Shown here: in pieces, positions 1 through 64,000 of the stretch
Layout: each line of letters starts with the position of its first letter
Position numbering within the stretch: position 1 is the first letter of the stretch
Origin: Macrostomum hystrix
Lineage: Eukaryota > Animalia > Platyhelminthes
Direction of reading: 5' to 3'
DNA: 64,000 nt
Assembly (NCBI GenBank): GCA_950097015.1
Contig: CATNEN010000007.1
Location: 10,354,001 to 10,418,000 of the forward strand
Translations under genes and position numbers: made by a program
The notes under the pieces: model-generated
What the model saw: the letters and a program-made list of their open reading frames with translations, nothing else
What the model was told of the DNA's origin: nothing
Database searches by the model: none

Positions 1-13
1 GCACCTCTGCCAG

Positions 14-3000
14 TGATGGATGCCAAGAAGCTGGACGACTACAAGAAGCAGTTGCAGCTGTCCATGACTTGGAACCGGCCTGACATTGCAGCCGAGAAGA
101 TTTTCACGGAGGAGCATCAGTGGGGCACAGAGAACCTTGACGAATTCGCTCATCAAGCCATCGGCCAGGAGAAGATCGAGTTCATGCGCCTGTTCCTCAA
201 GAACGGCCTCATCATGCGCGAGTTCCTGACGGTGGGCCGGCTGCGCGGGCTGTACTGGGATTGCCTGCAGGGCCAGGCCAACATGCAGCTGCGCAAGCTG
301 CTGACGGCCAGGGCTCGTTGTCCGGATCCGACCAGGCCGCACCTGGCCGACATTCGGGTGCTGCTGCGCAAGCTGGTGGGCAAGTTTCAAGCCCCCATCA
401 TGGACAGCGACACCAGTCCCAGCAGCGAAAGCAGCGTCAATGGCAGCCAGTTTGAGCGGCCTTTTAATCAGCTGTTCTTCTGGGCGGTGCTGCTCAGCAA
501 GCAGGAGACCGCCAAGTTTCTGTGGGAGCGGACTGACGAGTCGGTGAGTGGCTCATTAGCGCATGAAGGGAGAGTTCGGACTCGAACTCGATTCGAACTC
601 GAACATTTGGAGACGTAATAGAAGAGTCGCATACCTGGGCCTTTCATTTCCATAGGTGCCGTTGGCCTTGGCAGCCTGCAAGATTTACGACGAGCTGGCC
701 CGCGCATTGGCCAGCCATGAGGACGGGCGCAAGCGGACTCTGATGGCGTACAAAGACGAGTTCGAGGACCTGGCGGTGCGCGTGGTTGAGGAGTGCCAGA
801 TGGTGGACCAGAGCAAGGCGGAGCTGCTCATTGAAAAGAAGGTCGAAGCGTTTGGCGACTTCAACTGTCTGGAGCTGGCGGCCAGCGCGAACTGCAAGAA
901 GTGAGTCGGATCTTGAGTTCGAGAGTACCTAGTAATTGATGCAGCCTGGCTGGTACTCTATTCGATATTTTGTAGGTTCTTGTCCTGCAACAGCAGCCAG
1001 AACAGTATCACGAGCCGCTGGCTGAACGGCCTGCTGCACGGCACCTCCAACCTGCGCATCTTCCTGTGCGTCCTCATGCCCTTCCTGCTGCCGTTCGACT
1101 TCCTGATCCGGCTGGACCCCAGCGTGGGCACCGAGGACGGCGGCCGGTGTGCGCAGCTCTGTGACAAGGTCAGAATCTTCTACACCGCGCCAGTCACCAA
1201 GTTCTTCGCCAACGCGGTGAGTTTTCACAAGGCTTTGAACTCTTGAGCTCAACAGCTGGATGGACTGCCTGCCAATTGATAACCTCGCCTCGATTTTCGC
1301 AACCCGCAGATCTGCTACGTCATATTCATATTCCTGTACTCCTGGTTCATCCTGTTTGAGATGCATGACTCAAGCATCTCCTGGCTGGAGTGGCTCATCA
1401 TCGCCTGGGTCTGCGTCATGGTGGTGGAGGAGTTCAGAGAGGTGCGGCTGTGCAACTCCGAGAATCAGAAATAAATTGAGCCCCGGTTTGCAGTGACCAA
1501 TCGGAGACCGCTTCTAGTTTTTTATTCTCTTTCTAATAAGGGAGCTCGGCTGGTTAGAGAGCTTCGGATTTCTGACTGAGTTCACTCGGCTGTCAAATGG
1601 GTACCAGCATCAGCTGGGGTAGAAATTTAGTGAGTGTGGTGGCCTCCCCTGTCCACGGACTGTACAGTTGTACAAAGCCCTTGGATGCATCGACAAGAGC
1701 TGCGCATGGACATCTGGCCGGACTGGATTTGGTGCAATTTATTCATTTACCTTTTCTTCTTTGTATGCCACTGGGGTCTCCAAGAAGCAATGGGGGTCGA
1801 TGGCAGAGCTAATAACGCGTTTGCCTCTCCGCAAAAGTCCCGAAGTTTGATTCCGCGGCGAGGCCTCATTCATTTGAGGCGCAGCCGCAGAGTCTTGGGG
1901 GCTTGTGGTGCAATTTAAACCCTCGAAGGCACTGCTTGGCAATGAGAAAGTCTTCTGTGTGAGCTTATTCCTGCGTTCAGTATATGTGTGCGTGTGTGCT
2001 CAGGAGTCAGCGAAATGGGCAGAATTGCCTCCTCGCTGGCTGCGGGTTCTGGTGTCACCAAACGATGTGCCATTCCCTGCAGCCCTCGTGCAGTTATTAT
2101 TATTACACTATTATCTCCTATAAGCAGTCGTCCTTCTGAAATTCGCGCAGATGTTCTCCTCGAAGGCGGACACGGTGCAGGAGAAGCTGCGCGACTGGTG
2201 GGGCTTCTCGGCCTGGAACCGGCTGGACGTGTTCACGCTGCTGCTGGCGCTGATCGCCATGTTTCTGCGCATCCCGACGGCCACAGAAGCCATCACCACC
2301 GGTGTGCGCACCTGCTACATCCTGGCTGGAGTGCTGTTCTACCTGCGAGTGTTCAGGTGGGCCAGAGACATTCTAATCCTATTTAGGAGAGGCTTCTACA
2401 ATTTAAACAGCACGCGTTTTGAAAGCGCAAAGTTCCAAACGAATGGTCCCTGACTTCCCACAGGCTCTACTATGCGAACAGCTACCTGGGCCCCAAGCTG
2501 GTGATGATACAGAAGATGGTGAAAGAGCTGCTGTTCTACATGAGCATCCTGCTCATTGCCCTGTTCACCTACGGTGTTGCGGCCCAGGCCCTGCTCTATC
2601 CGACCCGCGACTTCACCACCGACATCTTCAAGGACATTGTGTACTACCCCTACTGGCAGATCTACGGCGAGATCTACCTGGACGTGGCGGAGGGTGAGCA
2701 GCTGGTCATTGCTGACTGCGGAGGGTGATCCGGAATGCTGCGTCAGGTTAAAATCATTAGGGATTAGGGCGGAATCTGCTAGGCGAACCCAAGCAAATCG
2801 GTGAATGGCAAAGTGCTGACAATGCCGTCAAACCCCACCCGCGCGCAGCCACGCCTCCTGCCGGCTGCGAGGGCAACAGCACGGTGGACAGCACCGGCAA
2901 GCTGTGCCCCACCCACCATGCTCTGGTCCTGCTGCTGCTGGCTGTTTACCTCATGGTGGTCAACGTGCTGCTCATTAACTTGCTCATCGCCATCTTCAGG

Positions 3001-5433
3001 TGAGACGGCCTGAACTCACTGACTGGTCCCCTTTTTTCTGTCACTTCCTTTCTACGCTTCCCTCGGGTCGAATGCTTAATCTCAGTATTCAATCCTTACA
3101 GCAACATCTTCAAGGAGATCCAGAACAACTCCGTGGAGATCTGGAAGTTCAACATGTACTTTCTGGTGCACGAGTACCACACTAGGCCGGTGCTGGCCGT
3201 GCCCTTCGTCATTGTCGAGGACATTTTCCGGTTCATCCGGTTCCTGGCCTGCCGGCTGCCCTGCTGCAACAAAGCGAAAGAGGGTGAGTCCGAGCTGCCT
3301 CACTGAGGACGGTTCACAGATTCCAGAACTAGCGAATGTGCTCACGTGTTAGACAAGTTCGTCGACTCGCATCCGCTAGACATGCTTTGAACCAAACAAG
3401 TTGTATATTTTGTCATTACAAATTTTCAGAAGATAGATGATAGGAATTACACTTCTAAAGGCTGTGTACAGCGCTGTTCAGTCCATGGACTGAGACTGAA
3501 ATTGAGACTGAGGAGGAGACTGAAATATCATTCTAGAGAACCGTAGTCTCATTCATAGAAAAAGATGAAACAATTATTTACACCCAATCTGGATGGGTCA
3601 GATGTACAGCCCACGGCACGTCTGCAGTTACTGTGTGCTGTGTCCAAAGGCTGCGTACAGCTGTTCAGTCCATGGACTGGGAAAGCCGCCACGTCCACCA
3701 AAATTTCTACCCCAACTGAAAGTTGCTAATCGTGAGGCGGTCCTGTCACATTTCACATGGGGTTGGCAAAGACAAAGTCTTATAGTTCGGTGCCGCCCCC
3801 AGGTGGGCAGTTGCTGGCCATTGTCAGGCACGAGCTGATGGTATTCGAGAGCGAGATGGCCAGACGCCTGATGGCCATGCTGAAGGCCAAGGAGTCTGAG
3901 ACGCTGGAGATGCGGGTGAAGACCGTCACGAGCAGGTTTGTAGCTGAGCAGTCTGTGAGCAGCTCTCTGAGTTCAGTTTCCATGTGGTCCTTGGATGTTG
4001 TGCCTTTTCCTCTTGTCTTGTGTCTTTACCTTGCCTCAGGAAATAGTGGTCCTTGTTTATAATTTGGCTATCTGTCACCTTTTCTAGAATGTGTAACGCA
4101 CTTTGAGCCACCAACGTCTATTTTAGTGTACTTCCGAAAAGTATATTTTACGCCCAGTAGCAGCTGTTCCAACGGTTCCAACTAACGGTACTGACAACTG
4201 GTATAATGTACAGGCAGCTGGTACAGATGTACAGTGTTTAAGCGTACTAGTTAGCAATTCACATAGATCTTAGGTCAATGACCAGAGCAGAAGAAAGCGT
4301 ACTTAAGTGCCAATTCCATAGTAGCTGAGTATAAATCCCGCACGGCGCGCAGATGACGAGTCACGGCGCCGCAGGCAGCGGGCCGAGGACGCTGAGCTGC
4401 GCGGCTTCGCCAGCCACTGCCTGTCGCTGGTCCAGACCCGGCAGGACCAGGAGACCAAAAGCCGCATCGAGTTTCGAATTCAGAACATCTACGGCGGGTA
4501 GGGCGTCAGAGAGAATAATTTCCCAGGCCTAGCGACTCATAGTAGCTAATGATTAACAAATAATTAAACGCATAACATCTTGGGTTTTTCGTTTGCATCT
4601 ATGAATTTTTTCTGTTTAAATCTTAATTTAAACATTGTGCTCTAATAATAACCCCAGCAATTTTTAACCACACAGAAATAGCTAAACCAATCATGGATGA
4701 ACAATTCGTTGTTAGTAGTCTTATTAGAGCCTAAAACACTATTTTACATTGAGTGAATTGACACACATATTTGGCTAAACCAATCATGGATGAACAATTC
4801 GGTGTTAGTAGTCTTATTAGAGCCTAAAACACTATTTTACATTGAGTGAATTGACACACATATTTGGCTAAACCAATCATGGATGAACAATTCGGTGTTA
4901 GTAGTCTTATTAGAGCCTAAAACACTATTTTACATTGAGTGAATTGACACACATATTTGGCTAAACCAATCATGGATGAACAATTCGGTGTTAGTAGTCT
5001 TATTAGAGCCTAAAACACTATTTTACATTGAGTGAATTGACCCACATATTTGGCATATGGACATTTTTACCTAAGATTGAGTATTTCACATTCGTTGTCA
5101 TGTTCAATTTTCGTCCATAACTGGCGTAATACAAGTCGAACAGGGCCACTGAGCAAGAACTGAAACTCGGCTGCTCTTCTCACTCTTCTAGACTGGACGA
5201 ACTGTACAAAATGTGCGACCGCATCGACGAGCGCTTCGACGATGACCGGCACCAGACCGGCGCGGACGCCGGCGGCGGCAGGGAGAGCTCAGCCACCTCC
5301 TCCAAGCCCAAGAATCCACCTGCAGCCGCGGCGTCAGCGGAGTCGCAGCCGCTGCCGGCAGGCAGGAGGTCGCCGACTGTGTCCGTGAATGAAGATGTGG
5401 AACCGGAGAAGCCCAGGCCTTCAGTGCGTGCCA

Positions 5434-5494
<61 letters not shown>

Positions 5495-5499
5495 GTGTG

Positions 5500-5586
<87 letters not shown>

Positions 5587-6057
5587 ATGATGTAGCTTCT
5601 AACTGTTTAATAAGTAATGTTTCTGATCAGGGACAAGATTACCTGCAATTCTCAGAGTAAAGGAGGTGTAGGAACGACTTAGCTTTTCCTGGTGTTGCAC
5701 TCTCCCCGTTGTCAAACTGTCAATCTATTTAGGGGGTTCTGTTGTTCAAAATACAAGCAATTACAGAGTATTAACTAAGGGATCTTAAGGGAATAGTCTT
5801 ACCTGAAACAATGCTTAATTCTTACTCACGAGTCCTTGCACTCGACAAATCCCAAAAGTCCTTGCAAGCGCGGTTTCGCATTGGAGGCGGAAGACAGTGT
5901 ACTTTTTAGGAGTTTATTAGTGCGCGTGGATCGGAATCACATTGCTTAAAATACCACGCTTCAACAGAAGGAGCTCGGACTGCCACAGATCGATCCGGGC
6001 GCTCGCCCGTCGGCAGTCAACCCAAGACTTCAGATGGAACCACCATCACCGCCGCCT

Positions 6058-6126
<69 letters not shown>

Positions 6127-6522
6127 GCCTTTCCAGCCGCGGCTGAGGACGCAGAGGCAGCTGCCGAGGAGGAGCGGAAGCGCCAGCGCCGCGCTGAGAA
6201 GGAGCGGCGTCGCGAGGAGCGACGGCAGCGCCGCCGGGGGCGCTCGCGCTCTCAACGCCGCCAATCCGACGTGGACGAGGCTGAGCTGCCGGGCCCAGCT
6301 GGTGGTGGCTTCGCCTACCAGATGCTCAACGATTTCAACGACTTCGGCACCGCGGAGGCCGAAGGAAGCGTTGGGCCGGAGGACGAGCGGCTGGCGGACA
6401 TGGAGCGCCGGCTGCGCAACATGGAAACAGCAACAACTGACAGCCTGAGCAGCATCGAGAAGCTGCTGCGTCAGATCCTCAAGGACAGATCTGGCAATTC
6501 TGACCATGCTAGGCTGCAATGA
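14..6522 (+). CDS. TRPM-family cation channel, 3' portion (5' end is outside the window), spliced
   Basis: GT-AG exons: 14-543, 656-900, 976-1216, 1310-1441, 2151-2356, 2464-2693, 2849-2999, 3102-3283, [3803-3935 or 4353-4497], 5192-5423, 5968-6522. TRPM motifs: LSMTWNRPDIA, LFFWAVLL, ALAACKIY, FYTAPVTKF, WNRLD, LGPKLVMIQKM, PYWQIYGE (pore), NVLLINLLIAIF (S6), TRP box EIWKFNMY, then coiled coil. Confidence 0.93.
1545..1735 (+). mobile_element. tRNA-derived SINE, family 1, degenerate copy
   Basis: Shares the core gttcac..gctg..aatgggtaccagcatcagc..gggta and the 3' gtccayggactg..cag.tgtac with the copy at 23499-23745. Confidence 0.6.
1793..2105 (+). mobile_element. tRNA-derived SINE, family 2
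   Basis: tRNA-like head (tggcagagct..taacgc). The body gtgtgctcaggagtcagc.aaatgggcagaattgcctcctcg is shared with 57326-57606. (TTA)n tail. Confidence 0.65.
4681..5054. repeat. 93-bp tandem repeat x4 in a TRPM intron
   Basis: gctaaaccaatcatgg... starts at 4681, 4774, 4867 and 4960. Confidence 0.95.
5436..5586. repeat. (TCTG)n microsatellite
   Basis: Read directly; starts ~12 bp after the donor at 5424. Confidence 0.98.
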
Positions 6523-6931
6523 TGGCCTCTCTAATCTCAGATTCTCACTGTCAATGCCCGATGGTCCCGGACAAGTTCAACAGCAGGCAAATTGTTTTGC
6601 GTTTCTGCACAGACCTTTTCTTTTTGTTTAATTTCTCATGCCTTTTCCTATTGGCCCTCTGATCGAACAGCTGTAGATTTTTCCTCTATCTTCTGCTACT
6701 CTAAGCTGCTTTGCTTTTACTGCTCTGAACTGTCAAATACAAGATTTTAGTTAAATATGCATATCTGTCAAATATCGCTAGCAGAAAGTTTTTTTGTTCT
6801 ACAGACTTTGGAAAAGTTGATCAAATGTTCGTGAATTAAATTTACGAAGCCTAACTTCAATGTTGTTTTCATGTTACTCGTAATACTCACATAGCATTCA
6901 TAGGTAAGCAAATATTAGCTATTGTTTACAA

Positions 6932-7945
6932 ATGAGTTGCTGCTAGTACTTCTGCTTCTGCTAGCCTTGCAATGTGAGATTTACCTGCACGTATTTTGTA
7001 ATTCGTAAAATAAGAATCAGATGTGGCTCGATTCAGATTCAGATTTTGATTCAGATTTATTGTAGTCAATGTATCGAAGCAACATATTTTATGACAATAG
7101 AAAAAGTACATATGTCAACGAGAATGACTCACTCAGTTGAATGACTCACTCAGTAGAATGACTCACTCAGTAGAATGACTCACTCAGTAGAATGACTCAC
7201 TCAGTAGAATGACTCACTCAGTAGAATGACTCACTCAGTAGAATGACTCAACTCAGTAGAATGACTCACTCAGTAGAATGACTCAACTCAGTAGAATGAC
7301 TCACTCAGTAGAATGACTCAACTCAGTAGAATGACTCACTCAGTAGAATGACTCAACCCAGTAGAATGACTCAACCCAGTAGAATGACTCAACTCAGTAG
7401 AATGACTCACTCAGTAGAATGACTCAACTCAGTAGAATGACTCACTCAGTAGAATGACTCAACTCAGTAGAATGACTCACTCAGTAGAATGACTCAACCC
7501 AGTAGAATGACTCATCCCAGTAGAATGACTCAGTAGAATGACTCACTCATGCAATTGAATGGTTGGTTTTTAAGTGTACCGATAATATTTCTAAAAAATA
7601 GCAACAGCGCAACCCTCCTGGAAACAATCCAAAATAAGATGGCTGAGGTCTGTCACGTGATTGAGTTTATTGTACCTAAAAGGGGGCTTCCAAACATGGT
7701 TTCTAAAAATAGCTACGAGCCAGCCAGGATGCCATCAGGATGTACATGCCAGTGAGTACTCTGCTAATTCAGCTGAGTTAATGGCATCAAGAATTTTCCT
7801 CAACCTGGCAGGTTTGACTGCCGCCTGCCTGCTGAGCTGCAGCGAGCGAGGCCTCTGGTGCGACGCAGACAGGCAGTGCTGCTTGGGCCAGTGCCGTCTG
7901 TCCTATGAGACCTCAGATCATTGGCCTGTTGTCCTGTTGTGCTGA
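6932..7945 (+). pseudogene. Knottin/ICK peptide gene C, probably damaged
   Basis: Exon 1 6932-6973 reads ATG AG TTG..., one base short of M(K)LLLVLLLLLALQ, with a phase-1 donor. Exon 2 7812-7945 encodes (C)LTAACLLSCSERGLWCDADRQCCLGQCRLSYETSDHWPVVLLC*. Spacing C-6-C-5-CC-3-C matches the other copies. Confidence 0.65.
7121..7548. repeat. 17/18-bp minisatellite (agaatgactcactcagt), ~24 units, in the knottin C intron
   Basis: Read directly; every unit contains TGACTCA. Confidence 0.95.
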
Positions 7946-8704
7946 TTGGCCTGTTGTCTTGCTGCTTATAGAAAATACATTTTTAAATATATTTAGCAAC
8001 GATTATTGCGCAGAAAGTCTATTATGGGTATAGGCTGGCTGTCTTGCAACGCGGTTGGACGCGGTCTTTCAATTCATCACTTATAGCCACTGTATATTTC
8101 ACTGCCAACAAGCACAAGACCAAACGCAACAGGAATGAAACACGAAGTAAACGAAATAATTCAGTAATAACGCTTGGAAGCTCAAAATGATATTTGGCTG
8201 GAGATTTCATCAATACCTCAATTGAGGTAGTTACCTCAATATAGTTACATCTGTCAGTTAGCGTGGTGTAATGTTGAATGTGCAATTCTCAAATTTGCAG
8301 TTCTCAAAAACGCTCGCCTGGTTGGCACCAATCGATACGCCCTGGTTAGCTACAGTTAACCAACCATTGAATGAAGCCTGAATGAAGCTAAAAATAAAAA
8401 TATACAAATGTACGTGGCTACAAATACTCTTTTAAATGCAAATATCTTTGCTCCGAAGGAACTTTGAGAGTTATAATTGAAGTCATTCGATGCAAAATGA
8501 AAATACGAATCCAGTGATACATTTTTTGTAATTACATAGAAACATTGAATTTCGATAGAAACATTCTTTTTCAATCATTTTTGCATTTTACATTTTTACT
8601 TTTTACTTACGCTCGTATTTCTGCACAAAAATCAGAATACTAGTTATTCATTCATTCTACTAAATCATTCAACTTCAATCTCTTTACACTATTTCGATAT
8701 TAAC

Positions 8705-8751
8705 AGCAGTTTAAGTTTAGTTTAGTCATTTTAAGCTACTCGAACGCACCC
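8705..8751. mobile_element. Orphan Harbinger-type terminal inverted repeat
   Basis: agctactcgaacgcaccc (8734-8751) is identical to the right TIR of the element at 29780-33873 and is followed by TTA. No left TIR was found. Confidence 0.7.
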
Positions 8752-8943
8752 TTACTGCTTGCACTGACGACTTTCACTTACTTAGACGAATTCGAAGTCA
8801 CTTTCTCGAAAGAAATTACCATAGACACCCTTCTCATTCCCTTGAGCGCTCTATAGTTTTATATAGGCTGACGAATCCGAAGTCACTTTTGACGAATCCG
8901 AAGTTGAAAAGGTATATAGTCTAGTTTACTGAGGCAAAATACA

Positions 8944-9839
8944 ATGAACGGCATGTTATTCAAATCACTGCTCATCCTCATTGTTATACTTGCGATCCTC
9001 GGTGAGTGCTCAACTGCATGAGCAGATTACTTTAATGAGATTGCATAAGAAAGTGTTAATTAACACCCTCAGGTAGACAATTCCCAAGCAGACAAAAATT
9101 ATTCTTCAAACAGGCCGAGGGAAATTCCTAAAACAGGTAGCAGGGAATTCCTAAAACAGGTAGCAGGGAATTCCTAAAACAGGTAGAGGGGAATTCCTAA
9201 AACAGGTAGCAGGGAATTTCTAAAACAGGTAGCAGGGAATTCCAAAAACAGGTAGAGGGGAATTCCTAAAACAGGTAGCAGGGAATTTCTAAAACAGGCA
9301 GCAGGGAATTCCAAAAACAGGTAGAGGGGAATTCCTAAAACAGGTAGCAGGGAATTTCTAAAACAGGCAGCAGGGAATTCCTAAAACAGTTAGCAGGGAA
9401 TTCCTAAAACAGTTAGCAGGGAATTTCTAAAACAGTTAGCAGGGAATTCCTAAAACAGGTAGCAGGGAATTCCTAAAACAGGTAGCAGGGAATTCCTAAA
9501 ACAGGTAGAAGGGAATTCTTAAACCAGGTACAAGGGAATTCCGAAAACAGTTAGCAGGGAATTCCTAAAACAAGTAGAAAAGAATTCCTTAAACAGGTAG
9601 AAGGGAATTCATTATTAGGCGGAATGAAATTCTCAAGCAGGTACACCATAATTCCCAAGTAGTTGGGAGGGAGGAATTTCCAAACCGGTGGGCGAGTTTT
9701 CTCAAACTAAAATCGTCCACCCGACTGCTCACAGGTGAGTCGGTCAGTTGCGTGCCGGTGCTCCAAGGGAGGCATGGCGTGCAACCATTACAGGGACTGC
9801 AGGTCACAGTTATGCAGCGGCTCAAGCAAATGCAAGTAG
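8944..9839 (+). CDS. Knottin/ICK peptide gene A1 (frameshifted at the ancestral acceptor, or rescued by a new acceptor)
   Basis: Exon 1 8944-9001 MNGMLFKSLLILIVILAIL. Exon 2 from 9735 carries a 4-bp insertion (AGTT) relative to A2. Using the AG at 9746-9747 gives VACRCSKGGMACNHYRDCRSQLCSGSSKCK*. The CC pair is mutated to CR. Confidence 0.7.
9118..9610. repeat. 23-bp minisatellite (agggaattcctaaaacaggtagc) in the knottin A1 intron
   Basis: Read directly, ~21 units. Paralogous array at 22238-22635. Confidence 0.95.
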
Positions 9840-10056
9840 GCCGCAAGCCCGAGAGCCTGAGCCAACGCAGGGCAACAGGAAAGATTTGCCGATTTTCGAT
9901 TTTTCAACGCCTCTTTCCAGTTATCCTCTGTTTATAGCTAATGTTTAGAACAGCTTGCCTGATTTATTGATCGCTAGTAGCTCTTTATAGTTTGCATCTG
10001 TAATATTGTAGTTAACCTACGAGGTTGAAACTAACGGCAGCCCGCCCTCTGCTGTT

Positions 10057-10420
10057 GTCCGTGACAACCAGCTGGAAGGGTTTGGGGAGGCTGTTCATTG
10101 GTCCGTGACACCCAGCTGGAAGGGTTTGGGGAGGCCGGTCATTGGTCCGTGACACCCAGCTGGAAGGGTTTGGGGAGGCCGGTCATTGGTCCGTGACACC
10201 CAGCTGGAAGGGTTTGGGGAGGTCGGTCATTGGTCCGTGACAACCAGCTGGAAGGGTTTGGGGAGGCTGTTAATTGGTCCGTGACACCCAGCTGGAAGGG
10301 TTTGGGGAGGCCGGTCATTGGTCCGTGACAACCAGCTGGAAGGGTTTGGGGAGGTCGGTCATTGGTCCGTGACACCCAGCTAGAAGGGTTTGGGGAGGCG
10401 GTCATTGGTCCAGTGACAAA
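10057..10420. repeat. 44-bp minisatellite, ~8 units
   Basis: attggtccgtgacacccagctggaagggtttggggaggccggtc. Paralog at 24257-24465. Confidence 0.95.
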
Positions 10421-10659
10421 ACCTAATCATAGGTTTCTAATGCTGTTTAACAGGTTGAACAGGTAAGCTGTTCAAAACATTCAAAACAAAGGTTTCTAAT
10501 GCTAACTTAAATGACTTCAGTAATGAAAATTTGTAAGATTATTCGCCTGCAGTGATAATTCACTGCACAATGCAATCAATGCAAAAACATAGATAACTTT
10601 AGTTTACATTAAAATATTTATCACTAATTTATCACTAGCCAAAAGCTTCAAAGTGAGTC

Positions 10660-11125
10660 AGCGCGTATTCAGTGTTGGTCAATTTCAAACAATCAAATTC
10701 GCAGTAGTGGCAACGCGTATTCAGTGTATTTCGATTTCAACCAATCAAATTCGCAGTATTGGCAACGCGTATTCAGTGTAGTTCGATTTCAACCAATCAA
10801 ATTCGCAGTAGTGGCAACGCGTATTCAGTGTATTTCGATTTCAACCAATCAAATTCGCAGTAGTGGCAACGCGTATTCAGTGTAGTTCGATTTCAACCAA
10901 TCAAATTCGCAGTAGTGGCAACGCGTATTCAGTGTAGTTCGATTTCAACCAATCAAATTCGCAGTATTGGCAACGCGTATTCAGTGTATTTCGATTTCAA
11001 CCAATCAAATTCGCAGTAGTGGCAACGCGTATTCAGTGTATTTCGATTTCAACCAATCAAATTCGCAGTAGTGGCAACGCGTATTCAGTGTAGCTCGATT
11101 TCAACCAATCAAATTCGCTGTATAG
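10660..11125. repeat. 52-bp minisatellite, ~9 units
   Basis: aatcaaattcgcagtagtggcaacgcgtattcagtgtatttcgatttcaacc. Paralog at 24655-25180. Confidence 0.95.
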
Positions 11126-11131
11126 TGGCGT

Positions 11132-11345
11132 CTACCAGTCGCGGGCGCACCACTTCCACTGGCCGTTACACACGCACTTGCCCGAGCAGCAGTCGTCATA
11201 GCTGACGCACAGCCGTCTGTCTATGGTGCACGACTTGCAAGCCGCGGCGCTGCCTACAGTTTGCGAATTTAGCTCCGTAATGAACTTTAAACACTAAGCC
11301 GACACTTTTAAGAATAAAATGAATTGCAATCAAACAGCCCTCACC
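11132..11345 (-). pseudogene. Knottin/ICK peptide gene B1, signal-peptide exon destroyed
   Basis: Exon 2 11253-11132 encodes (G)SAAACKSCTIDRRLCVSYDDCCSGKCVCNGQWKWCARDW*. The 91-bp intron differs from B2 at one base. Exon 1 is replaced from ~11351 by the Gypsy-derived sequence. Confidence 0.85.
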
Positions 11346-11350
11346 AGGAT

Positions 11351-14300
11351 CCCATCTGAGTCAAGAGAGAAGTTGACATTTGCGCAGCCCGCCACCCTGC
11401 AACAAGCAAGACGCATGTTGCGTAGGATCGAAGCCGCATGGCATCTATCCCATAAGAGTGGAGTCAGAATCGTGAAGGTAGAAGAAGGCGAGAGTCAGCA
11501 GGACAAGCTAGAGGAAGTGATCCAGCATCAGAAGCAGCTAATTCAGAATCTTATTGAGGAGAAAAGGAGAGCAGAAAGTCAAAGGCAGTATCAGCCGCCC
11601 CAGTCGCTTATGCAGCAACAACTAACCAACCCTACCAACCAAATCGGTATAGACCACAGGCACCCGATGGTGAGAGGCTTCAGCAGAACTACCAAGGAAG
11701 GGTATTCTTCCACCAGGCCCCAATACGGTCTGAATCGATTCCCACACAAGCTACAGTTCAATCAGCAGGGAAACTGAGATTCGGGGGACGGAAGCAGAGG
11801 CCCCGCCCCTCAAAAAAACCTTGTTCGAACACCAGGCCTGCCTGAATGGACAACACCCAGTTGTCGAAACTCAAGTTTATTATTCCCAATCTAAATGGCG
11901 TAATGCGCGGAACGCTTCAGCACCCTCTCGTTATATACCAGCACCACATGCGTCAGCACCATTCGCATCAGCACCACATGCGTCAGCACCATTCGCATCA
12001 GCACCACATGCGTCAGCACCATTCGCATCAGCACCACATGCGTCAGCATGATTCGCATCAGCACCACATGCGTCAGCACCATTCGCATCAGCACCACACG
12101 CGTCAGCACCATTCGCATCAGCACCACATGCGTCAGCACCATTCGCGTCAGCACCATTCGCATCAGCACCATTCGCATCAGCACCACATGCGTCAGCACC
12201 ATTCGCATCAGCACCACATGCGTCAGCACCATTCGCACCAGCACCACATGCGTCAGCACCATTCGCACCAGCACCACATGCGTCAGCACCATTCGCATCA
12301 GCACCACATGCGTCAGCACCATTCGCGTCAGCACCACATGCGTCAGCACCATTCGCATCAGCACCACATGCGTCAGCACCATTCGCGTCAGCACCACATG
12401 CGTCAGCACCATTCGCATCAGCACCACATGCGTCAGCACCATTCGCGTCAGCACCACATGCGTCAGCACCATTCGCATCAGCACCACATGCGTCAGCACC
12501 ATTCGCGTCAGCACCACATGCGTCAGCACCATTCGCATCAGCACCACATGCGTCAGCACCATTCGCGTCAGCACCACATGCGTCAGCACCATTCGCATCA
12601 GCACCACATGCGTCAGCACCATTCGCATCAGCAACACATGCGTCAGCACCATTCGCATCAGCAACACATGCGTCAGCACCATTCGCATCAGCACCACATG
12701 CGTCAGCACCATTCGCATCAGCACCACATGCGTCAGCACCATTCGCATCAGCACCACATGCGTCAGCATGATTCGCATCAGCACCACATGCGTCAGCACC
12801 ATTCGCATCAGCACCACATGCGTCAGCACCATTCGCGTCAGCACCATTCGCATCAGCACCATTCGCATCAGCACCACATGCGTCAGCACCATTCGCATCA
12901 GCACCACATGCGTCAGCACCATTCGCATCAGCACCACATGCGTCAGCACCATTCGCATCAGCAACACATGCGTCAGCACCATTCGCATCAGCACCACATG
13001 CGTCAGCACCATTCGCATCAGCACCACATGCGTCAGCACCATTCGCATCAGCACCACATGCGTCAGCATGATTCGCATCAGCACCACATGCGTCAGCACC
13101 ATTCGCATCAGCACCACACGCGTCAGCACCATTCGCATCAGCACCACATGCGTCAGCACCATTCGCGTCAGCACCATTCGCATCAGCACCATTCGCATCA
13201 GCACCACATGCGTCAGCACCATTCGCATCAGCACCACATGCGTCAGCACCATTCGCATCAGCACCACATGCGTCAGCACCATTCGCATCAGCACCACATG
13301 CGTCAGCACCATTCGCATCAGCACCACATGCGTCAGCACCATTCGCATCAGCACCACATGTGTCAGCACCATTCGCGTCAGCACCACATGCGTCAGCACC
13401 ATTCGCATCAGCACCACATGCGTCAGCACCATTCGCATCAGCACCACATGCGTCAGCACCATTCGCATCAGCACCACATGCGTCAGCACCATTCGCGTCA
13501 GCACCACATGCGTCAGCACCATTCGCATCAGCACCACATGCGTCAGCACCATTCGCATCAGCACCACATGCGTCAGCACCATTCGCATCAGCACCACATG
13601 CGTCAGCACCATTCGCGTCAGCACCACATGCGTCAGCACTATTCGCATCAGCACCACATGCGTCAGCACCATTCGCATCAGCACCACATGCGTCAGCACC
13701 ATTCGCATCAGCAACACATGCGTCAGCACCATTCGTGTCAGCACCACATGCGTCAGCACCATTCGCATCAGCACCATTCGCATCAGCACCATTCGCATCA
13801 GCACCACATGCGTCAGCACCATTCGCACCAGCACCACATGCGTCAGCACCATTCGCATCAGCACCACATGCGTCAGCACCATTCGCGTCAGCACCACATG
13901 CGTCAGCACCATTCGCATCAGCACCACATGCGTCAGCACCATTCGCATCAGCACCACATGCGTCAGCACCATTCGCATCAGCACCACATGCGTCAGCACC
14001 ATTCGCACCAGCACCACATGCGTCAGCACCACGTGCGACAGCACCATTCGCGTCAGCACCACATGCGTCAGCACCATTCGCATCAGCACCATTCGCATCA
14101 GCACCACATGCGTCAGCACCATTCGCATCAGCACCACATGCGTCAGCACCATTCGCGTCAGCACCACATGCGTCAGCACCATTCGCATCAGCACCATTCG
14201 CATCAGCACCACATGCGTCAGCACCATTCGCGTCAGCACCACATGCGTCAGCACCATTCGCATCAGCAACACATGCGTCAGCACCATTCGCATCAGCAAC

Positions 14301-17300
14301 ACATGCGTCAGCACCATTCGCGTCAGCACCACATGCGTCAGCACCATTCGCATCAGCACCATTCGCGTCAGCACCACATGCGTCAGCACCATTCGCATCA
14401 GCACCACATGCGTCAGCACCATTCGCATCAGCAACACATGCGTCAGCACCATTCGCATCAGCAACACATGCGTCAGCACCATTCGCGTCAGCACCACGTG
14501 CGTCAGCACCATTCGCATCAGCACCATTCGCGTCAGCACCACATGCGTCAGCACCATTCGCATCAGCACCACATGCGTCAGCACCATTCGCATCAGCACC
14601 ATTCGCGTCAGCACCACATGCGTCAGCACCATTCGCATCAGCACCACATGCGTCAGCACCATTCGCGTCAGCACCACATGCGTCAGCACCATTCGCATCA
14701 GCACCATTCGCATCAGCACCATTCGCATCAGCACCACATGCGTCAGCACCATTCGCATCAGCACCACATGCGTCAGCACCATTCGCATCAGCACCATTCG
14801 CATCAGCACCATTCGCATCAGCACCACATGCGTCAGCACCATTCGCATCAGCAACACATGCGTCAGCACCATTCGCGTCAGCATCACATGCGTCAGCACC
14901 ATTCGCATCAGCACCATTCGCGTCAGCACCACATGCGTCAGCACCATTCGCATCAGCACCACATGCGTCAGCACCATTCGCATCAGCACCATTCGCGTCA
15001 GCACCATTCGCATCAGCACCACATGCGTCAGCACCATTCGCATCAGCACCATTCGCATCAGCAACACATGCGTCAGCACCACATGCGTCAGCACCATTCG
15101 CATCAGCACCACATGCGTCAGCACCATTCGCATCAGCACCACATGCGTCAGCATCATTCGCATCAGCACCACATGCGTCAGCACCATTCGCGTCAGCACC
15201 ACATGCGTCAGCACTATTCGCATCAGCACCACATGCGTCAGCACCATTCGCATCAGCACCACATGCGTCAGCACCATTCGCATCAGCAACACATGCGTCA
15301 GCACCATTCGTGTCAGCACCACATGCGTCAGCACCATTCGCATCAGCACCATTCGCATCAGCACCATTCGCATCAGCACCACATGCGTCAGCACCATTCG
15401 CACCAGCACCACATGCGTCAGCACCATTCGCATCAGCACCACATGCGTCAGCACCATTCGCGTCAGCACCACATGCGTCAGCACCATTCGCATCAGCACC
15501 ACATGCGTCAGCACCATTCGCATCAGCACCACATGCGTCAGCACCATTCGCATCAGCACCACATGTGTCAGCACCATTCGCGGCAGCACCACATGCGTCA
15601 GCACCATTCGCGGCAGCACCACATGCGTCAGCACCATTCGCATCAGCACCATTCGCATCAGCACCACATGCGTCAGCACCATTCGCGTCAGCACCACATG
15701 CGTCAGCACCATTCGCATCAGCACCACATGCGTCAGCACCATTCGCGTCAGCACCACATGCGTCAGCACCATTCGCATCAGCACCATTCGCATCAGCACC
15801 ACATGCGTCAGCACCATTCGCATCAGCACCACATGCGTCAGCACCATTCGCATCAGCAACACATGCGTCAGCACCATTCGCATCAGCAACACATGCGTCA
15901 GCACCATTCGCTTCAGCACCACATGCGTCAGCACCATTCGCATCAGCACCATTCGCGTCAGCACCACATGCGTCAGCACTATTCGCATCAGCACCACATG
16001 CGTCAGCACCATTCGCATCAGCAACACATGCGTCAGCACCATTCGCATCAGCAACACATGCGTCAGCACCATTCGCGTCAGCACCACATGCGTCAGCACC
16101 ATTCGCATCAGCACCATTCGCGTCAGCACCACATGCGTCAGCACCATTCGCATCAGCACCACATGCGTCAGCACCATTCGCATCAGCACCATTCGCGTCA
16201 GCACCACATGCGTCAGCACCATTCGCATCAGCACCACATGCGTCAGCACCATTCGCATCAGCACCACATGCGTCAGCACCATTCGCGTCAGCACCACATG
16301 CGTCAGCACCATTCGCATCAGCACCATTCGCATCAGCACCATTCGCATCAGCACCACATGCGTCAGCACCATTCGCATCAGCACCACATGCGTCAGCACC
16401 ATTCGCATCAGCACCATTCGCATCAGCACCATTCGCATCAGCACCACATGCGTCAGCACCATTCGCATCAGCAACACATGCGTCAGCACCATTCGCGTCA
16501 GCATCACATGCGTCAGCACCATTCGCATCAGCACCATTCGCGTCAGCACCACATGCGTCAGCACCATTCGCATCAGCACCACATGCGTCAGCACCATTCG
16601 CATCAGCACCATTCGCGTCAGCACCATTCGCATCAGCACCACATGCGTCAGCACCATTCGCATCAGCACCATTCGCATCAGCAACACATGCGTCAGCACC
16701 ACATGCGTCAGCACCATTCGCATCAGCACCACATGCGTCAGCACCATTCGCATCAGCACCACATGCGTCAGCACCATTCGCATCAGCACCACATGCGTCA
16801 GCACCATTCGCGTCAGCACCACATGCGTCAGCACTATTCGCATCAGCACCACATGCGTCAGCACCATTCGCATCAGCACCACATGCGTCAGCACCATTCG
16901 CATCAGCAACACATGCGTCAGCACCATTCGTGTCAGCACCACATGCGTCAGCACCATTCGCATCAGCACCATTCGCATCAGCACCATTCGCATCAGCACC
17001 ATTCGCATCAGCACCATTCGCATCAGCACCATTCGCATCAGCACCACATGCGTCAGCACCATTCGCACCAGCACCACATGCGTCAGCACCATTCGCATCA
17101 GCACCACATGCGTCAGCACCATTCGCGTCAGCACCACATGCGTCAGCACCATTCGCATCAGCACCACATGCGTCAGCACCATTCGCATCAGCACCACATG
17201 TGTCAGCACCATTCGCATCAGCAACACATGCGTCAGCACCATTCGCGGCAGCACCACATGCGTCAGCACCATTCGCATCAGCACCACATGCGTCAGCACC

Positions 17301-20300
17301 ATTCGCGTCAGCACCACATGCGTCAGCACCATTCGCATCAGCACCATTCGCGTCAGCACCACATGCGTCAGCACCATTCGCATCAGCACCACATGCGTCA
17401 GCACCATTCGCATCAGCACCATTCGCGTCAGCACCACATGCGTCAGCACCATTCGCATCAGCACCACATGCGTCAGCACCATTCGCATCAGCACCATTCG
17501 CGTCAGCACCATTCGCATTAGCACCACATGCGTCAGCACCATTCGCATCAGCTCCACATGCGTCAGCACCATTCGCATCAGCACCATTCGCGTCAGCACC
17601 ATTCGCATCAGCACCACATGCGTCAGCACCATTCGCATCAGCACCATTCGCGTCAGCACCATTCGCGTCAGCACCATTCGCGTCAGCACCACATGCGTCA
17701 GCACCACATGCGTCAGCACCATTCGCGTCAGCACCATTTTGCGTCAGCACCATTCGCGTCAGCACCATTCGCATTAGCACCACATGCGTCAGCACCATTC
17801 GCATCAGCACCACATGCGTCAGCACCATTCGCATCAGCACCACATGTGTCAGCACCATTCGCGGCAGCACCACATGCGTCAGCACCATTCGCGGCAGCAC
17901 CACATGCGTCAGCACCATTCGCATCAGCACCATTCGCATCAGCACCACATGCGTCAGCACCATTCGCATTAGCACCACATGCGTCAGCACCATTCGCATC
18001 AGCACCACATGCGTCAGCACCATTCGCGTCAGCACCACATGCGTCAGCACCATTCGCATCAGCACCATTCGCATCAGCACCACATGCGTCAGCACCATTC
18101 GCATCAGCACCACATGCGTCAGCACCATTCGCATCAGCAACACATGCGTCAGCACCATTCGCATCAGCAACACATGCGTCAGCACCATTCGCGTCAGCAC
18201 CACATGCGTCAGCACCATTCGCATCAGCACCATTCGCGTCAGCACCACATGCGTCAGCACTATTCGCATCAGCACCACATGCGTCAGCACCATTCGCATC
18301 AGCAACACATGCGTCAGCACCATTCGCATCAGCAACACATGCGTCAGCACCATTCGCGTCAGCACCACATGCGTCAGCACCATTCGCATCAGCACCATTC
18401 GCGTCAGCACCACATGCGTCAGCACCATTCGCATCAGCACCACATGCGTCAGCACCATTCGCATCAGCACCATTCGCGTCAGCACCACATGCGTCAGCAC
18501 CATTCGCATCAGCACCACATGCGTCAGCACCATTCGCATCAGCACCACATGCGTCAGCACCATTCGCGTCAGCACCACATGCGTCAGCACCATTCGCATC
18601 AGCACCATTCGCATCAGCACCATTCGCATCAGCACCACATGCGTCAGCACCATTCGCACCAGCACCACATGCGTCAGCACCATTCGCATCAGCACCACAT
18701 GCGTCAGCACCATTCGCGTCAGCACCACATGCGTCAGCACCATTCGCGGCAGCACCACATGCGTCAGCACCATTCGCATCAGCACCATTCGCATCAGCAC
18801 CACATGCGTCAGCACCATTCGCATTAGCACCACATGCGTCAGCACCATTCGCATCACACCACATGCGTCAGCACCATTCGCGTCAGCACCACATGCGTCA
18901 GCACCATTCGCATCAGCACCATTCGCATCAGCACCACATGCGTCAGCACCATTCGCATCAGCACCACATGCGTCAGCACCATTTGCATCAGCAACACATG
19001 CGTCAGCACCATTCGCATCAGCAACACATGCGTCAGCACCATTCGCGTCAGCACCACATGCGTCAGCACCATTCGCATCAGCACCATTCGCATCAGCACC
19101 ATTCGCGTCAGCACCACATGCGTCAGCACTATTCGCATCAGCACCACATGCGTCAGCACCATTCGCATCAGCAACACATGCGTCAGCACCATTCGCATCA
19201 GCAACACATGCGTCAGCACCATTCGCGTCAGCACCACATGCGTCAGCACCATTCGCATCAGCACCATTCGCGTCAGCACCACATGCGTCAGCACCATTCG
19301 CATCAGCACCACATGCGTCAGCACCATTCGCATCAGCACCATTCGCGTCAGCACCACATGCGTCAGCACCATTCGCATCAGCACCACATGCGTCAGCACC
19401 ATTCGCATCAGCACCACATGCGTCAGCACCATTCGCGTCAGCACCACATGCGTCAGCACCATTCGCATCAGCACCATTCGCATCAGCACCATTCGCATCA
19501 GCACCACATGCGTCAGCACCATTCGCATCAGCACCACATGCGTCAGCACCATTCGCATCAGCACCATTCGCATCAGCACCATTCGCATCAGCACCACATG
19601 CGTCAGCACCATTCGCATCAGCAACACATGCGTCAGCACCATTCGCGTCAGCATCACATGCGTCAGCACCATTCGCATCAGCACCATTCGCGTCAGCACC
19701 ACATGCGTCAGCACCATTCGCATCAGCACCACATGCGTCAGCACCATTCGCATCAGCACCATTCGCGTCAGCACCATTCGCATCAGCACCACATGCGTCA
19801 GCACCATTCGCATCAGCACCATTCGCATCAGCAACACATGCGTCAGCACCACATGCGTCAGCACCATTCGCATCAGCACCACATGCGTCAGCACCATTCG
19901 CATCAGCACCACATGCGTCAGCACCATTCGCATCAGCACCACATGCGTCAGCACCACATGCGTCAGCACCATTCGCGTCAGCACCATTCGCGTCAGCACC
20001 ATTCGCGTCAGCAACACATGCGTCAGCACCACATGCGTCAGCACCATTCGCATCAGCAACACATGCGTCAGCACCATTCGCGTCAGCACCACATGCGTCA
20101 GCACCATTCGCGTCAGCACCACATGCGTCAGCACCATTCGCGTCAGCACCACATGCGTCAGCACCACATGCGTCAGCACCATTCGCGTCAGCACCACATG
20201 CGTCAGCACCATTCGCGTCAGCACCATTCGGGTCAGCACCATTCGCGTCAGCACCACATGCGTCAGCACCATTCGCGTCAGCACCATTGGCGTCAGCACC

Positions 20301-21475
20301 ATTCGCGGCAGCACCATTCGCGTCAGCACCATTCGCGTTAGCTCCATTGGCGTCAGCACCATTGGCGTCAGCACCATTCGTGTCAGCACCAGTTGCGTCA
20401 GCACCCCATGTATCAGCAGTTATGTCAGCATCCAGTGTATTAGCATCCACAGTGTCAGCATCCAGCGATGAGACAGACTCAGAGATGTCAGGTTCCTAAG
20501 AATCAGCAGTCGACACGCCAGCGCAGAAGTCAGCCATGAAGAAGTTAATCAAGAATCAAAGGACACGTCAGAGACAATCTAAAATTTTTGCTACCAATGC
20601 TAAAGTAGAGTTAGTAAAGCCAGAAGGTTATGAAGCAGTCTTTGTAGGAACCATTTAGAAGCAAGATGTTAATTTTATCTTGGACACTGGAGCTAGAAAT
20701 AGTTTCCTTAGTAGATCAGTCTGGATCAAATTAGAAAAGTCCGATCAGATTAAAAGTACGAACTTCGAAAGCGAATTTCCACCTTTGACGGAACCCGAGT
20801 TCAGTTAGAAGGGGAAAGTTGTCTCACCGTTAAATTTGGTGACATACAAGCCGAAATCGACTTTTTGCCATGCAGTCACGACAATATCCTTGGCATGAAG
20901 TTTTTCCTCGAGTGCTGTAATAGCATAAGCTTATCCCAGGGAATGCTCATTCTGAAAGAAGGATTGCGAATACCAATGCAATTCACCCATTTGTCAGTGA
21001 AAGTCTGTCGAGTATGCACCAGTGACTTGGCCTATTTTAAACCGGTCAACCAAACAGAACCTGAATCAGCCGGAAAATCAACCAGACCCAAACCGCGGAA
21101 GATGCCTGGATTGAGGAGATCAGAATCGGGTCAGAACTCTCCAGTGAGCAGAAACAGTCGGTTATCGAATTGATTAAAGAGCATCGAAATGCCTTTTCAC
21201 AGAACGATCAGGACATGGAATTGACCCACCTCATTACCCATGAGATATCTTTGAAGGACAAAACACCTGTAAGAATCCCGACCAGACGAATTCCACGTCA
21301 TCTACAAAAGCAAGTTGACACGCAACTAGACGATATGTTAGCTAAGAATCTAATTAGACCATGTTATTCTACTGATAGTACTCCGTTAGAGATTGTTCCA
21401 AAGAAGGATGGTTCCATCAGGATAGCTGGTGATTTCCGAGTAATAAATTCGAAATTCGAAATAAATTATAATTAA
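11351..21475 (+). mobile_element. Decayed, truncated Ty3/Gypsy internal fragment (gag C-terminus, protease, start of RT) containing the giant minisatellite
   Basis: Gag-like PATLQQARRMLRRIEA. Aspartic protease NFILDTGA at ~20671-20695. RT start HEISLKDKTPVRIPTRRIP...PLEIVPKKDGSIRIAGDFRVINSK (21170-21475). Multiple stops and frameshifts; no LTR recognised. Confidence 0.8.
11937..20462. repeat. ~8.5 kb minisatellite of 15-bp monomers (gcaccacatgcgtca / gcaccattcgcatca and variants), ~570 units
   Basis: Read directly. It accounts for all the 1900-2800 aa repetitive ORFs in the track. Confidence 0.99.
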
Positions 21476-21477
21476 AA

Positions 21478-21859
21478 GATTATTTACACCCAATCTTGAT
21501 GGGTCAGATGTACAGCCCACGGCACGTCTGCAGTTACTGTGTGCTGTGTCCAAAGGCTGCGTACAGCTGTTCAGTCCATGGACTGGGAAAGCCGCCACGT
21601 CCACCAAAATTTCTACCCCAACTGAAAGGTGCTAATCGTGAGGCGGTCCTGTCACATTTCACATGGGGTTGGCAAAGACAAAGTCTTATAGTTCGGTGCC
21701 GCCCCCAGGTGGGCAGTTGCTGGCCATTGTCAGGCACGAGCTGATGGTATTCGAGAGCGAGATGGCCAGACGCCTGATGGCCATGCTGAAGGCCAAGGAG
21801 TCTGAGACGCTGGAGATGCGGGTGAAGACCGTCACGAGCAGGTTTGTAGCTGAGCAGTC
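21478..21859 (+). pseudogene. Duplicated TRPM fragment (intron plus an orphan copy of exon 3803-3935 at 21709-21841)
   Basis: Near-identical to ~3573-3954; about 2 substitutions seen in ~380 bp. Confidence 0.92.
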
Positions 21860-22065
21860 AGGGACTCACTGACATATTTCGAGAGTATAATTTAAAGTAC
21901 TTCGTAAGCCTTGAATTCAGAAAGTTAGTCTATGGACAAAAGTGATGACAGCTGAGAAAAAGTATCTAAGCATTTAATGGCATTCATAGAAATTTCTATT
22001 CGATTTACACAGTATTATGCACCAAAATCCTAAATTTATTGTCTAGTTTACTAAGGCAAAATACA

Positions 22066-22842
22066 ATGAACGGCATGTTATTCAAATCACTGCTCATCCT
22101 CATTGTTATGCTTGCGATCCTCGGTGAGTGCTCAACTGCATGAGCAGATTACTTTAATGAGATTGCATAAGAAAGTGTTAATTAACACCCTCAGGTAGAC
22201 AATTCAGGCAGACAAAATTTATTCTTCAAACAGGCCGAGGGGAATTCCTAAAACAGGTAGCAGGGAATTCCTAAAATAGGTAGAAAGGGAATTCCAAAAA
22301 CAGGTAGCAGGGAATTCCTAAAATAGGTAGAAAGGGAATTCCAAAAACACGTAGCAGGGAATTCCAAAAACACGTAGCAGGAAATTCCTAAAACAGGTAG
22401 CAGGGAATTCCTAAAACAGGTAGCAGGAAATTCCTAAAACAGGTAGAAGGGAATTCCTAAAACAGGTAGAAGGGAATTGTTAAAACAGGTAGAAGGGAAT
22501 TCCTAAAACAGGTAGAAGGGAATTGTTAAAACAGGTAGAAGGGAATTTCTAGAACAGGTAGAAGGGAGTTGTTAAACAGGTAGAAGGGAATTTCTAGAAC
22601 AGGTAGAAGGGAATTGTTAAACAGGTAGAAGGGAATTTATTATTAGGTGGAATGAAATTCTTAAACAGGTTAACCATAATTCCCAAGTAGTTGGGAGGGA
22701 GGGAATTTCCAAACTAAAATCGTCCACCCGACTGCTCACAGGTGAGTCGGTCGCGTGCCGGTGCTCCAAGGGAGGCATGGCGTGCACCTATTACAGGGAC
22801 TGCTGCTCCAAGTTCTGCAGCGGCTCAAACAAATGCAAGTAG
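22066..22842 (+). CDS. Secreted knottin/ICK (conotoxin-like) peptide A2, intact, 52 aa
   Basis: Exons 22066-22123 and 22742-22842 (phase 1): MNGMLFKSLLILIVMLAILGESVACRCSKGGMACTYYRDCCSKFCSGSNKCK*. Spacing C-6-C-5-CC-3-C-5-C. Confidence 0.88.
22238..22635. repeat. 22/23-bp minisatellite in the knottin A2 intron
   Basis: Paralog of 9118-9610. Confidence 0.93.
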
Positions 22843-23211
22843 GCCGCAAGCCCGAGAGCCTGAGCCAACTCGAGGCTTGAGCAAAGATTTGCCGACTGTC
22901 GATTTTTCAACGCCTCTTTCCAGTTATCCTCTGTTTATAGCTAATGTTTAAAACAGCTTGCCTGATTTATTGATCGATAGTATTTAGCTCGTTATAGTTT
23001 GCATCTGTAATGTTGTTGAAAGGTAAATCTTGCGAAAATGTACTCTTTAGCTTCCTTTCCGAGTGTTTATTAAAAAAACCATTGTCTATGGCTATTCGCA
23101 GACATCTGGACCACGTACTGCCTGCTGATAAAATAAAAAAATTAATGAGTAAGATTTCAATCGGATGTGGCTCTATGGTTCGGTGAGCGGAATTGCGTAA
23201 CACAGTCCGAC

Positions 23212-24067
23212 ATGAGAACACTGCTCATTCTGCTGGCAGTCCTGTCACTACTAGGTAAGCTCAGCGACTGTACATGCCCCTGCCTAGTTTCTGGTTGTTC
23301 TCGCTACACTTTTGCTATATTTGTCTATGGCCAAACTTAGGCGGAGCTTCCGAGAGAGTCCAGCTTCTAGGCCCTGACTTCGCATAGTTTCCACAAGGAT
23401 AATTTCCACGCTCACTCATCCAGTTTTTAAAGAGTCCGAGATAGTATAAAGAATTTAATTTCTCATTTAGGCTGGCATTAATCATGTAGCGTCTAGGAAG
23501 GTGTAGCCCAGTGGTTAGAGCGATTACAAATGGCCTTAAGGTTGGGGTTCGATTCCCGACTCCACTAGAACAAATTGTGCCCTTAAGGAAGACATTCAAC
23601 TTTGCATTGCTTCAGTTCACCCAGCTGTTTAATGGGTACCAGCATCAGCGGGGGTAATGGAGGGTGGGTGTGGCACCAGTCCATGGACTGAACAGGTGTA
23701 CGCTGCGTTTAAAAGCGCTACTTAACAGCTGCGGCTGTGCCACTGGCTTTACATCTGGCTTAACGAGGCTTAGTGTGATTTTGATCTTCTGTCTATCTAA
23801 TTCGTGAAATTTTATACGCAAAATGCGAAGACAATATTTTACATTCGTGTCTTGCTTAGCATAAAGGATAAGGCCATAGTCAATGCAATGTTGCGTCAGA
23901 ACTGTGAGTATAAGTTATTTGAGAACTGTTCCTCAACTTCCGCAGGCTACTCAGTGGCCTGCCTGGCCAGGAACTGCAAGCAGGAGGGCCTTTTCTGCGA
24001 AAGCGACCACCATTGCTGTTCAAGCGACTGCACGCGCCGCGTGTGCCGCGAAGTCCGGCCGCGGTAA
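23212..24067 (+). CDS. Secreted knottin/ICK peptide D, intact, 54 aa
   Basis: Exons 23212-23254 and 23946-24067 (phase 1): MRTLLILLAVLSLLGYSVACLARNCKQEGLFCESDHHCCSSDCTRRVCREVRPR*. Spacing C-6-C-5-CC-3-C-4-C. Confidence 0.88.
23499..23745 (+). mobile_element. tRNA-derived SINE, family 1 (best-preserved copy), in the knottin D intron
   Basis: Pol III A box TAGCCCAGTGG and B box GGTTCGATTCC, followed by a non-tRNA body (ttcagttcacccagctgtttaatgggtaccagc) that is repeated elsewhere in the window. Confidence 0.8.
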
Positions 24068-24256
24068 CCGTCACAACTGCTCAGTTGGTCTGGCACAGCT
24101 CTCAGCCAATTATTTTTAGTATATGCGTTAAAACAATAACAGCTTTGCCCCTAAATCGTTGATCTGAATTATTTCTCAGGTTACACAATCTTCGTACATC
24201 TAAATACTGAAGTAGATCGATTATTTGTACTTTCTATTTTTTTCTTTTCTGATTTT

Positions 24257-24465
24257 GTCCGTGACACCCAGCTGAAATGCCGGTCATTGGTCCGTGAAAA
24301 CCAGCTGGAAGGGTTTGGGGAGGCTGGTCATTGGTCCGTGACATACAGCTGGAATGCCAATCATTGGTCCGTGACCCCAGCTGGAAGGGTTTGGGGAGGC
24401 CAATCATTGGTCCGTGACCCCAGCTGGAAGGGTTTGGGGAGGCCAATCATTGGTCCAGTGACAAA
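24257..24465. repeat. 44-bp minisatellite, degenerate paralog
   Basis: Same unit as 10057-10420. Confidence 0.9.
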
Positions 24466-24654
24466 ACCTCATCCATTGCAGTCAAGGTTTCTAATGCTAA
24501 CTTAAATGACTTCAGTAATGAAAATTTGTAAGATTATTCGCCTGCAGTGATAATTCACTGCACAATGCAATCAATGCAAAAAACACATAACTTTAGTTTC
24601 TATTAAATTATTTATCACTAATTTATCACTAGCCAAAAGCTTCAAACAAGTGAG

Positions 24655-25180
24655 TCAGCGCGTATTCAGTGTTGGTCAATTTCAAACAATCAAATTCGCA
24701 GTATTGGCAACACGTATTCAGTGTATTTCGATTTCAACCAATCAAATTCGCAGTAGTGGCAACGCGTATTCAGTGTATTTCGATTTCAACCAATCAAATT
24801 CGCAGTAGTGGCAACGCGTATTCAGTGTATTTCGATTTCAACCAATCAACTTCGCAGTAGTGGCAACGCGTATTCAGTGTAGTTCGATTTCAAGTAATCA
24901 AATTCGCAGTAGTGGCAACGCGTATTCAGTGTATTTCGATTTCAACCAATCAAATTCGCAGTAGTGGCAACGCGTATTCAGTGTATTTCGATTTCAACCA
25001 ATCAACTTCGCAGTAGTGGCAACGCGTATTCAGTGTAGTTCGATTTCAAGTAATCAAATTCGCAGTAGTGGCAACGCGTATTCAGTGTAGTTCGATTTCA
25101 AGTAATCAAATTCGCAGTAGTGGCAACGCGTATTCTGTGTAGTTTGATTTCAACCAATCAAATTCGCAGTAGTGGCGTCT
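24655..25180. repeat. 52-bp minisatellite, paralog
   Basis: Same unit as 10660-11125. Confidence 0.93.
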
Positions 25181-25211
25181 ATACCAGTCTGAATTATTAT
25201 AATTCAGATAA

Positions 25212-25470
25212 CTACTTGCACTGTTTCCACTGGCTGTTGGACGTGCACCTGCCCGAGCAGCAGTCTTCATCGTTGATGCACAGCCGATTGTCGATGGTGC
25301 ACGACTTGCAAGCCGCGGCGCTGCCTACAGTTTGCGAATTTAGCTCCGTAATGAACTTTAAACATTAAGCCGACACTTTTAAGAATAAAATGAATTGCAA
25401 TCAAACAGCCCTCACCAAATAGGATCAGCATTGCCAGCACTGTCAGGAAAAGGAAAAGGAAAAGCTTCAT
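25212..25470 (-). CDS. Secreted knottin/ICK peptide B2, intact, 55 aa
   Basis: Exons 25470-25416 and 25324-25212 (phase 1): MKLFLFLFLTVLAMLILFGSAAACKSCTIDNRLCINDEDCCSGRCTSNSQWKQCK*. Spacing C-6-C-5-CC-3-C-8-C. TATAAA on the minus strand at 25501-25496. Confidence 0.88.
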
Positions 25471-25542
25471 TTCAGCAGATGATTTGCAGGTTAACTTTAT
25501 ACAGCAGTTTTATGAATTTTCGCAGCAACTGCTAAGGCTGAC

Positions 25543-25577
25543 CACAGATCCTATATACACTGTATATAGGATCTGTG
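25543..25577. mobile_element. 35-bp perfect hairpin flanked by an 8-bp direct repeat (minimal MITE or footprint)
   Basis: AGGCTGAC-cacagatcctatataca-c-tgtatataggatctgtg-AGGCTGAC. Confidence 0.75.
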
Positions 25578-26948
25578 AGGCTGACTGATAATCTAAGAGC
25601 TTTAGTCTATGGCAGTAGCATCCTCGTCAAAAAGATACAAGGCTGATCAAATATGGGGGCTTTGAGATATACGAGTATCCTTTCCCATTTGGATTTGTTA
25701 AAATGCACTTTGTCTTATGGTGATTTCGTAGAGAACATGACCAGATTAAGAGACTTGGTATGTGGACTACGTGGCAGATCCAGATTTAAACTAGAGTTTG
25801 TTTTGACGTGGTCATTTTGCGTGCTACATGTAGAGCTAGGCATGCTACCGTGACGTTGTCAGGGTTTGGTGGCCCCGAGGGAGGCCGTTTAACAATAGCA
25901 CGGTTGTTTAATTTAAGCCATTATTTTTCTCTTTTCATTACGCGGAACTATAAGTAAACGTACGAATTCATCTTAAATTCTTAAATTACCGGACACCTGT
26001 GTACAATTTAATCAATAATTATGAGCCTGGCTGTAAAGTCATGTTTTTTCCGTGCCAGCCAATGAGAGGGCTGTGCATATTTTATGCGTGGCTAAAATTA
26101 AGCTTCTCGCGTGCGCCCACCCCAGCCCGCTCGTTATCTGCCTTGTCGGGCTGGGGCCAGGGGTTAGGAGGTTGTTAGAGTCGCTGGAGTTAGTGTTTCG
26201 TTATCTCTGGGCCACGCCGCTGCCGCGCCATAGTCTGCCACAATACAATCACGCCACTACTACCATACGTTGCATCGCCATATCATCATCATCCTTATCG
26301 TCCGCATCGCCTACCAACCTAGTTACCATTGATATCATTGCAGCCTCGCCACGCCTGATCTCAGGATCTAATTTATCATTGTTGCCTGCCACAGTGCAAA
26401 GGAGAAATTAGAAGAGCATAGTAGCTTATAGTACAAAGCCAGCCAAGACAAACCTATTTTGCTGAGTTATCGTCCATGATAACAATTGGCCAGCCTAAAC
26501 TAATATACCGCTATCTATCTACTGTTCGTCATCTGTATCTATTGACGTTAAAAGTGCTACACCCAGCCTTGTCAGCCTTAACTTATTTGGCCTCGGCCAT
26601 AAGACTAGAATCGTCACAATACAATGATTTCACAGTACTACATGTAAATCATTTCTCTTAATGCTATAACAGAGCTACATGTTATAGCTCATGGTAAGAC
26701 AATACCATGTTTTAAACAGCAGTGATAATGAACAACACATGGCGAAACCAAAATAATTTAACATATTCGATTGTGATTTTTGAAAGGCACTAAAATAAAA
26801 TTTTATAAAATAAAAATCTCTTCGTACTCACTTGCCTTTACCAGTGCTTTTTGAAACGAGAGGAAATCACGCAGATAAAAATAAACAAAAAACCATTGTT
26901 TCCCAGCAGTTCTGATCATTCTAAAAAAATTAAGTTCCTCCTTGTATC

Positions 26949-27551
26949 CTAAACCAAATTTAGTTCAAAGCTGTCAGTTCCTTGGCACTGCTCTTTGATT
27001 CCAACATTGTAGATTCCACAGAATGCAGCAATTGTGACTCCAGTGCCAGTGGCTGCTGCTCCTGACAGTCCGGCTGCTCCAATGCTCTGGCCGATCGACA
27101 CCACAAATGGGGTGACGCCTGCCCCAAAAGATTGTATCCAGGCTGCAGTGGAGCCAGCAAGAATTCCACCAGTTGTGAATCCTAGCAGACCAACAGCCCA
27201 TGGCGCAACAAAAAAGGATCCAACGGCAGCTGCTCCTCCCATAGCAAGGCATGTTCCAACTCTGCAGAAGTTGTAACCTAAAGATTAATAAACACAAAGA
27301 ACCAAGTAATAAAAGCATGCAAAGAATTTTGAAACTATTGAATGCTGAACATCTCTTACTATTGCGCTTAAAGGCATAGAATTGTTAATTTTATTTAATT
27401 ATTCAAGTACATATATAATTTTATTGGTGTAAAGTTTTGATTTAAAAATAGTCTTACATGTTTTAACCTCCTTTTTTTCGCTGGCCAAACATGGCCCAAG
27501 TTGGAGGGAAGCCAGCAAGGCCACAATCAGAAGTACTTTTGGTGACCCCAT
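26949..27551 (-). CDS. IFI27/IFI6 (ISG12 motif)-like small hydrophobic protein with a predicted signal peptide, 140 aa
   Basis: Exons 27551-27458 (MGSPKVLLIVALLASLQLGPCLASEKKEVKT) and 27277-26949, phase 1. ISG12 motif LGFTTGGILAGSTAAWIQS...GQSIGAAGL. Confidence 0.82.
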
Positions 27552-27977
27552 TTGCTGTAGTGACTGAAATTTTCATTATAAAGCTATCAAGCAAATAAAA
27601 ATATATAAATGCTTAAAAGCAAATATGGTTGGGATTACTTTGGATATCACATGTTACTACTGGCTACTCAGTCTCCCCTTCCTCTTAATGTGCATGTGGC
27701 CTCTTACCACATACAAGTTTTAGTCATATACAACACAAGCTAAAGTGTAGTAAAATGGATTCAAACCAGAGTTTGAATCATGTCAAAACCAGGGTGTGAA
27801 TCATTGCAAAATGTTTCTTTTTTTTAATCAAATCGAATTCTCTACTTTTAAGTTTTGTTATCTTATAACGTCATAATGATATATATTTGTATGATAATAA
27901 TTGTGTCTAATATTCATTTAATGTTGTTCTTCTCAATTTTCTACATAAGCAGCTAATATAAAAATTCAACTGAGGAA

Positions 27978-28990
27978 CATTGTCAACTGGGGATCATCAT
28001 GAATAGGGAGTTATCATCAAATGGGAGAGGATCATTGTCAACTGGGGAATAATTGTCAACTGGGGGATCATTGTCAAGTGGGGGATCATTGTCAACTGGG
28101 GGATCATGGTCAACTGGGGGATCAATGTCAACTGGGGGATCATGGCCAACTGGGGGATCATTGTCAACTGGGTGATCATTGTCAACTTGGGGATCATGGT
28201 CAACATGGGGATCATTGTCAACTGGGGGATCATTGTCAACTGGGGGACCATTTTCAACTGGGGGATCATGGCCAATTGGGGGATCATTGTCAACTGGGGG
28301 ATCATTGTCAACTGGGTGATCATCATCAACTGGGGGACCATTTTCAACTGGGGGATTATTGTCAACTGGGGATCATCATCAATGAGGACTCATAATCAAA
28401 TGGGGGATCATGATCAACTGGGGGATCATTGTCAACTTGGGAATCATGGTCAACTTGGGGATCATTGTCAACTGGGGGATCATTGTCAACTGGGTGATCA
28501 TCATTGTAACACACTAAAAGTGGGGAACGAACCTCGTGCTGGCAGACCGAGACCGGTTTCTGGCTTGTTTGCCTTCGTCAGTCAGCCATAGCCACACGCA
28601 GTCCTCTCCCACCACTCTTAGTGTGCACAGAAGTCTCTTTTAAGCTTGCCATTTTTATGGCGATATTTTTTAGTGTTATGTGAGAGTTTTGCAGCCAAGT
28701 CTTTGCTTTTCTACTGTTGTCAGTAGTCTGAATTGTATCTCTCACAATCATCAACTGGGGGACCATTTTCAACTGGGGGATCATGGTCAACTGGGGGGAG
28801 TCATTGTCAACTGGGGGATCATTGTCAGCTGGGGGATCATGGTCAACTGGGGGATCATATTGTAAACGGGGGGATCATTGTCAACTGGGGGATCATTGTC
28901 AAGTGGGGGATCATTGTCAAGTGGGGGATCATCATCAACTGGGTTATCATTGTCAACTGGGTGATCATTGTCAGCTGGGGGATCATTGTA
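27978..28990. repeat. 18-bp minisatellite (ggggatcattgtcaactg) interrupted by a solo LTR
   Basis: Read directly on both sides of 28505-28746. Confidence 0.93.
28505..28746. mobile_element. Solo LTR, 242 bp
   Basis: TGTAAC...CTCACA ends, with a 5-bp direct repeat ATCAT on both sides (28500-28504, 28747-28751). Confidence 0.75.
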
Positions 28991-30101
28991 TTTATAGCTT
29001 TAAAAAAGCTGAAACTACAGCTGCTAAAAAGTATATACTAGATGAATTAAAAATATTTCTGCTCCCCAAAGGGGGGCAAAACTTGCTAGTACTTGATTCT
29101 AAAGTGTGTCTACAGGTTTTCAAAATTTCTTCCCATTGGGCATTTTGTGAGCCATTCTGCATTCAATGGTAGTTAACACACTTGACATTCTCTAATATCT
29201 CTAATATAAAAGTCTAGAGACTAGTATAGCAGCCTACAACAGGCCCGACTCTGACTCTAAAACACTATTATATTCTAGCTAAATATGCAAAAATTTAAAT
29301 TAACCTTCAATACCTTAGATACTTAAGGTTAAGCTGTGAGCCTATGATAAAAAAATAAATATATCTTTTCATTTGACAGTATTATAAATGTCCTAAGTGA
29401 TCTATAAAAGAAACAAAATTACAAATAACTAGTGCTGAAACTATTCTGTGGGTTTTTAAGGATATTATTTAACATAGCTAGCGCAGGTCTAACAATTGCA
29501 TTTTTTGTTGATTTATAGCTTATAATACTAATGTACAGCGTGTGATCTGGAATATGATATCAAGTTGAAGTTTTTAAAGAAGAAATTCAAGTTAATTCAA
29601 TTCAGAAATTCAGTACAAGTTAAAACTTAAACTTAGGCAGGAGGTAAAAACAAGCGTTTTTAGGCAAGGTTTTAACTATGAAAAAACTCAACGAACAATC
29701 AGACTGACAAGACTGGTGCCAACAAATTATACGAATCAAATGATCTCGTCATCAATGATCTTGCGAAATCGAAAACTATGGGTGCGTTCGAGTAGCTAAA
29801 CTAAGCTAAACTCGCGAGTTTAGCTAGTTTAGAAAGTTGATTATAACAAATAATTATCTGTACGAAATGTATCCCATGATAACAACACAAATGATACCTC
29901 CTTTTCGCGAGTAAAAATGCCAGTCTAAATTTATTTAATAAGGCAACAAAAAGTATTTGGTAACACATTTTTTCGTGTCGAAATTTGAATTTCATGTTTT
30001 CAAAGAACCATTTAGTTTGGAAGTCACGTTTTGGACTATACACTTGAGATAGTTTCAATTTTCGACTACTATTGTGCCTAAAAAAACAATATTCCCAAAA
30101 A

Positions 30102-32322
30102 ATGACACATACGATTGTGATAAACATTGAAAATAGATTGTACAATCTAGAAATAAGCCATGCAGCTGACTTCGATGCTGCAGTCGAGTACATTCGAGGA
30201 GGTGAGTCAACAGGCTTTCCAAAATTCATGAGTGTAATATTGTTGTATATATTTTTCCGTGTCATTCTTAGTGAAGCTTATTAATTTTATCAGTGCGTAT
30301 CTACTTTCGAATTACTGTTTTCATCTTTTTATTGCAGCCTCTGCCGACTTCTCTCAAAACGGAATCCTAAAGTTGCTTGTATGCAACCCGAATAGCCTTA
30401 TCAGAATTACGGGAGTTTTTGATGAGCGCAACAATCCAGTGCCTTTTCTGTCGAACGAGCATGATGATGGAGTTAATGGAGAGGCAGGTAAGTGATAAAT
30501 TATTTGTTAATTGCTGCTGCAGGAAACTGCTGACAAACTTCAATTATGATCTTGCAGATAGTGACCGTAAAGCTGATCAAATTGTAGCACGCAGCTCTTC
30601 TAAGCTCAGGACTGGATCCCTTGTTGTACCAACGGGAAAAGTCAGATCCGAGGCAACTGCTTCGGGAAGCAGCTACCAATGGACTCTGGAGGAGCGTCGG
30701 TTGCTAGTTACACTCGCCATAAAGCATAACGTAAATGAACTTGACGGGGTGCGACCTATTGAAAAGTGGGACGCGATTTCATCCGAGATGGCGCTTGAAG
30801 GATTTGAACGAACTGCGTCTCAGGTCAAATCCCAGTGGTACAATGAGCGGCGCAAGTTTGGGTAAGTTTTGAATATATGTACTTTTGTACAGTTCACGTA
30901 TGACGTGCATAGAATCTTATTTCTTCTAGTCGCATACAGTACTATGCAAGTTATAAAATAAGCATATTTACGCTTTTTGTACTTCAATGCACGCATGCTT
31001 GTACAGAATGTATTAAGTATGTATTTACTTTTACTACACATTAGATTACTTTTCAGAACTCTACCCATATCTACTGTATATAGGCTTTTCAAGCATCCTC
31101 CAACTGGCCGGTCGACAAGAGAGTGTGCATACCCGTTTGCTGAGGAGATGAACGACTATATGGGCAGAAACGCTGCTATTTGTCCACGCTTTATTGCATC
31201 CTCGTTGTCCCAAGGCTCTTTAACCTCTGCCGTAGGAAGAGCATCGTCTGCTGCGATTCCGACGCTGTCGACTGTCTCGAAGTCAGGAAATATAGGTACA
31301 TTAAATTTAGCTTTCTTTATGTAATGTGCTTAAAATATACATATATATGGACCCACAAGTACAAAAGCGCAACCTCAAATGTACAAGCATTAAACACACA
31401 TTACTTATTAGCTTTCTTTCTCTGCGTCACTCTATACAGCAGTACATATGCAAGTACAGTGGTCATTGACTGTATATTTCCACATATTTCAGATCCCCGA
31501 CTGAAAGCGTGCCGTCAGTGGCAGTCATTGGTTCCAATCGATCAAAGAGAGGTGGAGCAATGTACTTTACCCGAGGCATCAGCCGAGACGGCTGTCCATC
31601 AGCAGTCAGCACCAATGGCTTCTGCACATAGGGTGAGTTATACATGTACATACGCGTGCATGTGCAATCATGCAAAATCAAACTTAACGTGTCATAGAAA
31701 AAATGGCTGTTCACAGTCATTACATTTTTCATTTTCATTTTCTTTTCTATACTTGACATAGAAATAAGCCATAACCACCTTCGATTACCCTCAGCTAATT
31801 CTGGTACCTATTTTGACAGCTGGGTGAAAAAAGTAATGCAGAGTAAAGTGTCTTGCTAAAGACCCTTCAGCAAGTGGCTTTTGGATATTGTACCAGTGAA
31901 TCGATCCCCTGACCTTCAAGCCGAGTCCGACGCTCTAACCACTAGGCTACAACTCTCTATATCATAGAAAAAACTTCATAAATAAATTCAAAACATACCC
32001 TATTTAGAGCCCAATAAAGAAAAGGAAGAGCCAAGCCGAGCTTGTCAATACGCTACAACAATTTCAAGAGACCATGTCGACAAAAATACTGAAGATGACC
32101 AACCGGGTATCGGAAGCAGAAACCGGAAACAAGCAGCTGCTATTGAGCCTGGTTGATCGCGTGACTATTTTAGAAGAGAATCAGATGGAGCTACAGCGTG
32201 AGCGTCTTGCAGTCGAAAAAGAACGACTGCAGAATGAACGTCGAGCTTTACAACTAAGGGAAAAAGAACTGGAGATATTAAACACCATGATTGTCTTCTG
32301 CCATAATTTAAAGAACAATTAG
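30102..32322 (+). CDS. Harbinger Myb/SANT-like (trihelix) DNA-binding protein, ~406 aa, six exons
   Basis: Phase-compatible exons 30102-30201, 30338-30487, 30558-30861, 31084-31295, 31493-31632, 32008-32322. Motifs WTLEERRLLV..KWDAISSEM..GFERTASQVKSQWYNERRKF and YPFAEEMNDYMG, plus a C-terminal coiled coil. Confidence 0.78.
31775..31950 (-). mobile_element. SINE family 1 copy in Myb gene intron 5
   Basis: Reverse complement reads gtagcctagtggttagagcg...gatcgattc, plus the cacccagctgtc..taggtaccag core. Confidence 0.65.
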
Positions 32323-33204
32323 TCCAAGTTTCAGAACTGTAACACTTAAGCCTCATTTAACTGTTTAATTGATTTTCAGAATTATCATAAAATATAAATA
32401 ATAGAGTTCCATCTGACATACTTGTTATGACAATCAAAATCGAACAGATGTAAATCCAGTCATAAAGCTTGTAGTTGTACTTGGCATTAACAGAACAAGA
32501 TGTAAAGCATTACCACAAACAGCACAAAGACACATTAAAAGGGAGCATAAAACACTGTGAAGAAAAAGCGTCATAATGAAAGCAACAACAGAAAATTACA
32601 ATTTAATATAATAATCAAAATTACAAAGTACACATCAATTGGGCACTGTATGGCATTAGGATATTTTTATTATACAACATAAAAGGCACATCCCACTTTG
32701 TAAGTTTTTTGCAAGCAAGACAAACAGGAAACAAAGTGTTGAGCATTTTCATTAAAATGTGTGAATTTATCTGCAAAACTAAAAGCAAACAGTAATAAAT
32801 AAAACGAACATAAATTTCAGTCATGAGTCAAGAATCACAAGTATGTTATATGGCACAGTTACCAAGACATTGTCAATAAATTTGCAAGTAATGCTCAAGT
32901 TAGACTATAATTGATTTACAATTAATCTATGTTTGAAAATGCCTTTAAAAAGTTGTAGCTCTTATTAGTAACATAGTGTTATATATATTTTATGGTATAT
33001 AGGTCAAGTGGTTTCTAAAGCATGCAAACCTAATTTGAAGTATTGCTATTTAAACAAATAATAAAGATGAATATAAAGTGCTAAGTGTATTCAAATAGAT
33101 TTTTCCTAAACAATTACTTAGTCAGCAAAAAAATCGATTGAGACTTATGAATCCATTTCTTTTGGATGAGAAAAGTGTCTGCATATTAAAGTTAAGAAAA
33201 GTTA

Positions 33205-33549
33205 AACAAGGTACCAAGTGACTCATATGACTCTTGTGTAGCAAGGAATCGCAAGAAAAGCAGAATCATACTAATTATATTAGACCCTTTAGGCTTTAGG
33301 AGAGAGTAAAGTAAGATATGAAGCAGTTTCTAAGACTAAATCTTGTACAGCGGTCCTAGAAAGCCGAAAAAAATGAATAAACTGGTTATCATTAAAACTG
33401 TAAACAGTTTTCTCAACAAACTCATTTACTTTTGGCCATATTTCTATTACTCTTTTTGGCTTTAATAGACTTAGTTGAGTAGTACTTATGGTGGTTGTTT
33501 GTTCTTCTAGAAGCTCAGCAAATTCAATGCCCACAGATTCCATAAGCAA
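33205..33549 (-). pseudogene. Harbinger transposase N-terminal remnant
   Basis: FVEKTVYSFNDNQFIHFFRLSRTAVQDLV, then after a stop MILLFLRFLATQESYESL. These are typical HARBI1-family N-terminal motifs. No DDE core was seen. Confidence 0.72.
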
Positions 33550-34329
33550 ATACTATTGCGCAGCAGTAATACTATTTAGGTTGCAAACGAAAAAAAGCGT
33601 TTTCTGACTGGGAAAAGGCGAATATGCGTTGTATTGAGAAAGCAGTGAATAAAATGTATAGAAATGGAAAAGTTTTAAATATGTAACAAAATTTAAAAGA
33701 CTTGTGCGAAAAAAATTTAACTGCAAAATAAAATATAAACTGGCAGTTACTGACTGTTAAAATGGTACTATTTAGTTGCATCGAGATAGCAGTAGTGTCA
33801 AATGTATATTTGCTTGTTATACTGCTACGTCTAAACTGGCAGTTTAGCTCAGTTTAGCTACTCGAACGCACCCTATGACTCAATTGCTAGGTGATAGATA
33901 AGCTCACGAAAAATACAATTTTATCAAAATCAAAATCGTTTTATGATTGGCTAAACGCTTTCTTATGTACGTCTCATATTATTAACTGTGCCGATTTTAG
34001 ATAAGAAGACAGCCTATTTTGTTAATCTAAGATAAAATTTTAAAATCAATCCGAGAAGCCAACAAAAAACTCTTAAACTAGTCATTCATTTAACTCAATG
34101 TGACAATAGAGAATGATAAAAGAAATGCGAAGTCGTGCAGTTAGATTGTTATAATTCCTTTATATAGCTTAATACTTTTAATTCTTACTTTTGCTCCAGG
34201 GCTTTTTATAGCATCCCAGGGACTACTAGACTAGAGTATATTAGATAACGAAGTGATTTCCAGTGGTCTTGCGTGAGAGCTAGACGCTGCATCTTCTGTT
34301 GCTTAATTGGGATAAAATTAAAAAATTGT

Positions 34330-36869
34330 AGAAGAAGCAACACGCATCCTTTTCTGTCAGCTCGTCCCACATATATTGAAGTAACCCTTATCCAGTGTTG
34401 CTGATCGACGGGGGTCCCACGCACAGTTCTATGAATTGAGCGGATTGTGGCAGTGGACCATGCAAGTGTCATGTGACCTTGGATGATTCCTAGGTGATAC
34501 AGATGAAGCCTGTAGAGAATAGACGCGTTCGGAATCCCACCGACGGATTTGAAACTTTACGATTTGCGATTTGAACTCTTCGCTTTTTGCACCAAACGTG
34601 CAGACCTGAAGAACCTCGGTTTTTTCACCCTCGAATCCCAGTTGTTGACAGAGCTCCTGGCGAATGTAGGTCTTGTTACTAGCTGTGTCGAACAATACTC
34701 GAACTGGTACTTCCGTCTGTCTATCTGCACTTAGGAGGAGGCATTTTGCTGTCGGCATGACAACTGCTGGATTCGAATGTACAACCAGCAATTGACTGTT
34801 GAATTCAGGATTGGAGTTTCCCATATTTGCAGCGGCGACCGTCGAAGCACTAGGATCTGGCTTTGGTGCTTTTGGGATGACTGTCTGTTTCTTTGGCTCA
34901 GCACCACTGGTCCGTGCCGGATACAGGCCGTAGCAGATGCTTGGGTGGTGCATGTGGCCGCAATTGCGACACGCTCGCTTAGAACGGCACTCAGCTGCGG
35001 AATGGTTGAGTCGGAGACAGCAAAAGCAGCGTTTTTCTTGCACGAGAAGTCTCTGCCGGTCCTGAGCGGTGGTGTAAACCTGGCACGTTTCCGATGAATG
35101 GTTTCCTTTGCAAAAGGTGCATGTTAGCTGACCAGAGTCGTTTCGCTTCGCGAAGACCAAGTTTTGCTTGTTTTTTGACGATGATCCGATAAGAAATGTT
35201 GATGAGGGAAACTCCGCCTCCTTGCGTTTTGATGATGCTCCGCCGAGAGTGCTGCGTGGTTCCCCATTTGGCTTGAAGCTGTCCGCTTGCTTGACGCTAT
35301 TTAGGCAGCACCGTTCTCGCAACTTGATTTCACAATCTAAGGAATCCAAGAATCCCTCGATGGTTAGCGACTTCTTTGAAGAGTGAGCGACATGTTTGGA
35401 AATTGCCGATCGAAGAACGTCGGAACGAACAGCTGGTGGTAGTTTTGTCTCCAGGTTTGGCAGCAGAAAAACTTCGTAGTTTGAATGCTCAACTCCCAGC
35501 GTCTCTAAGCCTCGCACACATGACCGAATAGTGTCGATGAAGGACCGGAGAGATTGAGTCGTGTCTGTTGGGCTTTTCACTGCCTCAAGTTTCTTCATGA
35601 AGTGCTGCACTAAATTGTCCTGACCACCGTATCGTTCGACCAGCATGTCCCATGCGTGATAGTAATCCTGTCCTGTCAATTGAAGGTTGTCCACGCAGCA
35701 CCTAGCTTCTCCGCGCAAGCAACTCAACAGGTAGCTGAATTTCTCGACATTGGACAGACTGTTGACTCTTGGATGCTGCGAGCCCTTCTAATAGTCTTTG
35801 TAGTCCAGCAAGGGTCTTCTCAAGTTTCAAAATATACTCACTGCTTCTCTCGATTTCTTCCTGGAGCTTATCACTTTCCGATCCGTTATCATTGACGAAC
35901 AGCCGCGATATTTCTCGATCAGCCTGCGCTAACTCAGTCTTCTTATAATTCAGGACGCTTACCATGCTCCGAATATCATCCTCAGAACTTTTGGTTTCTT
36001 TCGCTGACATGACCACCTGCGCCTTGTCTACCAACATCGATACAGATCGACGCATCACCGCTCGATCTTTCTTCAAATCTTCTAACGCCATGACCACGAG
36101 TCAGCCCCACAAAAAGGGTACGATGAAAGTGAGCAAAGTCGCAGGAAAAAAATAAACAGAACAATGAAAAGGCGACGAATATTGGAAAGCAGGTTTGATA
36201 GATGAGGGTTGCAGAATTCTAAGCTACGAGCTAAATCAAAGAACTATGAACGTGCTAGCAAAAAAGTTCCGACCTGAGCACAGTATTTATATTGAAAATA
36301 AAGGCCGCTTCACCGCTTAGACTTCAGTGAACCCAAATCTCGCGTGACTGTAGAGAACTTGCAGAGACCGCCAGCGACGACCGAGAGCACGACGAGACAG
36401 CCAGCGACGACAGAGAGCACGACGAGACAGCCAGCGACGACCGAGAGCACGACGAGACAGCTAGCGACGACCGAGAGCACGACGACAGGAAGCGACTCAC
36501 GAGGTGATTGTGACGGTGATACAATTGATGGTTTATCTTGCTCTCGGACTAAGTAACTTGATTTTCAAGCTTCCTGTCTAGAGTTCACTTCTCCAGCGAA
36601 GAGAGAAAAATGCTGAATAATCACGGTTCGGGCGCCATGTAATTGAATTGACACGACTCAATTGATTATTTTCTCTCTGATTAGGGTTTGTTGAGAGAAA
36701 GCAAGCGCGCGCTCTGGGCCGTTGGTTTGACGTTATTTATTTAGATAATGAACGTCATGAACGAAGAGAAATGAACGCGTGGGGGAGGGTGCCCAGGGCA
36801 CGAGCAGATGTACATCGCATGACAGCGCGGAGCGGGGTGAAAGGTGAGTCGGCTTTCACTTGATGCACA
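34330..36869 (-). mobile_element. BEL/Pao LTR retrotransposon, 5' half (LTR, PBS, gag, protease), frameshifted and truncated
   Basis: Gag 36097-35702 plus 35727-34429, with a DUF1759-like LRGEARCCV..YYHAWDMLVERYG segment, three Cys/His knuckles and protease VLFDTAS. PBS TGGCGCCCGAAC at 36637-36626 lies directly after the LTR end ..TTACA (36638). Outer limits are approximate. Confidence 0.85.
36370..36487. repeat. 30-bp repeat x4 in the BEL leader
   Basis: gccagcgacgaccgagagcacgacgagaca. Confidence 0.9.
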
Positions 36870-36909
36870 AAAACCATTTGGCTGAATAAAATGTACTTTT
36901 CCGCCACAG

Positions 36910-38311
36910 TAAGGATAAAGAACTAGAGCGCTTTATCCAGTTCATCACCGACTTTAGCAAGAATGACGACAGCATCGCAGGAGTAGAGCTGCCCGAACTG
37001 CCGGAGAGTGCGAGCGTGTCAACTGAAAGAACCGACATGAGTGCAATTGACAAAATGGAGTTGGAGTCTCTTCCAAGAACCACGCGAGATCAAATGCTCC
37101 TACATGGACACAAGTTTGCGGACTACATGAACTCTCTCGGCTACCAACTAGATGCTCTGCAGACGGTGAAACAGGAGAAGCTAAATGAGTACCTTCGTCT
37201 GTACTATTTTCGATTGGCCAAGCCAGACGGCGGACTGTATTCTGCATCGAGCCTTGTCTGCATCAGGGCTGGGATACAGCGTTTTTCAACTATACATTGT
37301 AAAACGCGAGATCAACATTATCGACTCGCCTGAGTTCGGCAGCGCGAATCGTATGCTGCGAATGAAAGTCCGGGACTTTCAGGCTTCAGGTGGAAGTGTG
37401 AAGCGATACGAGCCAATCGAAACCACTGACCTTTCAAAGCTCTTCAGCTATTTCAATCGGTCAACTGCCGAACGTCTACAGGACGAGGTCATCTTCACGT
37501 TGTTGTATGTTCTGGGCGAAAGAGGCCAAGAACATCTCAAGCAGTTCCGCCGAAGGGACTGTCTCCTTGAAAAGACCGACAGTGAAGGTAAGCGCTAAAA
37601 GCTTGTATGACAATGAGTCCTATATTGCGTATAACAATGGGTTAACAGTTTAGTTTTATTTTTACACCTTTACTAATGTTTAAACAGGTAGGCCCTATTA
37701 TGAATTGCCTATGCTGCCGACAAAGAACCAAAGCGCTGATCCTACGAAGGCCAAGCGCTTCAATCCTAAACAAGCTCGATTGTACGGGAAACAGTACGAG
37801 CTTCTGCAAATGTACATGTCGGCCCTTCCATCTGAGACAATTGAGGATTCAATGTTTCCGCGACCAATGGCTAGTACCTCCTCAATTTATCAATTCTCAA
37901 GTAAACAAGTTCGGGGCATCAACTGGCTAAGTACGTTTATGCAGCGGCTCAGCAAGTTGTGCAGTCTCAGCAAGGGTTATACGAACCATTGCATCCGCGT
38001 GACTCGCATCACTGATCTGAATGATGCAGGTTACTCTGTCTCTGAGATTATTAATATCACGGGCCAACAGACCGAATCGACCGTGCGACGCTATCTCTCC
38101 AGAAAGCGTGACGGCGCAATTCACAGCATGGCAACTACTGTGGGTGCTACTCTGGACCTGCATGGTGCGAACGCCAGCATCAGTACGAGTTCAAGCGTTT
38201 CCACCAGCAAGGCGTCATAAGTCATGAAACGACGACTGTCTGTGAAAAGAACAGTTCAACACTGTTTTCCAACTGCCACTTCGAGAATTGCACCATCAAT
38301 TTCAATAAGTA
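36910..38311 (+). pseudogene. Crypton-like tyrosine recombinase (DUF3504-type), spliced, frameshifted
   Basis: Motifs LNEYLRLYYFRLAKPDGGLYSASSLVCIRAGIQRF, LGERGQE and YTNHCIRVTRIT..GYSVSEIINITGQQTESTVRRY, with a C-tail FSNCHFENCTINF in a shifted frame. Intron ~37588-37687; frameshift ~37290. Confidence 0.8.
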
Positions 38312-38493
38312 ATAGAAAAATTTAAAACGAACGAACTTTGTGCATCAGGAACTGCTAAACGAATTTACTGGAATGCATGTTGTTGTCAACTTTTTAACTC
38401 TTGCGTATGCTTCGTTTCGTTTCTACTCTGTTCCGTTGCGTTGGCACTGAAATAAACAGATAAATGGTCTATAGTCTATGGTCAAAACATAGT

Positions 38494-41400
38494 TGTGGTG
38501 ACGTGGCTCTGTTTGCGGCTGGCTAAGGCAGGTGTGTTGTGCACCTGCCCGGCACGTATCCAATTTTGGAATGTACGTGTGTTGATGTACGTGCTTTTAA
38601 ACCTTCTATCCAATGTGCATGCGTAGAGTCTGCTATCGATTTTATAAATAAAATAAAATATAAAAGTCGCTGTGTCATCGCGTTTGGTAGTAGAGTTCGT
38701 TCTACAATCTTAAGTGAAGTCTTTACAGTGGCGACGAGAAATGAACCTAGTTGGCTCTATTGAACCCTTTGAAGAGGGGACAGAAAAATGGCAGCAGTAC
38801 CAGGAAAGACTGGAGCAGTTTTTCGAGGCCAATGATATCAAAGATGAGAAAAAGCGCGCCGTTCTCCTCAGTGTCTGCGGCAAGAAGACTTACCAGCTAA
38901 TAGCCAGCCTGCTAGCTCCTGGTACTCCGGCTGCAAGCAGCTATGCAGACATCTGCGAAACGCTGAAGAATCACTTCGACCCCGAGCCACCCGAGATCGT
39001 TCTGCGCTTCCGTTTCTACACCCGAAGTCGCCGTGCCGGCGAGTCAATTGCTGACTTCCTCGCTGACCTTCGCAGACTGGCCAGGGACTGCAACTTTGGC
39101 AGCAGCCTGGACAGCATGCTCAGGGACAGGTTCGTGCTTGGCATCAACGACGACAACATCCAGCGGAGGCTGCTGTCAGAGCGGAAGCTTACGCTCGACA
39201 CCGCACTGTCTCGAGCCCAGGCCGAAGCTTCAGCAGCCGAAGGGAACCTGATGGTGACCAAATCTTCGGCCAGCCAGGAGGCCTTCCAAATCGCCAAGCA
39301 GCCGGTCGCTAAGCGCTGTTTTCGGTGTCTCTCGCAGCGGCACGCGGCTGCCAAGTGCCCATTCGTTGACAAAAAATGCTTCAATTGCTCGAAGCTGGGC
39401 CACGCGGCTGCTGCCTGCAAGTCGCCGGCTGCCACAAATCGTCGGGGCGATCAGGCCGTCAGGGAGGTCGAGCTGGAAGAGGAAGAGACGCATTCACTGC
39501 ACGTAATGGCTGAACGACGGAGAGGGAAGATTCCGCCGATCGAGACAACGGTGCTTATCGATGGCACGCCGGTGCGCATGGAGATTGACACCGGCGCGTC
39601 GGTCTCACTCATGTCGTCGGACACCTTCCGCTCAGAGCTGCGAGGACGGCCCAAGCTTGAGCCCGCCAACGCCCACCTGCGCACGTATTCAGGAGAGCCT
39701 GTTCCGCTGCTCGGCAGAATCATCGTCCAAGTGCGGGCGGCTGGAGCGGCCAAGGAGCTTCCACTGCTTGTCGTCAACGGCTCAGGTTCGAACCTGATCG
39801 GCCGCGACTGGCTTGCTGACGTGCCTCTGGACTGGCGCAGCATCAAGCAGGTGACCAAGGACGGCGAGCACCCGAGAATCCGCGCCCTGCTTGACCAGTA
39901 CGCCGATGTTTTTGAGCCCGGACTCGCCAAGGTGGAGGCCCAGCTCGACAAAGAAATCGAGCAGGGCGTGCTCGTTCCCGTGAACAGCTCGGACTACGCA
40001 TCGCCGATCGTGCCGGTCCTCAAGTCCGACGGCTCGGTGCGCATCTGTGCGGACTTTAAGCAGACGGTCAACATCAACATCGAGCCTGACAAGTACCCGC
40101 TGCCACGCATTGACGAGCTTTTTGCCAAGCTGGCCGGCGGCCAAAAGTTCACCAAGCTCGACTTGTCGCAGGCCTACTCCCAGATGCCGCTTGACGAAGC
40201 AGCCCAGCAACTCTGCACCATCAACACCTCTAAGGGCCTGCTTCGGTATACCCGGCTGCCGTTCGGCGTCGCTCCAGCTGTCGGCATCTTCCAGCGGTAC
40301 ATGGACAGCCTGCTGCAGTCCATCCCGCATGTCGCCTGCTTCATTGATGATCTGATCATTACTGGTGCTGACGACGGAAGCCATTTACGCTCCCTAGAGC
40401 TGGTGCTGCAGCGACTGCAACAGAGCGGTCTGCGCTGCGGCCTCGGCAAGTGCAACTTCATGCAGGAGAGCGTCTGCTACCTAGGCCACAGGATCGACGC
40501 CGCAGGCCTCCATCCGCTTCAGGACAAGGTGCGCGCGATCGTGGACGCTCCACCACCGCGGAATGTGACGCAGCTCCGCAGCTTCCTTGGCATGGTCAAC
40601 TATTATGGCAAGTTCATGCCGAACTTATCTGCCGAGCTGGCATCGCTGCACCGCCTACTAGACCAGGGCGCCGAGTGGCGTTGGGGTGCCCCGCAAGACG
40701 CCGCGTTCAACAAGTGCAAGAAGCTCCTCAGTAAGGCGCCGGTCCTGGTGCATTTTGACGACAGCAAGCCATTGGTCCTGGAGTGCGACGCCTCGCCGTA
40801 CGGCATCGGCGCTGTCATCAGCCACCGGATTAACGGCATCGACCAGCCGATCGCTTTCGCTTCACGCTCGTTGCACGACGCCGAGACAAGGTATTCCCAG
40901 TTGGACAAGGAAGCCCTAGCAATAATCTTCGGCGTAAAACGCTTTCACTCGTACCTGTACGGCCGGAAATTCACACTCATCAGCGACCACAAGCCGCTGC
41001 TGGGGCTGCTGCATGAAGGCAAGCCGATTCCTGCGATGGCATCAGGCAGGATCCAGCGGTGGGCGCTTCTCCTGTCCGCCTACAGTTACACGATGGAGCA
41101 CCGGTCCGGCCGATCGCTGCTGCGAGCGGACACGCTGAGCCGGCTGCCGCTTCCCGAGAGACCGCGGGACGCACCAGTACCAGCAGACGTGGTTCTCGTC
41201 ATGGACATGCTGGACGAAGGACCGGTCACAGCCGGAGACATTCGAGTCTGGACCCGGATGGACCCGGTCCTTTCCAGAGCGCTGCACTTCACCGAATGCG
41301 GCTGCTGGCCGGAGCAGACGAGCCCAGAACTGCAGCCGTATCGATCCCGACGCGACCAGCTCAGCGTGCAGGACGGCTGTCTGCTCTGGGGCACTCGAGT

Positions 41401-42718
41401 CGTGGTGCCGCACGCCGGCCGGTCTGCGCTGCTACAGTGTCTGCACCAAGGACACCAGGGTGCGTCCAGAATGAAGGCGCTCGCTCGAAGTTTCTTTTGG
41501 TGGCCCAAGTTGGATGAGGCGATCGAGCAGCTTGCCAGTGACTGCGCGGACTGTCGAGAGCTGCAGAAGTCACCGGCACCGGTTCCGCTGCACCCATGGG
41601 CGTGGCCGGACAGGCCGTGGTCGCGCCTCCATATTGATTTTGCAGGCCCAGTCGAGGGCAAGATGCTGCTGGTGGTAGTCGATGCCCACTCGAAGTGGAT
41701 GGACGTGCATGTCATGACGTCCACAACTTCGGCGGCGACCATCCAGAGGCTGCGGGAGAGCTTCTGCACTCATGGGCTGCCAGACATCATCGTGACGGAC
41801 AACGGCCCCAACCTGGTCAGCGAGGAGATGGAGAAGTTCCTGCAGCAGAACGGCATCCGGCACGTGCGGACCGCGCCCTACCACCCGGCGTCCAACGGGC
41901 AGGCGGAGCGAGCGGTCCAAACGCTAAAGAAGTCGCTGGCGAAGCAGAAGAGCGGCTCGCTGGAGGGCCGGGTGGCGCGCTTCCTACTGACCTACCGCGT
42001 GACGCCTCACGCCACGACTGGCGCCCCGCCGTGTGAACTGCTGATGGGAAGGCGGCTGCGGTCCCTACTCGATCGAGTGCGGCCGGATCTTCCAGCGAGG
42101 GTGGCTCTCCAGCAAGCGATACAGAAACAGCAACACGACGCCAACGCCCGTGATCGCCACATCGAGGTAGGCGATGCTGTGGTGGCGAGAGATTTCGCGG
42201 CCGATGGCAGATGGAAGCCGGCAGTGGTGACTGCCAGCTCCGGAGCGGCGTCTTTCTCGTGCCAGTTCGACGACGGCCGGCAGGCTCAGCGCCACATCGA
42301 TCAGCTGCGCAAGCCGCTGCCAACCGCGCCAGCCGCTGCGGCCCAGGAGTCGGAAGCCGAGCCTGTCGCGGAACCGGCGGCAGCGGAAACCCAGACATCG
42401 GCTGCGGCAGCTGCGGTCGCCAGCGACACCGCAGACACGGGCGACCCGCCATCTCCCCCCGGTTCCTGTTTTGGTGGGGAGGGATGTGGTGACGTGGCTC
42501 TGTTTGCGGCTGGCTAAGGCAGGTGTGTTGTGCACCTGCCCGGCACGTATCCAATTTTGGAATGTACGTGTGTTGATGTACGTGCTTTTAAACCTTCTAT
42601 CCAATGTGCATGCGTAGAGTCTGCTATCGATTTTATAAATAAAATAAAATATAAAAGTCGCTGTGTCATCGCGTTTGGTAGTAGAGTTCGTTCTACAATC
42701 TTAAGTGAAGTCTTTACA
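38494..42718 (+). mobile_element. Full-length young Ty3/Gypsy LTR retrotransposon (Mag-like)
   Basis: 234-bp TG..CA LTRs at 38494-38727 and 42485-42718 with no difference seen. TSD ATAGT. PBS TGGCGACGAG at 38729. PPT ggtggggaggga before the 3' LTR. Confidence 0.97.
38741..42517 (+). CDS. Gag-Pol polyprotein (2 CCHC knuckles, PR, RT, RNase H, IN)
   Basis: CFRCLSQRHAAAKC and CFNCSKLGHAAAAC; IDTGAS; LPFG..FIDD; CDASPYGIGA; HQGH..CADC; HIDFAGP, TDNGP, NGQAERAV. Confidence 0.95.
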   Translation: MNLVGSIEPFEEGTEKWQQYQERLEQFFEANDIKDEKKRAVLLSVCGKKTYQLIASLLAPGTPAASSYADICETLKNHFDPEPPEIVLRFRFYTRSRRAGESIADFLADLRRLARDCNFGSSLDSMLRDRFVLGINDDNIQRRLLSERKLTLDTALSRAQAEASAAEGNLMVTKSSASQEAFQIAKQPVAKRCFRCLSQRHAAAKCPFVDKKCFNCSKLGHAAAACKSPAATNRRGDQAVREVELEEEETHSLHVMAERRRGKIPPIETTVLIDGTPVRMEIDTGASVSLMSSDTFRSELRGRPKLEPANAHLRTYSGEPVPLLGRIIVQVRAAGAAKELPLLVVNGSGSNLIGRDWLADVPLDWRSIKQVTKDGEHPRIRALLDQYADVFEPGLAKVEAQLDKEIEQGVLVPVNSSDYASPIVPVLKSDGSVRICADFKQTVNINIEPDKYPLPRIDELFAKLAGGQKFTKLDLSQAYSQMPLDEAAQQLCTINTSKGLLRYTRLPFGVAPAVGIFQRYMDSLLQSIPHVACFIDDLIITGADDGSHLRSLELVLQRLQQSGLRCGLGKCNFMQESVCYLGHRIDAAGLHPLQDKVRAIVDAPPPRNVTQLRSFLGMVNYYGKFMPNLSAELASLHRLLDQGAEWRWGAPQDAAFNKCKKLLSKAPVLVHFDDSKPLVLECDASPYGIGAVISHRINGIDQPIAFASRSLHDAETRYSQLDKEALAIIFGVKRFHSYLYGRKFTLISDHKPLLGLLHEGKPIPAMASGRIQRWALLLSAYSYTMEHRSGRSLLRADTLSRLPLPERPRDAPVPADVVLVMDMLDEGPVTAGDIRVWTRMDPVLSRALHFTECGCWPEQTSPELQPYRSRRDQLSVQDGCLLWGTRVVVPHAGRSALLQCLHQGHQGASRMKALARSFFWWPKLDEAIEQLASDCADCRELQKSPAPVPLHPWAWPDRPWSRLHIDFAGPVEGKMLLVVVDAHSKWMDVHVMTSTTSAATIQRLRESFCTHGLPDIIVTDNGPNLVSEEMEKFLQQNGIRHVRTAPYHPASNGQAERAVQTLKKSLAKQKSGSLEGRVARFLLTYRVTPHATTGAPPCELLMGRRLRSLLDRVRPDLPARVALQQAIQKQQHDANARDRHIEVGDAVVARDFAADGRWKPAVVTASSGAASFSCQFDDGRQAQRHIDQLRKPLPTAPAAAAQESEAEPVAEPAAAETQTSAAAAAVASDTADTGDPPSPPGSCFGGEGCGDVALFAAG

Positions 42719-43469
42719 ATAGTTGACAACGTTAGGCAATTAGAAGCCTTGCCAGTGGGCTTGATCTATGTGACAATTAGTCTTAGCTTTCAAATTGAAG
42801 TTAAAGCTGTCATAGCGCGTGACGACAGCGTCGTATTCTGTATTTCTATTTTTAGCTCTTGCCTAATTGGCACTTGTAGCCATGTGTAGCGGTGCAAAAC
42901 TGCTTACTGCTATTGTCTGCTTTCTTTAATATCATGTGTCTAAACTTAGGGCTGTGTCAAAATCTGATAAATCATTTGTTTTACGTTTTCAGTTGTTTAG
43001 AGCTGGAAGGGCACAAAAAGCAAAAGCTAGTATAACTGCAGCTGTTAGAATAAATAGAATCACGTGTTGCCTTGTTGTTTGCTCACCAGCTATTATTGAA
43101 TTCCGTTGCACGTATATCTGCCCTTAAGACCACAAGAGTTAGTAATTACGCTTGTATTCCGTAAAAATTCAACTGTTGATGCTGGGTCAAACCATTACAT
43201 TGCTGGCTATTCTGTTGTTCCTTGTTCAGTGTCTATAGGGGAGGCGAAAGGCATTGTACTAGTAGATCTAAAAAACGAATTTTCTAAATTTTTCAATGAC
43301 AAATTTAGTTCCTACTCAGTGGATTAAACAGCATAAACAAGTTTTAAATTTATCTTTGTAAACAAGCAATTATTATAAAGAGAAAAATTGAGGTCAAGCA
43401 GCAGAGGTAAGGCTAAGAAAGATAAGAGCAGTGTCCTAGTGTAACGCATTTCACAGCGATTGACGGCTC

Positions 43470-46316
43470 ATGGAGAGTTCTCTGTTGCTGCCTGTGTTTG
43501 CTGTTTGCGCTCTGCTATTGGCCCTTGCCGGGATGCTGTTCCACGCACTCCCCAATGCGCGCAGACGAAGGCGCGTCAGCAGCGGAGGGGAGAGCCGATT
43601 CGCGCCGCGATGCAGGACGAGTCATCAGAGTCACGCAGATGAAGCGGCCAGACTAGCAGAGACTGGTCAGTGCGAAGCTATTAAAAAGCTTATTGATGAA
43701 GGAGATGTGGATCCCAATCAAAAGGACCCACGCAAAGGTAAAATGTCCAGTCCAATGCTTGTCACAGCGATTGGAAAAGGGCACGTGAAGATAGCCCAGT
43801 TGCTCTTGGCGCAGCCAGGCATCGACGTCAACCTGATCAGAGCGGACGGTACGACTGCGCTAATCATGGCAGCGAGCCGAGGACATGAAACCATTGTGCA
43901 AAAGCTGCTTGAGCGAAGTGCACTGGACATCAACGCTTTCAACAGCAACAAGTCCACTTCTCTCATCGTCTCGGCTAGGGCGGGCCATGCTATGGTAGTG
44001 AAGAGGCTGATCGATTCTGGAGCAGACAGGCTACACGTACAGTATACTGGGCTATCCGCTCTACACTTTTCTAGCCGTGAGGGGCACTTTGAAATTGTGG
44101 AGTTTATTTTATGCGGAGCCGGTGATGCCACGAAAAAAATGGTAGACGCACAAGACAAGCACGGATTCACGCCATTGATGTATACCTGTCAGCGAGATCA
44201 TTACAAGGTCGCGAGACTGCTCTTAGCGAACACTGAGCAGCTGGACCGCACAGGCAGGCACGGTACCGCTTTGCATGTCGCTGCCACACACAACAGCTGC
44301 AAATCGATGGCAGTTTTGATCGAGTCCGGCAAACTAGACAATCTTTTCAGCCGACGCGACTTCAAGGGCCGCACGGCTCTTCAGTTAGCAAAAATTCACC
44401 ACAGTAAGGATTGCGAGCTGCTGCTTCTTCGAAACTGTCATGCTCAGTCTCAAGATTCAACGTTGAACACTTTCCATCCGAGCCAGAAGCTGAGCGAAGA
44501 AACGGCCCAGCTCGCAACCGAACAATTCTCATTGCAGCTTTTCAACAGGATGCTGGACTGCGGCTTTCACCGTCGACGGGCCGTATTTCAAGCCGGAGCG
44601 GCGGACCTGCTAGCTAAGCTAGGAAACACTTCAGAGCTGCGCGGCAGGTTTGATGAACGGAAGGCTTCCGGAAGCTTCTCTGACGGATGGGGCTGCAGCC
44701 TGCAACGACTGAACGGAAGTTTAGCCTCGAGCTCGGACGTTGACATGAGCGTGCAGAGAAACGACCCTGTACATATTGAGGGCTCATGCAGTGGTGAAGG
44801 TGATTGCCGAGGTGCAGTGACTTACCAGCTGATAAACGGCTTCTTGAGACTGAAGGATGTCTGCGGCGACAAGCCAAGCAAGACCGACCTTACTGTTGGG
44901 GTCCGACCGTCCATGGACTTCTGCTCGTACAGATCTTGCTGTAAGAATCCTCCCGAACTGCAGCAAAGCATTTCAAAGTTTCCAACAGGACGATTTCAGC
45001 TTCCCAAATATCCGAAAATAGAATTTGTTCGCTCTGTTAGGCCAGAGTGCTCGGACCAGATGGAGATGCGAATTAGCTGTACCTCCCTTGAAAAGGAGAT
45101 TCTGAGACAACTGAAAACATGTCAGGGTCAGGTATTTGTTATCATCAAGTATATATTCAAGCATATTATTTCTGCAAGTGGTCTGAAGTCTTATCATTCA
45201 AAGAGTCTTATGTTTTTCCTGCTTTGTGAGATCCCAGACGATTGCTGGAAGAAAGAAAGGCTCGAATGTCTTGTGTCTACTGCCCTGTTGCGCTTTGAAG
45301 AATTCGTCAAAAGCAGCGAGGAGCATGGATCATCCACATGTATGCCGCACTTTTTCATCCCTGATGCCTGGGTGTACTTTAAGTCTGGCGCAAATGTTGA
45401 CAGGTCAGCTGTTATCAGTTGCCTGCAGAGCGCACGCACAAATTTGAGGTCCATTCTAACCAACTACATGGAAAGCCACTTGCAGCCGCTGCGAAAAGGG
45501 CGAAAGGCTCCGTTCGTGTTTTACCCTTTCAAACTTGTTGAGCTTGTGACACCATTTACGAGACCAACCATTCCGCTAACTAACTATTCGACAGTTTACC
45601 CCATGATCTTCAAAATACTGGAGGACATAGGAAATCCTGGCTTCTTCGTCGGAGATTCAGAACAACGGGAAGCGCAGTTCGAAAGCCTGTCTGGAGACAT
45701 TGACTCGTTGCCCAAATGCGCGCAAACTGCTCGCGAAGTGCTAAGAGTCCTCATGTACTTGAAGCTCGGCTGCGAGACCACCGCTTTGCGAGTGCTGACT
45801 GATGCGAAGGGAATCCGAGCCAGACGATGCGTCGACTTCAGCTGTTGGCGGACTCCTGATGATGCCAAGCGCTGCATTCTTGAGCAGCTAGTGAGCAGCA
45901 ACTCAGCGTGGAAGTTCTGCTTTTACTTCAATAGAGACTTGAACTTTCAGTTTCTCCCAGAGCCAATCCGATGCAAATTGGGAGGCCTGGAGGCGTCAAA
46001 CTGCGGCTTCTACCTGCTGCCTGGCTACATTCTGCTCGACTTTACATATTTCGTAAATTTCGACGCGATCCTAAAATCCCTCTGCCTCTGCCTGATTCCC
46101 AGTCGCTGCCCTGATCTCATCTCGCAGTGGTTTCGCGAGCTTGTGGAACTGGAAGACGCTGACGATATTTATGAGCTATTTTTGTTTGCCAAGTTCGCGA
46201 CTGACCCGGAGCAACTTCGCCACTGCCTGCTCAGAATGCAGCAACTGACAGTTACTCTTGATGACGAGTTGGATATGATCGATGAAGTGCAGAAAAAGCT
46301 CGACGGCCTGGAGTAA
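43470..46316 (+). CDS. Intronless 948-aa protein: hydrophobic N-terminal helix + ~7-8 ankyrin repeats + Mab-21/cGAS-like nucleotidyltransferase (candidate cGLR)
   Basis: Ankyrin motifs GTTALIMAASRGH, GLSALHFSSREGH, GFTPLMYTCQRDH, GTALHVAATHN. NTase motif SGSFSDG...SSDVDM. Mab-21 C-lobe MRISCTSLEKEIL, IIKYIFK, LKSYHSKSLMFFL..W, CMPHFFIP. Confidence 0.88.
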   Translation: MESSLLLPVFAVCALLLALAGMLFHALPNARRRRRVSSGGESRFAPRCRTSHQSHADEAARLAETGQCEAIKKLIDEGDVDPNQKDPRKGKMSSPMLVTAIGKGHVKIAQLLLAQPGIDVNLIRADGTTALIMAASRGHETIVQKLLERSALDINAFNSNKSTSLIVSARAGHAMVVKRLIDSGADRLHVQYTGLSALHFSSREGHFEIVEFILCGAGDATKKMVDAQDKHGFTPLMYTCQRDHYKVARLLLANTEQLDRTGRHGTALHVAATHNSCKSMAVLIESGKLDNLFSRRDFKGRTALQLAKIHHSKDCELLLLRNCHAQSQDSTLNTFHPSQKLSEETAQLATEQFSLQLFNRMLDCGFHRRRAVFQAGAADLLAKLGNTSELRGRFDERKASGSFSDGWGCSLQRLNGSLASSSDVDMSVQRNDPVHIEGSCSGEGDCRGAVTYQLINGFLRLKDVCGDKPSKTDLTVGVRPSMDFCSYRSCCKNPPELQQSISKFPTGRFQLPKYPKIEFVRSVRPECSDQMEMRISCTSLEKEILRQLKTCQGQVFVIIKYIFKHIISASGLKSYHSKSLMFFLLCEIPDDCWKKERLECLVSTALLRFEEFVKSSEEHGSSTCMPHFFIPDAWVYFKSGANVDRSAVISCLQSARTNLRSILTNYMESHLQPLRKGRKAPFVFYPFKLVELVTPFTRPTIPLTNYSTVYPMIFKILEDIGNPGFFVGDSEQREAQFESLSGDIDSLPKCAQTAREVLRVLMYLKLGCETTALRVLTDAKGIRARRCVDFSCWRTPDDAKRCILEQLVSSNSAWKFCFYFNRDLNFQFLPEPIRCKLGGLEASNCGFYLLPGYILLDFTYFVNFDAILKSLCLCLIPSRCPDLISQWFRELVELEDADDIYELFLFAKFATDPEQLRHCLLRMQQLTVTLDDELDMIDEVQKKLDGLE

Positions 46317-47470
46317 TGAATGCAATGTTTTCATGCTATCTTACAGGAATAACACTACTTACAGCTAGTATGATGAGAATATAATTTGAGCTGCTAACTT
46401 TTGCATGTGTTATTCCTGTGCTTATGGGAGCTGGGATCCAGTGCATAAAGCTAGCACTGGATTCGAGACTAATTTTCTCACAGCTGACTCGCTTTTTGCA
46501 TCGCATTGTCTTGTCAATTCTCATTGTTGGATTATTGGCTGATTATTATTGTCCGCTTACTCGCACTCAATTGAATCTTCTGAGCCGATTTTGAGCTCGC
46601 TCCTTTGTTACGGTCTGTCTGTGCTCTGGTCTGTGTTTAAAATAATAAAACAAAATTTTTTTCTGTATATTCATTTCAAAATAATTAATTTCATGTCCTT
46701 TCAATTTCGAGCCAATCACTCTGCTTGTAAATGTACTTGTTGATAGCCAAGCTTCCTCAAGCAAAGCTGTGCAAATAGTGTAATATATTAGTGTAGTTTA
46801 AAAGCTGTACATTAGACAAAGGAAGCCGGTTTAGTTGACGCAGAATGGAGATGCCGAACGAGGATTACTAATTAAAAGTACACCCGGGCTTATAAACAAA
46901 AAAAAACTGAAAGTATTATTCACTATGAAATTATTGCTTTGATTTAAAGTTAGCTTGAGTCTTGGAAAATTTCACATGCAGTTACTGGAAAAATGAGCGG
47001 TGTTGGGCCAGCCGAGTTACAAATATACTGGTAGAAGCGTCAAATGAGTCGAGCAAAGCATTGCCAGCAATGTACAGTTGAGTTCATGAAAATCCTAGCT
47101 AGGACCCAATCAGTCGAACTTTCTACATGAAAGCTACGAAGAGGACTGAAGAAAATTTATTTACTTCATTACTATGTAGTGTCTCTGCTCTGTGCGTGTG
47201 CGGGCCTGGGGTGAGAGGCAGTCCAGCTGCCGCCCCCTTCCCCGCTTGGCTTGCGGCTGTGTGTGAGGTGCCTGTGTTCAGGGGTCCAGATGGCGCGATG
47301 GGCGACTCCCGCCTAGTTCGCCGGCCTAGGGGCATGCCGTTCCTGTGTTTGTGCGTCAAGTGCCCCAGGCCCCCCTGCAATTTAAAAAAAATATGTGGTG
47401 TCTCTACTTTATATCTGTCTGACAATCGAGCATTACAGCAATAATAGTAGTATTAATTTATGACACCTCA

Positions 47471-47603
47471 GACGCCACACCCACCCTCAATTACCCCAGC
47501 TAATGCTGGTACCCAATTTAACAGCTGGGTGAACTGAAGCAATGCAGAGTTGTTCCAGTGGAGTTGGGAATCGAACCCCCGACCTTCAAGTCGTGAATCC
47601 GAC
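47471..47603 (-). mobile_element. SINE family 1 copy
   Basis: Reverse complement has the B box GGTTCGATTCC and the core gcttcagttcacccagctgttaaattgggtaccagc. Confidence 0.75.
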
Positions 47604-48507
47604 TTCAAATATGAGAAATATACAATAAGAACCTTCTTCCCCATCGCCGTCTCACACGGACTCCACTCCAGCATAAGATAACTGTGTCGTAGCAAATATA
47701 CAATAAGAACCTTCTTCCCCATCGCCCTGTCTCACACGGACTCCACTCCAGCATAAGATAACTGTGTCGTAGCAAATATACAATAAGATATCGAATTGCC
47801 TGACAAAGCGGCAAGATGCAAATTAAAAAAAAGCAATACTGTGATTATAAATGCCATAAATGTATTTTCTATACTACTTACGGATGAAAACAAGTAGTAT
47901 ATATAGTATGCGCATGGATTGCATGATTCTCAAATACTCAACGTACATTTATCACTAACAACTTACACTCTTTCGGAATTTGAACGGGCGGTGCTATTTT
48001 TATTTGAACTACACTTAAATAAGAAGTGGACCTCGTTTTTAACTTATTTTTGGGCACCTACTGCACAATCTGTTCTCATAGGTAAGTCACTCAGTATATG
48101 TTTCAACTCTGCATGGATTGCAGATTTCTTGTACATACGTGGATCATGCTCAGGCTAAAGACTTTCTGAGTGTTTAAATGTAGAGTAGGAGTGATATCGA
48201 AGGGTATCGAACACAGACGTCAAATAAGGCAAATAAGGATTTAAAATAAAAAACTACAAAAAGCAATGACGCGTGGTCCAATGCTTCCTTGGCTCTGGTC
48301 TGAAGTGCAGGTCAGTCAGTTCTGTTCCTGTCAGGTTGCAATTCATTTATTTGCATGTCATTTTGGAAGTCATTGAAACTTTCATCAATTTGGAAGCCTT
48401 GATTATGCTTGCAAAGTCCTGATCAAAGGGGTATAAAGATAGGAAATGCGGTCTAGAGCATAGACTAATTATCTGTAGGGCTATTGTTAGGTTGGAGGCG
48501 GAGCAGC

Positions 48508-50322
48508 TTAGAAGTGGCGCGACAGCGAGAGCAGCTGCTGCTCCATGAACTCGGGGGCCCAGCCAGTCAGCAGCAGCACTGGCCGGATGGTCCACGGGGT
48601 GGCCAGCTCGCGCAGCCGGCCCACCGGCATGGCAGCAATGTCCCTGGCGGTGTCCTCCGGCGAGGCGAAGGGCAGGCTCACCTTGTAGTACTGGCTGCTC
48701 GGCCGAGCGGTGAATGGGAGAGCAAAATTAATGGGCGAAATGACTTATAAAACGGAGCTTTTGAACTGCTGAGAAGATGAGATTAGATGTGGGACAAGCT
48801 GTTGAGAAGATGAGATTAGATGTGGGACAAGCTGTTGAGAAGATGAGATTAGATGTGGGACAAGCTGTTGAGAAGATGAGATTAGATGTGGGACAAGCTG
48901 TTGAGAAGATGAGATAAGATGTGGGACAAGCTGTTGAGAAGATGAGATTAGATGTGGGACAAGCTGTTGAGAAGATGAGATTAGATGTTGGACAAGCTGT
49001 TGAGAAGATGAGATTAGATGTGGGACAAGCTGCTGAGAAGATGAGATTAGATGTGGGACAAGCTGTTGAGAAGATGAGATTAGATGTAGGACAAGCTGCT
49101 GAGAAGATGAGATTAGATGTGGGACAAGCTGTTGAGAAGATGAGATTAGATGTGGGACAAGCTGTTGAGAAGATGAGATTAGATGTGGGACAAGCTGTTG
49201 AGAAGATATGATTAGATGTTGGACAAGCTGTTGAGAAGATGAGATTAGATGTGGGACAAGCTGCTCAGCTCACGGAATGGCCCGTCGCGCGCTCTCGGTG
49301 CCGATGCTGCCCAGCACGGCCAGGCCGGCGTGCACAGCCGAGCCGTTCATCGCCAGCTCCTGGCGCAGCGCCGAGAAGAAGCCCTCCAGAGCGCGCTTGG
49401 AGGCGCAGTACTCGTAGCAGTAGGGAATGGGCAGGCGGGCTGCGGCCGAGGACACCAGCACGAGGCTGCCGGCGGACTTCTCCAGGTGCGGCAGGGCGGC
49501 TCTGGCTGCCTCCGCGTAGCTTAAGTAGTTCGTCTGCATGGCGGCACGCTGGGTGACAGCCGAGTCTGGGGCCGCCCGCGGCAGCGTGGCAAACTCCGAC
49601 GGGCTGATGTGATTGACAGCCACAATGTCCAGACTGCCGTCCATCGCTGCGGCGGCGGCGGTCACGAGGCGGGCGGCTTCGCCAGGCTGCGACATGTCGC
49701 CGGCGATCGGGTGCACGCTGGCTGCGCCGCGGTGGCGGCACTCGGCGGCCACCTGCATGGAGGAGGCAGGGGGAAAATCAACAAGAGAGAAGAGCAGGGG
49801 GTGGGAAGAGCAAGGGGTGGGAAGAGCAAGGGGTGGGAAGAGCAAGGGTGGGAAGAGCAAGGGGTGGGAAGAGCAAGGGGTGGGAAGAGCAAGGGGTGGG
49901 AAGAGCAAGGGGTGGGAAGAGCAAGGGTGGGAAGAGCAAGGGGTGGGAAGAGCAAGGGGTGGGAAGAGCAAGGGGTGGGAAGAGCAAGGGGTGGGAAGAG
50001 CAAGGGGTGGGAAGAGCAAGGGTGGGAAGAGCAAGGGGTGGGAAAAGCAAGGCATGAGAAATCCCTTGTCCCGCACCTTCTGCAGCGAGTCCAGACTCCT
50101 GGCGTGGATGGTCACGTGAGCGCCCAGCTCGGAGTAGACGTACGCCAGGGCCTCACCGATGCCCCTGCTGGAGCCGGTGACCAGAACCCGCTTGCCAGCA
50201 GAGTTGTCCCGGCTGGCCCGGTACCAGCTGCCGGCCCACAGGTCGAACAGGAGGCTGCGGGCCAGGCCGAATGCCAGCAGGCAGAGCGGCAGGCCCAGGA
50301 TGGCCTTGGCTAGCAGGTGCAT
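48508..50322 (-). CDS. Short-chain dehydrogenase, 11-beta-hydroxysteroid dehydrogenase 1-like, 303 aa
   Basis: Exons 50322-50077, 49752-49274, 48694-48508. Motifs VLVTGSSRGIG, LDIVAVNHI, NYLSY, SSAAA, YCASKRALEGFFSALRQEL. Confidence 0.88.
48768..49266. repeat. 33-bp minisatellite, ~15 units (SDR intron 2)
   Basis: gctgttgagaagatgagattagatgtgggacaa. Confidence 0.95.
49788..50052. repeat. 15/16-bp G-rich minisatellite (SDR intron 1)
   Basis: gggaagagcaaggggt. Confidence 0.95.
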
Positions 50323-50579
50323 CGCGGCTGAAACTGGGCGGTTTCGGGGGCAGCTGATTCTACCATAGACAGGAGAGCAAAGTGCACAGCGGTTGTTTTT
50401 AGTCACAATGAGTTAGCAATTTGCGTTAAGAACGTGAATGCATGTATAACTAGTTATTAGATCTTCCTGTTTTCCCCGAGAAAAAATATCCTGCCCTCTT
50501 CCGACCTCTACTTACTATCACCTCTAGTTCTACCCCATTAGATCTCAAATCCTCTCAACTCTACCTGCCTTGATCTCCA

Positions 50580-50695
50580 AAACTCAACTCGCTTCGATCC
50601 AAATCCCCTAAACTCAACTCGCTTCGATCCAAATACCCTAAACTCAACTCGCTTCGATCCCAAATCCCCTAAACTCAACACGCTTCGATCTCAAA
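50580..50695. repeat. 30-bp repeat, ~4 units
   Basis: aactcaactcgcttcgatccaaatccccta. Confidence 0.85.
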
Positions 50696-51257
50696 TCATG
50701 TTATATTTTCTCCCTCAGATCTCAAATTTCCTCACCTCTAGTCTCATGGATCTCAGTCTCAATCCCAAAATTCAATTTTAGACAATTAAATCCAAATCTT
50801 TCAGGAATTAACAGTGAAAGCACTGAAGCACTTTCTCAAGTCTCATTTCTGGTCACAAAACACTTTCAACAAAAGGCACCTTCAGACAGCACGAAAAACC
50901 ACTGCTATGCCAACAGCAAGCAGAGTTCAAAACTGTATTTGAGACATGGCTAGACCAGTCTAAAAAAACAAGAAAAAATGAAGCAAAGCAGAGCGCTGTC
51001 TAACAAAAGGAGCCCAGATAGATAATCAAAGCAGACTTGCCTGCTACAGTCATAGAAAACAGAATGGTCAGCTAGCACAGCCAAGATACATCTCTTCCAA
51101 AAAGAATGCTATGAAAAGAGAGAAAGGTAAAATTGTTTATCACAGCTACAACTTAAGCACAGGACAGGTTAAAGTCTAATTTAAAAGAACTTCAAAGCAA
51201 AAACTTAGCTAAATAGCAAGCAAACAGTTGCAAGTATGCAGCGGATAATATAAGGGA

Positions 51258-51680
51258 AAGTGTGGGGAAATCTGTGTGGGATGGGTGTGGGTAAATCTGT
51301 GTGGGATGGGTGTGGGGAAATCTGTGTGGGATGGGTGTGGGGAAATCTGTGTGGGATGGGTGTGGGGAAATCTGTGTAGAATGTGTGTGGGGAAATCTGT
51401 GTGGGATGGGTGTGGGGAAATCTGTGTGGGATGGGTGTGGGGAAATCTGTGTGGGATGGGTGTGGGGAAATCTGTGTGGGATGGGTGTGGGGAAATCTGT
51501 GTGGGATGGGTGTGGGGAAATCTGTGTGGGATGGGTGTGGGGAAATCTGTGTGGGATGGATTTGGGGAAATCTGTGTGGGATGGGTGTGGGGAAATCTGT
51601 GTGGGATGGGTGTGGGGAAATCTGTGTGGGATGGGTGTGGGGAAATCTGTGTGGGATGCGTGTGGGGAAATCTGTGTGCG
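51258..51680. repeat. 25-bp G-rich minisatellite, ~17 units
   Basis: tgtggggaaatctgtgtgggatggg. Confidence 0.95.
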
Positions 51681-51778
51681 GTGGGTGTGAAAAGTGAGCC
51701 TCTAAAAACAGATTTCGCAGCAACATCGTCAATAGTTCGAGTCATTAACAGTGCCGAGTCTCCAGGACTACTGAAGGC

Positions 51779-54700
51779 TCAGAAGAACGGAGTCACGCCC
51801 TCTGGCCACTCTACCTGAGCGCCGGGCCAGCGAGTCTGAATGAGGCGCTCCAGCAGGTGGCCCCGCTGGTGCTGCTGGTGCTGCAGCTGCTCATCGTCTT
51901 CCTCAGCAGCTGGATCTTCGGGCGAGGCGGTGGAAATTGCCGCCGATATCGGCAGCGGCTGCGACTGACGTCGCCGGCGCTGCAGCTCCTCCTGCTGCTG
52001 CTCCTGCAGCATCTGGCGGTAGCGGCGTCGGGCCGACTTACGTGCGGTGGCCACCCGGGCGAGGCGGGTGTCCACGGACAGGCGGCAGGGCCGGAACTGG
52101 CTGGCCAGGCCGGTGTAAAAGTGCAGGTGGAAGGCGGTCTCGGAGCGCCAGTGCTCCATGAGGCGCGAGTGCGTGCTGAACAGGAGGCCGGCCTGGCCGC
52201 GGTGCCGCACCAGCCAGATTGGGAAGCGGGGCGAGCGCAGCATGGAGCCCACGGCTGGCCGCGCCTGCAGCCGAGATTCCGCAGTGGGATTTGGATAAGG
52301 GTTTGAGGATTCTGCTGAAGCTTCTAGTGAGGCAGTGGGGATTCTAGTGAGGCAGTGGGAATTCTAATGAGGCAGTGGGGATTCTAGTGAGGCAGTGGGG
52401 ATTCTAGTGAGGCAGTGGGGATTCTAGTGAGGCAGTGGGGATTCTAGTGAGGCAATGGTAATTCTAATGAGGCAATGGGGATTCTAGTGAGGGAGTGGGG
52501 ATTCTAGTTTGGCAGTGGGGATTCTAGTTTGGCAGTGGGGATTCTAGTGAGGCAGTGGGAATTCTAATGAGGCAATGGGGATTCTAGTGAGGGAGTGGGG
52601 ATTCTAGTTTGGCAGTGGGGATTCTAGTGATGCAGTGGGGATTCAAGGATTTTTCACCTGTAGCAGTCCAACGTCAGGCCGCTCAGCCAGTCCTGTGCGC
52701 GGAGCCGGCAGCGGGGCTCCTGTATCCTGGTCAGCCAGTTGGCACCCATTGTGCAGGTAACGGCATGCGCTGCCAGTCAGCAGCAGGGCGAAGGCGGGCG
52801 TGGCCAGCTCCTCGTTATCGTTCAGCAGCGACGTCTTCGACGCGCCGTCCCAGTCGGCCTGAATCCGGAGGAAGCCGCGCGACAGGACCAGGCAGTAGAG
52901 GAACAGCAGGCAGCCGGGGTGCGACGGCGAGACGAACTGCGGGAGCGGCGACAGGGATTCCCCAATATGCTATTTCTAACAACAACTAAAAGCGCCCGCA
53001 GGCAAGCATCAGGAATAACATAATGCAGATATGAATGAGTATTCATAGATGATTTGCTGTGCATGAGTGTGCAGCATTAAAGTGTGATGACAAACCAAAT
53101 ATAACCAATTGAAAATCTGGAAAGCAGATAGCAGAAAGTCAGATGTGCAACAGAAATAAAAAAATCTGTGACTCCTGAAACTCTTAGAGAAAAAAGTGAG
53201 GTGCTTGAAGGAGCAGAGATAGGCAAGTGAAATGAGCGGCTTGTGTTACCTTCCCTGCCAGACGGACGGCTGAAAGGACATTCATTTTATTAATTAATAA
53301 ACTCTGCGAACAGACTGTCACTGGAATGGGGTGGCCGTGAACAGACAGGAATTGGGTGGCTGTCACTCTGTGAACAGACTGTCACTGGAATGGGGTGGCC
53401 GTGAACAGACAGGAATTGGGTGGCTGTCACACTGTGAACAGACAGGGATTGGGTGGCTGTCACACTGTGAACAGACAGGGATAGGGTGGCTGTCACACTG
53501 TGAACAGACAGGAATTGGGTGGCTGTCACACTGTGAACAGACAGGAATTGGGTGGCTGTCACACTGTGAACAGACAGGGATAGGGTGGCTGTCACACTGT
53601 GAACAGACAGGAATTGGGTGGCTGTCACACTGTGAACAGACAGGAATTGGGTGGCTGTCACACTGTGAACAGACAGGAATTGGGTAGCTGTCACACTGTG
53701 AACAGACAGGAATTGGGTAGCTGTCACACTGTGAACAGACAGGGATAGGGTGGCTGTCACACTGTGAACAGACAGGAATTGGGTAGCTGTCACACTGTGA
53801 ACAGACAGGAATTGGGTAGCTGTCACACTGTGAACAGACAGGAATTGGGTAGCTGTCACACTGTGAACAGACAGGAATTGGGTGGCTGTCACACTGTGAA
53901 CAGACAGGAATTGGGTAGCTGTCACACTGTGAACAGACAGGAATTGGGTAGCTGTCACACTGTGAACAGACAGGAATTGGGTAGCTGTCACACTGTGAAC
54001 AGACAGGAATTGGGTAGCTGTCACACTGTGAGCAGCTCACAAAGTTCTCCAGCCGCCGGAGTCCGTCGAGCAGTTCGGGCAGGGAGGTGAAGTAGAACAG
54101 ATGCAGCCGCTCCGTGAACCCGTCCACCCGGTACTGGTCGTCGCTTGTCACGTGACACTCGCCAGACGGCGCAGCCAGAGCTGCCCGGCGCCCTTCGCCG
54201 GCGCGCCAGAGAATGTCAGCCAGAGCCTCGAGCAGCAGAGCCGGCCGGCGGGCCGACTCCAGGGCCAGCAGGTGGGTGCGGAACCGCTCCGGACAGTCCG
54301 GCGGGAACAGCAGGCGGCGGAGCAGCTGGGCCTGGACGCACAGCACGAGTGCCTGGGTGGCGTCCCGGTGCGCCAGCAGGCCATAGGGGTGCGGCCCTGC
54401 CGCCTCCTGGAAGGCGAAGTGGGCGCGGTGCCACTCCTTGCAGAATGGATGCACGGCGTTGCCGAAGGTGACCTGGCGAAGGCGCAAGGCTTCGCTGCGG
54501 CTGATTGGTGCCCCGCCGAGCATCCGGTGGAAGCTGGCGACGCCGGAGCGCTGAATGGGCGGCAGCGGCGCCGGCACGGTGTAGGCCGGCCGCAGGCCAA
54601 GCACGATCTTCCGGCGCGGCTGGGCCGGCTCGCCCTCCGCCTCCGGTGGCATCGGCAGGGTGTCCTCGCGTTTCAGCGCCACCCTGTCCGACTCTGACAC

Positions 54701-55319
54701 CGCCGGCTGCAGGGGCCGAAGACCACTTTTCTGCCTGACAGGTTTGGGCGGCGGAATGAGAGCACTCAGTCCCAACTAGCCAGTTCCAGCTAGCCAGTCC
54801 TAATTAGCCAGTCCCAACTAGCCAGTCCCAACTAGCCAGTCCCAACTAGCCAATCACATCTAGCAAATCACAACTAGCCATTCCCAACTAGCCAGTCCCA
54901 GCTAGCCAATCACAACTAGCCAGTCCCAGATAGCCAATCACAACTAGCCAGTCCCAGCTAGCCAATCACAACTAGCCAGTCCCAGCTAGCCAGTCCCAAC
55001 TAGCTAATCCATTTAGCCAATCACAACTAGCCATTCCCAACTAGGCAGTCCCAACAAGCCAGTCCTGACAAACAGAAGTAAGTTTGAGAATATCATAAAT
55101 AAACCAGATTGATCCCATATCCCACCTGCGCAGAAAGCTGGCCTCCTTAAATGTCGGGTTCTCCACAAAGCTGAGCAATCGGTGCAGCCCGTTTGAGTCC
55201 ACCTCGAGGCGCTTGCGGCTGTTCAGCGACTCCCAGAGGCGGGCCCGGTCACGCTGGAAGGCGTCCTCGCTGTCCCAGCCGTCTGGCCTTTGCTGCTGCT
55301 GCTGCTGCTGCTGCTGCAT
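51779..55319 (-). CDS. MINDY-4/FAM188B-family protein, MINDY4B-like (catalytically inactive type)
   Basis: Exons 55319-55126, 54734-54041, 52936-52658, 52264-51779. Motifs YGLLAHRDATQALVLCVQA (no GGPCG), GCLLFLYCLVLSRG, LLLTGSACRYLHNG, VGSMLRSPRFPIW, LERLIQTRWPGAQVEW. Confidence 0.82.
52322..52645. repeat. 20-bp minisatellite
   Basis: attctagtgaggcagtgggg. Confidence 0.95.
53307..54030. repeat. 33-bp minisatellite
   Basis: gaacagacaggaattgggtggctgtcacactgt. Confidence 0.95.
54767..55062. repeat. 14-bp minisatellite
   Basis: agccagtcccaact. Confidence 0.9.
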
Positions 55320-55682
55320 CTCAGCTGTTGAACTGAAAATTAAAGCCGAAAAGTGCTCAGAAATTTTTTACCGCACATTCCTCAATAACATTCACACTAG
55401 ATGGCCTAAGACAGCCATCTACGGTCGTAACTTAAATACAAAAGGCTTCCTGTTTGACCAGAAAAAAATAAAAGAAGCACAGAGAGAGAGAGCAAATTTC
55501 AATTAGAAAGTACGAGCTACATGTGTAATTATTAAAAAAATCATATAAAATAAAAAAACGTGTCATACCAATAATTAGCATTGCAAACACACGAGAGTAA
55601 CTGCGGCTGCTGACAACTTATCGCTCAATGCTACCACTATCTGTCTTAACTTTCCTTTGAATTTGACCCTACCGCTCTCAAG

Positions 55683-55937
55683 CTCACCCTACCTGTGCCT
55701 GTCACCGTACATCTCACCCTACCTGTGCCTGTCACCGTACATCTCACCCTACCTGTGCCTGTCACCGTACATCTCACCCTACCTGTGCCTGTCACCGTAC
55801 ATCTCACCCTACCTGTGCCTGTCACCGTACATCTCACCCTACCTGTGCCTGTCACCGTACATCTCACCCTACCTGTGCCTGTCACCGTACATCTCACCCT
55901 ACCTGTGCCTGTCACCGTACATCCCACCCTACCTGTG
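55683..55937. repeat. 30-bp minisatellite, ~8 units
   Basis: ctcaccctacctgtgcctgtcaccgtacat. Confidence 0.95.
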
Positions 55938-56292
55938 ATAAAAAATTGTCTGCAACCAGAATCGGAAGAAGTCAACCTTTAAGCAAAGATTTGAAGTAAA
56001 ATGTTATCATTGTAAAATCATTCTTTCACTGTTCAAGGCACCTGAATAGAAAAGTACAAAAGTGGAGAGCTATTGTGACATTGAATTCGGTTGAAAACCT
56101 GACAATACTTCGCAAATGGTAAGATTGGCACCTGGTGACGCGTGATTGACAGCCCGGTGAAAGTAAAAGAGGGAATTGCGCAAGAAATTGGAAAATGACA
56201 GAATCATGACAGATCATTGTACACACTGGGTCTTAGTGGTGATATGAGCAAAAAAATTGTAGAAGGGGAACTTATCAATATCATAATATCAT

Positions 56293-56695
56293 GCTTATCT
56301 TTGAGTCAATACCTCAAGCTTATCTTTGAGTCATGACCTCAAGCTTATCTTTGAGTCATGACCTCAAGCTTATCTTTGAGTCATGACCTCAAGCTTATCT
56401 TTGAGTCATGACCTCAAGCTTATCTTTGAGTCATGACCTCAAGCTTATCATGAAGGCATGACCTCAAGCTTATCTTTGAGTCATGACCTCAAGCTTATCA
56501 TGAAGGCATGACCTCAAGCTTATCATGAAGGCATGACCTCAAGCTTATCATGAAGGCATGACCTCAAGCTTATCATGAAGGCATGACCCCAAGCTTATCA
56601 TGAAGGCATGACCTCAAGCTTATCATGAAGGCATGACCTCAAGCTTATCATGAAGGCATGACCTCAAGCTTATCATGAAGGCATGACCTCAAGCT
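56293..56695. repeat. 25-bp minisatellite with two variant domains
   Basis: aagcttatctttgagtcatgacctc grading into aagcttatcatgaaggcatgacctc. Confidence 0.95.
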
Positions 56696-56880
56696 AATGA
56701 CTTCAGAAACATTTTTCCAATTAATCAGAAAAAAGGTATGAATAGAATTTTACTAATAAACTATTGCTAGTACCATAAACTAAATCACCTGCACCAAATA
56801 ATCCGTGGACTCATTAAGGTAGGCATTTAGTACAATCAAGCTTGAACAGTCTCCGGGTGCTATGCGGCCCCTTCAAGAGT

Positions 56881-59570
56881 CTACAGAAGGTCGGGCAGGG
56901 CGTCACCAGACGACGGTCCGAACGGCAGCGGCAGCAGCGGGGCGGCCGGGCCGGCTGCGGACTGGCGGCAGTAGACGAAGCGAACTCCGCCGCTGGGCAG
57001 CACGTCGAACGTGACCGTCGCTGAAGCATCGACGAAGCGGCCGGCGCTGGCGAATGTGAAGACGTCCACGCAGTCGAAGGGCGGCTTGAGACTGGCCGGC
57101 AGGGCGAGGTCCTTCAGGCCGAGGCTCAGGCGGGCCGGGGTGCCGCCGTCCGAGTTGTAGTAGAGCACGAAGGAGAAGTCACCGCGGGACAGCAGCTTGC
57201 GCCACACTTCAACGTCGCTGCGCTTGAACAGAAGGCGGCCCTACGGCAGGTGGGGATCAATGGACGGATGCGAATCTAAAGTTCCGCTAAGTTTTCTAAT
57301 CTCAGGCGGATTTACCTGGTAGCCCGAGGGTTGATTGGCAGAGCGTTTAACGCACCAATCCTCCTGAGCTCGATGCCACGGTGGGGCGCAGCCGCAGAGA
57401 GAAGGCGTGCGGGCTTGTCGAGCAATTTACGCCCTTGATGGCAAACCTCCAAGGCACAGTGAAAGTGTACACTGTCTGACGATGAGAAAGTCAGGGCAGA
57501 TGTACACACCTGTTTACGCGTGTGCTCAGGAGTCAGCTAAATGGGCAGAATTGCCTCCTCGGTGGCTGCGGGTGCCATTGCTCACAGCCCTCCTGCGAAT
57601 ATTTTTATTTACCTGGTAGCCCATCGGATCCTTGTTGATGGCGATGGCCAGAGCATTGCGCAGGATGCGGGCGCTGTCGGCGGGGACGGAGCGCAGGTCC
57701 ACGCTGAGGATGAGCGGCGCCGACCAGAGGCACCAGAAAGCCATCTGGGCCTCCTGCTGCACCCGGCTGAGGCCGAAGTCGCCAACAATGACCATATCCG
57801 GGTCGTTCCAGTGCTGCGGCCCGTGCCAGGCGCTCATGTTGGCGTCGTTGGTGCCCCAGTAGCTGATGATGTCAGACACGGAGGCCCAGGAGTCCTGCGG
57901 GCGGGCGGCGGGGGCAGGAACTGGATTTAAAATATTCAGCCCTGAGCTCAAGTAGCCGCGTAGAGAAGGCTTGGGTGCTTGTCGTAAAATTAAAGTCCTT
58001 GAGGGTAAACCCACAATGAGACAACCCTGCCTGAGTGTGTGCCTGCACGGTTCTAGAGTCGCCAAATTATGTCAGGACCCACGGCCTTTTAAAAATACTA
58101 TTATTACTAGGCAGATGGTTATCACTGCACCGTCCACAAGTTTTCCCATCGAGTCTCGGCACACGCACACACCTGGATGTCGCCATAGATGCGCCACATT
58201 GAACAGGTCTTCTGCAGCAGGGCCGGGTCGATGCTGGCCTTCTTATCCTGATAGGCCGGGTAGCTGCAGCTGTACACCATGGGCCGGCCGGTCTGGTTCA
58301 GGTAGCGACCGAACTCGGCGTAACCAGCCGCCTGCGGTTGGGTGGAGGAATCGATCAGAGAATTTCACAGGAGCAGGAATGCATAGGGTGCGGAACTTGA
58401 CGACAAGCACAAGCATGGGTCATAGACACATGACCATGAACTTATCATAGAGACATGACCCTGAACTGATCATAGAGACATGACCCTGAACTGATCATAG
58501 AGACATGACCCTGAACTGATCATAGAGACATGACCCTGAACTGATCATAGAGACATGACCCTGAACTGATCATAGAGACATGACCCTGAACTGATCATAG
58601 AGACATGACCCTGAACTGATCATAGAGACATGACCCTGAACTGATCATCGAGACATGACCCTGAAATGATAATAGAGACATGACCCTGAACTGATCATCG
58701 AGACATGACCCTGAATAGATCATAGAGACATAACCATAAACTTATCATAGAGACATGACCCTGAACTGATCATAGAGACATGACCCTGAACAGATCAGGG
58801 TCAGACCACTCTCCACTCCGCGACCCATAGAGACATAACCATAAACTTATATAGACAAGGTCGTAACCTTCGGGAGTTGGATAATAACACGTGGCTGTCA
58901 GTATAACTTACAAAGGGTCAATCAAAAGAAGAAAAGAACTAAATATTCTAAGAAAGAATACAATTGCTGAATGACGTCTTCTAGAACTAAAATAAATAAG
59001 TACAGGTTTCTAGGCACAACTCCCCATAAGCGATACACCTGGCCTGCTCACCTGCTTAGGCGGATCTGAGTAGCAGCCGTCCAGCTTGACAAGGTCAACG
59101 CCCCAGCTGGCGAAGGTCTGCGCATCCAGCTGGAGGCTGTTGAGGCTGCCGGGGTAGCCGCCGCAGGTGAGGGTGCCGTAGTCGGCGTAGATGCCGAACT
59201 TCAGGCCGCGAGAGTGCACATAGGCGGCCAGGGCGGCCATGCCGCTGGGGAAGCGGGTCGGGTCGGCCTGCAGGCGGCCCTGCGCGTCGCGCTGGTGCGA
59301 GGCCCAGCAGTCGTCCACGGTGATATACTCGTAGCCGGAGGCCAGCCAGCCGTCCTGCGCCATGCGGTCGGCGGTGTCCCGAATGAGCTTCTCGCCGATG
59401 CAGGTGTCCGGGTAGGCGGCGCAGTCGGTGACGCAGCGGAACCGCTGCCAGGTCAGCCAGCCCATCGGCGGCTGCATAGCAACGCCGTTGTCAAGGCAAT
59501 GAGCAGACGGCGGTGACGCTAGCAGGACCAGCAGCGAAAGCAGAAAGAGCGGCAGCTGCAGCTTGGTCAT
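56881..59570 (-). CDS. NAGA: GH27 alpha-N-acetylgalactosaminidase / alpha-galactosidase, 439 aa
   Basis: Exons 59570-59052, 58331-58173, 57894-57613, 57240-56881 (all phase 0). Signal peptide, LDNG..PPMGWLTW, DDCW, TCGGYPG, KLDGCY, WRIYGDI, HWNDPDM. The NAGA versus GLA assignment is tentative. Confidence 0.9.
57326..57606 (+). mobile_element. SINE family 2 with a 16-bp TSD, inserted at a GH27 splice donor
   Basis: ATTTACCTGGTAGCCC at 57310-57325 and 57607-57622. tRNA-like head tggcagagcgtttaacgcacc. Body is shared with 1793-2105. Confidence 0.82.
58421..58850. repeat. 25-bp minisatellite
   Basis: catagagacatgaccctgaactgat. Confidence 0.95.
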
Positions 59571-60019
59571 TGTGTGCTGAAGTGGGAAACGGACAACAAT
59601 GCTCAGTTTCATGCCTGGATACTGTAAGTAGGCTGTCTCAAAGTTAACTCACTGCATAACTCACTGCATAATAAATATTAATATGCCTTTATAAAGCCTG
59701 TTTTAATTTCCCAAAACGCTAGTAACTCACATGAGTATTATCGCTGTTACAATTTAAACAAAAAAATAACTAAAAAATAACGAAATACTGGACACAGTTA
59801 ACTGGGCACGTATTTATATTCACAAAAGTGTAACTATTATAGGCACAATAGAATTATTGCTAATCAAAGTAGCATTTGAAAGTAACAATGGCGTTAATCG
59901 GGAAAGTGAATATTGTGTGCACATTTTCTGACTACAAACCGAATATCGCTACTTACAGTAGGACAATTTGCGCTTTAGCTTAATAAATTTACATAAGGGG
60001 CATGAGTTTCCAATGCAGA

Positions 60020-63000
60020 TTAGACCATGCTCGGCTTGCTCATCTCAATTAGCTTCCCCAGCTCCTGCTGCGCCTCCCAGAAGCTGTCGAATTGCTGCGG
60101 CTGGCAGCCGCTCACGCCAGCCAGGCGGTTGTTGCAGGCCTGCAGCGGGCAGGACTGCAGGAAGGTCAGGTTGTGCAGGATGAAGTCGCGCTGCGGGATA
60201 AATAAATGGCCATTTGATTGACATTTTTATTTGTTATGTATTCCAAAAAATATTCAACCAACCGCCATGAAAGTCCAGAACATTTGCCGCTCTATCCGAT
60301 GCACTTAATTTATACACTTTTGAACCAATATGGGTTCGCCAAAGAGGTTTACGCAGAGCAGTGTGAGTTGCCCTTGTCACCAGGGTCTTCGTCATGAATC
60401 GCTGAACATCTCGACGATGCTGACTCTCGGACGGCTTTGAAAGGTATTTCATTGTAAAGGGCCGAACATTTTATCAACATGGTGGACTTTCACGAAAATC
60501 GGGCATTCGGTTTGGGAGCCATTGTGAAGTAGGCAGTGGGTATTTTATTCACCATGTGGTCTTTCTACTGTAAATTTTTCTGAGGAAAAAAAACAATAGA
60601 AACTTACTAGGCTGGGACAACAGCCAATGAGCAATGCCCAATACCAAAGCTACTCATTCACCATTGGTGTAAAAAACCACCAAATCAAAATCAGAAATAC
60701 CAACAAAGAAAAAATTTGTAATGCGGGACAGACAGCACTGGACAAATCCTCAGCTTTGAATAACAATCAATAAAAATCACTAGAAAAGAGAAATCATAAT
60801 TAATTCCAGAAATACCATAACAAAAGGAATTAGGCAGATATCCCAATGATCCCATCGTTTACAAGAACAAGCAAATCAACTCTGCTATCCTGATGATTGT
60901 GCACAAATATTAGCGGGACTAGACAAATAGCGGGACTAGCTTTCGGCCATAATCGGATAATCAGCAATTTGATTGGTGCAGCCGCCCCAGTGACAGGATT
61001 CACTGACAGGCCGTGAGTGGGCGGCAATCGGCGTGGACTCACCCGCTGAAATGTGAACAATTATTTTTGCATGCAGTTGAGACCTGTGAGACTGGCACCC
61101 CTGTGAGACTGGCAACTGTGAGACTGGCACCTGTGAGACTGGCACCTGTGAGACTGGCACATGTGAGACTGGCACATGTGAGACTGGCACCTGTGAGACT
61201 GGCAACTGTGAGACTGGCACCTGTGAGACTGGCACATGTGAGACTGGCACCTGTGAGACTGGCACCTGTGAGACTGGCAACTGTGAGACTGGCAACTGTG
61301 AGACTGGCACCTGTGAGACTGGCACCTGTGATACTGGCACCTGTGAGACTGGCACCTGTGAGACTTCAGTGAGCCATTGTGTCCGACTGCAGTTCTAAGC
61401 AATGCCCAGCATTTTCAATGTAGCTGCTTCACTCTCTCGTGTCCTCTCAAGGCGCTTTGCGCACTGAGCTGCGATTCCTAACCGAAAGATCTTGAGTTCG
61501 AATCTTAGCCCAGTAGAAAAAAAAACAGTTTATCTATTTTTGAGACACATTTTTCGCGTACCTCCGCAACACACGAAAGGTCATTGTGAAGTTCACTGCC
61601 GGTTTTCGTGAAGAAAAAACAACAACCTGAACGGCGCCTCACCTTGTCCAGCAGCTGCGCGGCGCTCAGGCAGCGCCTGTAGTGTTTCACCTCTGCGGAC
61701 AGCAGCGAGGCCAGGGCGTCACTGACCGCGTAGTGCAGCTCTCTGGTGTACAGTTTTGCCAACGAATCGGCGAACTTCACGAATGAATTCGAGAACACGT
61801 AGGTCATGCTGCTGATGTCGAACTGCTTGCTCTGGGCTGCAGGTTGAGACAATGCCCCTAACAATTAAACTTAAGCGAAATTAGGTTTTTTTCTATGAGA
61901 CTGCTCTCTCCGCGACCCATCCGCTCTCTCCGCGACCCATCCGCTCTCTCTGCGACCCATCCGCTCTCTCCGCGACCCATCCGCTCTCTCCGCGACCCAT
62001 CCGCTCTCTCCGCGACCCATCCGCTCTCTCTGCGACCCATCCGCTCTCTCCGCGACCCCATCCGCTCTCCATGCGACCCATCCACTCTCCATGCGACCCA
62101 TCCACTCTCCATGCGACCCTTCCACTCTCTATGCGACCCTTCCACTCTCTATGCGACCCTTCCACTCTCTATGCGACCCTTCCACTCTCCATGCGACCCA
62201 TCCACTCTCCATGCGACCCATTCACTCTCCATGCGACCCTTCCACTCTCCATGCGACCCATCCGCTCTCCATGCGACCCTTCCACTCTCCATGCGACCCT
62301 TCCACTCTCTATGCGACCCTTCCACTCTCCATGCGACCCTTCCACTCTCCATGCGACCCTTCCACTCTCCATGCGACCCTTCCACTCTCTATGCGACCCT
62401 TCCACTCTCTATGCGACCCTTCCACTCTCTATGCGACCCTTCCACTCTCTATGCGACCCTTCCACTCTCCATGCGACCCTTCCACTCTCCATGCGACCCT
62501 TCCACTCTCCATGCGACCCTTCCACTCTCCATGCGACCCTTCCACTCTCCATGCGACCCTTCCACTCTCTATGCGACCCTTCCACTCTCTATGCGACCCT
62601 TCCACTCTCTATGCGACCCTTCCACTCTCTATGCGACCCTTCCACTCTCCATGCGACCCTTCCACTCTCTCTGCGACCCTTCCGCTTTCTCTGCGACCCT
62701 TCCGCTCTCAACGCCGCCTTCCAGGCCAAAATCGCCGGGGCCAACCAGAGGAGGCCATCACATACCCAGTGTCCGGTCGGTGGCGTCAGGGTTGAACTGG
62801 CGTACAAAGGCGAGGAACTCCTCTGTCTCCTTGCGAGTGCCCCGCTTCAGCACCACCCATTTCTCCTCGGCGGCGCGTGACGTGGCAGCGTCGATGAGCT
62901 TCCGCGCCTGCCGCTCGATGCCAGCCTGCCAGGCCTCCAGGCAGGCGGCCTCCAGCATGAAGGCGGCCTGCACGCGCTCCGAGTCGTTGACGGACTTGGC

Positions 63001-63475
63001 AGCCTGCTTGGCGGCGGCCCAGCCGTTGGCAAACTCAGCGAAGCTGGCAGGGGCCAGCACTCTGTGCAGCCGCTCCGCCAGCTGCTCCACCTGCGCAGGT
63101 GTGGGGCGAGCAGTAATTATCCCCAGGATGTGAGGAGGATTTTAGCGCCTAAAGCCATTTGGATGCGGCTTGACTCAAACCCACCTCATGCCGGCACCAG
63201 CGCAGTAGGGCGCTGTTGGCCTCGCGGCCGAAGCCGGCCAGGCCGAACTCTTTTAGCGACTCGACCAGCGTCTTGAAGAAGGCGGCCGCGATGCGCTTAG
63301 CGTAGAGAGCCTGCGAGTCCTCCAGCTTGACGTTGTCAACCAGGTGCCGCCGGATGCTGGAGCGCAGGTGCAGAAAGTACTCTGCAGCTTCGGCCGCTTT
63401 GCCTAGCCGGACCAGCTCGCGCACCGCCTTGCGGGAGGACTTCGGGCCGCCGCGCAGGGACACGTGAGGCGGGAT
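60020..63475 (-). CDS. EXOC8: Exocyst complex component 8 (Exo84), 3' portion
   Basis: Phase-compatible exons 63475-63185, 63090-62766, 61836-61643, 60190-60020. SLRGGPKSSRKAVRELVRLGKAAEAAEYFL..SALLRWC matches the recalled EXOC8 helical region. The 5' end is beyond the window. Confidence 0.85.
61078..61365. repeat. 15-bp minisatellite
   Basis: ctgtgagactggcac. Confidence 0.95.
61903..62710. repeat. 20-bp minisatellite filling an EXOC8 intron
   Basis: atgcgacccttccactctcc and variants. Confidence 0.96.
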
Positions 63476-63819
63476 CTGCAGCTCCCTGGAGGCAAGGGGT
63501 GGCAGTGCGCCGGCTATCCACGAGTATTCCTAGGCGATAATTTGTTTGTTGCTCCCTACACTACTACAGGGAAATTTTTTAACTGGGCGCCTAGTTTTTA
63601 CAATTGGCCAACTGGGGAAAGCTTTAACAGATTTGAGACTCGGCCAACTAAGATAAGAATGCTATTTATAACTGAGGGATATACCTGGTTTATTTTATTT
63701 TCCTCGCTATGCAGTGAGGGAAGTTTTTACTAAACTAGCAATTGCACAAGTTGTGATTTACTATACTCGCATATGTAGGAAACCTAAGAAGCTAGAAGGA
63801 ATTAAAAAGAATCGGCTGT

Positions 63820-64000
63820 GCTCACTGATTAGCAGTCTAACTACAGCTCTGAGCAGTGCTCACCAGATCAGCAGTCTAATCCGAGCTCTGAGCAGTGCTC
63901 ACCAGATCAGCAGTCTAATCCGAGCTCTGAGCAGAGCTCACCCGATCAGCAGTCTAATCCGAGCTCTGAGCAGAGCTCACCCGATCAGCAGTCTAATCAT
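63820..64000. repeat. 39-bp tandem repeat
   Basis: cagcagtctaatccgagctctgagcagagctcacccgat. Confidence 0.9.

What the first reader, a model, noticed from the sequence alone, without database searches (positions are those of the whole stretch)
43470..46316. Membrane-anchored ankyrin-repeat cGAS-like receptor candidate
Seen: an N-terminal hydrophobic helix followed by RRRRR (signal-anchor-like, C-terminus cytosolic by the positive-inside rule), ~7-8 ankyrin repeats, and a Mab-21/cGAS fold. The fold has GS…DVD with a long 20-residue spacer, a candidate third Asp (SMDF), KSYHSK and PHFF, followed by a ~250-aa helical tail. It has no introns, whereas every host gene nearby is spliced. Established: cGLRs synthesise cyclic dinucleotides in animal innate immunity, and ankyrin fusions are known in some invertebrates. 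Inference: a membrane-tethered sensor whose ankyrins may detect a protein rather than nucleic acid, probably retroposed or recently expanded.
Basis: partly seen in the sequence, partly recalled or inferred. Interest (0 to 1): 0.8.

Follow-up and report, generated by a model that had tools for sequence, protein, structure and literature searches.

The report
Membrane-anchored flatworm ankyrin cGAS-like enzyme
This expressed, intron-free gene, likely from a Macrostomum flatworm, joins ankyrin repeats to a cGAS-like enzyme fold with its three catalytic aspartates in place; that family is already catalogued, but this copy also has a predicted membrane anchor that would likely tether a still untested sensor to an organelle surface.

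Summary
Window 43470-46316 (+) encodes a 948-aa protein. Residues 5-27 are hydrophobic and followed by R31-R35. Then come about 8 ankyrin repeats, a cGAS/Mab-21 fold (residues 345-670; AlphaFold pLDDT 83; Z about 14 to cGAS, MAB21L1, MB21D2) with G401-S402/D423/D425/D483, and a conserved 280-aa helical tail. RNA-derived contigs from two studies cover the ORF unspliced, hydrophobic codons included.

It belongs to a large Macrostomum ankyrin-cGLR expansion. Li et al. 2023 already list 10 M. lignano members (8 with ankyrins) and screened 5 without ankyrins; none is among their 15 selected active enzymes. So ankyrin plus cGLR is known.

The new part is the N-terminal segment: 0 of 144 homolog entries has one as hydrophobic. 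It rests on hydropathy in one sequence. A cleaved signal peptide or a soluble Met22 isoform is not excluded. I found no sign of retroposition or recent duplication. Activity, ligand and STING are untested.

Verdict: new variant of a known kind, interest 0.4.

The parts
43421..46680 (+). Transcribed span covered by unspliced RNA-derived contigs (outer limits over three runs; not a mapped start or end)
   Evidence: X4, X5, X8; RNA nature of those runs shown by spliced joints
43470..46316 (+). Single-exon ORF, 948 aa (P0001)
43482..43550 (+). Hydrophobic segment, residues 5-27; predicted signal anchor (rival: cleaved signal peptide)
43533..43535 (+). Met22, a possible second start that would drop most of the hydrophobic segment
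   Evidence: second ATG of the transcript, in frame
43560..43574 (+). R31-R35 basic cluster
43644..44459 (+). About 8 ankyrin repeats (residues about 59-330; first one degenerate)
44502..45479 (+). cGAS/Mab-21 nucleotidyltransferase core plus helix bundle (residues 345-670)
44670..44744 (+). G401-S402 and D423-x-D425 (first two catalytic aspartates)
44772..44942 (+). Family-conserved H435-x4-C440-x5-C446 ... C491; candidate metal site (inferred)
44916..44918 (+). D483, third catalytic aspartate (M-D-F)
45186..45356 (+). KSYHSK (573-578) to PHFF (626-629) motifs of the helix bundle
45480..46313 (+). Conserved, acidic, mostly helical C-terminal tail (residues 671-948)
46644..46649 (+). AATAAA, likely poly(A) signal; RNA contigs end at 46613, 46641 and 46680

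Best explanation
This is a transcribed, single-exon member of the Macrostomum ankyrin-cGLR family; it is predicted to be held on the cytosolic face of an internal membrane by an N-terminal anchor and would likely make a cyclic nucleotide second messenger when its ankyrin repeats bind a trigger.

Shown: the ORF, its expression, the ankyrin repeats, the cGAS fold, the three aspartates and family membership.

Inferred, step 1: residues 5-27 insert N-out/C-cytosol because five arginines follow and the N-terminus is acidic (anchor real, about 0.65; ER versus mitochondrial outer membrane not resolved).

Inferred, step 2: D423/D425/D483 bind Mg2+ and cyclise two NTPs as in cGAS (active enzyme, about 0.6).

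Inferred, step 3: the enzyme is off at rest and is switched on through the variable-length ankyrin array, probably by a protein, with the acidic tail packed on the core (protein trigger about 0.5, nucleic acid about 0.35).

Inferred, step 4: the product acts on STING or on an unknown receptor.
For: Fold: AlphaFold model pLDDT 83.3, pTM 0.87. The top Foldseek rows are MAB21L1, cGAS and Cv-cGLR1, E 3e-7 to 2e-6. VIA-align gives Z 14.4, rmsd 3.7, 269 aligned to human cGAS 6ct9 over its whole catalytic domain.

Triad: D423, D425 and D483 are each kept in 35 of 39 aligned relatives, and G-S in 36 of 39. In the model, GS lies at a strand-helix junction, D423/D425 on one strand and D483 on another.

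Family: 55 of 55 clusters are M. lignano, 46 with ankyrin Pfam hits. P0001 falls inside that clade against 17 outside cGLR-like sequences (FastTree support 100). P0056 and P0019 carry the locus names of Li et al. Table S1 entries.

Anchor: KD19 2.69 versus a maximum of 1.88 among 144 homolog entries. It is covered by RNA contigs of two studies. A transmembrane anchor on this fold has a precedent in MiD51 (PMC3926961, passages).

Trigger: core pI ranges 5.4-9.9 across 36 paralogues, so a basic nucleic-acid surface is not a family constant. Li et al. propose non-nucleic-acid ligands for some cGLRs (section 6).
Against: The anchor rests on hydropathy in one sequence. No dedicated topology or signal-peptide predictor was available, and no orthologue was found to test conservation. 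A18, A20 and G21 fit signal-peptidase sites, and Met22 could start a soluble form.

Five M. lignano family members screened by Li et al. (samples 89-93, ankyrins left off or absent) are not among the 15 enzymes marked active; the raw screen figure could not be read.

The core of this protein is basic (pI 8.5-8.65), at the level Li et al. associate with nucleic-acid sensors.

P0001 keeps only 83 of 121 family-conserved columns and has S400 where 36 of 39 relatives have V.

The planarian Schmidtea lacks STING (PMC13563047, passages), and Li et al. Table S5 has no Macrostomum row.
Confidence: 0.42

Rival explanations
1. It is an ordinary soluble ankyrin-cGLR. The hydrophobic N-terminus is bypassed (start at Met22), cleaved, or is a recent neutral extension, and the enzyme works in the cytosol or nucleus like its paralogues.
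For: 0 of 144 homolog entries has an N-terminal KD19 of 2.0 or more. Met1 has only a moderate context (C at -3) and Met22 has G at -3. P-N-A-R5-V resembles a nuclear localisation signal (recalled). Possible peptidase sites at A18, A20 and G21.
Against: Met1 is the first ATG in the RNA contigs and has G at +4. The segment is 23 residues long with a strong downstream positive charge. 0 of 5000 shuffles put such a segment at the N-terminus. Several paralogues also have moderately hydrophobic or amphipathic N-terminal helices, which suggests N-terminal targeting is used in the family.
Confidence: 0.25
2. It works as a scaffold rather than a cyclase. The nucleotidyltransferase fold binds nucleotides or partners on a membrane, as MiD51 recruits Drp1 or as shrimp Mab21 proteins activate IKK-epsilon directly, and the ankyrins recruit a kinase or other effector.
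For: No family member has shown activity in the tables read. MiD51 is a membrane-anchored, catalytically dead cGAS-fold protein. Shrimp Mab21 proteins make no cGAMP and act on IKK-epsilon (PMC12928593, abstract). STING is missing in Schmidtea.
Against: All three aspartates are kept in about 90% of relatives that are only about 30% identical to P0001. MiD51 has lost them.
Confidence: 0.18
3. It is a membrane-tethered but conventional nucleic-acid sensor. dsRNA or dsDNA binds the basic core and switches on synthesis, while the ankyrins only position or recruit.
For: Core pI 8.5-8.65. Nine of the 15 enzymes studied by Li et al. were activated by dsRNA or dsDNA (section 6).
Against: Ankyrin-free M. 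lignano constructs screened with pooled nucleic acids were not selected as active. Paralogue core pI varies widely.
Confidence: 0.12
4. It is secreted or lumenal: a cleaved signal peptide followed by a furin-type polybasic site sends the ankyrins and enzyme out of the cytosol.
For: A-L-A at residues 18-20 fits the (-3,-1) rule. RRRR matches a furin consensus (recalled).
Against: Ankyrin repeats and NTP-dependent cyclases are cytosolic by established knowledge. The cysteines are shared with paralogues that have no signal. The charge distribution favours C-terminus in the cytosol.
Confidence: 0.03

Closest known systems
Macrostomum lignano ankyrin-cGLRs in Li et al. 2023 (PMC9980059, Tables S1-S3; e.g. 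PAA65033 = P0056, PAA72873 = P0019)
   Same: Ankyrin array plus cGLR core plus long tail. Same GS-x-x-[DE]-G-W and D-x-D, third Asp, R-x-S, K-x-Y-H-x-K and H-F-F motifs. 34% identity to P0056 over the core, E 9e-40. Same clade.
   Different: P0001 has a strongly hydrophobic N-terminal segment plus R5 that none of 144 homolog entries matches. It lies on a long branch with no close relative among the M. lignano entries found.
Animal cGLRs with shown activity (human cGAS, oyster Cv-cGLR1, coral Sp-cGLR1)
   Same: Same fold (Z 13.5-14.4) and catalytic triad spacing (20 and 55 residues).
   Different: It adds an anchor, ankyrins and a 280-aa tail. By my reading of the sequence there is no vertebrate-type zinc-thumb insertion, but there is a family-specific H-x4-C-x-C...C motif. 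Ligand and product are unknown.
MiD49/MiD51 (PMC3926961)
   Same: cGAS-like fold behind an N-terminal transmembrane anchor.
   Different: MiD51 has lost the catalytic acids and has no ankyrins; it recruits Drp1 to mitochondria. P0001 keeps the triad.
MAB21L1/2 and MB21D2
   Same: Best structural scores, tied with cGAS (Z 14.4-14.7).
   Different: 12% identity. M. lignano has a separate MAB21L-type gene (PAA76228) that lacks the family motifs.

Membership tests
cGLR (Li et al. 2023 criteria) | Catalytic core GS-X(8-20)-[DE]h[DE]h-X(50-90)-h[DE]h | tested here: met
   G401-S402, X20, D423-V-D425-M, X55, M-D483-F; each Asp is kept in 35 of 39 relatives
cGLR (Li et al. 2023 criteria) | h[QT] directly before GS, as the motif is written | tested here: inconclusive
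   P0001 has A-S-G-S, so the literal pattern fails. It also fails for catalogued M. lignano members (I-V-G-S) and for the active Cg-cGLR1 and Cv-cGLR1, which have K-S-G-S, so the letter is not applied strictly in the source
cGLR (Li et al. 2023 criteria) | Homology across both the NTase core and the C-terminal helix bundle | tested here: met
   Model residues 9-321 (protein 353-665) align to human cGAS 161-521; Pfam Mab-21_C weak hit; ESM Atlas top hit 0.96 to a Mab-21 cluster
cGLR (Li et al. 2023 criteria) | AlphaFold structural homology to known cGLRs | tested here: met
   pLDDT 83.3, pTM 0.87; Foldseek E 3e-7; Z 14.4, rmsd 3.7, 269 aligned
cGLR (functional sense) | Ligand-activated synthesis of a cyclic dinucleotide | not testable with these tools
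   Five relatives screened by Li et al. are not among the 15 marked active
cGLR (functional sense) | Signals to STING in the same genome | not testable with these tools
   No genome is held for this window; no Macrostomum row in Table S5
Macrostomum ankyrin-cGLR expansion | Ankyrin array, family motifs and conserved tail; groups with the M. lignano members | tested here: met
   a profile built without P0001 scores it 247.6 bits versus 42-71 for 17 outside sequences
MiD49/MiD51 | N-terminal transmembrane anchor | tested here: inconclusive
   Hydropathy only
MiD49/MiD51 | Loss of the catalytic acids | tested here: not met
   Triad intact; MiD51 keeps one Asp
MAB21L1/2 developmental proteins | Short stand-alone, highly conserved Mab-21 protein | tested here: not met
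   948-aa multidomain protein, 12-14% identity to MAB21L1; a distinct MAB21L-type gene exists in M. lignano

The most novel reading that the evidence does not exclude
Macrostomum has rebuilt cGAS-like enzymes into a large NLR-like repertoire: variable ankyrin arrays detect proteins, and different N-terminal targeting peptides (amphipathic helices in several paralogues, a true signal anchor here) post them to different membranes. This copy would be a catalytically competent, membrane-integrated cGLR, signalling through a nucleotide messenger in a phylum where other lineages have lost cGAS and STING, possibly to a receptor other than STING.
Probability: 0.2. Interest if true: 0.75.

Novelty: new variant of a known kind. 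Interest (0 to 1): 0.4.

Why it matters
The enzymes studied in depth by Li et al. are activated by dsRNA or dsDNA or are active without added ligand; what ankyrin-fused cGLRs sense is open. A membrane-anchored member with an intact triad would join two things so far seen apart: the anchor of dead MiD49/51 and the active site of cGAS. It would point to compartment-specific sensing.

Macrostomum has at least 36 distinct gene names in this family against 10 catalogued, and RNAi is practical in it (recalled). That makes the ligand and the downstream receptor testable in a phylum whose other studied members lack cGAS and STING. If the anchor is not real, the gene is simply one more member of a catalogued family.

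Tried and rejected
Searches that gave nothing useful:
- Single-sequence AlphaFold gave an unusable model (pLDDT 39.9).
- phmmer of the C-terminal part against PDB sequences found 0 hits. The 4-sequence profile gave only weak cGAS/cGLR1 hits (E 0.005-0.02). Profiles A3 and A4 were swamped by ankyrin hits.
- The word-index search with alignment A2 found 0 of 7202 candidates, a sensitivity miss given.

Retroposition: no poly-A tract at the RNA end (the only A-run is at 46898) and no flanking direct repeat longer than 8 nt. Rejected as unsupported, not disproved.

Recent duplication: DNA run X1 covers 42748-47149 with one contig at depth 76.9, like neighbouring unique DNA (72-101). Rejected for copies of 90% identity or more. 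X1 may be the source of the window.

Capture by the upstream Gypsy element: the ORF lies outside its LTRs.

Horizontal or viral origin: the best viral fold hit is weak (E 7e-3) and the protein groups with M. lignano sequences. Low GC3 (0.57 versus 0.80-0.93 in nine neighbouring host exons) is noted but unexplained.

Tail fold: not tested on its own.

No RNA holder was listed as such; the RNA nature of X4, X5 and X8 was shown by laying them.

STING could not be sought (no genome).

No paper on a membrane-anchored active cGLR or on Macrostomum cGLR function turned up; the library lacks most subscription papers.
Full report
THE GENE. Window 43470-46316 (+) is a 948-codon ORF with an in-frame stop 9 nt upstream. 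No whole genome is held. The host is not given. I infer a Macrostomum-type flatworm because all named strong homologs are from M. lignano. It is probably not the sequenced M. lignano itself, since the exact protein is not in the collection and the best identity is in the 30s of percent.

EXPRESSION AND STRUCTURE OF THE TRANSCRIPT. Eight runs from two studies hold the stretch, none on record as RNA. I laid 4 of the 8. X4, X5 and X8 cover only exons of the alpha-galactosidase neighbour and skip both of its introns at CT..AC ends, while X1 runs through them. So X4, X5 and X8 are RNA-derived and X1 is DNA. On the target, X5 gives one contig 43426-46613, X8 one contig 43421-46641, and X4 three overlapping pieces 43439-46680, with no joints. 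The gene is therefore transcribed, unspliced across the ORF, and the RNA includes the codons of the hydrophobic segment. Contigs cannot show the true start. An AATAAA lies at 46644. Differences in X5 and X8 within the ORF are 3 missense, 2 silent and one in-frame 3-nt insertion, with no stop or frameshift.

N-TERMINUS. Residues 5-27 are uncharged and hydrophobic (best 19-mer KD 2.69), preceded by E2 and followed by R31-R35. 23 of 5000 shuffles reach that hydropathy anywhere and 0 of 5000 at the N-terminus. By the charge-difference rule (established knowledge) this favours an anchor with the C-terminus in the cytosol. Against it: A18, A20 and G21 fit signal-peptidase sites, and Met22 is a possible second start. 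No dedicated predictor was run. Among 144 stored homolog entries (88 begin with Met; many are partial or allelic models, and some are not Macrostomum), none has an N-terminal KD19 of 2.0 or more; the maximum is 1.88. Several M. lignano members begin with a moderately hydrophobic or amphipathic helix (P0002, P0003, P0011, P0017, P0019, P0026, P0028).

ANKYRINS. Pfam Ank_2 E 3e-35. Seven repeats start at about 94-300, plus a degenerate first one from about 59. Paralogues vary widely in array length.

ENZYME FOLD. Sequence alone is weak: Pfam Mab-21_C E 1e-3, 0 PDB hits by phmmer, cGAS and cGLR1 at E 0.005-0.02 with a 4-sequence profile. The ESM Atlas put residues 345-700 next to mollusc and cnidarian Mab-21 clusters (0.96). 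I aligned residues 345-948 with 39 of the 60 homolog entries then held, leaving out tandem-domain, fragmentary and duplicate ones. AlphaFold gave pLDDT 83.3 and pTM 0.87. The Foldseek rows listed are all MAB21L1, cGAS or Cv-cGLR1 (E 3e-7 to 2e-6). VIA-align gives Z 14.7 (MAB21L1), 14.6 (MB21D2), 14.4 (human cGAS, rmsd 3.7, 269 aligned) and 13.5 (Sp-cGLR1) over protein residues about 345-670. G401-S402 are kept in 36 of 39 relatives and D423, D425 and D483 in 35 of 39 each; K560, K564, Y575, K578, H627 and F629 are kept in 39 of 39. In the model the aspartates lie on the expected strands; a residue-level superposition was not available. P0001 keeps 83 of 121 family-conserved columns. H435, C440, C446 and C491 are kept in 31, 35, 33 and 36 of 39, a candidate metal site peculiar to the family (inference). 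The 280-aa tail is conserved, mostly helical and acidic (pI 5.0). The high pTM suggests it packs on the core. Its fold was not tested alone.

FAMILY. A search with a relative's core found 55 clusters among 7995 candidates scored, all M. lignano, 46 with ankyrin Pfam hits. These mix two annotations and overcount loci. Distinct BOX15 gene names across number 36. A full HMMER scan with P0001's core found 109 representatives, 73 at E 1e-10 or better. 10 of 10 strong hits looked up were M. lignano; of 10 weak hits, 1 was the clam Mercenaria and 9 were unnamed. In a FastTree of 45 cores, P0001 sits with 27 family rows against 17 outside rows (support 100; species was checked for only some of those rows). 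It is a long branch, and its exact place is unsure.

ORIGIN. I found no poly-A remnant or convincing target-site repeat and single-copy depth in the DNA run, so neither retroposition nor recent duplication is supported for this gene. GC3 is 0.57 against 0.80-0.93 in nine neighbouring host exons, unexplained. A Gypsy element with identical 234-nt LTRs ends 700 nt upstream, but the gene is outside it.

WHAT IS KNOWN. For Li et al. 2023 (PMC9980059) I read passages, sections 5 and 6, and rows of Tables S1, S2, S3 and S5; the supplementary figure PDF with the raw screen was too large to read and may bear on activity. The paper defines cGLRs and notes ankyrin fusions. Table S1 lists 11 M. lignano proteins: one MAB21L-type and ten of this family, eight with ankyrin-type N-termini by my reading of the rows, four of which I checked in Table S2. 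Two of them are P0056 and P0019 by locus name. Five members were screened as samples 89-93, with constructs starting at or near the core. None carries one of the 15 'active' notes. Table S5 has no Macrostomum row, and a search of Table S2 for 'transmembrane' found nothing. MiD51 is a cGAS-fold protein with an N-terminal anchor but without catalytic acids (PMC3926961, passages). Schmidtea lacks cGAS and STING homologs (PMC13563047, passages). Shrimp Mab21 proteins activate IKK-epsilon without making cGAMP (PMC12928593, abstract). PMC10732462 and PMC2794190 (passages) added nothing on ankyrins or Macrostomum. Searches showed no paper on an anchored active cGLR. Earlier scan notes report ankyrin-cGLRs in other animals as already catalogued; none concerns this gene.

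MECHANISM. The most likely reading (0.42) is an anchored, ankyrin-gated nucleotidyltransferase on the cytosolic face of an internal membrane. The ORF, expression, ankyrins, fold, triad and family are shown. The anchor, catalysis, trigger and receptor are inferred. The evidence on the trigger is mixed: this core is basic (pI 8.5), as in nucleic-acid sensors, but 36 paralogue cores range from 5.4 to 9.9, and ankyrin-free relatives were not picked as active with pooled nucleic acids. Rivals are a soluble form (0.25), a non-catalytic scaffold (0.18), an anchored nucleic-acid sensor (0.12) and a secreted form (0.03).

VERDICT. The feature is real and was correctly read. It is a member of a catalogued family, with one apparently new part, the predicted anchor, which rests on a single sequence. 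New variant of a known kind; interest 0.4.

Noticed in passing
window 38494-42718 (+): Gypsy-type LTR retrotransposon with 100% identical 234-nt LTRs and one open 1258-aa gag-protease-RT-RNaseH-integrase ORF, so a very recent insertion. It ends about 700 nt upstream of the cGLR transcript. The bases flanking the two LTRs do not form an obvious target-site duplication.
   Followed up: partly
window 11939-20418: 8.5-kb tandem array of a 30-nt unit (about 283 copies, 91% matches) with long open frames on both strands; a satellite or a repetitive coding exon.
   Followed up: no
window 11135-11293 (-) and 25215-25364 (-): Two related short cysteine-rich, knottin-like reading frames inside a duplicated block (repeats at 9118-11122 recur at 22221-25176). 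One hits Pfam UPF0506 weakly (E 0.002).
   Followed up: partly
M. lignano entries P0002, P0003, P0011, P0017, P0019, P0026, P0028, P0098 and Li et al. Table S1 rows: Family members begin with varied possible targeting peptides: amphipathic helices, Met-Gly starts that could be myristoylated (PAA58690, PAA68676) and basic presequence-like starts (PAA86972, PAA68216). The myristoylation and presequence readings are recalled patterns.
   Followed up: partly
P0010, P0011, P0012, P0013: M. lignano gene models with two cGLR domains in tandem; they may be real fusions or merged neighbouring genes.
   Followed up: no
window 1-4500 (+), 48290-55330 (-), 56700-59650 (-), 62760-63530 (-): Host neighbours: TRPM-like channel, short-chain dehydrogenase, MINDY-3/4 deubiquitinase, alpha-galactosidase and an Exo84-like gene. 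Many of their introns hold minisatellite arrays.
   Followed up: partly
window 43404-43457: A donor-like AG/GTAAGG and an acceptor-like TTTCACAG lie just upstream of the ATG. The RNA contigs start between them and run through the acceptor unspliced; minor splicing or trans-splicing there is not excluded.
   Followed up: partly
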